Part shown: piece after piece, positions 1 to 32,000 of the stretch
Numbering within the stretch: the stretch's first letter is position 1
How the letters are laid out: every line of letters starts with the position of its first letter
NCBI RefSeq assembly: GCF_000015805.1
Contig: NC_009073.1
Span: 1,320,001 to 1,352,000, forward strand
DNA length: 32,000 bases
Direction of reading: 5' to 3'
Source of the DNA: Pyrobaculum calidifontis JCM 11548
Lineage (GTDB): Archaea > Thermoproteota > Thermoprotei > Thermoproteales > Thermoproteaceae
Position numbers and translations under genes: made by a program
The notes under the pieces: generated by a model
Database searches by the model: none
Told to the model about the DNA's origin: nothing
The model's input: the letters and a program-made list of their open reading frames with translations, nothing else

Positions 1-776
1 GCCTCGGCTGCCTCCCTATATTTCTCAAACTCCTCAGGCGGCACCCACCTCTGCACCTCTAGAAACCTCTTGTGCCCCCGGGGCTTGAGGTACTGGCCAA
101 TGGTGACTATGTCCACGTCCACCCGCCTCAAGTCGCTCAAGGCCTCTAACACCTCGTCAAAGGTCTCCCCAAGCCCCACCATTAGGCCAGACTTGGTGAC
201 CGCGCCCAGCTCCTTCGCCATCTTCAACACGCGAAGCGAGACGTCGTAGGAGGCCCTCCTGTCTCTAACAAGCGGAGTCAAGCGGCGCACAGTCTCCAAG
301 TTGTGGGCATAGACGTCGGGCCCCGCCTCTACCACAGACGCCACAGCCTCCGCACTCCCCCCAAAGTCCGGGGTCAACACCTCCACCTTGGCCCAGGGGG
401 CCCTGGCCTTGACCGCCTTGACCACACTGGCGAACTGGGAGGCGCCTCCGTCGGGGAGGTCATCTCTATCCACCGAGGTTATCACCACGTACCTAAGGCC
501 GAGCTTCGCCACGGCTTCCGCCACCCTCGCCGGCTCAGTCGGGTCTACGAAGCCCCTGGGGTCACCCGTCTTAACTGCGCAGAATTTGCACGCCCTAGTA
601 CACACGTCGCCCAGGATGAGAAAGGTCGCAGTGCCCTCCCCCCAGCAGGAAAATATGTTGGGGCAGTGCGCCTCCTCGCAGATGGTGTGAACCCCCGCCG
701 CGAAGACGGCCTCTCTCACCGCGACGATCCTCCCGTAGTCGCCCGCCTTAACCCTAATCCAGCTAGGCAACTCCAC
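1..776 (-). CDS. lipA: lipoyl synthase (radical SAM), C-terminal end cut by left window edge
   Basis: Edge-running minus-strand ORF, absent from the ORF track. My translation from GTG 776: VELPSWIRVKAGDYGRIVAVREAVFAAGVHTICEEAHCPNIFSCWGEGTATFLILGDVCTRACKFCAVKTG...VVITSVDRDDLPDGGA...LMVGLGET...TIGQYL. It has the LipA-type C-x4-C-x5-C cluster (CEEAHCPNIFSC) and the radical-SAM CxxxCxxC motif (CTRACKFC). GTG 776 is the first in-frame start codon after the upstream permease stop at 797. Confidence 0.9.
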   Translation of the reverse strand, partial: MELPSWIRVKAGDYGRIVAVREAVFAAGVHTICEEAHCPNIFSCWGEGTATFLILGDVCTRACKFCAVKTGDPRGFVDPTEPARVAEAVAKLGLRYVVITSVDRDDLPDGGASQFASVVKAVKARAPWAKVEVLTPDFGGSAEAVASVVEAGPDVYAHNLETVRRLTPLVRDRRASYDVSLRVLKMAKELGAVTKSGLMVGLGETFDEVLEALSDLRRVDVDIVTIGQYLKPRGHKRFLEVQRWVPPEEFEKYREAAE

Positions 777-796
777 GTAGAAACTTCGATATGGAT

Positions 797-1969
797 TTAT
801 GGACTCTCCTGCGCCCTGTGGAGCAACCGCCTGTAGACCAAGGCGCCTACTGCGTACAGCGCCAGCCCCGCGGCAACCCCCGGAGCCGCCTGGGAGAGGG
901 CCTCCAGAGGCCCGTAGCCGTATAGGAACATGGCCCTCACCCCGTTGATGCACCACGAGAGCGGCAGAGCCATTGGGACAATGCGGAGCCACTCGGGTAT
1001 CATCCACTGGGGGACGGCGAGCCCTCCCAGGAACATGAGCGGGAAAGCTACGCCGTTTGCCATGGCGGCGGCCGCCTCGGGGGTCCTGGCTAGGGGCGCC
1101 AAGAGGAGGCCTATCCCTATGGTGGACAGCAGGCCCGCGGCCAGTAGAAGCGCGGCGGCGCCCGCCTGGCCCGGCGAAATGGCGCCGTAGTCTGCGCCGA
1201 GGGCGTACCCCACCGCCAGCACAGCCGCGGCCGAGATTCCCACGGCCACCGCCGCGGCGAGCGTGTCGCCGAGGAATATGTGGTAGCTCCTCATTGGGCT
1301 AGAGAGGAGGAGGGCAAGCGTCCTATCACGCCGCCGCTCTATCACGATGTTGACCCCGGTGAACAGCCCTATGAAGAGCGTCTGCACGCCGATGACGCTA
1401 ACCACGTGGAAGAGCGCTAACCCGCCTGGGCCCAGCTTGGGCTCCACGGGGGCCTCGCGGAGGGCGATGGGCTGCGCCACAAATTCCACGTATGGGCGAA
1501 ACGGGGCCGGCGTGAAGTTGACGGCGTATTTGGCGACTGAGGCGCTAAACTCCTCCACTACCCCATACACCACCCCCCTCGCCACTCCGCCCCAGTTGGG
1601 GTCGGCGTAGTAGTACAAGTAGGCCACGGCCCTCCTCGCCTGTGTCAAGTTCGCAGTGAAGCCAGCGGGCACCACCAGCACTACGTCGTATGTGCCATTG
1701 GCCACAAGCCCCGCCACGTCGCCCGCCTGGGCCAGGCGCACCTTAGCCACCCCCGTGGAGTTGAGGGCCTCCAAGAGGGCGGAGGCGAGGGGACCACCAT
1801 CTAAGTCCACCGCCGCCACGTTTAGGCTGACGCTCTGCTGGGGCGACCCAAAGATCAGTATGAACACTGCGACGAGGAGTGCGGGGAATACTACCACCCA
1901 GAAGAGAGTCTCCCGGTACCTCCAGAGCCCCTTTAGAAATAGGTAGGTCTCCGCCAGCACTTGGCTCAT
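797..1969 (-). CDS. ABC-2 type transporter permease
   Basis: 390-aa ORF with an N-terminal TM, a large extracytoplasmic loop, then about 5 C-terminal TMs, the ABC-2 exporter architecture. Its ATG overlaps the upstream ATPase stop (ATGA at 1966-1969). Confidence 0.8.
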   Translation of the reverse strand: MSQVLAETYLFLKGLWRYRETLFWVVVFPALLVAVFILIFGSPQQSVSLNVAAVDLDGGPLASALLEALNSTGVAKVRLAQAGDVAGLVANGTYDVVLVVPAGFTANLTQARRAVAYLYYYADPNWGGVARGVVYGVVEEFSASVAKYAVNFTPAPFRPYVEFVAQPIALREAPVEPKLGPGGLALFHVVSVIGVQTLFIGLFTGVNIVIERRRDRTLALLLSSPMRSYHIFLGDTLAAAVAVGISAAAVLAVGYALGADYGAISPGQAGAAALLLAAGLLSTIGIGLLLAPLARTPEAAAAMANGVAFPLMFLGGLAVPQWMIPEWLRIVPMALPLSWCINGVRAMFLYGYGPLEALSQAAPGVAAGLALYAVGALVYRRLLHRAQESP

Positions 1970-2877
1970 AGCCTCCTCCCCGTCAGTGCGAAGAACACCT
2001 CCTCTAGGCCGGGCTCCCTCGCCTCTATCCGCCAGACCTTGGCGCCGACGCGCAGATAGGCCTCAGCGAGCTTGGGAATCCAAAGGGAGGCGTCCGCCAC
2101 CTCGTACTCGTAGACGCCGGGCCCCGCCTCCCTCGGCCGCGCCCCCTCCACCTCGATCCCCTTGGCGCCTTCGGCGTATACCAAGACGCGCGGGTTTGGG
2201 GCATACTTGGCCACGAGCTCCCCCGGCCGCCCAGCCGCTGCGACTCTCCCCTCGTGCATAATTACGACGAAGTCTGCCCTCCGCTGGGCCTCCTCCGCCA
2301 TGTGGGTGGTGAAGAGCACAGCCCTCCCCCTCCCCACCTTGGCCAGTAGGTCCCAGAGGTCGGCCCTGGCCACTGGGTCGAGGCCGGATGTCGGCTCGTC
2401 TAAGACGAGGGCCTCCGGGTTGCCGAGGAGCGCCGCGGCCACGGCGAGCTTGCGCCTCATCCCGCCGCTGTAGAGAGCCACCCTCTTCCCCCTATGCTCG
2501 TACAGCCCAACCTCCTCCAAAAGCCGGCGCGCCTCTCTCCCAGCCTCAAAGAGGCCCAGCCCCTTTATTAGGCCTATCCAGACCAAGTTCTCATACCCGC
2601 TGAGCTTGTCCTTAAACGGCATGTCCTGAGGCGCGTAGCCAAGAAGCCTCCTAGCTCTAAGCCCATCCCTCCCCCACATATAGAAGCCGCACACCCTCAC
2701 GCTCCCCCTATCGGGCCTGAGAGCCCCCACCACCATAGACAGAGTGGTGGTCTTCCCAGCCCCGTTGGGCCCCATCAGAGCAGTGAAGCCCACCCCAGCG
2801 GAGAAAGAGACGCCGTCCACCACCCTCCGCCCGCCAAAGGCCTTCACAAGCCCCAGAGCCTCAATTACACACCCCAT
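1966..2877 (-). CDS. ABC transporter ATP-binding protein
   Basis: Walker A GPNGAGKTT, ABC signature YSGGMRRKL, Walker B LVLDEPTSGLD. TATA-like TTTTTTAAAC lies on the minus strand about 20 nt upstream of ATG 2877. Confidence 0.9.
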   Translation of the reverse strand: MGCVIEALGLVKAFGGRRVVDGVSFSAGVGFTALMGPNGAGKTTTLSMVVGALRPDRGSVRVCGFYMWGRDGLRARRLLGYAPQDMPFKDKLSGYENLVWIGLIKGLGLFEAGREARRLLEEVGLYEHRGKRVALYSGGMRRKLAVAAALLGNPEALVLDEPTSGLDPVARADLWDLLAKVGRGRAVLFTTHMAEEAQRRADFVVIMHEGRVAAAGRPGELVAKYAPNPRVLVYAEGAKGIEVEGARPREAGPGVYEYEVADASLWIPKLAEAYLRVGAKVWRIEAREPGLEEVFFALTGRRL

Positions 2878-2920
2878 GGAGAAATTAAACGCGTTTAAAA
2901 AATAGCGAGTTAAAAGGGGG

Positions 2921-3778
2921 CTACGGCTCGTCGCCCTTCTTCACTGGGACGCCCACTAGGTTGTTCCACTCGGCCGAGGACCCGTCGTATACCCTCACCG
3001 AGGGGTAGCCCAGTAGGTACTTTAGCACAAACCAGGTGTGGGCCGCCCTTTCGCCGATGCGGCAGTAGGTGATCACCTCCTTATCCGGCGTAACTCCCCT
3101 CTTCTCGTAGAGCTCCCTAATCGCCGAGAGGTCTTTGAATCTGCCAGTCTCGGGGTCCACCACCTGGGCCCAGGGTATGTTAATGGCGCCGGGTATGTGG
3201 CCTCCCACCTGTGTCTGCTCGTTGGGATACTCGGGGGGTGCCGTGACGTCGCCCCGGTACTCGGCGGGCGACCTCACGTCCACGAGGACGACGCGCCTCC
3301 CCACCTCCCCCCTGGTCACCGCCTGGAGGATCTCCCAGAAGTACGCCCTGTGAGAGCCCCAGTCCACCCTCTTCACCTTGTAGCGGCCCCTGGGGAAGCT
3401 GGGCACCTCCTTCGAGGTAGGCCTCCCCTCCTTGGCCCACGCCGTCCTGCCCCCGTCCATAATTCTCACGTCCTCGTGGCCATACGCCTTGAATAGCCAA
3501 AAGGCGTAGGTGGCGAACCAGTTGTTAAAGTCGCCGTATAGCACCACCGTGGTGTCGTTGGACACGCCCCGCTCCTCCATCAGCTTCTCAAAGGTCTCAG
3601 GGGGGACGAAGTCTCTTATGACTGGGTGCCTCATCTCCTTCCACGTCAACAACGCAGCGTTGGGGACATGCCACACATTATACGCCGTATTTGGGTCGTA
3701 GTCCACCTCGATGATCCTAACCTTGGGATCGTTTAGGTGCTGCTGCACCCACTCCGTCGAAACCAACACCTCTGGCAT
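2921..3778 (-). CDS. two-domain rhodanese (thiosulfate/3-mercaptopyruvate sulfurtransferase family)
   Basis: 285 aa, tandem rhodanese layout, C-terminal active-site loop CRIGERAAH (CRxGxR type). Confidence 0.85.
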   Translation of the reverse strand: MPEVLVSTEWVQQHLNDPKVRIIEVDYDPNTAYNVWHVPNAALLTWKEMRHPVIRDFVPPETFEKLMEERGVSNDTTVVLYGDFNNWFATYAFWLFKAYGHEDVRIMDGGRTAWAKEGRPTSKEVPSFPRGRYKVKRVDWGSHRAYFWEILQAVTRGEVGRRVVLVDVRSPAEYRGDVTAPPEYPNEQTQVGGHIPGAINIPWAQVVDPETGRFKDLSAIRELYEKRGVTPDKEVITYCRIGERAAHTWFVLKYLLGYPSVRVYDGSSAEWNNLVGVPVKKGDEP

Positions 3779-3800
3779 GAACTAATTTTCGATACAACTT

Positions 3801-3816
3801 TATATACTTATATACT
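3801..3816 (-). promoter_or_regulatory. tandemly duplicated TATA element upstream of the rhodanese gene
   Basis: Plus-strand TATATACT repeated back to back (3801-3808, 3809-3816). On the minus strand this reads AGTATATAAGTATATA, and the proximal copy lies 23-30 nt from ATG 3778. Confidence 0.4.
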
Positions 3817-3876
3817 TCTGCTCATTTTACACCACACGCCGCGAGGCCATAAGGCGGCCAGAGGCGCCAAGGTGTG

Positions 3877-4113
3877 CTAAGCGGTGATGAGAAGCCTAAT
3901 TCTCCCGCCGTCTCTCTCCTCCTGCACCTTGAACCCCGCGCCTTGGGCCACGGCCTTTATGGTCAAGGCCCAGTCAAAGTCGTCGGTTTCCACCAAGACT
4001 CCGCCGCCTCCTCTGGCCTTTACCTCGCTTAGCTTCTCCATCACTATATAAGCCGGGTGTTTAAGGCCAAGCTTGCCGCACGCATCCTCCCTAAGAATAA
4101 CCACCTTTTCCAC
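3877..4113 (-). CDS. TusA/SirA-like small protein with a non-canonical active-site region
   Basis: The ORF track gives 3877..4206. I prefer GTG 4113 (VEKVVILREDACGKLGLKHPAYIVMEKL...). The palindromic ATTTAAAT at 4132-4139 lies 19-26 nt upstream of it. The longer version would overlap the divergent CDGSH gene and read through AT-rich promoter DNA. The pattern GL+xPxxxxxxxL ... VLVETDD ... resembles TusA (E. coli LGLRCPEPVMMVRK ... LLIIADD, recalled from memory). Confidence 0.5.
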   Translation of the reverse strand: MEKVVILREDACGKLGLKHPAYIVMEKLSEVKARGGGGVLVETDDFDWALTIKAVAQGAGFKVQEERDGGRIRLLITA

Positions 4114-4184
4114 AGATGTTCCACGAATCCTATTTAAATGTTTAAGTTTGTTAACTTTTAAATAAATCAGTGTGTCTAAGCGCC

Positions 4185-4346
4185 ATGGCGGTGGAAATAA
4201 GGGCAATAGAGAATGGGCCGTATGAAGTTAAGATAGGCGGGAGGGCCATCTACCTCTGCCGCTGCGGGCACTCCGGCTCAAAGCCTCACTGCGACGGCAC
4301 GCATGCAAAAGTGGGGTTTAAGGCGCCTGGCGCCAAAATAGTCTAG
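4185..4346 (+). CDS. CDGSH-type iron-sulfur domain protein (53 aa)
   Basis: Not in the ORF track (under 60 aa). Codon-by-codon translation: MAVEIRAIENGPYEVKIGGRAIYLCRCGHSGSKPHCDGTHAKVGFKAPGAKIV*. CRCGHSGSKPHCDGTH matches the CDGSH signature C-x-C-x2-S-x3-P-x-C-D-G-x-H exactly. TATA-like TTTTAAATAAA lies about 20-28 nt upstream of ATG 4185. Confidence 0.8.
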   Translation: MAVEIRAIENGPYEVKIGGRAIYLCRCGHSGSKPHCDGTHAKVGFKAPGAKIV

Positions 4347-4657
4347 CGCCGGGCGGCGAACCTGGCGTATATTTTTTCGATCTCCAGGGCGAGGGCCACG
4401 TCTTTCTCTGTGATACAGCCCTCGTCGTGGGTTATGAGGTAGACGTCCACCTTGTTGTACCCCTCTATGCATACGTCTGGGTGGTGGTTAGCCGCGTCGG
4501 CCACCTTCCTCACCTCTGCCAAGAACTCCACCGCCTCGGCGAAGCTCGCCAGAGAGAAGCGCTTGTGGAGCCTGGGGGGTTGCCCAGACGTGCCCCAGCC
4601 CACTGCGCCCCTGCCCGCGAGCTCTGACAAGGCGTCGCTGGGCTTTTTACAGGCCAT
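4343..4657 (-). CDS. pterin-4a-carbinolamine dehydratase (PCD/DCoH family)
   Basis: 104 aa. F..A..F...V...A....HHPD....Y..V.V.L.THD pattern (ANHHPDVCIEGYNKVDVYLITHDEG), typical length and motifs of PCD. Confidence 0.8.
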   Translation of the reverse strand: MACKKPSDALSELAGRGAVGWGTSGQPPRLHKRFSLASFAEAVEFLAEVRKVADAANHHPDVCIEGYNKVDVYLITHDEGCITEKDVALALEIEKIYARFAARR

Positions 4658-4688
4658 GAAAAAGCCGATTTGTGTTTTAAAAAGTGGC

Positions 4689-5174
4689 CTACTGGGCGGC
4701 CAGCTTGTTCACCGTGTTTATCACCTCGTCGTATGGAGGCTCGTCGAGGGGGTTGTCGCTGTACCACACGTACTTAATTGTGCCGTCAGGCGCTATGATG
4801 TACACGGCGCGTTTGGCGAGGTAGTACAGTGGGAAGTGGAGGAGCTTTGGGAGCACCACGTCGTAGAGGGCGATGACCTGCCTATTGAAGTCGCTGACCA
4901 GGGTGAAGTGGAGCCTGTTCTTCTCCTTGAACTCCTTCAGCGAGAACGGCGAGTCCACGGATATTGCTATAACCTCGGCGTTAGCCTTGGCGAGCTTGGC
5001 CATGTTGTCGCGGAAGGTGCACAGCTCCTTTGTACACACGCTCGTGAACGCCCCTGGGAAGAACAGAAGCACCACGTACCTCCCCCTCGCCAAAACCTCG
5101 CTCAGCCTCACGGGCTTTAGATCTGTGTCCAACGCCTCGAAGTCCGGTGCCTTGTCTCCAACTTTCAACGGCAT
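4689..5174 (-). CDS. bcp: peroxiredoxin, AhpC/TSA family (Bcp/PrxQ type)
   Basis: MPLKVGDKAPDFEA...FFPGAFTSVCTKELC (peroxidatic Cys in a T-x-x-C context). I prefer ATG 5174 over the track start 5204 because TATA-like TTTTTAT lies 22-29 nt upstream of 5174. Confidence 0.85.
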   Translation of the reverse strand: MPLKVGDKAPDFEALDTDLKPVRLSEVLARGRYVVLLFFPGAFTSVCTKELCTFRDNMAKLAKANAEVIAISVDSPFSLKEFKEKNRLHFTLVSDFNRQVIALYDVVLPKLLHFPLYYLAKRAVYIIAPDGTIKYVWYSDNPLDEPPYDEVINTVNKLAAQ

Positions 5175-5250
5175 GACACAAGGCCGACTTCCACATAAAA
5201 ACATTGAAAGACAGTAGAAGAGTTGGAGAAAAAAGAAAGTTGTTTTCGAT

Positions 5251-5670
5251 CTACCCGCTGACTACCACTTTACCGTACCAGGGGCTCCACTTGGCCCACC
5301 TTGGTATGTGGGCAAAGGTGGAGTTTATGCCGAGGAATAGGGCGATGATGGCGGCTACCACGAGTATGGCGATGATGAGGTAGGCGGCGCCTCTGCCAGC
5401 CTTGCCCATGGTTAAGAGCGGGCTCAGTAGGCCTGCGAGGCCTACGAACATGAACAACGCCGCGGCTATCTCGGGCTCCTGTGTGAGGTGGAAGTAGGCG
5501 ATGGCAACGCCGTATATAAATATGGGCAACGACAAGCCGGCGTAGAGGTAGAACACCGGCTTCTGTATGTGGTTAAACCAGCTGGCCACGCCCAGCGATA
5601 TAAACACGACGCCCAGCAGAGGCCATGAGTCCGAGTAAAGTATGTTGTAGGGGCCTGGGAAAGGCCACAC
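5251..5670 (-). CDS. polytopic membrane protein of unknown function (start uncertain; frame open to 5895)
   Basis: 139-aa ORF from GTG 5670 with about 4 hydrophobic helices. The same frame stays open for 75 more codons upstream (to TGA at 5896-5898). That stretch encodes two further TM-like segments but no ATG/GTG/TTG (see findings). Confidence 0.5.
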   Translation of the reverse strand: MWPFPGPYNILYSDSWPLLGVVFISLGVASWFNHIQKPVFYLYAGLSLPIFIYGVAIAYFHLTQEPEIAAALFMFVGLAGLLSPLLTMGKAGRGAAYLIIAILVVAAIIALFLGINSTFAHIPRWAKWSPWYGKVVVSG

Positions 5671-5983
5671 GGCGGTTGCCCATATGCCTGTGGCGAGGAT
5701 GTAAACGCCCAGGGGTACAAAGCCAGCCGCGAAGGCCTTGTTGAGTCCGGGATCCGCCGGTTTTACAAAATTCCTGTAGACCCAGTAGGCCAGTAGGAAC
5801 AGGGAAACGCCCAGTATCTGTAGCCACAGATCCAGCGGGTCGATAAACAGTGTTACTTGTTGAGCTTGGGCTTGGAACTGCTTCGGTTTACTTTTTCACT
5901 TTACTATTTAAACCTTGTTATTCAAGGTGTACACAAACGGCCACAGTGTATACAACCGTTCACTAAGGCCAGTTAAGTATTTA

Positions 5984-6310
5984 ATGAGACGCGCAGAAGT
6001 ATATGTGGAGTGCCCCGTTGTGAAGGCGTGGCGCATCTTAGGCCGGCCGTGGCGTCTTGTGATAATTGAGCGACTGCTCCACGGGCCTAGAAAATTCAAC
6101 GACCTCCTCTGGAGCATGCCGGGCATTAGCAGCAGGACGCTCTCCAAGGCGCTGAGGGAGTTGGAGGAGTTGGGCATAGTGGCGAGGAAGACCGAGGGAA
6201 GGCACGTCTACTACTACTTGACAGAGAAGGGGAGGGACTTGGCAGAGGTAGTGGAGGCGGTTAGGAAGTGGGCTGAGAAGTGGATGCCGCCCCGCGCCGC
6301 CGAGCAGTAG
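5984..6310 (+). CDS. HxlR-family winged-helix transcriptional regulator
   Basis: MRRAEVYVECPVVKAWRILGRPWRLVIIERLLHGPRKFNDLLWSMPGISSRTLSKALRELEELGIVARK matches the HxlR pattern CP......G..W...I...L..G..RF..L......IS...L...L..LE..G.V.R. I prefer ATG 5984 over the track TTG 5915. Confidence 0.85.
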   Translation: MRRAEVYVECPVVKAWRILGRPWRLVIIERLLHGPRKFNDLLWSMPGISSRTLSKALRELEELGIVARKTEGRHVYYYLTEKGRDLAEVVEAVRKWAEKWMPPRAAEQ

Positions 6311-6338
6311 GCTTATAAGGAAATGCGGTAGCCAATGC

Positions 6339-6839
6339 GTGGGAGTGCTTGAGTTCTACCCACCGTGGAGAGACTTGAAGCGCTACGTCGAGGCTAGGCT
6401 CAGGGAAGCGGAGTGGGAGGCCAAGCTGGCCGAGGAGTTTTTAGAAAACGGCCTCCTCCGAAACGCCGCCGGCAAGGCGTTTCAGGCGTGGAAGGCGGTG
6501 CTCGCAGCCGCGGCTGCTCTTGCGAGAGAGCTAGTGGAGAAGCGCGTGCCTGGCTTCGTCGTGGATAGGCTGGGGAAGAGGCGGCGCCGCGCCGACATGG
6601 TCATCGCCCTAATGCCCACGAGCAAGATGCGCACCGTGGCGGGGGCCCTCGCGGAGAAGTTCGGCTGGGAAGTGGTCTACTTGACCTCCCTCGCCCTAGA
6701 CCTCCGCGAGTTTCAACACAGCGGCGTTGACCCCGAGGGCGTCGCCAGCCGGTACACGGACGTGAGAGACGTAGAGAGAGACGTGCGGCACTTGGCGGAG
6801 AAGGCGCGGGAGTGGGCGGCCAAGCTGAAAGCCTTTTAA
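6339..6839 (+). CDS. PaREP1-family protein (Thermoproteales-specific paralog family)
   Basis: 166 aa, all-helical. The N-terminal AEEFLENGLLRNAAGKAFQAWKAVLAAAA block matches my recollection of the PaREP1/PaREP8 family signature. No database check was possible. Confidence 0.6.
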   Translation: MGVLEFYPPWRDLKRYVEARLREAEWEAKLAEEFLENGLLRNAAGKAFQAWKAVLAAAAALARELVEKRVPGFVVDRLGKRRRRADMVIALMPTSKMRTVAGALAEKFGWEVVYLTSLALDLREFQHSGVDPEGVASRYTDVRDVERDVRHLAEKAREWAAKLKAF

Positions 6840-6859
6840 AGGACGGACGATACGCCTCC

Positions 6860-7198
6860 GTGGACTGTGTTGGGGAGGCCTTGTCTAAGTTCAAGGCCGT
6901 GTTCGGCGCAGAGGCGGAGGTAGAGGTGATAGAGGCGGCCGGGGACAGAGTGGCGGCCAGGTTCGGGGGGAACATGTGCTACACTTGCGGCACCTACGAC
7001 TACTTCGAGGACTTTGCCTACTTCCTCTCAGACTGCGCAGGAGAGGACTGGGGCGTGGAGTCCTACAGCCAGAACCCAGACGGCACCTACACCGTGGTCT
7101 TTAGGCCAAGGCGCCTCATAGGCAAGCGGGTACGCCACGTGGTTATCAGAATAGGAGACGAAGTGTTAGATAGAGTCGTAGAAGACGCCGCCAGTTAA
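6860..7198 (+). CDS. hypothetical protein
   Basis: The track ORF 6812..7198 overlaps the PaREP1 stop. GTG 6860 is the first in-frame start after it. Contains CYTCGTYDYFEDF and DCAGEDW. No family recognised. Confidence 0.35.
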   Translation: MDCVGEALSKFKAVFGAEAEVEVIEAAGDRVAARFGGNMCYTCGTYDYFEDFAYFLSDCAGEDWGVESYSQNPDGTYTVVFRPRRLIGKRVRHVVIRIGDEVLDRVVEDAAS

Positions 7199-7526
7199 CG
7201 GCGGCGTAGCACAAAGCGCGCAGAGTCGCCCTTCGCGGAAGTGAGGGCGAATTAATGCCAGGAGGTACAACTAGGTGCAAACGGCGCCCCTCCCCTCCTC
7301 GTCTAGGGCCAAGGGCTGTGGAAAATCCACTATGGTTTAAGGACTTAGACGACGAGATCCTCTAAGTGTACGCCTCTCAGAGAAGCTGGAGACGCCCTCG
7401 ACTCGGCTAGGATAGCGGAGTTCCTCATTTAGAAGGCCGTGGAGCTTCGCTTGTCATTGTCTAGCCTAGGCGAGGTAGTGAGCGTAAAGCTACAAAACTT
7501 TTAAACAGAGAATTTGATCAGCGGTG

Positions 7527-7620
7527 GGGCCCGTAGCTCAGCCTGGATAGAGCGGCGGCCTTCTAAGCCGTAGGTCGTGGGTTCAGGCAACGCCGCCCAA
7601 AAATCCCATCGGGCCCGCCA
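7527..7620 (+). tRNA. tRNA-Arg (anticodon TCT) with a 16-nt intron in the T-loop; CCA encoded
   Basis: Manual cloverleaf: acceptor GGGCCCG/CGGGCCC, D arm GCTC-AGCCTGGATA-GAGC, anticodon arm GCGGC-CTTCTAA-GCCGT (TCT at 7562-7564), variable AGGTC. The T stem GTGGG/CCCAT closes only if 16 nt (about 7586-7601, GGCAACGCCGCCCAAA) are removed from TTCA^AAT. Discriminator G, then CCA at 7618-7620. TATA CTTTTAAA lies about 24 nt upstream. Confidence 0.85.
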
Positions 7621-7884
7621 CCCATCTTCATACGAGTTTCACCGAGAAGAACTGCAAGATTCTTGGCCTCAGCGTAGTAGAAGAAGCGGATACGCAACAT
7701 GGAATAGGCCCAGCTAGTTTTGCGAGGGCATTAAATCTCGGAATTGAACTATAGTTGTCGAGCTTGTTGAAGTAGTGGCCATGTTAAATGCTACGGAAAT
7801 AAGAGAGCGATGTTAATGGAGACGCGGAAAGCTCTCAGTAGCGTGGCTGAGTCGGCGTAGGTGCTTTTAAAACGTGTCTAAAAC

Positions 7885-9744
7885 ATGGATTGGGGAGAAG
7901 CGTTCAGCAACGAGGCGTTGGAGGAGCTCCGCGGGAGACTTGAACGCTGGGAGGAGCTGTGTATGCAACTCCGTGGGCTCTACTACCGCTACATTGACCT
8001 GGCCGCCTTCCGCTCGGAGAAGTGCTTCTATCCCGGGCGGAGGTGTAAGAGGCCGTGGGGGCGGGAGTACGATGTGGGCGACCTCACGTTCATGTGGCTA
8101 CATATCGCAAACACGGCGCCGCTGTGCGGCGATCTCATCAAGGCACTGGCAGATGTGGAGGAGAGGTTTAGACAGATGGGCGTGGAGAGCCTTGAGAAAC
8201 ACGGCGGCGTAGAGGAAAAGTCCATGGCTGTGACAGAAATCGTACACTGGCGCATAAAAAAGCCGGTATATGCAACTGTGGCGTTGTGGGAGAAGAGGCT
8301 GTACGTCTTCTACGACGGCATGTCAATTGGCGAAGGGCTAAGGGGAGATGAGCTGGAGAAACTGATAAGGGAGGCCATGCAAGTGGGCATCGCCGCCGAA
8401 GTATACGACGTAGACGACGAGTATAAACGCCTACTGCTTGAGGTGCCACTGCCAAGGCCCGTGTCGGGATTGCTAGGCAGGTGGAATAGGGCGCCAGTGG
8501 CACTGTTTAGGAATTTGGGCTGGTTGCTGAGCGACGACTGGAGACAGCATCTTGGACACACTGCTGGCAATCCCGGCCAGGTCGCGGTGAGGCTGTTTGA
8601 CTGGATAGCCCTGGCCAAGTACACGATGGAGCGGAGGATCGCGCCAAGGGCGCCGCTGGTATTCAAGCTGTCTATCTATCTGATCACGAGGAGTAAGAGG
8701 GGCAAAAACCCTATCGTCGAAGTGCGCCCCGTCGGCACAGCTACGGAGACCATCTCCACAGTATACGACTGGTTCGGGATAACGCTGGGTAAGACTGAGG
8801 AGGTGTTGGCGAGGGGCTACTTAGTGCTTAAGGCGTTGAAGGAAGAGGCCTTCAAGCGAGACGGCAAGATGTACGTCGTCAACGACGTAGGGGCGTGGAT
8901 TGCCTTTAGCAACGCAGTGGCTACTCTGGTGTTGGGAGACGGCTACGCCATGCCGGCGGAGTTTAGAATTGTGGCTAAGGCCTCGCCCAGAGAGACGTTG
9001 GAGGGAGGTACGCACATAAAAGAGTTGGCTGAGGCTCTGGGCGGCGTGGTGGCTGGGAGAGAGGTAAAGCTCCAGAGCTGGCATATGCGCCTGTTGTTGC
9101 TAACTCCGCCTACGCCCGCCTTTGAAAAGACGGCAGAACTGTACGAGGTACTTGTCAACTACCCGGCGGCCGCCGTTGTCGAAATAAACGGCGCTACATA
9201 TTTGCTCACTCACAACGGCGGTGGCGAGTTTGTAATTGGAAAAGGGAGAGCTACAGAGCTGTACGAGGCAGTAAACAGGCTCGGCATACAGACGAGATTA
9301 AAGGGGCAATTGCTAGTGCTGACTTACGCCCAGCTGGAGGAACTGGCGAGGCGCGGCTTTGCCGTCAAATTCCTCAACGACATGGAGAAAGACGCGGTGA
9401 GAGAAGTTAAGGCTGTGACGCCAGCGTCTGACCCAAACGCCGTTAGGCGCGTGTTAGAGGAGGTGGCCAAGATGGCGAGAATAGTAGTGGCTACAGACAG
9501 AGGCCGGCTCTACATAAGGATAATCCCCCACGACAAGTCCAAGGCGGAGGAAATAGCGGCCAAGCTGAGAGCCGTGGGAATAAGAGCCACGATATTACGC
9601 AAGAAGAGAGAGGTAAGAATACACGAACAAAAGTCGATAGAAATAATCCGTAGGATAGCCCCCCACTTTTTCCACCCATTTACATTTCTACAATCACACT
9701 ACTGCAAAATTAAGGCACCTATATATGAGAGTTTTGATATATGA
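7885..9744 (+). CDS. large lineage-specific protein of unknown function (possibly PaREP2-like)
   Basis: Uninterrupted 619-aa ORF. TATA CTTTTAAAA lies 14-22 nt upstream of ATG 7885. No catalytic motif recognised. The PaREP2 suggestion is from memory of Pyrobaculum paralog families and is unverified. Confidence 0.6.
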   Translation: MDWGEAFSNEALEELRGRLERWEELCMQLRGLYYRYIDLAAFRSEKCFYPGRRCKRPWGREYDVGDLTFMWLHIANTAPLCGDLIKALADVEERFRQMGVESLEKHGGVEEKSMAVTEIVHWRIKKPVYATVALWEKRLYVFYDGMSIGEGLRGDELEKLIREAMQVGIAAEVYDVDDEYKRLLLEVPLPRPVSGLLGRWNRAPVALFRNLGWLLSDDWRQHLGHTAGNPGQVAVRLFDWIALAKYTMERRIAPRAPLVFKLSIYLITRSKRGKNPIVEVRPVGTATETISTVYDWFGITLGKTEEVLARGYLVLKALKEEAFKRDGKMYVVNDVGAWIAFSNAVATLVLGDGYAMPAEFRIVAKASPRETLEGGTHIKELAEALGGVVAGREVKLQSWHMRLLLLTPPTPAFEKTAELYEVLVNYPAAAVVEINGATYLLTHNGGGEFVIGKGRATELYEAVNRLGIQTRLKGQLLVLTYAQLEELARRGFAVKFLNDMEKDAVREVKAVTPASDPNAVRRVLEEVAKMARIVVATDRGRLYIRIIPHDKSKAEEIAAKLRAVGIRATILRKKREVRIHEQKSIEIIRRIAPHFFHPFTFLQSHYCKIKAPIYESFDI

Positions 9745-9768
9745 CAAGAAGAAAATTTACAAAGATAC

Positions 9769-9907
9769 TGGTCGGCCCGCCGGGAGTCTCAGGGGTCTAT
9801 CCCTTTTGAACCCGGGACCGCCCGTTACAGGTCCTGGGGGCTTGTGGCTGTTGTACCCCCAGGGGCTGTCTACAGCCGGGCGCTCTGGACCGCTGAGCTA
9901 CGGGCCG
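9769..9907 (-). tRNA. tRNA-Tyr (anticodon GTA) with two introns (43 nt in the anticodon arm, 19 nt in the T-loop); CCA encoded
   Basis: Minus-strand cloverleaf: acceptor CGGCCCG/CGGGCCG (the C1:G72 pair expected for archaeal tRNA-Tyr), D arm GCTC-AGCGGTCCA-GAGC, anticodon arm CCCGG-CTGTAGA-C^CGGG (GTA at 9871-9873), variable CGGTC, T arm CCGGG-TTCAAA^T-CCCGG, discriminator A, CCA. It closes only after removing 9825-9867 (43 nt) and 9786-9804 (19 nt). Lengths add up: 77 + 62 = 139. TATA AACTTAAATAC lies about 25-30 nt upstream. Confidence 0.8.
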
Positions 9908-10034
9908 GTCGTTACTTTTTCTGCTGGGTGTATTTAAGTTTTGTCCTCCTATTCTCATGTTCTCTTGTCGGCTATCGTCTTTTCGGCTCGCCCCGCTCTA
10001 CTGGGCCTCTCATAAGCTGGCGCGTTGACGGCGC

Positions 10035-10388
10035 TTAATACAGAAGTATGGTCCGCTCCTTGAGTTTGCCGGAGGTGGGGTCTACTTTTAGCCCTAGGAC
10101 TTCCAGCGTTGTTGCGCCTGTTAACACCTTGTCGACGGCGTCGGAGAGGAGGGCTGGCGCTACCTCTCCCCTTCTCTCTAGCTCTATCCATGTCCGCGTC
10201 TTTTTGAGCTCCACGACGCCGGTGGCGGTTGTGAGTGTGGCCTTTCCTGTGGGCCTTAGGTCGAGCTCCTTGGCTAGTCTACGAGGCACGACAGTCAGCG
10301 TCGTACCGGTGTCCACTAGGGCGTCCACGTCGACGGCCTTTCTCCCCTCGGCGTCGCCTATCTTCGCCGTCATCCACACATGGCCCAC
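10035..10388 (-). CDS. retropepsin-like (clan AA) aspartic protease
   Basis: 117 aa. ALVDTGTT catalytic D-T-G motif in the context typical of the single-domain archaeal/bacterial retropepsin-like family. TATA CCTTTTAAAC lies 17-25 nt upstream of the ATG. Confidence 0.75.
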   Translation of the reverse strand: MGHVWMTAKIGDAEGRKAVDVDALVDTGTTLTVVPRRLAKELDLRPTGKATLTTATGVVELKKTRTWIELERRGEVAPALLSDAVDKVLTGATTLEVLGLKVDPTSGKLKERTILLY

Positions 10389-10422
10389 GTGGGTTGCCCA
10401 AGCCGTGTTTAAAAGGTTGTGG

Positions 10423-10740
10423 CTACGCCCTTATCACCCCAATGGCGGCGAGGGCCGTTATTATGAGTATCGCGACAGCAAGGGCGGCGGCTCTCTTGTT
10501 TTTCAGATTGGTCAAGGCGGCGAGAAGTCCGATGGAGCTTGCTACGCCTAATAAGGCCACGCCGATTTGGCCGAGTAGTGTGGTAGATATGTTCTCCCTC
10601 GACCCGGTCATAATTGCGTTTACTCTCTCCGACGTTGCCTGTGGGTTGGCCAGGGCGTAGAGGATTACGTCTGCCACGAGCATTGCGAGTGCGAGTAAAA
10701 CGGTGTAGAAGACTGCGTTTGAGAACCGTTTCTCAATCAT
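10423..10740 (-). CDS. small membrane protein (DUF1634-like partner of the TauE permease)
   Basis: 105 aa, about 3 TMs. The start overlaps the TauE stop (ATGA at 10737-10740). A small membrane protein coupled to TauE/SafE is the usual DUF1634 arrangement. Family assignment rests on context and size only. Confidence 0.5.
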   Translation of the reverse strand: MIEKRFSNAVFYTVLLALAMLVADVILYALANPQATSERVNAIMTGSRENISTTLLGQIGVALLGVASSIGLLAALTNLKNKRAAALAVAILIITALAAIGVIRA

Positions 10741-11621
10741 ATTAGCCCCAGCCCCATCAAGCCCCTTGTCACCAGTGGTGCCGCGGCGATGAGCATTACG
10801 CTTATGACGACGAGTCTAATGACCCTGGCCTTAGCCTTGAGGGCGAGTCTTGCGCCTATGTTGGACCCTATGGCGACTCCGACTAGGGCTGGGGCTAGCA
10901 CCAGAGGTGTTGCGACTCCCTCGTGGACGTAGGCCCAGAGGCCGGGCGCGTTGGCCACTATGAAGGTGGATGTAGATGTGGCGACGGCGATTTTTATTGG
11001 CAATCCCGTTATTAGGTTTAGGACTGGGACTAGGGCCCACCCGGCGCCTAGGCCAAAGGCGCCGCCTATGAGTCCTACTCCGAAAAGCGCAAATGCGGTG
11101 GGGAGTAGCCTCTGCGCGGTGTACGAAACCTCCTCGCCTGTGGCGGGGTCTTTAAAGGCTCCGTACAGCCCTAGGCGTCTCGACCACCCGCTGGCCTCGC
11201 TTTTTACCTCACGGGGTTTTACAGTAAGCATTATCAATACTATGAAGAAGAGTAAGACGCCAAGGGTCAGCCTTATGATGGCTTCCCCAGCCTTGCCGAG
11301 CGATTTGACTACGTGTATGCCGACTAGGGCCCCTGTAACTACCCCCAGCGACATGAAGAGCGAGGTGAATAAGACTAAGTTAAGTCTCGCCGCGCCGGCG
11401 AGAAAGTACTTTCTGCCGCCGAAGGCGGACGTGGTCATCGTCAGCGCCAGGCCCGCCGCTCTGATTACTGTGGTGTCCATTTGAGTGAAGGCGAGCATGA
11501 GCGGCGTAAATACCACGCCTCCCCCTACCCCGGCCATTGCGGCCACTACGCCTATGACTAAAGACGCGACGAAGAGAAGCCCTTCAAATATTACGACGTC
11601 CATATCCCCCGGAGCTTCCAC
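10737..11621 (-). CDS. TauE/SafE-family anion (sulfite/sulfonate) exporter
   Basis: Polytopic protein with duplicated halves. N-terminal AGVGGGVVFTPLML matches the G-x-G-G-G-x3-P motif of the TauE/DUF81 family. The track start is GTG 11621; the alternative is ATG 11603 (MDVVIFEG). Confidence 0.8.
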   Translation of the reverse strand: MEAPGDMDVVIFEGLLFVASLVIGVVAAMAGVGGGVVFTPLMLAFTQMDTTVIRAAGLALTMTTSAFGGRKYFLAGAARLNLVLFTSLFMSLGVVTGALVGIHVVKSLGKAGEAIIRLTLGVLLFFIVLIMLTVKPREVKSEASGWSRRLGLYGAFKDPATGEEVSYTAQRLLPTAFALFGVGLIGGAFGLGAGWALVPVLNLITGLPIKIAVATSTSTFIVANAPGLWAYVHEGVATPLVLAPALVGVAIGSNIGARLALKAKARVIRLVVISVMLIAAAPLVTRGLMGLGLI

Positions 11622-11731
11622 ACAACTTGAAAAATCACGACGGAGTCCAACGGCATGCCACTTCGGTGAGGACTCTTTTTAAGTGTTATTGCCTGGGAGA
11701 GATTAATATTTATGTTGAACGAAGTAGAGAC

Positions 11732-12502
11732 GTGGCGCGTGCCAAGTTGCTCATGAAGGCGGGCATGGGGGCAACCTTCGGCGTCTGGATCACTATCCCC
11801 CACCCCGAGGTGGTGGAGATTCTCTCCAATCTCCCCTTTGACTGGTTTATGTTCGACATGGAGCACGCCCCCATCACTGTGGAGAAGCTGGAGACCATGC
11901 TTATGCCGCTTAGGGGGAGCGACATTGTCCCACTGGCAAGGGTGCCGTGGAACGACCCCGTGGAGATTAAACGCGTGCTCGACCTGGGAGTGGCCGGGGT
12001 CCTCGTGCCGTGGGTTAACACTAGGGAAGAGGCAGAGCGCGCGGTTAAGGCGGTGCGCTATCCGCCGTGGGGCATAAGGGGAGTGGGGCCTCGGCGGAGC
12101 GTCATGTACGGCTTCGCAGACGTGGTAAAGTACTACAAGGAGTGGGACGAGAACTACGTCTTGCTGGTCCAAGTGGAGACGGCGGAGGCCGTGGAAAACG
12201 TTGAAGAAATCGCGTCGGTGGAGGGCGTCACCGGCCTCTTCGTGGGGCCCAACGACCTCTCGGCCTCCCTGGGCGCGTTTAGAGATTTTAAAAACCCCAA
12301 GTTCACCGCGGCGCTTGAAAGAGTGTTGGCCGCGGCCAAGAGCCGGGGCAAGCTGGCCGGAGTCATGACGTACAGCCCCGAGGAGGCGGCGAGGATGGTG
12401 GAGATGGGGTTCAACTTCGTGGCTCTTTCACACGACGTGAAGTACTTGGTGGAGGGGGCAAAAGCCTTTCTTAGAGTTAAGGAGCTACTCGGGCGGCGGT
12501 AG
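11732..12502 (+). CDS. HpcH/HpaI-family 2-keto-3-deoxyacid aldolase
   Basis: FGVWITIPHPEVVEILSNLPFDWFMFDMEHAP...ARVPWNDPVEIKRVLDLGVAGVLVPWVNTREEAERAVKAVRYPPWGIRG is the typical HpcH/HpaI aldolase core. I prefer GTG 11732, with TATA AATATTTAT 19-27 nt upstream. The alternative is ATG 11753. The track start 11627 overlaps the TauE start region. Confidence 0.85.
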   Translation: MARAKLLMKAGMGATFGVWITIPHPEVVEILSNLPFDWFMFDMEHAPITVEKLETMLMPLRGSDIVPLARVPWNDPVEIKRVLDLGVAGVLVPWVNTREEAERAVKAVRYPPWGIRGVGPRRSVMYGFADVVKYYKEWDENYVLLVQVETAEAVENVEEIASVEGVTGLFVGPNDLSASLGAFRDFKNPKFTAALERVLAAAKSRGKLAGVMTYSPEEAARMVEMGFNFVALSHDVKYLVEGAKAFLRVKELLGRR

Positions 12503-12832
12503 GTACTCCTTCTCCTTGGCGGCCATCTGCTTTATCTCCTCGAGTCTCGAAAACACCTCGTCCCACACCTCGCGTCCCGTGGACTTGTGCTTGGCCACTG
12601 CCTCAAACACCGCCTTTCTAAAGGCCACGGGGACGTCCTCTATGTAGCCCCTGCTGTCTACTCTCGCGGCGGGGAACTCCGAGAGTATCCTCTTGGCCAC
12701 GTCCTCTGGCACTTCGAAGTCCAGAGTCTTGACTCTGCCGCCGAAGCTGGACTTTATCAACGACTCCAGCGGAGTGCCCTTGATTCTCTCAAGCCGCTTT
12801 TCGTCTAATACCAGGGCGAATTTGTACGTCAT
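12485..12832 (-). CDS. hypothetical protein translationally coupled to sat
   Basis: 115-aa ORF whose ATG overlaps the sat stop (ATGA at 12829-12832). Charged, helical-looking composition typical of real hyperthermophile proteins. No family recognised. Confidence 0.5.
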   Translation of the reverse strand: MTYKFALVLDEKRLERIKGTPLESLIKSSFGGRVKTLDFEVPEDVAKRILSEFPAARVDSRGYIEDVPVAFRKAVFEAVAKHKSTGREVWDEVFSRLEEIKQMAAKEKEYLPPPE

Positions 12833-14190
12833 AGCTCCACCTCCAGTTGCTCTTCTTTAAGTTTTAAGTAGCGGTCTGTCACGAAGGGGTAGCCGTACAC
12901 CTTCCACCACTTCACAATCACGTCGAATACCTCGGGCCTCATTATTATGGGCGGCGGCCTGAGGCCCTCCATTATTATGCCGCGGATAAAGGAGCCGCTG
13001 AACTTCTCAGGCTTGTCTCCCACAAGCGGCTTGTCTAAGTCGCTCCCGTAGTAGGTAATCTCGTCGGCCTTGGGGCTATAGGCGAATTCGCCCAAGTTGA
13101 CTGGGAGGATCTTGAACCCCTTGTCTGTCTCATGCGGAGGCTCGTTTAGGCCGTAGCTGGGGAGGCCCTTGGTCCAGAGTATCTGCGTGGCGTAGGGGTC
13201 GTAGTAGTCGCCCACGGCGGCGTGGTCGCGGCCGAACATGTGGTGAGTGCAGCCGAGGTTCTGCCTAATCACTGCGTGGAGCAGGGACTCCAGTGGGTTG
13301 CCGTACCTCATGTCCCACAGAGTCATGGTGACCACATGCCTGTCGGGGTGGAAGTAGCCGAACTTGTTGAGGGCCTCGTGGGCCTCGAGGATGGCCTCGT
13401 CCAAGTAGTCGCCGGGCCTCTTGGCGCCTATAATGGCGTTTACCAGCACCGCGTCTCCCGGCCTAGTGGCCCCCGCGACGAAGAGCGCGTGCTTCATAAG
13501 GGCCTCGTGGCCCCGGTGGGGCACGTTGCGCGTCTGGTGCGCCACAACGATGGTCCACCCCTTCTGCCTTATGTACTCCCTGGACTTCTGCGGTGGGTAC
13601 CAGAACCTGTCGTAGGGCTGTCTAAACTTCGGCGGATTTACCACGTAGACCCTCCCAGCGACGAAGTTGGGTTTCAACTGTCTGTATATCAGCCAGCCTG
13701 GGTGCTTTTCGTCAAACCTCTTCCTAACAACCTCCTTATTCCTCTCAGGCGTGCCGAATACCCTATCGGCGAACGTCTTCCTGTCCTCTACCCTGTATAT
13801 CTCCTCTATCCTCTCCACAACAGCGAAGGGCCTGCCCTTGAGCCTAAGGCAGAGGCCGTCCCCCTCCTTGACGCCGGCGGCCTTGAGGTCCTCGTCGGAG
13901 AGGTCGAGGACTATGGGGTATGGGAATATCCACCCGTCGAGGAGCCGCCTCTCCTCGAGCACCCTCTCCACCTCGTTTCTTGTCATGAACCGGTCCAGCG
14001 GCGAGAAGAAGCCGTAGGCAATCGACATGATCTCTCGGTACACATTCCTAATGGGAGTCCCGGCGGGGTCCAGCGTCGGCTTTATATCTACGCAGGGGAG
14101 CCCCTCCACCATCTTCGCCGCCTTGTCTCTATCCTCTACCACGTTGTACACGAGCCTGCCCCCGTGGGGCGGCGGCGTTTCGAACTTCAT
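12829..14190 (-). CDS. sat: sulfate adenylyltransferase (ATP sulfurylase)
   Basis: 453 aa. N-terminal PPHGGRL, nucleotidyltransferase HxxH motif in QTRNVPHRGHEALM, and GRDHAAVG, the canonical ATP sulfurylase motifs. Confidence 0.95.
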   Translation of the reverse strand: MKFETPPPHGGRLVYNVVEDRDKAAKMVEGLPCVDIKPTLDPAGTPIRNVYREIMSIAYGFFSPLDRFMTRNEVERVLEERRLLDGWIFPYPIVLDLSDEDLKAAGVKEGDGLCLRLKGRPFAVVERIEEIYRVEDRKTFADRVFGTPERNKEVVRKRFDEKHPGWLIYRQLKPNFVAGRVYVVNPPKFRQPYDRFWYPPQKSREYIRQKGWTIVVAHQTRNVPHRGHEALMKHALFVAGATRPGDAVLVNAIIGAKRPGDYLDEAILEAHEALNKFGYFHPDRHVVTMTLWDMRYGNPLESLLHAVIRQNLGCTHHMFGRDHAAVGDYYDPYATQILWTKGLPSYGLNEPPHETDKGFKILPVNLGEFAYSPKADEITYYGSDLDKPLVGDKPEKFSGSFIRGIIMEGLRPPPIIMRPEVFDVIVKWWKVYGYPFVTDRYLKLKEEQLEVEL

Positions 14191-14209
14191 AGCAAACCGC
14201 CGAGGGAGA

Positions 14210-14229
14210 CCTTTTAATCTTAATTCCTA
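14210..14229 (-). promoter_or_regulatory. sat promoter: TATA (GATTAAAAGG) preceded by a degenerate GGAAT element
   Basis: The minus strand reads TAGGAATTA-A-GATTAAAAGG. The first base of the element lies 39 nt from ATG 14190, the same offset as the GTGGAATAA promoters of the dsr region (6/9 identity). Confidence 0.4.
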
Positions 14230-14296
14230 TCTAGAGTGTAATTGTATACATATATTCCCCCCGCCTGTGTCACACGTGCGCATACCCGAGATACCC

Positions 14297-15355
14297 ATGC
14301 TCATAAAGTCACTCTACTTCGCCGGCCGCCCCTCCCTCCTCATCCTAGGGCCCCCCGGCATTGGAAAATCTGAGTCTGTCCGCGCCGCGGCGGCCGCCGT
14401 GGCAAAGGAGCTGGGTCTCCCACTGGTGGAGTACAGCGACGATGTGTACCTAGACGTGGTGAAAAACCCCGAGGTCTGCCTCCTCGTGGATCTCCGCCTC
14501 ACCGAGGTAGAACCTGCCGACATTGTAGGCGTGCCTAGGCCCGTGGACGGCGGGGCTGTGCAGTACTTCCCCCAGGCGTGGGCCAAGGCCTTGTCCAAGG
14601 CCAAGTGCGGCTTCCTATTCCTCGACGAGTTGACCAACGTCCAACGCGATGACGTGGCCGCCGTGGCGTATAAACTACTGCTGGAGAAAAAGGCCGGGTT
14701 CACGAAGTTCTCCGAGGGGGCCATGGTGGTGGCCGCGGGAAACGACCCCGAGACCTCCCCCATAGCCAGGCCCCTCCCAGCCCCCCTAATAAACAGGGTG
14801 GTGGTGCTCAAGGCGGAGCCCCCCACCGTCGAGGAGTGGTATCAGTACATGGCCGAGCGCCACGGTGACTTCGACAAGAGGACCTACCTCTACCTAACCC
14901 TCTACCCTGAGGACCTCCTGGAGAAGGCGGCCAGTCTTGAGACTGTGAATAACTTCGCCACGCCCCGGTCTTGGACCACTCTGGCCCTCCTCCTGGCGAG
15001 GGGGGTGGAGTCGCCTGACGTGATATACGGCCTCCTCGGCCCAGCGGTGGGGGCAAAATTCAAGGCCTTTATCTCCACCAAGGTGGACGTGGAAGACGTG
15101 TTGTCCAACCCCCAGAAGTTCGACGGCCTCAAGCCGGACGAGAGGCTCATCCTCCTCCACGAGGTGGCTCGCGCGGCGGAGCACCGCGACGTGTCAAAAT
15201 TCGTGGAATTCCTCCAGGGGAGGATGGAGTGGCTCATCCTCTTCCTCCGCCTCGTCAAACGCGACGTAGCCGCCAAGCTCCTCTCGGCAATGCCACACGA
15301 GGTGGTGACGCGTCTCTACAAAGTGGCCACCATTGTGGAAAAACTGAAAAAATGA
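14297..15355 (+). CDS. MoxR/AAA_5-type AAA+ ATPase
   Basis: Walker A LILGPPGIGKSE, Walker B FLFLDELTN, sensor region VVAAGN. The single AAA module and its size fit the MoxR/NorQ/CbbQ-like class. ATG 14297 is preferred; the track start 14027 lies inside sat on the opposite strand. Confidence 0.8.
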   Translation: MLIKSLYFAGRPSLLILGPPGIGKSESVRAAAAAVAKELGLPLVEYSDDVYLDVVKNPEVCLLVDLRLTEVEPADIVGVPRPVDGGAVQYFPQAWAKALSKAKCGFLFLDELTNVQRDDVAAVAYKLLLEKKAGFTKFSEGAMVVAAGNDPETSPIARPLPAPLINRVVVLKAEPPTVEEWYQYMAERHGDFDKRTYLYLTLYPEDLLEKAASLETVNNFATPRSWTTLALLLARGVESPDVIYGLLGPAVGAKFKAFISTKVDVEDVLSNPQKFDGLKPDERLILLHEVARAAEHRDVSKFVEFLQGRMEWLILFLRLVKRDVAAKLLSAMPHEVVTRLYKVATIVEKLKK

Positions 15356-16560
15356 TAGAGGATCTCTACGCCGCAACTGCCCTATCCCCCTTCTGGGCCG
15401 CCACTCTGTGGCGCCTCCGCATCGTGAGGAGGGTGGGGGCAAAGTCCGTGGTGGAGCTAGACGGCTACTCAATAGCCGTGGGAGACCGCTACCTCCAACT
15501 GCCCCCCGCCCACCGCATCGCCGAGCTCCTCCACGTGGCGACCCACGTCCTCTTCGACCACGTGGGGCGGATGGCGGGGAGAGACCCAGAGCTGTGGTGG
15601 CTCGCCGCAGACGCCGTGGCCTACTCTATAGTGGAGTCGACGGGCGTGGAGTTGCCCAAATACGCCAAAGCCCTCATCGACGCCGTGAAGTATCTAACAG
15701 GGCTAGACCCCCGCTCCGCCTCTGTGGAAGATATATACGACCGCTTGGTCAATACCTCCGCCAAGTACCTCATTGACAGGTCGCAGTTGCCCACGTACCG
15801 GGGCCACTTCTACCGCGAAAACTACGACGTAGAGGAGGACGTCAGCAGGGGGGACCCCGCCCTGTATGCCACCCGGCCGGAGGACAGGCGGAGGATGCTC
15901 ATAGAGCTCGTAAGCTCCGCCTCTGTGGCCGCCAAGAGGGCTGGCTACATGTCCTTGTCCGTGGAAAAGGAATACGCCAAGCTTGCCGAGTCGGCGGCAA
16001 TCCCCTGGCGGGGGTCGCTTCGAAGCCTCTTCGCGAGCACAGCCGCCGCCGTCCTTGAGACGTGGGCGCGGCCCAATAGGCGCGTGGAGGAGTACCCAGG
16101 CGCCAGGAGGAGGACGTACACCAAGGTGTGGTGCCTCGTGGACACCTCAGGCTCGATATCGGACGAGGAGTACGCCCTATTTCTCGCAGAGGTGGCCGAA
16201 ATCGCCAGGCGCACCCAGTCCAAGGTAATGTTTGTGCAGTGGGAGGTGGGGATAAGGGCCGTGCACGAGGTGAGGCGGCCGAGCGACTTGGAGAAAATAA
16301 GCCGGATAGGCTTCGGCGGCACCGTCCTAGCCCCCGCCATTAGGAGGGTGGCCGAGCTCGCCAAGCCCTGGGAGCCGGTGGTGGTCTTCTCAGACTTCGT
16401 CCTATGGGACTTCTCAGCCGCCGTGGAGGCCCTCTCTAAGGCCGCGCAGAGGGGCAAGGTCATCCTCGCCACAACGGCCGTCAGGCCCAGAGTGCCGGGC
16501 GCCCGGCTCGTCCAAATCGCCGAGCCCAAGGTGGAGGAGCTACTCGGCATGTCCGGATGA
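15352..16560 (+). CDS. VWA-domain protein with an N-terminal degenerate metallopeptidase-like domain (DUF2201-like)
   Basis: The ATG overlaps the AAA stop (ATGA at 15352-15355). N-terminal LLHVATHVLFDHVGR...LWWLAADAVAYSIV resembles the putative-peptidase domain, but HExxH reads HVATH. C-terminal VWCLVDTSGSISDEE carries the MIDAS motif DxSxS of VWA domains. Confidence 0.75.
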   Translation: MIEDLYAATALSPFWAATLWRLRIVRRVGAKSVVELDGYSIAVGDRYLQLPPAHRIAELLHVATHVLFDHVGRMAGRDPELWWLAADAVAYSIVESTGVELPKYAKALIDAVKYLTGLDPRSASVEDIYDRLVNTSAKYLIDRSQLPTYRGHFYRENYDVEEDVSRGDPALYATRPEDRRRMLIELVSSASVAAKRAGYMSLSVEKEYAKLAESAAIPWRGSLRSLFASTAAAVLETWARPNRRVEEYPGARRRTYTKVWCLVDTSGSISDEEYALFLAEVAEIARRTQSKVMFVQWEVGIRAVHEVRRPSDLEKISRIGFGGTVLAPAIRRVAELAKPWEPVVVFSDFVLWDFSAAVEALSKAAQRGKVILATTAVRPRVPGARLVQIAEPKVEELLGMSG

Positions 16561-17165
16561 CGGCCCTGCTCTGCATGGAGGCCGCCCAGGAGCTCTCCAA
16601 GAGAGGCGTAGACACTACGCCGCTGGAAGCCGCCTGCAACCCCGCGAGGCGCCTCGCGGAGGAGGAGGAAGAGGCGTGCGTCCTAGCCCTCGAGGCCGGG
16701 GACACGTGCCCCCAACCGCCCCCGTGGTTGGCGCCGCTACAGATCTACAACTTCTTGTCTAAGCAGAGGAGGCTGGGCAGGCATGGCAGAAGGCTGTTAA
16801 AGGCTGTGGAGGAAGAGGCGAGACGCCTACTTATGCGCATATACGAGGCCAAGGCGGCCCTACTCCATCTCCCACTCCACGTGCTAGCCGACGCGCCGCC
16901 CCACTGCCACAGGAGGTTCTACTTCGACGGAGAGGCCATCTACCTCACACAAGGCCAATGCCCCGCCCCCACACCCGCCCCCCGGCCAGAAAAGGCAGAA
17001 AAGCTGATAGACCTAAAGGCCCCCCACGCCACGGCGGCAAAGCGCCTTGAGACAGTAAAGGCCGCCTACCCGGAGCTGGCCCAGTACCTAGCCGAGGTGG
17101 AGGCCGCCATCGAGAGACTAAAAAGGGAGTACATAGCCTACGTCTTGTCGAAAGGCGGGGAGTAG
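16557..17165 (+). CDS. hypothetical Cys-containing protein, third gene of the AAA/VWA operon
   Basis: The ATG overlaps the VWA stop (ATGA at 16557-16560). 202 aa, six Cys (including PPHCH and GQCP), acidic stretch EEEEEA, C-terminal coiled-coil-like helix. No family recognised. Confidence 0.5.
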   Translation: MTALLCMEAAQELSKRGVDTTPLEAACNPARRLAEEEEEACVLALEAGDTCPQPPPWLAPLQIYNFLSKQRRLGRHGRRLLKAVEEEARRLLMRIYEAKAALLHLPLHVLADAPPHCHRRFYFDGEAIYLTQGQCPAPTPAPRPEKAEKLIDLKAPHATAAKRLETVKAAYPELAQYLAEVEAAIERLKREYIAYVLSKGGE

Positions 17166-17194
17166 GGAAAAACCGGTGGGGGAAGGAGGAAAAA

Positions 17195-19078
17195 TTAGTC
17201 GATTATGTGTATTACTGGGGAGGTTCTGAAGCTCCACTGGCCGGTCTTGGGGTCGCGTCTGACGTGTGTGAATACGTGCCAGTTGTCCTCGTCGATGTAG
17301 GGGTAATCGGCGTTGAAGTAGTAGCCGCGGCTCTCCTTGCGGTTCATCATGGAGAAGACCACCGCCTGGCCCACTATGAGGCGGTGATAGACCTCCCACA
17401 CGCGGAGGAGCTCGTGGAGGCTGGCCGCGGCGGCGAAGCGGAAGTCCTCCTCCAACATCTTCAACAGCTCCCAGGCGCGGCCCAGCATGTACATATTGGT
17501 GGTGTAGAAGGTACCCCAGCCCGCCGCGTATTCGTCCATGATCTTCTGAAGCCTTGTCAGTAGCTGGTACCAGTTTAGGTAGTTGGGGTGTATCTCAAAC
17601 CAGTTGGTCAAGTTGGGCGGCATCTCCGGCGTGGTGGTCAACGGCTTGAGTTTGTGGTACCACTCCAGCGGCCTGTACACAATCTCCTTGTATCTCTCAA
17701 TGGTGTCGTTGCTCACCACCGGCTTGTAGTCCTTGGCCTGGGTCAAGACGTATCTAGCCGCAGACTTGCCCGCGATTCTACCCTCTGTGAAGGAGCCGCT
17801 GGAGAACTTGTGGCCAGACGCCCCCACGGTGTCGCCGGCGCCGAAGAGGCCCTCCACAGTCAACATGCGGTTGGGGCCCCACTTGTACTCAGGCGGCGCA
17901 ATGTCCGGCGGCCCGGAGGCCCACATGCCTGCCGACGAGCCGTGGCTACCCTGTTGGTAGGGCTCGGTGGGCAGTAGCTCAGAGGGCGTCCTCTGCGGGT
18001 GTATGTTCTGGCTGGCCCAGTATATCACCTGGGTGGGTGTCATGTCTAAGTAGTCCTCAAAGAGAACTTTGAGGCTCTCCTCGTCTGGGAGCCTCTCTTG
18101 CGTCTGCATTATGTCGGGCCCACGGCCCTCCTTCAAGTTCTGAATAGTGACCCAAGTCCTTATGGGAGTCGGCGTGGGCCTGGCCCACGCGTAGTCGTAG
18201 AAGATCTTGGCCAACTCCGCCTTTGCCTCGTCTGGGAGAGGCTCCCACTGCTTGCCCTTGACGTCAGTGGAGCGCATCTTGAGCAGGAGGTAGGGGAAGC
18301 CCACGGGGCCGTAGGCGTCTTTGAACCGCACTACCACAAGCCTAAATTCAAAGTTCACAGTCTCGGCCCCGGCCAGGAGAGGTATGGCGTATGCGCTTCC
18401 GCTTGCCCAAGTGGGGTACCACGCCCTCCCCAGGCCCTCGCCGACGCTACGCGGCCTGTACAAAAGCGACGTGCCGCCCGCGGCCACGATCACCGCCTTG
18501 GCCTTAAAGACGTAGAAGGTGCCGTCTCTCACGTGGAAGCCCACCACGCCCGCAATCCTGTTGGGCCTCTGCTCATCTAGGAGCGGGTGTGTGACAAAGA
18601 CCCTCTCGTAGACCTCGTCGGCGGACTTTCTACAGGGCTCGGCTATAATCGCCTTGTAGGACTCCCCGTGGATTGGGTGCTGCCATCTGCCGGTTCTGAG
18701 GTACTTCCCAGTCTTGGGGTCGCGCCAGATGGGCAGCCCCCACATGTCGAAGAGCTTTATGGTGGAGGTCATGTGCCTCGCTATGTCGTACACGAGGTCT
18801 TCTCTGACCACGCCGAGTAGGTCGTTGCGCACGTAGCGGACGAACTCCTCGGGCTTGGGGTCCTCTGGGTCCTCGCTGAAGACGCCTAGGTTAGTGGCGC
18901 TGAGGCCCATCCCCACTGCGCCGCTCTTCTCAGTGTTGGCCTTCTCCACGAGGGTCACCTTGCACTTGCTCCTGCACCAGTACTTGGCCTCAAAAACTGC
19001 GCCGCATCCCGCCATTCCGCCGCCTACCACCAAAATGTCAGTCTCGACGACCTTCGTGGGGAAGTGGAGCGCCGACAT
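17195..19078 (-). CDS. aprA: adenylylsulfate (APS) reductase, alpha (FAD) subunit
   Basis: 627 aa. N-terminal FAD fold ILVVGGGMAGCGA. Fumarate-reductase-like flavoprotein with a length typical of AprA. Starts 1 nt after the aprB stop. Confidence 0.95.
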   Translation of the reverse strand: MSALHFPTKVVETDILVVGGGMAGCGAVFEAKYWCRSKCKVTLVEKANTEKSGAVGMGLSATNLGVFSEDPEDPKPEEFVRYVRNDLLGVVREDLVYDIARHMTSTIKLFDMWGLPIWRDPKTGKYLRTGRWQHPIHGESYKAIIAEPCRKSADEVYERVFVTHPLLDEQRPNRIAGVVGFHVRDGTFYVFKAKAVIVAAGGTSLLYRPRSVGEGLGRAWYPTWASGSAYAIPLLAGAETVNFEFRLVVVRFKDAYGPVGFPYLLLKMRSTDVKGKQWEPLPDEAKAELAKIFYDYAWARPTPTPIRTWVTIQNLKEGRGPDIMQTQERLPDEESLKVLFEDYLDMTPTQVIYWASQNIHPQRTPSELLPTEPYQQGSHGSSAGMWASGPPDIAPPEYKWGPNRMLTVEGLFGAGDTVGASGHKFSSGSFTEGRIAGKSAARYVLTQAKDYKPVVSNDTIERYKEIVYRPLEWYHKLKPLTTTPEMPPNLTNWFEIHPNYLNWYQLLTRLQKIMDEYAAGWGTFYTTNMYMLGRAWELLKMLEEDFRFAAAASLHELLRVWEVYHRLIVGQAVVFSMMNRKESRGYYFNADYPYIDEDNWHVFTHVRRDPKTGQWSFRTSPVIHIID

Positions 19079-19079
19079 A

Positions 19080-19562
19080 CTACTTCGCCTGCTTAGCCTT
19101 TATTATACTACCCACGATTCTCACGGGCTGCGCCGGGCGTGGAAGCTCCTTAAAGCCCAAGAACTCGGGGTTGTCCTCCAGCGCGAGGAGCTCCGAGTCT
19201 AGGTCGGGCCTCTCGGGGAAGTCTAGCGCGCCCTTCGCCGAGCCCCAAGGGGTGGTGCGTATGGGGGAGGCGAACTCGTACACCGTTCCGTCTCTGTACA
19301 TTACGCGCCAGTAGATTATGTTCTTCTTGGTATCTCTCACAACGCCTATCCGGGCGCCCAGCGGGATAAAGTCGCTGTATCCTCTCACCTCCACCGCGTG
19401 TTCTGGGCAGTACTTGACGCAGTTTAAACACTCGGCACACGACACTGGGTCAGCGTTGTAGGCCTTCCTTATCTTGGGGTTGTAGTGCATGTTGTCTGCC
19501 GGGCATATGTCTACACACTTGCCGCACCCCTTGCACAGAGAGGCATATACAAATGTAGGCAT
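19080..19562 (-). CDS. aprB: adenylylsulfate (APS) reductase, beta (2x[4Fe-4S]) subunit
   Basis: MPTFVYASLCKGCGKCVDICP ... CAECLNCVKYCP, two ferredoxin-type clusters plus the long C-terminal tail typical of AprB. I prefer ATG 19562 over the track start 19580, which would lie on the TATA box. Confidence 0.9.
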   Translation of the reverse strand: MPTFVYASLCKGCGKCVDICPADNMHYNPKIRKAYNADPVSCAECLNCVKYCPEHAVEVRGYSDFIPLGARIGVVRDTKKNIIYWRVMYRDGTVYEFASPIRTTPWGSAKGALDFPERPDLDSELLALEDNPEFLGFKELPRPAQPVRIVGSIIKAKQAK

Positions 19563-19580
19563 GTCCCCACCCCTCTGCAC

Positions 19581-19588
19581 ATTTAAAA
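19581..19588. promoter_or_regulatory. single central TATA element of the 43-bp aprB / membrane-protein divergent spacer
   Basis: ATTTAAAA (TTTTAAAT on the other strand) lies 18 nt from ATG 19562 (minus) and 17 nt from ATG 19606 (plus). Confidence 0.5.
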
Positions 19589-19605
19589 GAGTTGTTCATC
19601 TACAG

Positions 19606-20559
19606 ATGGAAATAAGACTTAAGAACAAGCGCGCCGAGTGGACCATGCCCACAGAGATGGCGACTATAAAGGAGATTCAAACGGCGTGGGGGACCTACCG
19701 CTTCGTTGAGTCGCCTGTTGATTGGTTCGCCATAGACGTGTTGGCCGCGTTAACAGTGCTCTGGATCTTATTCACTTTTTGGTATAAGGGGGTGCGCCAG
19801 TTCAACGTCGTAAGATACCCCTACATTGAGACGATGATACCCTACGCCGAGTGGGATAGAAAGTTGTTAAGGGAGAAGCCCCCCATAGGCGTCGGAAGCG
19901 CCATCGCATACTTCTTCAAGACGTTGTTCGCCGACGTGTTGGCTATGGGAATTCTGAAGTGCGAATACGGGAAGTCGGAGAAGGAGGTGGTTAATACGAG
20001 GGCCGCGAAGCGGGTCGCGAAGCTGTTCATGGTATGGGGCTTTGTACTCGCCGGCATTTCTACGACGCTGGCCTACTTCACCTTCCCCCACAACATGATC
20101 GTCCTAGACCTGCACCACCCAGCCAGGATATTTGGCGTGGCGGGCGGAGTGCTCATGGTGGTGGGCGCCTTGATATGGCTCTCCGTTAGGTACAAGGAGG
20201 TGAACTACAGAGGCATTTGGGACTGGCTCGGCGCAGACTACTTGCCCTTCATGGTTCTACTGCTGGGGCTCTCCGGGTTCGTCCTACAAGCCGCCATATA
20301 CGTCTGGGCCCACAACCCCAGCGACGCCTTTGCCAACGCCTTCCTCTACTTTGCTGAACACTTCCACGCCATCCCCGTGGCGCTGTTCTTCTGGGCGTTC
20401 TTTTGGACAAAGGCCGACCACATAATCTACAGAATCCTCTGGCGCATATACGAGTACGCCGACAAGAAGTATGCGGCTTCTCACAACATCAGCAGACTCC
20501 CGCCGCCGACCCTCAAGGTGATGAATAAGACGGGCAAAGAGATACAGCCAGGCTACTAA
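19606..20559 (+). CDS. six-TM membrane protein with a NarI/DsrM/HdrE-like C-terminal heme-ligand signature; candidate membrane partner of AprBA
   Basis: 317 aa from ATG 19606 (the track start 19489 lies inside aprB). About 6 hydrophobic helices. The last helix carries H-x14-K-x2-H (HAIPVALFFWAFFWTKADH). The DsrM-like ORF of this window has identical spacing (HAALAMLFIAYVPFGKMVH), and this equals the H-x17-H spacing of NarI helix V. Confidence 0.6.
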   Translation: MEIRLKNKRAEWTMPTEMATIKEIQTAWGTYRFVESPVDWFAIDVLAALTVLWILFTFWYKGVRQFNVVRYPYIETMIPYAEWDRKLLREKPPIGVGSAIAYFFKTLFADVLAMGILKCEYGKSEKEVVNTRAAKRVAKLFMVWGFVLAGISTTLAYFTFPHNMIVLDLHHPARIFGVAGGVLMVVGALIWLSVRYKEVNYRGIWDWLGADYLPFMVLLLGLSGFVLQAAIYVWAHNPSDAFANAFLYFAEHFHAIPVALFFWAFFWTKADHIIYRILWRIYEYADKKYAASHNISRLPPPTLKVMNKTGKEIQPGY

Positions 20560-21062
20560 ACCCCTCTTTTTCCCCTCATCATAAAGACCACCGCATCCTC
20601 CTCCACCGGCACTTCCACAAGCCTAAGCGCCGTGTTGTTAGTCAATATGGCGAACGGCTGAGGCTCCACGTGTACCACCTCGCCGAATTCCACGTGGTCT
20701 AGATACTCCAGGGCCACCGTCCCCTCGTATATTGGGAAGCCCGTCAACTGCCTCCTCACCACCAGCTCGGTGATACCAAAGGGGACCTTCATCACCACCC
20801 GCGTGGCCTCCACAGGGTTTGCCTCAGAGACTTCGAAGTAGGCCTCTACGTCCATTGCGCCCCAGCCGTAGTAGGGGTAGAGCATGACGGCGAGCTCCCT
20901 CGACACGCCTATGCACGGCCCCTTCTCCACCTTAGCCACGGCCCGCCTCCCATCTCTAGACCTCAACTCCACGTAGGGCACCTCCACGTCTAAAAAAACC
21001 ACAGGCCTGTAGTCCAAGATAGTGCGAGTTAAACACATCCTCAGATACATGGACTTGGACAT
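20556..21062 (-). CDS. hypothetical protein
   Basis: 168-aa ORF (alternative start ATG 21050, 21-28 nt from TATA-like TTTATAC). No family recognised. Confidence 0.45.
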   Translation of the reverse strand: MSKSMYLRMCLTRTILDYRPVVFLDVEVPYVELRSRDGRRAVAKVEKGPCIGVSRELAVMLYPYYGWGAMDVEAYFEVSEANPVEATRVVMKVPFGITELVVRRQLTGFPIYEGTVALEYLDHVEFGEVVHVEPQPFAILTNNTALRLVEVPVEEDAVVFMMRGKRGV

Positions 21063-21122
21063 GTGTGAGTATAAATGCGTATAACCGCCGACAGGTTTTT
21101 ATAAGCACAGGTTTTTGGCGCC

Positions 21123-21623
21123 ATGTTGGTGGCTGTTATTTCGGACACGCACGACGACTGGGTGGCCATTAGGCGCTTCGGCGAATTGGTCAAGAGGCGT
21201 GGGCCGGCGTTTATAATCCACGCCGGGGATTGGACATCTCCCTTTAGCCTAATGAAGATGAGGAAGGCCGTGGGCGACATGCCCATCTACACCGTGTTGG
21301 GCAACAACGAGGGGGATAAGATCAACTTTGCCCGGCAGGCCGCCGCCCACAAGGTAGAGATCTTGGGAGACGCCGGTCTCATAGAGGCCGGGGGTAGGAG
21401 GATTGGCGTCTACCACGGAACCTCAGAGCTCATCCTAGAGGCGCTTATAAGGTCGAAGATGTTTGACATAGTTGTCTACGGCCACACCCACAAGGTTGAC
21501 ATCAGGCACGTGGATGGGACACTGGTGATAAACCCAGGCGAGGCATGTGGATGCGCACACGAGAGAAAAACAGCCGCATTTCTAGACTTGTCGACGCTTC
21601 ACGTGGAAATAGTGGACCTCTAA
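21123..21623 (+). CDS. YfcE/MJ0936-type metallophosphoesterase
   Basis: Calcineurin-like motif series D-x-H (ISDTHDD), GD (HAGDW), GNNE (LGNNEGD), H (YHGT), GHTH (YGHTHK), in a 166-aa single-domain protein. Confidence 0.85.
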   Translation: MLVAVISDTHDDWVAIRRFGELVKRRGPAFIIHAGDWTSPFSLMKMRKAVGDMPIYTVLGNNEGDKINFARQAAAHKVEILGDAGLIEAGGRRIGVYHGTSELILEALIRSKMFDIVVYGHTHKVDIRHVDGTLVINPGEACGCAHERKTAAFLDLSTLHVEIVDL

Positions 21624-21836
21624 CCGCCCGTCCCACGGAGACCACACACGCTAAGGAAACCGCGGCTACTCTTCATCAACGGCTACCGAGCTCAACACTG
21701 CCTACTGTTGGCTAAGGCGTGGCATAGGCTAAGCCCCCAACCGCCTCTACAAGGCGCCCATTCCTGCATGTTGTTTCACCGCGGCCCACCTTGCTCTATG
21801 GGTTTTACGTTTAAAAATATTAGTGTAACACGTCAT

Positions 21837-22526
21837 ATGTTTAGAGAGACTTGGAGAGGCGTTGTGCCTCCTCTCTCGGAATCTGCTCTGGAACTTGTCA
21901 AATTTTTCCTAGGCGAATATCCGCGGCCGACTTCTATATATTCCGCATATAGGGCTCTCCCGTACCCAGCGTCGACTATATATAAATCGGCCCGCGCCTT
22001 GAAATCTCTCCGAATTTTGAGGGAAGAGACTGGGGGCTACGTGGCCACAGTGAAGGCGGCCATAGTTGCGGCTTACCACCTCGACGAGGCGTATCTATCC
22101 TACGTGGAGAAGTTCTGGGGACTTGGGCCCCGGAGGGGGGTCTACAGCTACCTCCTCCTCTTGGGCGCGGCGCTTAGGCGGCTGGGCTTTAAGTTACAGG
22201 AGGCCTACATCTGCGACTTCTACGCAACCCCCATGTACATAATTCCATTTCTCTCCGGCGGAGCCGCAGAGGCTGGGAGGAAGCTGGGCCTAGAGCCCGC
22301 CGTGGTAGAAGAGGCGCTTGAGGTAATGAGAGAGGCTACTGCCCTCCGCGAAGTGTATGTGGATGGGCTTAGGGTTCTGTTGCTACGCGCTGGTGGGAGG
22401 CACGTGGTGGCAGACGTGGCCTGCTCTAAGTTTGGGAAGTGTGGACACGCATCGCCGTTGAGCTGTCCCAGGGCTAGGCGCATAATTACATACATCGCCG
22501 GCGGTGGTGTGAAAGAATCAATATAA
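21837..22526 (+). CDS. hypothetical protein (possible wHTH N-terminus, C-terminal Cys/His cluster)
   Basis: ATG 21837 lies 17-26 nt downstream of TATA TTTAAAAATAT. The track start 21708 has no promoter support. C-terminal CSKFGKCGHASPLSCP. No family recognised. Confidence 0.45.
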   Translation: MFRETWRGVVPPLSESALELVKFFLGEYPRPTSIYSAYRALPYPASTIYKSARALKSLRILREETGGYVATVKAAIVAAYHLDEAYLSYVEKFWGLGPRRGVYSYLLLLGAALRRLGFKLQEAYICDFYATPMYIIPFLSGGAAEAGRKLGLEPAVVEEALEVMREATALREVYVDGLRVLLLRAGGRHVVADVACSKFGKCGHASPLSCPRARRIITYIAGGGVKESI

Positions 22527-22546
22527 AGGGGTTAGATGTTTGTCCC

Positions 22547-23137
22547 ATGGCGCGGATTATATTAGTAGCAGTGCCCGGGGTGGGGAAGAGCACGATTTTG
22601 AAGTTTCTAACTGAGCGCAGGAGAGACGTCCAAGTGGTAAACTACGGCGACGTGATGCTCGAAATCGCCAAGGCCCGCTTCGGCATCGCCAATAGGGACG
22701 AGATGAGGAAGAAAATCCCCCTGGAACAGTACAGGGAGGTCCAGAGGGAGGCCGCGGAGAGAATCGCCCAGATGCAGGGCCACGTGGTGGTGGACACCCA
22801 CGCGTCGATAAAGATAGCCGGGGGGTACTACCCAGGCCTACCCCACCGCATTATCACGCTCATGAAGCCGCACGCCATTGTGTTAATAGAGGCGGACCCG
22901 CAGGTGGTGCTAAAGCGCAGAGCCAGCGACGCCACTAGGCCCACGAGGGACGTGGAGACCCCCGAAGACGTGGAAAGGCACCAAGAGGCCAACCGGCACT
23001 ACGCCTACGCGGCCTGCGAGGCGGCGGAGTGCATCGTCTACATAATCGACTTACGCAAAGTGCCAGAGACGCGGCCCTTTGAACACGCAGAGTACGCCGC
23101 GGGCAAGCTATCCGAGCTCATAGACGCCCTCGGCTGA
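22547..23137 (+). CDS. adkA: archaeal-type adenylate kinase
   Basis: 196 aa. N-terminal P-loop VAVPGVGKST. The size and layout (P-loop NMP kinase of about 195 aa, IDLRKV-type C-terminus) match the archaeal AdkA class. Confidence 0.75.
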   Translation: MARIILVAVPGVGKSTILKFLTERRRDVQVVNYGDVMLEIAKARFGIANRDEMRKKIPLEQYREVQREAAERIAQMQGHVVVDTHASIKIAGGYYPGLPHRIITLMKPHAIVLIEADPQVVLKRRASDATRPTRDVETPEDVERHQEANRHYAYAACEAAECIVYIIDLRKVPETRPFEHAEYAAGKLSELIDALG

Positions 23138-23417
23138 CGGTCTTCCACAACTCTCTCAAAAGAGCCGCCACCTGCCCCAGCGGCTTCTCAGTCTTGTAAA
23201 ACACGGCGAGGTACTGCACAGCCCCGTCGTCGACAAGTATACAGGGGCCGCACAGCTCAGCAGCCACGTCGCCAATGGGCCTCCCCCCGTACGTGGCAGG
23301 CAACTTGACGACTCCCCCCTCGGCTATTACCAACGCCTTTAGATTGCAGAGGCAGACGAGTTCAGCAAAAACTTTTTCAAAAAACTCCCTGGCGTTTTCT
23401 ACCCGGATCTCCTCCAC
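23118..23417 (-). CDS. small hypothetical protein coupled to the dsrM-like gene (possibly Roadblock/LC7-like)
   Basis: 99 aa. GTG 23417 overlaps the dsrM-like TAG by 1 nt. The KALVIAEGGVV ... ILVDDGAVQYLAVF pattern is reminiscent of Roadblock/LC7-type small alpha/beta proteins; this is a weak, unverified impression. Confidence 0.4.
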   Translation of the reverse strand: MEEIRVENAREFFEKVFAELVCLCNLKALVIAEGGVVKLPATYGGRPIGDVAAELCGPCILVDDGAVQYLAVFYKTEKPLGQVAALLRELWKTVSRGRL

Positions 23418-24181
23418 TATCCCCTCAGCTTCGTCAGTATATATCCGTAGAGCCTAGTGGGGGCGCTCCAGAGGGTGGGCATGGCCAAGAAGGAGAATGG
23501 GTGCACCATTTTTCCAAAGGGCACGTAGGCTATGAAGAGCATGGCCAACGCCGCGTGAACCTTAGTGACCACGTCCGCCTCGGCCATCTTCTCAACGCCA
23601 GCCACGGGATTCCCCAAGAGGACGTTCTGCAACCACGGAGACACAGTCTCCATGTAGTTGGGGTGCAAGACGAGGGTCTGCACATTGCCAAGGCCCACAA
23701 TTGCGAGGAGGAGGACTAGGGCAAACCAGTCGTCTAGAAAGCTCAGCTTCCGCACGTCTGGCCTAACGAGCCTCCGCACGAGGAGGAGGACCAGCCCTAT
23801 GAACGCCGCAATGCCCGCCGCCCCGCCCACATACAGGGCTATGGCCTTGTGCACCTCCTTCGGCATCCCGAAGTTCTCCGGGGGGACGATCATGGAGAGG
23901 TGGCCGAGGAGCGCGATCCAGATGCCCCAGTGGAATAGGAAAGACCCCACCTGCAAGAGGCGGTCGGACATGCCGAGGTTGTAGAGCACGAAGATCCTCT
24001 TGAGCACCTCGCCGAGCCTGTCGCCGAAGCCCCACTTGTAGCCCAGCACCTGTACTGAGTAGAGGCCCGTGAGGTCCGGCGCCCTGAGCCACCCGGCGAA
24101 TTTGTACAAAACCCCAGCTATGAACAGCGCCAGAGATATGTAAGGCGCTACGCCAAATACAAATAAATCAAGTGGAGACAT
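23417..24181 (-). CDS. dsrM: DsrM/HmeC-like membrane di-heme cytochrome b (NarI family)
   Basis: 254 aa, about 5 TMs. Helix II H-x9-H (HWGIWIALLGH) and helix V H-x17-H (HAALAMLFIAYVPFGKMVH) reproduce the NarI heme-ligand spacings. Confidence 0.8.
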   Translation of the reverse strand: MSPLDLFVFGVAPYISLALFIAGVLYKFAGWLRAPDLTGLYSVQVLGYKWGFGDRLGEVLKRIFVLYNLGMSDRLLQVGSFLFHWGIWIALLGHLSMIVPPENFGMPKEVHKAIALYVGGAAGIAAFIGLVLLLVRRLVRPDVRKLSFLDDWFALVLLLAIVGLGNVQTLVLHPNYMETVSPWLQNVLLGNPVAGVEKMAEADVVTKVHAALAMLFIAYVPFGKMVHPFSFLAMPTLWSAPTRLYGYILTKLRG

Positions 24182-24200
24182 AGGAAGATTGGGAGTGGGG

Positions 24201-24220
24201 CTTATAATCTGTTATTCCAC
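24201..24220 (-). promoter_or_regulatory. dsrM-like promoter: GTGGAATAA element + TATA
   Basis: The minus strand reads GTGGAATAA-CAG-ATTATAAG. The first base of the element lies 39 nt from ATG 24181. Confidence 0.6.
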
Positions 24221-24228
24221 ATTCACGG

Positions 24229-24666
24229 TTAATACCTCTTCTCCATGCACTTGCCCAGCTGCTTTAAGAGAGAGACGAGGTAGCCCAAGCCTCTCTGCAC
24301 GTCTGGGTCCCTAAGCGCCGCCAGTAGGCCCATTAGGCCAATTGGCTTTTCCACCTCCGCAACGGCCACGGCGGTGGTTAAGCAGTCCAGCTTTGAAGTA
24401 TCTTGCGACATGTTGACCGCGGCGGTTAGGGCCACCTCCTGCAACTTGGCGACCTTCTCTATGAAGCCCGGCGTGAGCAGGCCCTCGGTTATAAAGCGTA
24501 ACGTAGTGGCCAACTGGAGCAAGTCGTCCAACACGCCGCTCCTCTTGAACTCCCACAGCGTCCTCACCAAGTCGCGGAGGACGTCTATCCGCTCGACGAT
24601 CTCTGCGAGAGCCTCCTGCGTCTTAGGAGACTCCAACGCCTTTAAGAGCCTCTCCTCGGTACTCAT
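24229..24666 (-). CDS. DUF1641-family protein
   Basis: 145 aa from ATG 24666, which overlaps the sqr-like stop (ATGA at 24663-24666). The C-terminal PIGLMGLLAALRDPDVQRGLGYLVSLLKQLG matches the DUF1641 hallmark. That family is commonly encoded next to FAD-dependent SQR/NDH-2-like oxidoreductases. Confidence 0.65.
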   Translation of the reverse strand: MSTEERLLKALESPKTQEALAEIVERIDVLRDLVRTLWEFKRSGVLDDLLQLATTLRFITEGLLTPGFIEKVAKLQEVALTAAVNMSQDTSKLDCLTTAVAVAEVEKPIGLMGLLAALRDPDVQRGLGYLVSLLKQLGKCMEKRY

Positions 24667-25799
24667 AGCCCACACCTAACCGCGCTCCATATGGAGAAAT
24701 TAGTCAAATCTTTTAGCCTCATCATGAACTTATTGCTTGGCACGGGGTAGAGGGCGGGGCCGTCGTAGTTCCAGCTCACCTGCGTAGCCTCCTCTGTCCC
24801 CGTCAAAATGAAGCATATGACCCTGCCGTTGTATACAGAGTCTGCGTGGCCGAACTCCATATCCTCATATATCCTGTCAGCCACAACCTCGGACTGGAAG
24901 TGCGCCACGCTGCCAGCCTTAGGCACGGCCAAATTGGTGGTATCGCCTATCGCGTACTCCACTCCGTTGCCCCCGGCGATCTGGAGAGTGTACTTATCCA
25001 CGGGGACCCAGCCCCCCTGGTCCACCAGTCCCGAGTTAAAGGCCACCTCTGCCGCGGTGTGCTTAGGCACCACGATAATTAAGTCGCCCTTCAACGTCTC
25101 GGGGCCCACCACCTCCCCCTCCCTCACCTCCTTTACCTCGAACTTGGTCCTATACTCAATCCCCCTATTCCTAAACTCCTCCTCCAAGAACTTGTTCACA
25201 TTGGGCTGCGCATGCAGGTGCGGCGCCACCGTGGTAAACACTATTTTGACGTCCTTCTTCCGCCCAGTCTTCATCAACACGTCGTCGAAGTAGAAGAGGA
25301 ACTCGTAGGGGGCAACGGGGCACTTAAAAGGCGTCGAGGCAACGGAGAATACCAAGGTCCCCTTAGCAAATTTAGAGAGGGCTTCCCTCAGCGCCTTGGC
25401 CCCCTCGTAAGTCCAGAAAGTGTGCCACACCTTTTTAAACCCGGGAAAGTGGTCCGTCTTAACCACCGCGCCCGTGGCCAAGACGAGGTAGTCGTACTGA
25501 ATCTCAGACCCATCCCCCAGAACCACCTTGCGGTTTTTCACGTCTATTTTGGTGGCCGGCTTTTTCACCAAGTTCACAAGTGGGTGTAGCACCTTCCGCA
25601 CGGGCCTAAACATCACTTCGCTGGGCAACTCCTTAAACGGGACGTATAGGAACCCGGGCTGGTAGACCACGTTCTCCTCCGGCTCTACAACTACGACCTC
25701 CAGCTCCCCCTTCTTCACCTTTGCAAACGCCTTAGTTGCCAACTTATTCGCAGTAAACGCGCCGCCGACTCCCCCTCCCACTATTACCACCCTCCGCAT
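24663..25799 (-). CDS. sulfide:quinone oxidoreductase-like FAD-dependent disulfide oxidoreductase
   Basis: MRRVVIVGGGVGGAFTANKLA dinucleotide fold. Two candidate redox Cys in SQR-like contexts (TPFKCPVAPYEF and GRVICFILTG), plus an IGDTT FAD motif. ATG 25799 is preferred; the track start 25811 would lie about 6 nt from the TATA. Confidence 0.8.
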   Translation of the reverse strand: MRRVVIVGGGVGGAFTANKLATKAFAKVKKGELEVVVVEPEENVVYQPGFLYVPFKELPSEVMFRPVRKVLHPLVNLVKKPATKIDVKNRKVVLGDGSEIQYDYLVLATGAVVKTDHFPGFKKVWHTFWTYEGAKALREALSKFAKGTLVFSVASTPFKCPVAPYEFLFYFDDVLMKTGRKKDVKIVFTTVAPHLHAQPNVNKFLEEEFRNRGIEYRTKFEVKEVREGEVVGPETLKGDLIIVVPKHTAAEVAFNSGLVDQGGWVPVDKYTLQIAGGNGVEYAIGDTTNLAVPKAGSVAHFQSEVVADRIYEDMEFGHADSVYNGRVICFILTGTEEATQVSWNYDGPALYPVPSNKFMMRLKDLTNFSIWSAVRCGL

Positions 25800-25816
25800 G
25801 CCAGCACGCAATGAGA

Positions 25817-25837
25817 AATTTATACAACTTATTCCCT
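25817..25837 (-). promoter_or_regulatory. sqr-like promoter: AGGGAATAA element + TATA
   Basis: The minus strand reads AGGGAATAA-GTTG-TATAAATT. The first base of the element lies 38 nt from ATG 25799. Confidence 0.5.
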
Positions 25838-25883
25838 AGTCGCTGTATAATAAGGCAAAAGTTTATTCGAAAGCAATTTTGAA

Positions 25884-25906
25884 CAAAATTAAAATTAAAA
25901 TATATT
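25884..25906 (-). terminator. T-tract terminator region after the dsrK-like gene
   Basis: The minus strand immediately downstream of the TAA (25917-25919) reads ATATTTTAATTTTAATTTTGTTC. Archaeal termination typically occurs at oligo-T runs. Confidence 0.4.
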
Positions 25907-25916
25907 TCAGGGAGCT

Positions 25917-27401
25917 TTAAACGACTATGGCCTTGTATACCAGGTCCATTAGCCCGGAGTAGGTTATGTTTTTGCCGTACTCCTTGTTTAAGTGGGGGAT
26001 TGTGTGGCTCAGCTGGGCTTTGCATATGGCGCAGGCCCTGACCACGTGGTTTGCGTTGACCTTCAAGGCGTCTTCGTACCAGTTCTTGGCGTATTGAATC
26101 CTCAGCGGCAGAAGCTCGTCGGTCAGCAGGCCCCCTCCGCCGCCGCAGCACCACGTCTTCTCTCTGTTGTTGGGGCTCTCCACGTAGTTCTTAACCACGT
26201 GCCGAATTATGAAGCGTGGCTCCTCCGTCAAGTCGCCGCCGCGGGCGTAGTTGCAGGAGTCTTGGAAGGTGTAGACGACGTCGCCGTTGCGGGAGGGGTC
26301 CAGCTTCAGTTTGCCGTTTTTAATGGCGTCTACCACTAGGTGGAAGACGTGCATAGTCTTTATGCCGTGTTTCTCCAGCTCTGGCCCAGTGTAGTTCTTA
26401 AAGGCGCGCCACCCGTGGCCGCACTCCCCCGCAATTACGTACTTCACCTTGAGCCTGAGCGCGGCGTTGACGGCCTTCTGGCCTATGAACTTCATGTGGC
26501 GCTCTGAGGCAAATAGGCCGAAGTTTGCCAGCTCCGCCATCTCTGTGCTAAAGGCGTACTTAATCCCCATTAGGTGGAGGAAGAGCATGTACCCCTTGAG
26601 AGTCTCCATGTTTGTAAAGAAGTCGGCCGAGGGCGGAATGAGCAAGGCCTCCGGCCAATCGGGGTCGCCGGGCTGGACCTCCTTGACCGGCTGATCCGCC
26701 TTGTACTTAACCAGCTTGTTCTGGTCGTCGCGGTATATGAAGTACTCCACCTCGACGCCCTTCTCCTCCTTGATCTCCCCCGCGGCAAAGGTTATGGACT
26801 TTATAACCGCCATAGGCTTCATGCCCAAGTTTGTGCCCGTGCGCTCCACCGCGTCAATGACTGTGGCAATGTACTTCGAGATTATGCCGGCCTCGTACAT
26901 GACCTCTCTAACAAGCCTAGTGATGTCCGCCTGATCTATGCCGAAGGGGCAGGAGTAGGCGCACTTTCTACACTCCAGGCACTGGTAGTAGTACGTGTAT
27001 ATCTTCTCCAACTGCTCCTCCGTGAGCTTCACCGCCCCCACGGCTTTGCCGAACAGCTTCCCGCTCAGGGACTCGGCCTTAATTACAGACCTAATGAGCT
27101 CCGCCCTGCCCACGGGGGAGTTGAAGATGTCCTTAGTCTGGACATATGTGGGGCAGTTGTCTAGGCATATGCCGCAGTGGACGCACACCTCCATGGCCAT
27201 TTTCACGTTCCGGTTCCGTGAAACCTCCTCCCTCAGCCGCCGCCGTATGTGCTCCAGGGGGTCCTTAGGAAGCTCAAGACCCACCCTGGAGTGAAGAACC
27301 TTGACCTGGTCCTCCTTGGCTTTAAAAGGCTTGATGTTGGAGGTATCCCCCATCTTAAACGCCGCGGCTCCATGTTGGGCCGCCTCATGCGCCACAGCCA
27401 T
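25917..27401 (-). CDS. dsrK: DsrK/HmeD/HdrD-like iron-sulfur protein with CCG domains
   Basis: 494 aa. Two ferredoxin-type motifs (CVHCGICLDNCP, CLECRKCAYSCP) followed by Cys-rich CCG-type regions, including the terminal WCCGGGGG. This is the HdrD/DsrK architecture. Confidence 0.85.
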   Translation of the reverse strand: MAVAHEAAQHGAAAFKMGDTSNIKPFKAKEDQVKVLHSRVGLELPKDPLEHIRRRLREEVSRNRNVKMAMEVCVHCGICLDNCPTYVQTKDIFNSPVGRAELIRSVIKAESLSGKLFGKAVGAVKLTEEQLEKIYTYYYQCLECRKCAYSCPFGIDQADITRLVREVMYEAGIISKYIATVIDAVERTGTNLGMKPMAVIKSITFAAGEIKEEKGVEVEYFIYRDDQNKLVKYKADQPVKEVQPGDPDWPEALLIPPSADFFTNMETLKGYMLFLHLMGIKYAFSTEMAELANFGLFASERHMKFIGQKAVNAALRLKVKYVIAGECGHGWRAFKNYTGPELEKHGIKTMHVFHLVVDAIKNGKLKLDPSRNGDVVYTFQDSCNYARGGDLTEEPRFIIRHVVKNYVESPNNREKTWCCGGGGGLLTDELLPLRIQYAKNWYEDALKVNANHVVRACAICKAQLSHTIPHLNKEYGKNITYSGLMDLVYKAIVV

Positions 27402-27417
27402 ATCCCCAACGCCGTTT

Positions 27418-27439
27418 GTATAAATAAAGCTTATTCCAC
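27418..27439 (-). promoter_or_regulatory. dsrK-like promoter: GTGGAATAA element + TATA
   Basis: The minus strand reads GTGGAATAA-G-CTTTATTTATAC. The first base of the element lies 38 nt from ATG 27401. Confidence 0.6.
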
Positions 27440-27444
27440 AGACA

Positions 27445-27708
27445 ATGCTAACTCCCGTGCCCCATGCAGAGGAGGCCGCCTACGCCGTATCTACCTTCTC
27501 CGCCTTCAACTACACAAAGCCCCCCGAATATACCGCGTCACCGCCCTATGGCGTCGGCAATTGTCCCGTCGAGGCGCAATGTTGGGGCACAATACACGTG
27601 TACAACTTATGGCGCGGAGTTCTGCAAGCTCTGCCGCATCAGCCCAGTGGCCCCCTTAAATGGGCCAAGCCCCTAGGGCGGGGACCAGCACTTTCTCACA
27701 ATAACTAG
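27445..27708 (+). CDS. candidate small ORF (87 aa) divergent from the dsrK-like gene
   Basis: This is the only long ORF in an otherwise unassigned 270-bp gap. ATG 27445 lies 18 nt from the central TATAAATA of a 43-bp spacer, mirroring the aprB arrangement. The composition is Pro-rich and poor in charged residues (atypical), and no family was recognised. Confidence 0.25.
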   Translation: MLTPVPHAEEAAYAVSTFSAFNYTKPPEYTASPPYGVGNCPVEAQCWGTIHVYNLWRGVLQALPHQPSGPLKWAKPLGRGPALSHNN

Positions 27709-28320
27709 GAGGGGCTTCTCAACCTTCTCCACCTTCTCCAGTGGGAGGCAGGTCCCTCCCAGGGAGATTCTGCTACACACGTAGACCTCCACGGCTTTGC
27801 CGCACACCTTTTTCACAAGCTCGGCCACTTGGGAGAGTCTGTCGCCCATCATAAATATGACGTACACGTCGGCTCTCACGCTCTTGAGAACCTCCTCGTC
27901 GACGTGGGGGTAGGAGAGGAGGGCCACGTGGCGGAGGGCGACGCCGTCGGTTAGCTCCACTCCGCCTAGGGCTGAGGCGGCGGTGAAGCTGGACACGCCT
28001 GGGACAATCTCGCACGGCACGCCCGCGGCGCGGGCCATGCGGCAGATCTGATGCGCCCTCCCAAACACCGTGGGGTCGCCGTTCTTCAACAACACCACGT
28101 TCTTCTCCCTGGCCACCTCAAGCAACCTAGCCACGACCTCGTCGTGGTCCTTATGCCTATGCCCAATCTTCACCCTCTCGGCCTGGGGGGCGAACTCCTC
28201 CACCACCTCCTCTGGCACCAAGTCGCCGTAGGCCACCACGTCTGCCCTCTGCAGAATTTTGACCGCCTTAAGCGTCAAGAGCTCCTTGTCCCCCGGCCCG
28301 ACGCCCACTATGTAGAGCAC
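27673..28320 (-). CDS. tetrapyrrole (corrin/porphyrin) methylase, uroporphyrinogen-III C-methyltransferase-like
   Basis: LYIVGVGPGDKELLTLKAVKILQRADVVAYGDLV is the classic N-terminus of the SUMT/precorrin methylase superfamily. 215 aa. Overlaps the dsrN 3' end by 13 nt. Confidence 0.7.
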   Translation of the reverse strand: MLYIVGVGPGDKELLTLKAVKILQRADVVAYGDLVPEEVVEEFAPQAERVKIGHRHKDHDEVVARLLEVAREKNVVLLKNGDPTVFGRAHQICRMARAAGVPCEIVPGVSSFTAASALGGVELTDGVALRHVALLSYPHVDEEVLKSVRADVYVIFMMGDRLSQVAELVKKVCGKAVEVYVCSRISLGGTCLPLEKVEKVEKPLLVIVRKCWSPP

Positions 28321-29645
28321 AACCTCTCCAACACGTTGTAGGTGTAGGGGTGTATGTGGAGGTACTGGGCGTGCATGTTGTATTTCACAATGCCGTCGAC
28401 GCCTCCGCCAATCCCCACGCCTCTCTCCAGCTTAATCGCCGGCTCCACCCTCTCCCTCAATATGAGCTTGGAGTAGTGGAACTCGTGCCCCTTCAGCTGG
28501 GCCCCCACCGGCGCTATGGGGGTCTTCCCCACTACGCGGCCCCAGGCGTACCCCTTCCCTACCGGCCTCTTAAGCACAACAGCCACGCCGTCTACCACGT
28601 CCACCATCTCGTACTCGCCCCCCTCGTACACCACCGAAGAGGCCATGTACATGAGGCCGCCGCACTCGGCGTACACCCTCCCCCCAGACTCCACGAAGCG
28701 CCTCAGCGAGGCCCTAAACGGCTTGTTCCTCTCCAGCTCCTCTGCCAAAACCTCTGGGAACCCCCCTCCCACGTACAAGACGTCTACCTCGGGCACGGCC
28801 TGGTCCTCAAGAGCGTTGACGTACACCACCTCGCCGAGGGCCGAGGCGTATTCAAACACCTCGGGGTAGTAGAAGTTGAAAGCCCTGTCAAACACCACCC
28901 CGATTCTACAGCCGAGCCTCCGGGGCTGCGGGGGGTCCACCACCTCTACGTCAAGATCCCCGGCCTCCCTTGCCACCTCTAACACCTCGTCGAAGTCTAT
29001 GTAGGGGAGGACGTGGCGCTCCAACACGTGGAAGAGCCCCCCATCCCCCCTCTCGGCCACTGGGACTAGGCCCAGGTGCCTATACGCGAAAAACTGGGCA
29101 ATTTTCTCGCTCCTCGGGATAGCCCCCAACAGCCTCACCCCCTCCTCGGGGATAGACTTGGCCAACTTCTCCACTTGGCGGCCCACCACGTTGGTCAAAA
29201 TAACCCCTGCGATGTTCACGCCGGGGTCAAAGGCCTTGAGCCCCCTCACCACGGCCCGCAACGTCCTATTCACCCTCTCCCCGTTCAACACCAGCACTAC
29301 GGGGGCCTTGAGCAACTTAGCCACCTGCGCGGTGGACCCCAGCTCGGAGACCCCGTCCACTGAGTCGTATAGCCCCAAGACGCCCTCTACCACGGCAACG
29401 TCAAAGCCGGCTGAGTATTTTACAAACCTCTCCAAGACCCCCCTCTCCCCCATTAACACCACGTCGAGATTTCTGCTGGCGGCCCCAGCCGCCGCGCCGT
29501 GGTACGAGGGGTCTATAAAGTCGGGGCCGACCTTGAAGGGCGCCACCCTCAGCCCCCTGCGGCGGAGGCCATACATCAAGCCCAGCGCCGCTATGGTCTT
29601 CCCAGAGATGCCCTTAAAAGAGGAGACGACGAGGCGGGGTACCAC
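28308..29645 (-). CDS. dsrN: cobyrinic acid a,c-diamide synthase homologue (DsrN-type siroheme amidase candidate)
   Basis: 445 aa. N-terminal ATP-binding SFKGISGKT ... FKVGPDFIDP and C-terminal glutamine amidotransferase Cys (YAECGGLMY), the CbiA/CobB architecture. It begins 15 nt after dsrC, the usual DsrN context. Confidence 0.8.
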   Translation of the reverse strand: MVPRLVVSSFKGISGKTIAALGLMYGLRRRGLRVAPFKVGPDFIDPSYHGAAAGAASRNLDVVLMGERGVLERFVKYSAGFDVAVVEGVLGLYDSVDGVSELGSTAQVAKLLKAPVVLVLNGERVNRTLRAVVRGLKAFDPGVNIAGVILTNVVGRQVEKLAKSIPEEGVRLLGAIPRSEKIAQFFAYRHLGLVPVAERGDGGLFHVLERHVLPYIDFDEVLEVAREAGDLDVEVVDPPQPRRLGCRIGVVFDRAFNFYYPEVFEYASALGEVVYVNALEDQAVPEVDVLYVGGGFPEVLAEELERNKPFRASLRRFVESGGRVYAECGGLMYMASSVVYEGGEYEMVDVVDGVAVVLKRPVGKGYAWGRVVGKTPIAPVGAQLKGHEFHYSKLILRERVEPAIKLERGVGIGGGVDGIVKYNMHAQYLHIHPYTYNVLERLCST

Positions 29646-29660
29646 GGGGAAAAAGGGGGT

Positions 29661-29996
29661 TTATACGCAGCCCGTGGGCTTAGGCGCCCCGGCCACTTTA
29701 CACGCGCCGTGCGCTGGCCCAGAGGGGAACAGCTGGTAGATCTGCTCAAGGGTGAAGCCTGTCTCCTTTGTCAACATCTTAATCGGCGGGCAAGAGCCGT
29801 ATGTCTCCCAGTACTCCCTGAGATACCTAATTACCTTCCAGTGGGCGTCTGTCAGCTGCTGTATTCCCTCAAGCTCCCTGGCCATCCACTCGGCTATTTT
29901 CTCATCCCAGTCCTCTGTGTTCTGCAAGAAGCAGTCCTCGTCGAGGATCACCTTTTTACCATCCACTGTGTACTCTCCTGGACATTTAACCGGCAT
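29661..29996 (-). CDS. dsrC: DsrC (TusE/DsrC/DsvC family) with both C-terminal-arm cysteines
   Basis: 111 aa. The C-terminus ...PSGPAHGACKVAGAPKPTGCV has a penultimate Cys and a second Cys 10 residues upstream, the functional DsrC signature. Confidence 0.95.
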   Translation of the reverse strand: MPVKCPGEYTVDGKKVILDEDCFLQNTEDWDEKIAEWMARELEGIQQLTDAHWKVIRYLREYWETYGSCPPIKMLTKETGFTLEQIYQLFPSGPAHGACKVAGAPKPTGCV

Positions 29997-30015
29997 AGAC
30001 CCACTTGGGCCTGTG

Positions 30016-30035
30016 CTTAAAAAGATTTATTCCAC
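30016..30035 (-). promoter_or_regulatory. dsrC operon promoter: GTGGAATAA element + TATA
   Basis: The minus strand reads GTGGAATAA-A-TCTTTTTAAG. The first base of the element lies 39 nt from ATG 29996. Confidence 0.6.
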
Positions 30036-30058
30036 TAATCTCGGAAAGACTTCCTCCA

Positions 30059-30077
30059 GTGGAATAAGGTATATATA
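30059..30077 (+). promoter_or_regulatory. dsrE-like promoter: GTGGAATAA element + TATA
   Basis: The plus strand reads GTGGAATAA-GG-TATATATA. The first base of the element lies 38 nt from ATG 30097. Confidence 0.6.
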
Positions 30078-30096
30078 CATGCCCCAAGTCGCCCAC

Positions 30097-30447
30097 ATGC
30101 CGGATAAAGTGGCCTTCTTAGCCACAATGCCGCCTGCAGATGGGCCTAGAATTTCTACAATGCTCGGCTACGCCTTGGCAGCCGCCTCTATGGGATTCGA
30201 GGTGTTGATTTTCTACACCTTGGACGCAGCCCACATAGTAAAAAAGAAAGTCTTTGAAAAACTAGACCCGCAGATTAGGGAGAGGTTTAAGCAGTGCATG
30301 GACATGGGGTGTAAGATGTGGCTGTGCTCCTCGGCCGCGGCCACCTTCAACATAAAAGAGGACGAGGTAGTGGAGGGAGTCAAGATAATGGGCATAGCGA
30401 GCTTCTACGAATACGCGGCTGAGGCCAAGGTTGTGCTCACTTGGTGA
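30097..30447 (+). CDS. DsrE/DsrF-like sulfur-relay family protein
   Basis: 116 aa from ATG 30097 (alternative ATG 30079 abuts the TATA). KVAFLAT ... FEVLIFYTLDA ... MWLCSSAAATFNI ... IMGIASFYEY follows the DsrE/F fold pattern. Three Cys in KQCMDMGCKMWLC. The track start 29752 lies antisense inside dsrC. Confidence 0.65.
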   Translation: MPDKVAFLATMPPADGPRISTMLGYALAAASMGFEVLIFYTLDAAHIVKKKVFEKLDPQIRERFKQCMDMGCKMWLCSSAAATFNIKEDEVVEGVKIMGIASFYEYAAEAKVVLTW

Positions 30448-30928
30448 CCTCCACGGCGTCTACGTATCCAAACTTGTTTTTTAACTCTGCCAAGTACTCC
30501 TCCGCCCTTTCTCTAATTAGCAAGGCCGCGATCTGGGCCCAGTTGAAGAAGCCCCACTCGAGGGGGACTGTGAACTTCACTGAGAGGAACCCGTAGAGGC
30601 CGGACTCGTCGCATTTCACTGGGAATAGAGACATGGCGTAGTTGAGCCTGTACCCAGGCCAGGGGAGGTCCTCCACCTCGCCCAGGAGAGTGGTCTCCCC
30701 CTCCGCGTCGGCGCAACCAGCGGTGGTAAAGACGCGTATGTTCAAGTCTATGAAGCCCATCTTGTACCTACTCCCGTCGAGGACCACCAAGGCGTAGAGG
30801 TTGACGTCTCGGACCCAGAGGTGTAACTTTTCCGAGGGGTCTTGAAAGACGAGGACTTGGGGAAACTCCCGGAGGTAGACGGGGCGGGAAAAAGACCTTA
30901 TCTTTTTTTCAAACTCCTCAAATTCCAT
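30437..30928 (-). CDS. hypothetical protein directly downstream of and overlapping dsrB
   Basis: 163 aa from ATG 30928 (MEFEEFEKKIRSF...). Overlaps the dsrB stop (30918-30920) by 11 nt. No family recognised. Confidence 0.5.
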   Translation of the reverse strand: MEFEEFEKKIRSFSRPVYLREFPQVLVFQDPSEKLHLWVRDVNLYALVVLDGSRYKMGFIDLNIRVFTTAGCADAEGETTLLGEVEDLPWPGYRLNYAMSLFPVKCDESGLYGFLSVKFTVPLEWGFFNWAQIAALLIRERAEEYLAELKNKFGYVDAVEVTK

Positions 30929-32000
30929 CTCTGAGCCGCGGGTAGACGTCGCCGCGGGATCTGTAGGTGAGGAACGTCCTGGCAAACTCAGGCACTCTCT
31001 GGTAGTAGTCTCTAACCTTGCCGAAGCCCAGCAGATCGAGGAACTTAGTCCACCCCACTCTCTCGATGAAGTCGGCGAGTCTCTCGCCGGGCTGGGCGTG
31101 CTGCCTCCACGTCTCTACTATGTGCTTTACCACGGCCACTATCTCCTCATACCTCGGCGGATTTGCGGGCAACCACGGTATCAACACCCGGCCCAGCCTG
31201 GGGCCAGTGCCAGTGTTAGACATCTTGCCGCCCACGAGTATTGACACGCCCACGTTTTCTGGGTCGTAGTCAAAGGCGTCGCAGTTCTCCTTACACCTGG
31301 CGCAGTTGATGCACTTTTCCCCAATTAGGACGAGCTTTACCTTGTCCCCCTCCCTCCTCAGAGAAAGGGCGCCGGTGGGGCAGACTTGGACTAGGAATAT
31401 CTGCGACTCCGGCAACTTGGCCAAGGCCTTAGGCGGCGGGAGACACATGGGGAGGACCTCCTCGCGTATCTTCGGCGGGGCGCCCCACTGGCCCACTATT
31501 GCTATATCTATAGCTGTGCCGCCAGCGCACATGGCCGGGCAACCGCTGACGAAGACCCTGAGCTTTGCGGGAAGCGGAATCTCGCCAGTGAAGTAGGGCT
31601 TCAGCGCATCGCCGAGGGCCTTGCTAATACTTGGGCTATCCACCACCGCGGTGGTGCACGTCAGATATGCAGTACAGCTGTTGATTCCCCACAAGGCGCC
31701 GCCCCAGCCTCCCACTGGGAAGCCCAGCTTCTCCACCTCCTCCTTGATCTTAAGCGCCTTCTCCAGAGAGTCTGTCAGAAACTCTATGTTGCCTGCCATG
31801 GTCACCCTCAGCGCGCCTATGCCCAACTTGTCCGCAATATCGGCAAATTTGTCCAACGTATCCGCCGAAAGCCTCGCGTTAGGCGGCAACGCGACTTTCA
31901 CAGTGAATATCCTCTCCCCAGTGGCAGAGACGTGCTCAATTATACCATTGCCATGGAACTTCCTATCCACCCACTTTCCATAGTTCCTGAGTATGGCCTC
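30918..32000 (-). CDS. dsrB: dissimilatory sulfite reductase beta subunit, N-terminus beyond right window edge
   Basis: Siroheme/FeS-binding Cys pattern (NSCTAYLTCTT, SGCPAMCAG) and an inserted ferredoxin motif (CINCARCKENC), with overall colinearity to DsrB as I recall it. The frame stays open upstream of the track GTG 31970 to base 32000 (EAILRNYGKWVDRKF...), so the gene is 5'-partial here. Confidence 0.9.
   Translation of the reverse strand, partial: EAILRNYGKWVDRKFHGNGIIEHVSATGERIFTVKVALPPNARLSADTLDKFADIADKLGIGALRVTMAGNIEFLTDSLEKALKIKEEVEKLGFPVGGWGGALWGINSCTAYLTCTTAVVDSPSISKALGDALKPYFTGEIPLPAKLRVFVSGCPAMCAGGTAIDIAIVGQWGAPPKIREEVLPMCLPPPKALAKLPESQIFLVQVCPTGALSLRREGDKVKLVLIGEKCINCARCKENCDAFDYDPENVGVSILVGGKMSNTGTGPRLGRVLIPWLPANPPRYEEIVAVVKHIVETWRQHAQPGERLADFIERVGWTKFLDLLGFGKVRDYYQRVPEFARTFLTYRSRGDVYPRLRDGI

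Follow-up and report, generated by a model that had tools for sequence, protein, structure and literature searches.

The sat and aprBA genes of Pyrobaculum calidifontis JCM 11548, which encode the enzymes of sulfate activation and APS reduction, are separated by three genes on the opposite strand, and the question raised by this locus is whether these genes serve the enzymes between which they are found. The first two encode a MoxR-class AAA+ ATPase and a VWA protein. Established pairs of this kind (NorQ/NorD, CbbQ/CbbO and CoxD/CoxE) act on specific metalloenzymes encoded nearby, and by analogy the original prediction for this region, made from sequence alone, was that the trio could be dedicated to Sat/AprBA, or to a neighboring membrane partner, as a chaperone or as a system for cofactor insertion. 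From analysis of the 32,000-nucleotide stretch that carries the locus (‘the window’; NC_009073.1, positions 1320001-1352000) and of its relatives, we consider it likely, with a probability of roughly 75%, that the trio is instead a horizontally acquired cassette of the virus or plasmid type, which in one Pyrobaculum lineage resides antisense between aprA and sat, is kept there by selection, and is no conserved accessory of Sat/AprBA.

The interval between sat and aprA (the latter encoding a 627 amino acid protein) contains the trio and nothing else (Table 1), as had been noticed earlier. The chaining of the three open reading frames is likewise as first described: reading of the sequence places ATGA overlaps between ORF1 and ORF2 (15352-15355) and between ORF2 and ORF3 (16557-16560). 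The convergence of ORF3 with aprA and the divergence of ORF1 from sat also hold, and the spacer of 106 bp given for the divergent genes is correct if ORF1 starts at the ATG at position 14297. This start is ambiguous, as evident by database versions of ORF1 with 362 and 359 rather than 352 amino acids, which correspond to starts 30 or 21 nucleotides upstream (at about 14267, a GTG, and at about 14276). Therefore, the spacer may be only about 76-85 bp. It is rich in A/T, carries the TATA-like stretches cttttaatcttaatt and gtatacatatatt, and presumably includes the promoters of both sat and ORF1. The GC content of the trio (0.62-0.655) is only mildly elevated relative to its flanks (0.58-0.60). 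A scan of positions 14100-17300 for direct and inverted repeats returned short matches at chance level, none of which flank the trio, and no integrase gene is located between sat and aprA or beside the trio, whose neighbors are these two genes. The lack of such marks and the mild shift in GC content speak against an integration event.

Table 1. Features of the sat-aprA interval, numbered from the first nucleotide of the window.
Feature	Position	Strand	Basis
sat	12829-14190	-	NF003166 (1.7e-140)
sat/ORF1 divergent spacer	14191-14296		Sequence read
ORF1 (352 aa), MoxR-class AAA+, phage N4 gp24-like family	14297-15355	+	phrog_1297 (1.3e-48); Pfam AAA (1.6e-6)
ORF2 (402 aa), DUF2201_N + DUF2201 VWA, phage N4 gp25-like family	15352-16560	+	Pfam; phrog_1314 (1.2e-40)
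Degenerate zincin motif H61-V-A-T-H65, then H70	15532-15546	+	Alignments A1 and A4
MIDAS D264-T-S-G-S268, completed by T324 and D348	16141-16155	+	Alignment
ORF3 (202 aa), Cys-containing, lineage-restricted	16557-17165	+	Orphan; AF2 model; match in L003
ORF3/aprA convergent spacer (29 bp)	17166-17194		Stop to stop, sequence read
aprA	17195-19078	-	TIGR02061 (3e-216)

The AF2 model of ORF1 (pLDDT 95.9) has an AAA+ core at the N-terminus followed by a long helical domain at the C-terminus. Among 50 homologues, the residues G18, G21, G23 and K24 of Walker A (GPPGIGKS), D110 and E111 of Walker B, and N149, R167 and R224 (sensor 1, Arg finger and sensor 2) are invariant. The secondary-structure string of the model, rather than its coordinates, indicates a helix-2 insert formed by a beta-hairpin (strands 79-83 and 87-91) between beta2 and beta3, and a short pre-sensor-1 beta-hairpin (132-137) before beta4. 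When the model is compared with solved structures by Foldseek, ranks 1 through 19 are occupied by NorQ (18 chains) and CbbQ2 (6l1q, rank 13) with E-values from 1e-10 to 2e-7 (1e-10 for NorQ, 1e-8 for CbbQ), followed by dynein, midasin and Lon. A sequence profile matches midasin (1e-14) and NorQ (3e-4). The same comparison with phage proteins yields Gp566 of phage G (2e-19) as well as a ‘Gp24-like’ protein of RaK2, such that the full-length fold is better matched by phage proteins (2e-19) than by any cellular MoxR structure (1e-10).

The label of an AAA_5/MoxR-like ATPase originally given to ORF1 stands in its second part and fails in its first. The protein scores 19.3 bits with Pfam AAA_5 (PF07728), below the cut-off of 22 bits, no match to AAA_3 (PF07726) is reported, and only PF00004 passes its threshold, whereas PF07728 or PF07726 is present in homologues at 25-45% identity. 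Thus, ORF1 is a divergent member outside of the curated MoxR subfamilies, and its predicted class is a matter of modeled structure and homologues, not of Pfam AAA_5. A single-sequence PDB search with ORF1 returned only RuvBL and RFC at the level of the P-loop, and the equivalent search with ORF2 returned no match. Both searches were uninformative, and profiles and structure were needed.

ORF2 carries a zincin-like domain at its N-terminus (PF13203, DUF2201_N; residues 12-245, 2.6e-19, 70.3 bits versus a cut-off of 23.2) and a VWA domain at its C-terminus (PF09967, DUF2201; residues 262-350, 2.5e-14, 53.9 bits versus a cut-off of 26.4). In profile searches, the VWA domain of TROVE/Ro60 proteins ranks first among PDB matches (3e-5), ahead of integrin I-domains, and the zincin side gives weak matches to M48/HtpX/BepA and to minigluzincin MJ1213. 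Earlier reading of the protein as one with an intact MIDAS (DTSGS) and a dead peptidase-like domain is well supported by alignment. Residues D264, S266, S268, T324 and D348 do not vary among the 14 diverse homologues that were aligned, and the zincin motif retains its three His residues with Val in place of the catalytic Glu. HExxHxxxxH is intact in 12 of the 14 family members; the HVxxH version occurs only in the window and in L002. The two proteins share only 49% identity, and therefore the E-to-V change must be old and tolerated under selection. By homology, ORF2 is a DUF2201_N-DUF2201 member that is probably not an active peptidase. Its score with VWA_CoxE (19 bits) is below the cut-off of 26.4, and no NorD or CbbO match was obtained from NCBIfam.

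As had been surmised, ORF3 has no recognizable family: no hit was obtained in Pfam, NCBIfam, PADLOC or PHROGs. A word-indexed protein search gave two close matches, and an exhaustive phmmer search of 1.84e9 representatives returned only the cluster of ORF3 itself. The AF2 model has a pLDDT of 61 overall and of 72-93 at residues 1-90, and predicts a confident helical domain at the N-terminus (residues 1-98). Foldseek comparison of this partly confident model with the PDB gave no fold match (best E = 1.4). Thus, the HMM and structure searches proposed for this protein uncovered no remote homologue or fold. A relative is nevertheless encoded after the VWA gene of L003 (27% identity, E = 2e-8), where Cys residues align with C6, C27, C41 and C51 of ORF3, and the tail of L002 matches the ORF3 N-terminus. 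No ORF3 relative lies downstream of the VWA gene at nine more distant loci (L014, L020, L024, L181, L016, L017, L179, L025 and L183), whose genes at this position are also unrelated to each other, except for those of L014 and L020 (70% identical). A lack of conservation of the third gene, which was named in the original prediction as a finding that would speak against it, is not what is observed, as ORF3 is kept with the module in a narrow clade and is an orphan beyond it. From these comparisons we infer that ORF3 is a third subunit, co-inherited with the ATPase/VWA pair only in the Thermoproteales-type clade.

The trio consists of real genes under purifying selection rather than chance reading frames. 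Comparison with a second strain (L001) yields dN/dS values of 0.024 for ORF1, 0.030 for ORF2 and 0.125 for ORF3, and values of 0.047 for sat and 0.072 for aprA. Across all comparisons, the trio remains at 0.02-0.13 (0.03-0.10 for ORF2) over dS values of 0.07-0.55. Moreover, the trio is held at exactly the same site in at least two diverged strains, the window and L001. Such retention, together with strong purifying selection and the compact organization of the operon, which diverges from sat, would fit a secondary recruitment of the trio for a function of the host.

If these genes were a dedicated system for Sat/AprBA, co-occurrence and synteny with sat and aprBA in Thermoproteales would be expected. 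We inspected the loci of relatives within 10 kb of aprA, and also the protein databases. The trio is absent from all nine related Thermoproteales aprBA loci, which encode AprA proteins 78-93% identical to that of the window. In contrast, aprB, aprA and a gene for a QmoC-like membrane protein are kept at 9 of 9 loci, and sat-DUF6955 is close by at 8. At L011, aprA and sat are co-directional and separated by about 220 bp, an arrangement indicating that the trio interrupts an ancestral aprBA-sat array. The 3′ flank of aprA holds other genes in L004 and in P. oguniense, and the position of sat relative to aprBA varies within the genus. Viewed from the other side, sat or apr genes occur near ORF2 relatives at only one of 160 metagenomic and viral loci, which is from the species of the window itself. 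Pyrobaculum AprB is atypical in having Ala in place of a conserved Trp (PMC2211403), found as Ala-43 in the window, and the same AprB type is included among the loci that lack the trio. Therefore, Sat and AprBA mature without it.

By tblastn, 756 phage records contain relatives of ORF1 and 292 contain relatives of ORF2. The best matches are to N4-like Schitoviridae (25-29% identity over 83-96% of the length), and those of ORF2 include the LIT1 ‘N4 gp25-like protein’. In these phages the pair is N4 gp24/gp25, located beside helicase and DNA polymerase genes, and both genes are listed among the core genes of N4-like phages (PMC4193335). A MoxR protein paired with a metallopeptidase-vWA fusion has already been described in jumbo phages of group 2.2 and proposed to act as an assembly chaperone (PMC7824862). 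The trio is best read as a variant of this type in which the peptidase is dead and a third, lineage-specific subunit is present. Relatives are also carried by 42 plasmid records, and the archaeal relatives lie on ORFan-rich contigs with genes for ThyX, a Cas4-like nuclease, TFIIB, a zf-C2H2 protein and extra AAA ATPases. Of the 65 loci that carry both genes, all 65 have the ATPase gene upstream of the VWA gene and on the same strand. The third gene changes rapidly from clade to clade, and presence of the module among close relatives is patchy. Among independent copies whose downstream flanks are readable, L003 is the closest (VWA protein 54% identical, ORF3 homologue present); downstream of its module are PIN/AF2212 toxin-antitoxin genes and an ABC transporter. 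A distant DUF2201 VWA homologue (L013) adjoins a STAND NTPase and a CHAT protease. A selfish or defense-type insertion, mentioned originally as a hedge, is favored by this phage and plasmid affiliation and by the absence of the trio from related loci. A literature search with ‘DUF2201’ did not yield a functional study.

Both window proteins match the phage N4 gp24/gp25 families (PHROG 1297 and 1314) over their full lengths (1e-48 and 1e-40), and share with them the MoxR AAA+ core with C-terminal helical domain, the zincin-like domain joined to a VWA domain with MIDAS, and the gene order. The window copy differs in that it resides in an archaeal chromosome rather than a virus genome, in that its genes overlap directly where phages and plasmids often place one to several reading frames between them, in its loss of the catalytic Glu retained by most gp25-like members, and in the addition of the translationally coupled, clade-specific ORF3. 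For the phage pair, virion assembly and processing is a proposed role only. That viruses of this host group can encode MoxR/VWA chaperones has a precedent in p618 (MoxR) and p892 (VWA) of the crenarchaeal Acidianus two-tailed virus (ATV), for which interaction and ATPase stimulation have been demonstrated and to which a chaperone role in tail development has been assigned (PMC4124505). As relatives they are only distant, and they appear to represent the same superfamily pair rather than the same family: hhalign aligns the ORF1 ATPase with p618 at a probability of 20% (E = 1e-3) and the VWA domain alone with p892 at 92% (E = 6e-7), p892 lacks a zincin domain, and the two ATV genes are non-adjacent.

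With NorQ and CbbQ, ORF1 shares the AAA+ core fold (TM 0.61-0.66 normalized to the target, by Foldseek of the AF2 model), and NorQ/NorD, CbbQ/CbbO and CoxD/CoxE share with the trio a MIDAS-bearing VWA partner. However, NorQ and CbbQ (about 250-270 amino acids) lack the roughly 100 residues by which the helical domain extends ORF1 at its C-terminus, and the VWA protein of the window is a DUF2201 protein with a zincin-like domain and not of the NorD, CbbO or CoxE family. By analogy with the solved or tested MoxR/VWA pairs NorQD (PMC13036017) and ATV p618-p892, it seems likely that the working principle is common. ORF1 would assemble as a hexameric MoxR-class ring onto which the VWA domain of ORF2 docks, the MIDAS metal would hold a client protein by one of its acidic residues, and ATP hydrolysis would remodel or release this client. 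In most family members the zincin domain would also cleave the client; given the loss of the catalytic Glu in this clade, ORF2 probably serves purely as an adaptor. ORF3 is probably a clade-specific client or specificity subunit.

We find it very improbable that the trio matures or remodels Sat/AprBA or the QmoC-like membrane partner in the manner of NorQD, CbbQO and CoxDE. NorQ and CbbQ are indeed the nearest solved folds to ORF1, the trio is alone between sat and aprA and has a divergent promoter region in common with sat, its site is kept in two strains under purifying selection, and the atypical AprB could in principle need a special helper. Nevertheless, conserved synteny with a target enzyme, which characterizes the maturation systems, is missing at all nine related loci, and modules of this type reside at unrelated loci, beside toxin-antitoxin genes in L003, and on phages, plasmids and virus-like contigs that lack sat and apr. 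The gp25-like type of ORF2 and the fluid position of sat in the genus also argue against such a role. Even less credible is that the trio is left over from an integrated virus or plasmid, is decaying and has no present function. Only three genes are left, no other mobile-element genes surround them, and the peptidase site is already dead, but the reading frames are intact and translationally coupled, the ATPase and MIDAS motifs are preserved, the dN/dS values are low, and the inactivating change is old enough to be common to L002.

A domesticated antiviral or conflict system, in which the virus-derived pair acts with ORF3 as effector or sensor against viruses or plasmids, seems rather unlikely, although several observations are in its favor. 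Three-gene MoxR-vWA conflict systems are well described (PMC7159879) and, like the trio, have three genes, of which the third is variable and the other two form a MoxR/vWA core; to this can be added the STAND/CHAT neighbors of L013, the variable, toxin-antitoxin-rich surroundings of the L003 trio, the rapid turnover of the third gene and the patchy presence of the module among close relatives. However, ORF3 lacks VMAP, iSTAND, FtsH or beta-propeller features, a recognizable effector domain and a fold match, and no effector domain is fused to ORF2. PADLOC gives no significant match for the trio, with ORF1 reaching IetA (5.8e-4, residues 11-44) and mad8 at the P-loop level only and ORF2 and ORF3 nothing. 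Furthermore, lytic N4-like phages carry the family as a core gene pair beside their replication genes, a location that points to a pro-viral function. The preferred reading is of a MoxR/VWA cassette of virus or plasmid origin that would have landed between aprA and sat in one lineage and thereafter been retained by selection. A more speculative and unlikely extension is that the virus-derived pair has been domesticated with the orphan Cys-rich ORF3 for a host function tied to its position. This might be remodeling of the atypical APS reductase/Sat complex, or an archaeal antiviral module in which the VWA adaptor, with its dead peptidase, would capture a client protein of the virus.

These findings carry a caution, since a MoxR/VWA signature between two pathway enzymes mimicked a dedicated maturation system, and comparative genomics pointed to a lineage-specific insertion of a mobile-element cassette. 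In Thermoproteales, Sat/AprBA are truly accompanied by two conserved proteins, DUF6955 and the QmoC-like membrane protein, which are better candidates for pathway-specific accessory factors than the trio. Pairs of the gp24/gp25 type are core to a whole phage family, and jumbo phages, plasmids and archaeal virus-like contigs also carry them widely. Here, a compact chromosomal three-gene version is under selection in a hyperthermophile that can be cultivated. As its peptidase is inactivated by nature and ORF3 is a candidate for its client or partner, it could be a tractable entry for biochemistry. If domestication tied to this position is true, it would provide the first assigned function in the widespread N4 gp24/gp25 family.

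Direct reading of the sequence places three open reading frames between sat and aprA, as the original prediction had proposed, with ATGA stop/start overlaps at both junctions of the trio. ORF1 is divergent from sat across a spacer of 106 bp, and ORF3 is convergent with aprA with 29 bp between them. The start of ORF1 is ambiguous, as evident by database versions of 362 aa and 359 aa that begin 30 and 21 nt upstream of the ATG. A 138 kb ENA metagenome contig from a second strain of the same species (L001) served as the reference for dN/dS, and yields values of 0.024, 0.030 and 0.125 for ORF1, ORF2 and ORF3 (dS 0.07-0.14), similar to those for the neighbouring sat (0.047) and aprA (0.072). A third, more diverged copy (L019) gives 0.097 for ORF2 and 0.123 for ORF3. 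Because the ratios against the second strain are low and akin to those of sat and aprA, the trio represents real genes rather than chance ORFs.

Features of the sat-aprBA region and its surroundings, with window coordinates
Feature	Position	Strand	Basis or remark
Supercluster genes	797-3778, 22547-31970		ABC-2 transporter, rhodanese, TauE, HpcH/HpaI, adenylate-kinase-like, NarI/DsrM-like, CCG/DsrK-like, SQR/FCSD-like flavoprotein, DUF1641, tetrapyrrole methylase, CobB/CobQ-type (DsrN-like) amidase, DsrE, NIR_SIR sulfite-reductase-type
619-aa ORF	7885-9744	+	no family match
Small retropepsin-like aspartic protease	10035-10388	-	Asp_protease_2/gag-asp_proteas, precomputed annotation of L001
DUF6955 gene	12485-12832	-	5.5e-28; 4-nt overlap with sat stop codon
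sat	12829-14190	-	NF003166, 1.7e-140
ORF1	14297-15355	+	ORF reading
ORF2	15352-16560	+	ORF reading
ORF3	16557-17165	+	ORF reading
aprA	17195-19078	-	TIGR02061, 3e-216
aprB	19080-19580	-	TIGR02060, 3.5e-42; next after aprA
QmoC-like membrane protein	19639-20559	+	NF038018 C-terminal match, 3.9e-6; weak, far below cut-off

ORF1 exceeds the cut-off for the generic Pfam AAA model only, with AAA_5 falling below it. The MoxR Pfam families AAA_5 and AAA_3 are found in its homologues with 25-45% identity, and a profile built from 50 homologues matches midasin AAA domains at 1e-14. The AlphaFold model (pLDDT 95.9) has both beta-hairpin inserts typical of the helix-2-insert clade, and NorQ (E = 1e-10) and CbbQ (E = 1e-8) are at the top of the Foldseek ranking. 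These data support the assignment of ORF1 to the MoxR class, as predicted originally, although as a divergent member. Across the 50 homologues, no variation is seen in the Walker A and B motifs, sensors 1 and 2 or the Arg finger.

The other domain calls were likewise correct. In ORF2, the Pfam domains DUF2201_N (labelled ‘putative metallopeptidase’) and DUF2201 (VWA-like) each score well over cut-off. In profile searches, the N-terminal domain weakly matches M48/HtpX/BepA and a minigluzincin, and the C-terminal one weakly matches the VWA domains of TROVE/Ro60 proteins and integrins. When 14 diverse relatives are aligned, the MIDAS residues prove invariant and the N-terminal motif reads HExxHxxxxH in 12. 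The catalytic Glu is replaced by Val only in the window ORF2 and in L002, its nearest relative, both of which keep the three His residues, and the alignment thus bears out the view that the peptidase is probably dead while the MIDAS is intact. Some relatives on hot-spring virus-like contigs (L014 1172-2815, L020 6354-7997 and L024 4530-5972) carry a Gly/Gln/Ser/Lys-rich low-complexity linker of ~100-150 aa between the zincin and VWA domains, which the window ORF2 lacks. A distant DUF2201_N-VWA homologue (L013 10001-13600; 28% identical, intact HEILH) is partnered by a 781-aa STAND-type NTPase (NB-ARC/AAA_16/TPR) in place of the MoxR ATPase, and lies near a CHAT protease and DUF1822 in a context that resembles a conflict system.

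ORF1 and ORF2 match the PHROG families of the phage N4 gp24/gp25 pair (phrog_1297 at 1.3e-48 and phrog_1314 at 1.2e-40, respectively). By tblastn, 756 phage records contain ORF1 and 292 contain ORF2, and the top matches are N4-like podoviruses with ‘N4 gp24-like’ and ‘N4 gp25-like’ annotations, in which the pair directly precedes the genes for helicase and DNA polymerase. Both gp24 (‘unknown’) and gp25 (‘vWFA domain’) are middle genes within the 14-gene core of N4-like phages (PMC4193335). The same architecture occurs in group 2.2 jumbo phages, where Iyer et al. described a MoxR AAA+ ATPase whose vWA cochaperone has a metallopeptidase fused at its N terminus (PMC7824862). Those authors proposed a role in virion assembly and processing by analogy with ATV p618/p892 (PMC7824862; PMC4124505), which are only distant analogues of ORF1 and ORF2. 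The full-length fold of ORF1 is matched better by phage proteins (e.g. Bacillus phage G Gp566, 2e-19, TM 0.66; RaK2 ‘Gp24-like’) than by any cellular MoxR structure. Bacterial plasmids and megaplasmids also carry the pair, and in 65 of the 65 loci with both genes detectable the ATPase gene precedes the VWA gene in the same orientation. Proteins of the gp25-like family are widely labelled ‘HNH endonuclease’ in PHROG 1314 and in RefSeq phage records (e.g. NC_013692, LIT1). This label is apparently an error passed on between records, since the analysis of ORF2 revealed no HNH domain and its Pfam hits imply none.

The nearest archaeal relatives (29-50% identity) reside on contigs that look like viruses or plasmids, because their genes are tightly packed, largely ORFan, and include ThyX, Cas4-like PD-(D/E)XK nucleases, a TFIIB-like factor, a C2H2 zinc finger, a sliding clamp and additional AAA/MCM-like ATPases. 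Two ORFan-rich archaeal contigs of ~27-31 kb, binned as ‘Crenarchaeota archaeon’ and possibly complete virus or plasmid genomes, encode one gp24-like ATPase and, close to it, two proteins of DUF2201 type with lengths of 461 aa and 641 aa (L181 10172-15228; L182 6811-11867). At the trio itself, no integration scars were found and base composition departs only mildly from that of the flanks.

No family in Pfam, NCBIfam, PADLOC or PHROGs matches ORF3, and an exhaustive HMMER search of 1.84 billion representatives recovered its own cluster alone. AF2 models only a helical N-terminal domain with confidence, and the model has no fold match. In L003, another near relative of the module, the ORF after the VWA gene is 27% identical to ORF3 (E = 2e-8) with four N-terminal Cys residues aligned, and the final 23 residues of L002 match the ORF3 N terminus. 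More distant loci hold unrelated genes at this position. By these alignments, ORF3 is conserved alongside the module within its own narrow clade.

An AprA scan with one genome per species gave nine Thermoproteales loci (AprA 78-93% identical) from Pyrobaculum MAGs, P. oguniense TE7, Vulcanisaeta, Thermoproteus and Thermoproteaceae. When the window proteins were mapped around aprA, aprB, aprA and the QmoC-like membrane protein were present in all nine loci and sat-DUF6955 was near aprBA in eight, whereas ORF1, ORF2 and ORF3 were present in none; absence was assessed within 10 kb of aprA and through protein databases. The sat-DUF6955 genes directly follow aprA in the same direction in L006 and L011 (gap ~220 bp in the latter), a TauE gene separates aprA from sat in L007, L008 and L010, and sat is on the opposite side, adjoining the QmoC-like gene, in L004, L009 and L012. 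The two closest relatives have still other genes at the aprA 3′ flank. The window layout resembles that of L011, except that the trio lies in antisense between aprA and sat, as if inserted there. In the reverse direction, scanning with an alignment of ORF2 gave 80 loci from metagenomes and 80 from viruses, and sat, aprA or aprB accompanied the module in only one of the 160, which is the second-strain contig. Among independent copies whose downstream flanks can be read, L003 is the closest (VWA protein 54% identical, ORF3 homologue present); there, PIN/AF2212 toxin-antitoxin pairs and an ABC transporter come after the module.

The original prediction had suggested, by analogy, that the trio could be a dedicated chaperone or cofactor-insertion system for Sat/AprBA or the neighbouring membrane partner, with a selfish or defence-type insertion as an alternative. 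Its absence from the nine loci, the single reverse match and the toxin-antitoxin setting of L003 all run against such linkage, a distribution of the kind that the prediction itself had named as counting against it, and this synteny leaves a dedicated chaperone very improbable. Most probably, a MoxR/zincin-vWA cassette of mobile-element type, belonging to the N4 gp24/gp25 family, was inserted here in one lineage and kept by selection; its peptidase is probably dead and its third gene is an orphan. A module domesticated for defence or conflict would agree with the patchy distribution, the toxin-antitoxin genes beside L003, the STAND/CHAT surroundings of the distant L013 homologue and the fast turnover of the third gene. 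However, there is no PADLOC hit or recognisable effector and the family is core to lytic phages, and we therefore consider this explanation unlikely. That the genes are a decaying remnant is less probable still, and very unlikely in view of their dN/dS values.

DUF6955 follows sat in all eight related loci that have sat near aprBA (L004, L006-L008, L010-L012 and L001). It is thus, unlike the trio, a conserved companion of Sat, and more promising than the trio as an accessory protein specific to the pathway. The QmoC-like gene, divergent from aprB, is kept beside it in all nine Thermoproteales loci, and its product is a likely membrane electron-transfer partner of AprBA (AprM/QmoC-like). Window AprB reads C42-A43-E44-C45 (counted from MPTFVY), with Ala at the position of the electron-transfer Trp in other APS reductases. 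This substitution was reported in P. calidifontis and P. aerophilum, and the authors suspected a non-functional enzyme (PMC2211403). Despite this suspicion, dN/dS values of 0.07 for aprA and 0 for aprB indicate strong purifying selection. The entire window forms a sulfur-metabolism supercluster, and the retropepsin-like protease gene lies just upstream of the sulfur genes with a PaREP1-family gene nearby.

For the inserted cassette, NorQ-NorD and ATV p618-p892 offer precedents. In the former, a VWA ‘finger’ enters the MoxR hexamer pore and ATP hydrolysis remodels a linker or client (PMC13036017); in the latter, the ATPase is stimulated by the VWA protein, to which it binds directly (PMC4124505). 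Starting from the homology, intact motifs, linkage and selection observed here, we infer by analogy that an ORF1 hexamer would engage ORF2 via its VWA domain, that the MIDAS would capture an acidic residue of a client, and that ATP hydrolysis would remodel or release this client. In most family members the zincin domain may cleave the client as well, and its inactivation in the window clade would leave ORF2 as an adaptor. ORF3 would be the best candidate for the client or a specificity subunit, because it is translationally coupled and co-inherited in this clade only.

Follow-up and report, generated by a model that had tools for sequence, protein, structure and literature searches.

In Pyrobaculum calidifontis JCM 11548, a dsrK-like and a dsrM-like gene are separated by genes for a sulfide:quinone oxidoreductase (SQR)-like flavoprotein and a DUF1641 protein, which raises the question of whether the four products form one membrane complex or belong to separate quinone-linked systems. 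The window is the whole stretch of DNA that was analysed, 32,000 nucleotides of contig NC_009073.1 (positions 1,320,001 to 1,352,000). The initial annotation had described five open reading frames here on the minus strand, and both the ORF list and our reading of the sequence agree with it. With the two further sulfur genes needed below, the features are:

25917-27401, minus strand, 494 aa: dsrK-like gene, for a cytoplasmic HdrD/DsrK-type iron-sulfur protein, in its own transcription unit
24663-25799, minus strand, 378 aa: sqr-like gene, for an SQR-type FAD flavoprotein whose C-terminal domain is short (one helix)
24229-24666, minus strand, 145 aa: DUF1641 gene, for a predicted quinone-conduit and membrane-docking scaffold
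23417-24181, minus strand, 254 aa: dsrM-like gene, for a NarI-type membrane dihaem cytochrome b
23118-23417, minus strand, 99 aa: orf99, for a small Cys-containing protein (VCLCN ... CGPC) of unassigned function
29661-29996, minus strand: dsrC (PF04358 at 119.8 bits, and TIGR03342)
30059-30447, plus strand: DsrE-like gene, divergent from dsrC (PF02635 at 77.8 bits)

Three of the mechanical ORF starts lie upstream of the starts indicated by homologs. The sqr ORF reaches a TTG at 25811, and the 378-aa form is 100% identical to and co-extensive with a database protein (P0001). The DUF1641 ORF reaches a GTG at 24675, and ortholog starts read MS(T/A/S)E. In the over-long DsrE-like ORF, the PF02635 match covers residues 119-230 and orthologs have 116 aa; the true start is probably the ATG at 30097, giving 116 aa. 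The sqr stop and the DUF1641 start overlap in ctATGAgt and, to judge from this ATGA, translation of DUF1641 is coupled to that of sqr. The dsrM stop and the GTG start of orf99 overlap by 1 nt (gaTAGTGg), so that orf99 is coupled to dsrM. On the 3′ side of the dsrK stop lies a T-rich tract, ttttaattttaattttgtt (about 25883-25905, minus strand), likely an archaeal oligo-T terminator from what is generally known of archaeal termination. Both overlaps, the T-tract and the promoter element discussed below are where the initial annotation had placed them.

DsrMK is the usual link from the menaquinone pool to DsrC. The DsrK-like protein matched the DsrK family NF045796 best (334.5 bits over its full length, below the cut-off of 400), and also PF02754 (CCG) and PF13183. 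It contains two CX2CX2CX3CP motifs (residues 73-84 and 141-152) and the arrangement C383-X34-CCG-X37-C457XXC460, and no transmembrane segment was found in it. Orthologs share 82-88% identity with it within Pyrobaculum, and the T. tenax ortholog shares 79%. The DsrM-like protein matched PF02665 NarI (137.9 bits), together with TIGR00351 narI (86.8) and NF038037 DsrM (47.5), the latter two each under its own cut-off. Of its five hydrophobic segments, the second holds His84/His94 and the fifth His209/His227, a spacing that resembles NarI, and its orthologs are 68-72% identical. That DsrK and DsrM both score under the NCBIfam equivalog cut-offs was counted against the explanation preferred below.

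The SQR-like protein matched PF07992 and PF21706. Foldseek searches with its AF2 model (pLDDT 95) show that the solved structures nearest to it in fold are true SQRs (human SQOR, TM 0.89; Aquifex SQR, 0.86), with NDH-2 at 0.69-0.75. The best NCBIfam model was type III SQR (276 bits versus a cut-off of 525), but this curated model describes only a selenoprotein subtype, and a score under its cut-off therefore says little. C160 and C329 align with the redox cysteines of SQOR, and neither varies across 43 family members or the metagenome homologs. The residue beside Cys329, F330, is invariant in the family as well, and at the corresponding position the Caldivirga SQR has a Phe of its quinone site (PMC9666304). 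No transmembrane segment was found in this protein, and its model has one C-terminal helix, whereas most SQRs have two amphipathic helices; therefore, the quinone is predicted to be reached via the DUF1641 partner. Truncation of the C-terminal helices of the Caldivirga type III SQR gave a soluble, inactive enzyme (PMC9666304). The A. ambivalens SQR and type VI SQRs retain membrane binding with a single C-terminal helix (PMC9666304), an observation that we counted against the preferred explanation. In a metagenome scan, a DUF1641 gene lay directly downstream in 22 of 56 informative loci, and the partner was present in 12/20 loci for short-tail homologs and 10/36 for long-tail homologs (Fisher p=0.024). 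The link is not strict, with 8 short-tail homologs lacking a downstream DUF1641 gene and 10 long-tail homologs having one.

The DUF1641 protein matched PF07849 (66.8 bits), B. subtilis YjlC/Ncp over its full length (9snk, 9pxk), HucM (7uus) and ForE1 (8rqz), with family-profile E-values of 2e-6, 2e-6 and 8e-4 for Ncp, HucM and ForE1, respectively. It is predicted to be all-helical, no transmembrane segment was found in it, and its monomer model is poor (pLDDT 50). Phe108 of Ncp aligns with M112, where most orthologs have F, W or Y. Since the DUF1641 proteins HucM, ForE and Ncp are characterised as quinone-transporting scaffolds for enzymes outside the membrane (PMC8808070, PMC13524794), the sqr-DUF1641 pairing is explained without DsrMK. 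Such scaffolds serve Fe-S enzymes (ForC, Huc) and also flavoproteins (PMC13524794); an SQR as the partner is apparently undescribed as far as the accessible literature goes. The two genes are adjacent, overlapping or nearly so, in all Thermoproteaceae loci examined, and the pair also occurs in Haloplanus (haloarchaea), Moorella and Caldinitratiruptor, where no DsrMK-type gene was seen beside it in the stretches shown.

The promoter regions share the element RKGGAATAA ([GA][TG]GGAATAA), which occurs five times in the window versus 0.64 expected; none of 100 shuffles reached five. All five copies lie directly upstream of a TATA box. At dsrK, sqr and dsrM the element is GTGGAATAA or AGGGAATAA, 2-4 nt upstream of the TATA box:

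27419-27439, minus strand: dsrK promoter, GTGGAATAA element at 27431-27439, then TATA box ctttatttata
25818-25837, minus strand: sqr promoter, AGGGAATAA element at 25829-25837 and TATA box ttgtataaat
24201-24220, minus strand: dsrM promoter, GTGGAATAA element at 24212-24220 and TATA box agattataag
30027-30035, minus strand: dsrC promoter element, motif match
30059-30067, plus strand: DsrE-like promoter element, motif match

The initial annotation had assigned the element to three units, which is right for dsrK, sqr and dsrM, but dsrC and the DsrE-like gene bring the count to five. The element was not found at the other 31 of the 36 gene starts inspected in the window, including those with a clear TATA box. 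At dsrK, the ATG lies about 18 nt beyond the TATA box, a leaderless-type spacing. Orthologous sqr promoters have GTTAATAA or GTTAACAA in the equivalent position, and related elements of the GTTAATAA type precede sqr and dsr genes, also in the equivalent position, in T. tenax, P. aerophilum and MAGs. These promoters suggest that the units may be co-regulated by one factor.

Taken together, these results favour, with a probability of roughly 0.6, three separately promoted transcription units of one sulfur regulon that encode DsrMK and, distinct from it, a sulfide:quinone complex of SQR and DUF1641. Two quinone-reactive systems under shared regulation had been among the proposals of the initial annotation, and the three separate promoters, the T-tract after dsrK, the motif that these promoters share only with dsrC and dsrE, and the related element in other species all bear this proposal out. 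The first system would be DsrMK, a NarI-type dihaem membrane protein with a cytoplasmic CCG iron-sulfur protein, the genes of which would simply not be kept side by side in Pyrobaculum. The second would be a two-subunit enzyme, in which the flavoprotein would use the Cys160/Cys329 redox pair and FAD to oxidise sulfide, yielding sulfur that is protein-bound or in polysulfane form. The DUF1641 partner, by analogy with Ncp, ForE and HucM, would form a helical, oligomeric, membrane-docked tube that supplies the flavin site with menaquinone. TusA, DsrE or DsrC-type carriers encoded nearby would probably take over the sulfane sulfur. Genes for such carriers often neighbour members of this SQR family, and a type III SQR-TusA-DsrE2 operon was modestly up (about 1.7-fold) in sulfide-adapted Methylacidiphilum (PMC10205796).

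Rather doubtful, by comparison, is that the SQR-fold flavoprotein does not oxidise free sulfide but works reductively with DUF1641 (from menaquinol to polysulfide or a protein persulfide or trisulfide) or acts on TusA-, DsrE- or DsrC-persulfide carriers, which would make it an accessory of the Dsr pathway instead of a sulfide-oxidising or detoxifying enzyme. The SQR sits in an organism with reductive-type Dsr genes, which we counted against the preferred explanation with regard to reaction direction, and sqr is embedded in a reductive-type dsr locus. Genes for TusA, DsrE or DsrC-like proteins are common neighbours of the SQR-like family across phyla, the Thermoproteaceae C-terminal helix is unlike that of other partner-bearing homologs, and the score is below the curated SQR cut-off. 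However, that cut-off belongs to the selenoprotein model and is a weak indicator, both redox cysteines and F330 are invariant, and the nearest solved folds are true SQRs. In addition, the type III SQRs that have been characterised are sulfide-oxidising enzymes (PMC10205796, PMC11143483).

The initial annotation had also considered a composite membrane machine of DsrK, the SQR flavoprotein, a DUF1641 scaffold and DsrM, coupling sulfide/polysulfide or DsrC-trisulfide chemistry to quinone. For example, SQR and the Fe-S protein DsrK could share the DUF1641 tube, much as HucM serves the Huc Fe-S subunits, and DUF1641 scaffolds for Fe-S enzymes are known, as cited above. P. calidifontis shares the dsrK-sqr-DUF1641 order with a 74%-identical MAG, P. 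oguniense/arsenaticum, P. aerophilum and P. ferrireducens, with the pair directly or almost directly behind dsrK in some species, and all units share the promoter element. Moreover, all named genomes seen with sqr-DUF1641 also have the ~490-aa type of DsrK, and the P. islandicum stretch and the matches listed contained neither. This adjacency in five Pyrobaculum lineages and the co-occurrence hint at a link closer than co-regulation alone. However, the order is limited to one genus and could reflect inheritance instead of selection; T. tenax and four other Thermoproteaceae contigs carry the pair at a distance from dsrK, and the pair is widespread without an adjoining DsrMK-type gene. In the window itself, dsrK is preceded by a promoter of its own, and a terminator-like T-tract stands between it and sqr. 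Across the loci compared, dsrM takes up four different positions and varies independently: among close relatives, it adjoins dsrK in P. aerophilum and P. ferrireducens, follows dsrC in P. oguniense and precedes dsrA in P. islandicum, where dsrM and dsrK are split without sqr/DUF1641 within 10 kb of dsrK; in one MAG, dsrM was not found within 10 kb. Adjacent dsrM and dsrK genes in close relatives are what the initial annotation had named as speaking against its proposal. To our knowledge, DsrK has no known quinone site. The composite complex is not supported and is very improbable.

There is only a slim chance that a mobile sqr-DUF1641 cassette has landed in the dsr locus without any relation to Dsr, the element being just a local variant of some general feature of promoters. 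The cassette occurs in unrelated contexts at two loci (L005 and L007), and gene order in the Thermoproteaceae dsr region is highly fluid. Against this stand the strong enrichment of the element and its absence from the other 31 gene starts, the related elements ahead of sqr and dsr genes in other genomes, and the sulfur-carrier genes beside the cassette across phyla. Finally, an Hdr-like module unrelated to DsrC, another option of the initial annotation, is unlikely: a second DsrK paralog group exists and leaves some doubt, but the highest family score is that for DsrK, and dsrB(A), dsrC, a dsrN-like gene and dsrE are also present in the sulfur locus of the window.

The product of orf99, for which a Roadblock assignment had been suggested, matched neither Roadblock/LC7 nor anything else in Pfam or the PDB, even with E<=10 allowed. 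It has thirteen relatives among 1.84 billion representatives, and weak homologs are present in most of the Thermoproteaceae dsr/sulfur loci compared.

The initial annotation placed five open reading frames (ORFs) on the minus strand, with an ATGA overlap between the sqr-like and DUF1641 genes, a 1-nt overlap between the dsrM-like stop codon and the start of the last ORF (orf99), and a T-rich tract 3' of the dsrK-like stop. Direct reading of the sequence showed all of these features, with GTG as the orf99 start and the tract at about 25883-25905, and profile searches run as a check agreed with the labels dsrK-, sqr-, DUF1641- and dsrM-like. The main genes are as follows.

27401-25917, minus strand: dsrK-like gene, 494 aa
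25799-24663, minus strand: sqr-like flavoprotein gene, 378 aa
24666-24229, minus strand: DUF1641 gene, 145 aa
24181-23417, minus strand: dsrM-like gene, 254 aa
23118-23417, minus strand: orf99
28308-29645: CobB/DsrN-like amidase gene
29661-29996: dsrC
30437-30985, minus strand: ORF of a 130-180-aa family without a Pfam match, 3' of dsrB and overlapping or abutting the dsrB stop
30918-31970: dsrB, with dsrA beyond the window edge
17195-19580, minus strand: aprBA

The upstream part of the sulfur locus consists of dsrB, a conserved 182-aa ORF, dsrC, the CobB/DsrN-like amidase and a tetrapyrrole methylase, with a DsrE-like gene divergent from dsrC; farther off lie aprBA, sat-DUF6955, a TauE exporter and a double rhodanese. 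The mechanically called DsrE-like ORF (29752-30447, plus strand, 231 aa) is over-extended and overlaps dsrC on the opposite strand. Its Pfam match is confined to residues 119-230 and its orthologs have 116 aa; the true start is probably the ATG at 30097. The uncharacterised ORF family found after dsrB is present in most Thermoproteaceae dsr loci seen, at 22-40% identity (contigs of relatives L003 6889-7374, L006 429-950 and L013 1805-2284, and P. islandicum contig L095 4299-4694). Rfam and tRNA scans found no RNA gene in the dsrK-to-orf99 region itself.

Three readings of the dsrK-to-dsrM region had been offered: a composite complex, two quinone-reactive systems under common regulation, and an Hdr-like module without a link to DsrC. 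The second fits best. We put at roughly 60% the probability that the locus as a whole encodes an SQR-DUF1641 sulfide:quinone complex and a separate DsrMK, co-regulated in one sulfur regulon.

The 378-aa flavoprotein matches Pyr_redox_2 and FCSD_central, and its best NCBIfam family is type III SQR, which makes it a candidate member of that subtype. Its score against NF049943 (type III SQR) is 276.1 bits, below the cut-off of 525, which is a weak test since the model is an exception-level one for a selenoprotein subtype. An AF2 model made from a 43-sequence alignment had a pLDDT of 95, and a Foldseek search with it returned human SQOR first (TM 0.89), along with Aquifex SQR (0.86), flavocytochrome c sulfide dehydrogenase and A. 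ferrooxidans SQR (0.81-0.83), and NDH-2 enzymes (0.69-0.75). The N-terminus carries a GGGVGG motif, and C160 (FKCPVAP) and C329 (VICF) align with the active-site cysteines of SQOR (VKCAGAP, TSCPLVTG). In the 43-sequence family alignment, C160, C329 and F330 are invariant, and the metagenome homologs have both redox cysteines in every ORF that extends over these positions. These matches speak for sulfide chemistry, and we regard it as unlikely that the flavoprotein has a non-sulfide or reductive role. The direction in which the whole sulfur locus runs is touched by aprBA: a published modelling study reported that the conserved electron-transfer Trp is missing from Pyrobaculum AprB and questioned the functionality of the enzyme (PMC2211403).

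[quoted passage not shown] In the AF2 model it forms a single kinked helix (residues 357-374) with conserved K363, N367 and W371, and the tail after Cys329 has about 49 residues, compared with 76-92 in the long-tail relatives. In most SQRs, a pair of amphipathic helices at the C-terminus serves both to bind the membrane and to shape the quinone channel, and the type VI SQR and the A. ambivalens SQR have only one (PMC9666304); according to the same paper, removal of one or both helices from the Caldivirga type III SQR yielded a soluble, inactive protein. Compared with type III SQRs (Caldivirga maquilingensis SqrC and the Methylacidiphilum operon), the window protein keeps the redox cysteines and the Phe beside the second Cys, and sulfur-carrier genes are associated with the family; it differs in its length of 378 aa, its short tail with one C-terminal helix, and its DUF1641 gene partner.

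The partner protein has a C-terminal PF07849 domain at residues 103-139 (66.8 bits, cut-off 21). Ncp (9snk, 9pxk) aligned with the entire protein and HucM with its C-terminus. A 24-homolog profile searched against the PDB gave E-values of 2.1e-6 for Ncp 9snk, 2.3e-6 for HucM 7uus, 5.7e-6 for 9pxk and 7.6e-4 for ForE1 8rqz, with overall modest scores. The protein is predicted to be all-helical with no transmembrane (TM) segment. Its AF2 monomer has a pLDDT of 50 and is unreliable, which would not be surprising if the protein is an interwoven oligomer; the likeness to the PDB chains comes from sequence and profile matches. In the sequence alignment, the position of Ncp Phe108 is occupied by M112 in the window protein and by F, W or Y in most orthologs; M112 lies within an invariant G-L-x-G-L-L ... 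R-G-L-G motif, with R119, R125 and K135 nearby. The gene lies downstream of the flavoprotein gene and adjoins it through the ATGA overlap, and the two genes stay paired at every Thermoproteaceae locus examined and in distant taxa. In precomputed Pfam labels PF07849 bears the short name 'HMP' instead of 'DUF1641', which suggests a renaming in a newer Pfam release.

HucM is the scaffold of the Huc hydrogenase. Between 2021 and 2026, DUF1641 scaffolds were recognised as menaquinone carriers between the membrane and off-membrane enzymes, and the catalytic partners described are three: formate dehydrogenase, the Huc hydrogenase and NDH-2, the last reported for Bacillota only. Menaquinone binding requires ForE, as does the formate:menadione activity shown by the soluble formate dehydrogenase ForC (PMC8808070). 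In B. subtilis, Ncp (YjlC) and the NDH-2 enzyme Ndh assemble into a 4:4 complex, in which Ndh is without the usual membrane-interaction residues; the four Ncp subunits build a tube that has a hydrophobic lumen and conducts menaquinone, and this tube docks to the membrane via the DUF1641 head through Phe108 and flanking basic residues (PMC13524794). DUF1641 proteins are reported from 5,479 genomes, and Ndh-Ncp from Bacillota only (PMC13524794, Kropp et al., Nat Microbiol 2026).

The window pair resembles Ndh-Ncp (YjlD-YjlC; PDB 9pxk, 9snk) in that a quinone-reducing flavoprotein with two dinucleotide-binding domains is encoded beside a DUF1641 protein of about 140 aa, here as predicted from the genes; neither protein has a TM segment, the C-terminal membrane-binding region of the catalytic subunit is reduced, and the hydrophobic M112 is a candidate counterpart of Phe108. 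The catalytic partner differs, being a predicted SQR with redox cysteines and sulfide chemistry, whereas Ndh is an NADH dehydrogenase, and the host is a hyperthermophilic archaeon and not a member of the Bacillota. In ForCE (PMC8808070; 8rqz) and Huc-HucM (7uus), as in the window, the gene for a DUF1641 subunit adjoins that for a catalytic subunit without TM helices, and in those two systems the DUF1641 subunit is required for menaquinone coupling. Their catalytic partners, however, are a molybdoenzyme and a [NiFe] hydrogenase with Fe-S electron delivery, while the window partner is a flavoprotein, and ForE and HucM are longer (176-188 aa).

What makes the locus informative is the sqr-DUF1641 cassette. 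Its family assignments, the fold, the conserved pairing and the shortened C-terminus together suggest that it most likely encodes an SQR complex that would reach menaquinone via a DUF1641 conduit, as Ndh does via Ncp, and that sulfane sulfur would probably pass to TusA, DsrE or DsrC-type carriers. We infer the complex, its quinone handling and its direction of reaction. On balance we favor the view that the SQR-DUF1641 pair, taken by itself, would add a fourth class to the DUF1641 quinone-conduit complexes, the first of them to involve a sulfur enzyme and the first archaeal one. Within the DUF1641 literature searched, which covered Kropp et al. up to their supplementary neighbourhood table, no SQR partner is described, and in PMC13524794, that table aside, SQR figures as a phylogenetic outgroup only. 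A conserved SQR-DUF1641 pair would extend the DUF1641 principle to sulfur metabolism, to archaea and hyperthermophiles, and to many environmental lineages. Such a pair would, moreover, account for the access to quinone of a subgroup of 'short' SQR homologs whose routine annotation is merely that of FAD-dependent oxidoreductases.

A pattern scan with the SQR family alignment recovered 80 metagenome loci, in which ORFs were called and DUF1641 was detected by an iterated HMM. The tail was defined as the residues after the second cysteine, and the count was limited to scan loci followed by 650 nt or more of sequence. The homologs fell into a group with short tails (48-60 residues) and a group with long tails (62-106 residues, with one outlier of 232). 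In this sample, a DUF1641 gene lay directly downstream at 22 of the 56 informative loci: 12/20 with a short tail and 10/36 with a long tail (Fisher's exact p=0.024). These counts exclude hand-picked loci, the addition of which inflated the contrast. A strict correspondence between a short tail and a DUF1641 partner was rejected, because eight short-tail proteins lack the partner and ten long-tail proteins have it; the association is an enrichment and not a rule. The partnerless short-tail proteins form a recognisable subgroup with the C-terminal end ...YWxTVPxGRV, and those with a partner end in ...YWL(S/T)ARGLL outside the Thermoproteaceae and ...IWSxxRCGL within the family. The partnerless loci typically carry TusA, DsrE-like and TusE/DsrC-like genes, which matches the type III SQR-TusA-DsrE2 operon of Methylacidiphilum, an operon expressed about 1.7-fold higher in sulfide-adapted cells (PMC10205796).

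The synteny survey covered contigs encoding the relatives' proteins and one metagenome scan, and gave the following arrangements.

P. aerophilum and P. ferrireducens: sat-DUF6955-dsrM-dsrK-sqr-DUF1641, with dsrM next to dsrK, as in the canonical order
P. oguniense and two related assemblies: dsrM after dsrC, about 6.4 kb from dsrK; dsrN-methylase divergent from dsrK-sqr-DUF1641
A metagenome-assembled genome (MAG) with 74% SQR identity: dsrK-sqr-DUF1641; a NarI-type gene is absent within 10 kb
T. tenax: sqr-DUF1641 between two dsrAB pairs and dsrC, with dsrM about 7.5 kb off
Four other Thermoproteaceae-like contigs (61-66% SQR identity): the pair without an adjoining dsrK, one contig being without any dsr gene
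P. islandicum: dsrM-dsrA-dsrB-x-dsrC, with DsrK (57% identity) 2 kb off on the opposite strand
Haloplanus: TusA-sqr-DUF1641
Moorella: DsrE-TusA-sqr-DUF1641
Caldinitratiruptor: sqr with a DUF1641 partner detected by the iterated HMM only

Across the relatives examined, we found a sole constant unit, sqr with the DUF1641 gene after it and in most cases overlapping it, and this pair also occurs in other phyla at 37-40% SQR identity. The idea that DsrK, SQR, DUF1641 and DsrM form one composite complex drew on the position of the sqr-DUF1641 pair between dsrK and dsrM, and fared poorly: dsrM adjoins dsrK in P. aerophilum and P. ferrireducens, and the two are split without sqr in P. islandicum, where no sqr or DUF1641 gene was found in the 21 kb around dsrK. 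Since dsrM and dsrK lie apart in several relatives, including one that has no sqr there, the splitting is common in this family and independent of sqr. We consider a true composite complex very improbable. The dsrK/dsrM split represents local variation in gene order within a lineage whose dsrK and dsrM each have their own promoter, and for the dsr field this means that dsrM-dsrK adjacency is an unreliable criterion in the Thermoproteaceae. The P. islandicum dsr locus (L095 7093-16721) also carries a second NarI (302 aa) and CCG (534 aa) pair, which is adjacent, and in P. ferrireducens a 177-aa opposite-strand ORF is called between dsrK and sqr. In a P. aerophilum-like MAG (L001 6182-7716), dsrK is in fragments (46 + 336 aa called) and is intact (493 aa) in the near-identical contig L002 (6421-7902); the fragmentation is either an assembly error or a frameshift.

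Several other genes recur beside the Thermoproteaceae sqr-DUF1641 pair: TusA, an approximately 566-aa protein with a PF00708 (acylphosphatase) match, a small DsrE-like protein, and an approximately 465-aa pyridine-nucleotide-disulfide oxidoreductase with a dimerisation domain (contigs L001 17-2336 and 10203-11606; L003 15107-17143; L008 4795-6210 and 10851-12778; L012-L014 15731-19648; L015 315-3514). These companions may be a persulfide/polysulfide handling set.

The N-terminal half of the DsrK-like protein contains two ferredoxin-type [4Fe-4S] motifs, CVHCGICLDNCP at 73-84 and CLECRKCAYSCP at 141-152, and matches PF13183 (42.9 bits). Its C-terminal CCG signature reads C383-X34-C418C419G-X37-C457XXC460 (PF02754, 37.9 bits). 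NF045796 (DsrK) is by far its best family and matches over the full length (residues 38-493), at 334.5 bits against a cut-off of 400. The DsrM-like protein matches PF02665 NarI (137.9 bits) and has five hydrophobic segments; His84/His94 and His209/His227 show NarI-like spacing and are assigned by analogy as putative haem-b ligands. It scores 47.5 bits against NF038037 (DsrM; cut-off 300) and 86.8 bits against TIGR00351 narI (cut-off 105.55). The NCBIfam DsrM/DsrK equivalog cut-offs are bacterial-trained, and Thermoproteales DsrMK are handled as bona fide in comparative studies (PMC10504309). The dsrK-like gene shares its locus with dsrB, dsrC and the CobB/DsrN-like gene, and this context together with the comparative literature (PMC10504309) supports the identification of the window pair as DsrMK. 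As in the DsrMK/HmeCD minimal module, there are genes for a NarI-type dihaem membrane protein and an HdrD-like CCG protein, and they share their locus with dsrB(A), dsrC and a dsrN-like gene. In contrast to that module, the window dsrM and dsrK are apart, split by sqr and the DUF1641 gene, both proteins fall below the equivalog cut-offs, and Pyrobaculum has two DsrK paralog groups.

These two groups (database proteins P0237, P0244 and P0248) have lengths of about 490 aa and about 470 aa. The longer proteins are 77-100% identical to the window DsrK and are encoded beside sqr in five Pyrobaculum lineages; they also occur in T. tenax. The shorter proteins (52-58% identical) include the dsr-locus copy of P. 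islandicum, along with a second copy in each of P. aerophilum and P. oguniense. The 490-aa type is present in every named genome with sqr-DUF1641, a co-occurrence for which a closer functional link is possible, and which within one family may also reflect shared ancestry. The boldest form of such a link, for which we see a very slim chance, would have the Pyrobaculum DUF1641 tube scaffold both SQR and the Fe-S protein DsrK in a cytoplasmic machine that docks on the membrane and has a 'private quinone pool', DsrM being an optional membrane outlet, so that menaquinone would be reduced at SQR by sulfide oxidation and re-oxidised at DsrK, or the reverse, and sulfide/sulfane chemistry would be directly coupled to DsrC-trisulfide chemistry.

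The motif RKGGAATAA occurs in five copies in the 32 kb, compared with 0.64 expected, and five copies were reached in 0/100 shuffles. Each of the five copies precedes a TATA box by 2-4 nt, and the box stands about 20-25 nt from a start codon; the genes that bear these copies are dsrK, sqr, dsrM, dsrC and, on the opposite strand, the DsrE-like gene. The initial annotation had noted GTGGAATAA or AGGGAATAA upstream of dsrK, sqr and dsrM and took it as a sign of co-regulation; the element is present at these three units, and the proposal gains support and now extends to five, as a suggestion from sequence. The element was absent upstream of the other 31 of the 36 gene starts inspected in the window, many of which have clear TATA boxes, and for this reason we rejected the possibility that GGAATAA is the generic BRE of the organism. 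In the sat promoter (14120-14190, minus strand), a near match, TAGGAATTAAG, stands directly before a TATA-like box, and the aprB and dsrN starts in the window have no such element. Between the divergent dsrC and DsrE-like genes (30027-30067), GTGGAATAA occurs as an inverted pair 23 nt apart, each copy beside its own TATA box, and this intergenic stretch looks like a shared bidirectional control region.

A related element (GTTAATAA, GTGGNAAYAA) was found at the matching position upstream of orthologous genes in relatives. T. tenax has it at sqr, dsrC, dsrE, dsrA and dsrN, P. aerophilum and P. ferrireducens have it at sqr, dsrM and dsrK, and two MAGs have it at their counterparts of such genes. 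A TrmB-family gene lies next to dsrC in T. tenax, and a regulator of this type is a candidate for the element. The common element would delimit a small, testable sulfur regulon of dsrC, dsrE, dsrK, sqr-DUF1641 and dsrM-orf99.

The Roadblock/LC7 assignment proposed earlier for orf99 found no support in the sequence, as the protein matched no Pfam family and no PDB sequence at E<=10. Thirteen relatives were found among 1.84 billion representatives, sharing VCxCN...LPxK(Y/F)xGR...CGxC, and weak homologs occur in most of the Thermoproteaceae dsr/sulfur loci examined (L003 10075-10338; L008 12889-13134; L012-L014 about 4846-5094; and L001, L002 and L004 just upstream of dsrM on the other strand). 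We conclude that orf99 is a real, lineage-restricted gene associated with dsr loci; its family is apparently confined to the Thermoproteaceae, and the product could be a small redox or sulfur-handling protein.

Elsewhere in the window, a 91-nt tRNA (7527-7617, plus strand; Rfam 55.7 bits), which was not reported by ARAGORN, presumably bears an intron. Convergent with orf99 lies an adenylate-kinase-like P-loop gene (AAA_17; 22547-23137, plus strand), the two 3' ends overlapping by 20 nt, and the presence of an AMP-recycling enzyme beside the apr, sat and dsr genes may be no accident.

Follow-up and report, generated by a model that had tools for sequence, protein, structure and literature searches.

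A nine-nucleotide box fused to the TATA box as a probable shared switch of sulfur-respiration genes in Pyrobaculum calidifontis

UV-inducible promoters of Sulfolobus acidocaldarius carry the hexanucleotide 5'-A(N)TTTC-3' at -44 to -39, the reader of which is unknown and for which recruitment of TFB3 has been proposed (PMC5817253). The PF1088 (TFB-RF1) site of Pyrococcus furiosus, the ara box and ArnR box 1 are likewise non-palindromic and lie immediately upstream of the BRE (PMC5817253). In the Thermococcales, the SurR boxes GTTn3AAC or GTTn3AACn5GTT are read by an ArsR-type winged-helix protein with a cysteine redox switch (PMC12162507). The locus compared with these systems here is a 32-kb stretch of the P. 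calidifontis genome (the window), in which the 9-mer GTGGAATAA adjoins the TATA boxes of sulfur-respiration genes. This element has not been described before, and because it is found at nearly every sulfur-respiration promoter and not at neighbouring genes, it is probably a shared switch that co-regulates these genes.

Like the Sulfolobus hexanucleotide, GTGGAATAA is short, non-palindromic, fixed in orientation, located beside the BRE and TATA box, conserved between related species in a related form, and common to a set of genes whose operons would be co-regulated, judging from their common function and clustering. However, the Sulfolobus element, which was tested experimentally, lies wholly upstream of BREs that are weak and serves a DNA-damage regulon, whereas the Pyrobaculum box is 9 nt long, has a different sequence, overlaps a strong-looking BRE and belongs to a putative sulfur-respiration regulon. 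The PF1088 (TFB-RF1) site, ara box and ArnR box 1 are similar in that a dedicated factor acts on TFB recruitment through such a site, a likeness without evidence of homology. Those sites accompany imperfect BREs and serve activation, whereas with the strong-looking BRE and TATA box of Pyrobaculum occlusion is at least as plausible. The SurR system shares with this one a cis element in many promoters of sulfur-response energy-metabolism genes, and some boxes of Pyrobaculum relatives (GTTAATAAC) formally fit GTTn3AAC. As a SurR box the element was nevertheless rejected, as GTGGAATAA does not fit GTTn3AAC and the base after GTTAATAA in relatives may be A, C, G or T. Additionally, neither position nor orientation is constant among SurR sites, whereas the Pyrobaculum box is fixed to the TATA box, and SurR comes from another phylum. 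As the reader, a SurR homologue (double winged helix, N-terminal CxxC) was also rejected, since the candidate proteins described below have no sequence match to SurR and SurR is absent among their best 50 Foldseek matches. Finally, the archaeal BRE, which the C-terminal helix-turn-helix of TFB binds, is generic, whereas the 9-mer is confined to one gene cluster and reaches 4-5 nt further upstream than the canonical BRE.

Four exact copies of GTGGAATAA were found in the window on both strands and no others (distances are counted from base 1 of the motif to the A of the start codon):

30059-30067, + strand: GTGGAATAA, promoter of the dsrE-like gene (ATG 30097, 38 nt); TATA box TATATATA at 30070-30077
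30027-30035, - strand: GTGGAATAA, promoter of the dsrC-dsrN-cobA operon (ATG 29996, 39 nt); TATA box TTTTTAAG at 30016-30023
27431-27439, - strand: GTGGAATAA, dsrK promoter (ATG 27401, 38 nt); TATA box TTTATTTATA at 27419-27428
24212-24220, - strand: GTGGAATAA, promoter of the dsrM-like gene and orf99 (ATG 24181, 39 nt); TATA box ATTATAAG at 24201-24208

All four have a TATA box 2-3 nt 3' of the motif and an ATG at 38-39 nt, and the dsrE and dsrC copies form a divergent pair with 23 nt between them. Pfam and NCBIfam identified DsrE, DsrC, DsrK, DsrM/NarI-like, type III SQR-like, Sat, AprBA and DsrB among the products of the window. Dinucleotide shuffles gave a mean of 0.06 copies per window and reached four copies in 0 of 100, although shuffling the whole window overstates this significance because promoter regions are AT-rich. 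The initial annotation had reported the same four copies, with distances of 38, 39, 38 and 39 nt, and both the copies and the distances were reproduced. Two 8/9 matches that it placed in coding sequence are real, with the first at 8481-8489 rather than 8482-8490, and its revised start codons at 30097 and 25799 match independent gene calls on identical metagenome contigs as well as full-length Pfam coverage.

The element is asymmetric and constant in orientation, AATAA being the half nearer the TATA box and GTGG the half farther from it, and it occurs once per promoter even in divergent pairs. A single asymmetric site at a strict distance from the TATA box resembles a core-promoter element and counts against reading by a dedicated factor. 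The BRE usually spans 6-7 nt in TFB-BRE structures. Where the spacer is 2 nt, AATAA covers -7 to -3 of the TATA box, and its A at -3 and A at -6 satisfy the rule for strong BREs in Sulfolobus (A at -3, A/G at -6; PMC5817253). The GTGG half spans 8-11 nt 5' of the TATA box, so the earlier placement of the element in the position of the archaeal BRE holds for the AATAA half, but the GTGG half lies beyond it. Generic promoters show mild enrichment of A at -5 to -2, and a signal at -11 to -6 was looked for in non-sulfur promoters and none was found. In leaderless genes the archaeal promoter box is about 26 nt away from the gene start (PMC6028130), and the TATA-to-ATG spacing here reasonably suggests leaderless transcription. 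The distance of 38-39 nt to the ATG would then arise because the motif is 2-3 nt from the TATA box and the transcripts are leaderless.

Variant and weaker matches were found at other promoters in the window:

25829-25837, - strand: AGGGAATAA (2 mismatches), promoter of the sqr-like and DUF1641 genes (ATG 25799, 38 nt); TATA box TGTATAAA at 25819-25826
14221-14229, - strand: TAGGAATTA (3 mismatches), sat promoter (ATG 14190, 39 nt); TATA box ATTAAAAG at 14211-14218
19607-19615, + strand: TGGAAATAA, variant at the gene of a weakly QmoC-like membrane protein (38 nt to ATG 19645); TATA box CTTAAGAA at 19618-19625
19592-19600, - strand: GATGAACAA, degenerate copy and weak member, aprBA promoter (ATG 19562); TATA box TCTTTTAAA at 19582-19590
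11686-11694, - strand: AGGCAATAA, gene of a TauE/SafE-type sulfite exporter; 3 nt, then TTAAAAAG at 11675-11682
22509-22517, + strand: GTGAAAGAA (2 mismatches), adenylate kinase gene (38 nt to ATG 22547)

The variants at the sqr-like gene and sat were given in the initial annotation, and their sequence, place and spacing are as claimed. The weakly QmoC-like gene, which is divergent from aprB and probably starts at ATG 19645, has the form GGAAATAA also at its orthologous promoter on a P. oguniense-like contig (L021). Matches to GTGGAATAA are weak at the sat, aprB and dsrA promoters; orthologous aprB promoters carry GTTAATAA in L003 and GGAGAATAA in L021. Membership of the TauE/SafE-type gene is doubtful, since its transcript would then carry a leader, and the orthologue in L005 has GTTAATAAagg-TTTTTATT in the leaderless position. 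The adenylate kinase promoter is the only match outside the sulfur set, and this enzyme may be linked to the set functionally through recycling of AMP after APS reduction.

An identical contig that continues 8.4 kb past the window carries exact copies of GTGGAATAA at the tusA and dsrE2 promoters, a copy with one mismatch at orf157, a predicted winged-helix gene that precedes dsrA, and weaker ones at the dsrA and sqr2 promoters. On the left side of the window, a further 10 kb with radical SAM and 2-oxoacid dehydrogenase genes was searched and yielded none. Together, 49.65 kb of the genome contains seven exact copies, six of them in promoter position and all six 38-39 nt from the ATG (dsrE, dsrC, dsrK, dsrM, tusA and dsrE2), with the seventh inside the dsrB2 coding sequence, where it encodes KWNK. 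These promoters have nothing in common except the 9-mer and the TATA box and their flanks are dissimilar, so they are not duplicated cassettes. When classes and mismatch thresholds were set after the data had been seen, a match with at most three mismatches at the right offset was found at 14 of 16 sulfur-cluster promoters in these 49.65 kb compared to 1 of 18 others (Fisher p = 1.2e-6), and one with at most one mismatch at 7/16 compared to 0/18 (p = 0.002). A generic BRE would be expected in degenerate form at most promoters, which is not what was found in the roughly 50 kb sampled. The non-sulfur controls, 18 from this genome and about 20 from its relatives, include the promoters of peroxiredoxin, acetyl-CoA synthetase, Phe-tRNA synthetase and a 2-oxoacid dehydrogenase operon; rRNA, tRNA and ribosomal-protein promoters are not among them, and high expression is improbable for any of them. 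A search for tRNA genes gave no hit at any examined locus. The unrelated promoters at 2877 (ABC operon), 10388 (protease), 3778 (rhodanese) and 21123 (phosphoesterase), which the initial annotation gave as lacking the motif, do lack it.

In a strain that is 96.8% identical (L019), every copy of the motif is kept, that of dsrE being identical. About 36 substitutions and indels separate ten promoter regions of the two genomes, and none of them falls in the motif or the TATA box, whereas the spacer between motif and TATA box at tusA has changed from GG to TT and the flanks of the dsrE2 copy are rewritten on both sides. Six other Thermoproteaceae lineages (Pyrobaculum and Thermoproteus) have a related box in the same position at the same sulfur genes and at additional ones, although gene order varies between genomes. 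These boxes are mostly GTTAATAA or GGTAATAA, with GTGAATAA and GGAA(A)TAA also occurring, and the TATA box follows them after 2-3 nt; at non-sulfur promoters of the same loci the related box is absent. Across lineages the conserved feature is 3-4 G/T-rich nucleotides followed by AATAA, mostly as GTTAATAA, and the upstream half differs between close species (GTGG vs GTT). Exact GTGGAATAA was never found in orthologous promoters of other Pyrobaculum or Thermoproteus genomes. Conservation in orthologous dsr promoters therefore extends to a related box in the same position and not to the 9-mer itself, and a lack of conservation, which the initial annotation had named as evidence against its reading, is half avoided because the related box is present and the exact 9-mer absent.

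Proteins that could read the box are encoded in the same gene cluster:

21837-22526, + strand: orf229, uncharacterised candidate reader; winged helix-turn-helix predicted at the N terminus, Cys/His cluster at the C terminus

Two further candidates, orf236 and orf157, are encoded just beyond the window. The two are paralogous to each other (33% identity, E = 3e-15) and distantly related to orf229; all three have a predicted winged-helix region and Cys motifs in common, with the cysteines in the middle and C-terminal parts of the proteins. AlphaFold N-terminal domains have the helix-helix-helix-strand-strand topology of winged helices (pLDDT about 90-98), and the top Foldseek matches are weak (E 2.5e-3 to 0.3) but almost all winged-helix regulators, the best PDB fold matches being MarR, ArsR/SmtB, MntR and Rrf2 regulators. 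Pfam and NCBIfam returned no match for these families, which have no annotated relatives, and an orf236+orf157 profile against PDB chains found nothing but a spurious DppD match (E = 0.18). The candidate-reader family is small and restricted to Thermoproteaceae; in P. oguniense the orf236 orthologue adjoins dsrM. Winged-helix dimers usually bind dyads. A consistent second half-site or dyad operator was looked for at the motif promoters and not found; the orf157 promoter has a motif copy with an inverted partner, and the inverted TTCC(A/G)C partner is present only there and at dsrE2. Between species with GTGG and GTT boxes DsrK is 84% identical and orf236 only 42-43%, and the box difference together with this low identity fits a putative fast-evolving dedicated reader.

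Both tfb1 and tfb2 are present in all Pyrobaculum genomes, and a condition-specific role has been suggested for one of them (PMC3388794), so TFB1 or TFB2 together with TBP might recognise GTGGAATAA as an extended BRE, the regulon being picked by the general machinery with no separate factor. Asymmetry, constant orientation, 2-3 nt spacing to the TATA box and one copy per promoter are hallmarks of core promoters, and AATAA lies exactly in the BRE position. However, GTGG extends past the usual 6-7 nt, its replacement by GTT in close species is unexpected for a conserved general factor, and three candidate dedicated regulators are encoded in the cluster, all of which makes this rather unlikely. 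It is more doubtful still that the box is simply the best sequence for the BRE region in strongly expressed genes of this lineage, and looks sulfur-specific only because the roughly 50 kb sampled hold no other such genes. AATAA could be a general strong-promoter feature, since A is enriched at -5 to -2 in generic promoters too and since the controls are a small set that probably lacks highly expressed genes, yet G/T-rich nucleotides followed by AATAA in that position were found in 0 of about 37 non-sulfur promoters across seven lineages, and the species-specific GTGG/GTT extension is hard to derive from strength alone. Chance, or shared descent of promoters duplicated with paralogues, could appeal to the paralogue pairs among the target genes (dsrE/dsrE2, sqr/sqr2, dsrAB/dsrA2B2) and to the AT-rich promoters for which whole-window shuffles overstate significance. 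Both are effectively refuted, as dsrC, dsrK, dsrM and tusA are unrelated genes with dissimilar flanks, the offset is 38-39 nt in every case, and L019 keeps the motif while the flanks diverge.

On balance we lean towards a regulon-specific element that serves the sulfur-respiration supercluster of this species (dsr, apr, sat, sqr, tusA, dsrE), with a dedicated factor as its reader. The core claim of the initial annotation, that the element is regulon-specific and not a generic BRE, is supported by every test made, namely the tusA and dsrE2 copies, the single match among 18 non-sulfur promoters, the L019 comparison and the related box in six other lineages, and is qualified by the absence of the exact 9-mer from orthologues. 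The motif itself, where it lies, its confinement to the sulfur cluster and the fact that it is conserved are established; that a protein binds GTGGAATAA, which protein this is and the sign of regulation are inferred. A dedicated sequence-specific factor would bind the box, with the GTGG half carrying the recognised sequence out to -11, and would so decide whether TFB and TBP reach core promoters that are otherwise strong. The sulfur operons would then all switch together on sulfur or redox state. The likeliest readers would be orf229, orf236 and orf157, the conserved Cys/His cluster of which may act as a sensor. Since the promoters seem to have a strong BRE and TATA box, activation would be somewhat less likely than repression by occlusion that a ligand or a redox change relieves.

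More tentatively, it is possible that the sulfur regulon has a promoter code of its own, an asymmetric BRE-fused box whose reader would be either a specialised TFB or a new family of winged-helix sulfur or redox sensors with a Cys/His cluster, docking as monomers beside TFB. The code would have been rewritten in concert from GTTAATAA to GTGGAATAA at at least six promoters in one lineage, coincident with the birth of the lineage-specific paralogue orf157 directly upstream of dsrA. If this is true, the sulfur regulon of the Thermoproteaceae would be under a previously unrecognised promoter code.

The initial annotation had described a 9-mer, GTGGAATAA (here called the box), just 5' of the TATA box at four promoters of the dsr region. 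The whole window holds exactly these four exact copies, against an expected mean of 0.06, and none of 100 dinucleotide-preserving shuffles of the window reached four:

24212-24220, minus strand, box of the dsrM-like promoter, 39 nt to ATG 24181
27431-27439, minus strand, box of the dsrK promoter, 38 nt to ATG 27401
30027-30035, minus strand, box of the dsrC promoter, 39 nt to ATG 29996
30059-30067, plus strand, box of the dsrE-like promoter, 38 nt to ATG 30097

In the orientation of the downstream gene, a TATA box (TATATATA, TTTTTAAG, TTTATTTATA and ATTATAAG) lies 2-3 nt 3' of all four copies, and the distance to the ATG is as constant as had been claimed (38, 39, 38 and 39 nt for dsrE-like, dsrC, dsrK and dsrM-like, respectively). 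The variants reported at the sqr-like gene (AGGGAATAA) and at sat (TAGGAATTA) were recovered, and the gene identities were upheld by Pfam and NCBIfam; an 8/9 match in coding sequence is real but lies at 8481-8489 instead of 8482-8490. The genome is that of a Pyrobaculum species with 58% G+C, and its DsrK is 78-84% identical to the DsrK of other Pyrobaculum genomes. Between the divergent genes dsrC and dsrE (window 29997-30096), both promoters additionally carry CCCAAGT at roughly -16 to -10 relative to the respective ATG, so that this intergenic region is roughly mirror-symmetric beyond the box and TATA box; symmetry of this type was not seen at other promoters. An 87-aa ORF (window 27445-27708, plus strand), antisense over the dsrK promoter and start, is called as a gene on metagenome contigs; it lacks both homologues and domains, and the call is probably spurious.

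Metagenome contigs identical to the window enlarge the sample of this genome to a composite of 49.65 kb. One of them, L009, matches window 20097-32000 at 100% identity and runs 8.4 kb further, through dsrAB and a second sulfite-reductase-like cluster; the other, L015, adds 9.2 kb to the left of the window, where radical SAM and 2-oxoacid dehydrogenase genes lie and no copy of the box occurs. L009 contributes these promoter copies:

tusA promoter, exact box GTGGAATAAggCTTTTAAA, 38 nt
dsrE2 promoter, exact box GTGGAATAActCTTATTAATA, 38 nt
orf157 promoter (157 aa, unannotated, immediately upstream of dsrA), one-mismatch box GCGGAATAA, 38 nt
sqr2 promoter, weaker copy GAGAAATAA

The dsrA promoter, to which the initial annotation had pointed just outside the window, has a weaker copy (TAGGAATAG) but no exact 9-mer. 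The sole other exact copy on the L009 extension codes for KWNK within dsrB2 and has no TATA box. Across the composite, promoter position is occupied by 6 of the 7 exact copies, by 7 of the 17 with at most one mismatch and by 11 of the 136 with at most two, and a start codon lies 38-39 nt from every one of these 11. Ten belong to the sulfur cluster, and the eleventh (GTGAAAGAA) occupies the motif position at an adenylate kinase gene embedded there. When the best match at offsets 36-43 was scored for 16 sulfur-cluster and 18 other TATA-bearing promoters, matches with at most three mismatches were found at 14/16 versus 1/18 (Fisher p = 1.2e-6) and with at most one mismatch at 7/16 versus 0/18 (Fisher p = 0.002), p-values that are indicative only because promoter classes and thresholds were chosen after inspection. 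The sulfur-cluster promoters have no common similarity beyond the 9-mer and TATA box, and dsrC, dsrK, dsrM and tusA are mutually unrelated genes. A duplicated promoter cassette is ruled out by the unshared flanks and unrelated downstream genes. No tRNA genes, sought as strong generic promoters, were present in any locus.

The box is asymmetric: AATAA always faces the TATA box, at a distance of 2-3 nt, and GTGG lies on the far side. Since it occurs once per promoter, divergent promoters each have their own copy. Upstream of the box, neither a second half-site nor a dyad recurred consistently across promoters. At the dsrE2 and orf157 promoters only, an inverted partner, tacTTCC(A/G)C, was observed 5' of the box, at 7 nt and 5 nt respectively, and may form an additional site of dyad type there:

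L009 17734-17760, minus strand, inverted partner at the dsrE2 promoter, TTCCAC-N7-GTGGAA
L009 13784-13806, minus strand, inverted partner at the orf157 promoter, TTCCGCC-N5-GGCGGAA

TATA boxes start about 27 nt before the ATG, as they do at generic window promoters, in agreement with the roughly 26 nt between promoter and start in leaderless archaeal genes (PMC6028130); that source, citing Slupska 2001, names P. aerophilum as the organism in which leaderless transcription was first discovered. In Sulfolobus, strong BREs are marked by A at -3 and A/G at -6 relative to the TATA box (PMC5817253); by this rule the AATAA half counts as a strong one, and GTGG, at -11 to -8, falls outside the canonical BRE.

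A 138-kb metagenome contig of a close strain (L019) is 96.8% identical to the composite, and about 36 substitutions or indels over ten promoter regions leave every box and TATA box unchanged. At its tusA promoter the 2-nt spacer changes from GG to TT and an indel moves the offset from 38 to 39 nt, the dsrE2 flanks are heavily rewritten on both sides of the box, and GGGGAATAA lies upstream of the second dsrA paralogue. More distant genomes (P. oguniense TE7, four Pyrobaculum metagenome-assembled genomes, Thermoproteus sp. AZ2 and a P. oguniense-like contig) vary in gene order. Their orthologous promoters have a related box at the same place and the same genes, but the exact 9-mer is absent:

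GTTAATAA, promoters of dsrA, dsrK, dsrC, dsrE, aprB, sat, tauE, tusA and orf81
GGTAATAA, promoters of dsrE2, tusA, orf81 and dsrA2
GTGAATAA and GGAA(A)TAA, promoters of dsrC, dsrM, tusA, aprB and the gene divergent from aprB

In a hand-curated set of 37 TATA-aligned sulfur promoters, A is found at -7 in 35/37, at -6 in 28/37, at -4 in 34/37 and at -3 in 31/37, T at -5 in 23/37, and G or T at -11 to -8. The 37 non-sulfur promoters, likewise curated by hand, have a mild A enrichment at -5 to -2 and nothing more. The conserved core is therefore a G/T-rich stretch of 3-4 nt followed by AATAA, which the window species has homogenised to GTGGAATAA. A more distant relative (L020; 52.7% G+C, orf236 88% identical) retains an exact GTGGAATAA at its orf157 homologue (1593-1601, plus strand), 33 nt from the ATG; the TATA box there is apparently deleted.

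Three uncharacterised paralogues inside the sulfur cluster are candidate readers of the box:

Window 21837-22526, plus strand, orf229
L009 14071-14781, minus strand, orf236
L009 13273-13746, minus strand, orf157, directly upstream of dsrA

Orf157 and orf236 share 33% identity (E = 3e-15), with orf229 a distant relative. All three share a region at the N terminus, the conserved cysteine of an 'AYIC' motif and, at the C terminus, a C-x4-5-C-x-H-x8-9-CP cluster. Searches of Pfam, NCBIfam and PDB sequences gave no family for orf157, orf236, orf229, orf81, orf99, orf151, orf163 or orf166. In the AlphaFold models the N-terminal domains are of high confidence (pLDDT about 90 for orf236, mean 89 for orf229) and show winged-helix topology, and the top PDB fold matches, with weak E-values, are MarR, ArsR/SmtB, MntR and Rrf2 regulators. 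The family, a predicted winged helix-turn-helix family confined to Thermoproteaceae, may consist of metal, Fe-S or thiol-based sensor regulators. Orf236 has 6 homologues, and L022, another locus with an orf236 homologue, is fragmentary and uninformative. Among 1.84 billion proteins there are 14 representatives of orf229, and for orf157 there are near-identical copies only. In P. oguniense the orf236 orthologue adjoins dsrM and is 42-43% identical, versus 84% for DsrK. An HxlR-type winged-helix gene (5984-6310) was rejected as reader; its neighbourhood is unrelated (peroxiredoxin, DUF981), and nothing connects the gene with the box.

We regard it as well supported that the box is a cis element specific to the regulon of sulfur-respiration genes. 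It would be read by a dedicated factor, for which the cluster-encoded winged-helix/Cys proteins are the candidates. Such a factor is favoured by the presence of these proteins, by the way the upstream half drifts from species to species and by the autoregulation-like features at orf157. It would repress by occlusion, with redox- or sulfur-triggered release, a mode favoured by analogy with SurR (PMC12162507) because the BRE and TATA box look strong. A TFB1- or TFB2-specific extended BRE (PMC3388794) is considerably less probable and stays a serious rival, since a single asymmetric site with rigid TATA spacing is as expected of a core-promoter element. That the box is a generic high-expression consensus is improbable, as it was found at 0 of about 37 unrelated promoters.

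In architecture the box comes closest to A(N)TTTC, a non-palindromic hexanucleotide of Sulfolobus UV-inducible promoters at -44 to -39 (PMC5817253), and in biology to the Thermococcales SurR box. The Pyrobaculum box belongs to neither class because it differs from both in sequence, in its placement relative to the BRE, in the strength of the BRE and in the candidate protein. A SurR-type reading (GTTn3AAC) was rejected for the window motif, and its fit is not general in relatives. The openly accessible literature yielded no earlier account of the motif and none of any Thermoproteales dsr regulator, and we rate the box among the regulon-specific archaeal promoter elements.

Several neighbouring genes deserve mention:

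Window 23118-23417, minus strand, orf99, co-transcribed with dsrM
L009 13851-14096, plus strand, orf81, divergent from the dsrA-side regulator gene
L009 15327-20351 (+3.4 to +8.4 kb past the window end), second sulfite-reductase-like cluster (dsrA2B2, orf166, dsrE2, sqr2, DUF1641, tusA, orf151)
Window 19489-20559, plus strand, longest ORF overlapping opposite-strand aprB
Window 22547-23137, plus strand, archaeal-type adenylate kinase within the sulfur cluster
Window 12485-12832, minus strand, DUF6955 gene

Orf99 and orf81 are small paralogous proteins (31% identity over 52 aa, E = 7e-6) with a 'CLC...GGVV.PA.Y.G' motif, and orf81 is kept beside dsrA or sat in P. oguniense and another relative (L003). 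The second cluster is paralogous to the canonical one, lies directly beside dsrAB and has the same box in its promoters. The true start of the ORF overlapping aprB is probably ATG 19645 (MPTEMATIK), giving a 304-aa membrane protein, divergent from aprBA, with a weak QmoC-like match under the curated cutoff; it may be an electron donor to APS reductase. The adenylate kinase scores 227 bits as an NCBIfam equivalog (cutoff 155), and its place in the cluster would be consistent with recycling of AMP after the reduction of APS. The DUF6955 gene is translationally coupled to sat (stop/start overlap) and kept downstream of sat in L003, which suggests an uncharacterised partner of ATP sulfurylase.

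To our knowledge, the regulation of archaeal dissimilatory sulfite/sulfate reduction is essentially unknown, and we know of no genetic system for Pyrobaculum. The box defines a regulon that draws in the uncharacterised orf81, orf99, orf151 and QmoC-like membrane protein, its position corrects start codons, and it offers a direct handle for finding the regulator by pull-downs and in vitro transcription. If the reader were a TFB paralogue, this would be a clear case in Crenarchaeota of a general factor selecting a regulon. The box appears to have changed in concert between close species, beside fast-evolving cluster-encoded winged-helix proteins, and if true this would be a tidy natural case, in archaea, of a cis element co-evolving with the trans-acting factor that reads it.
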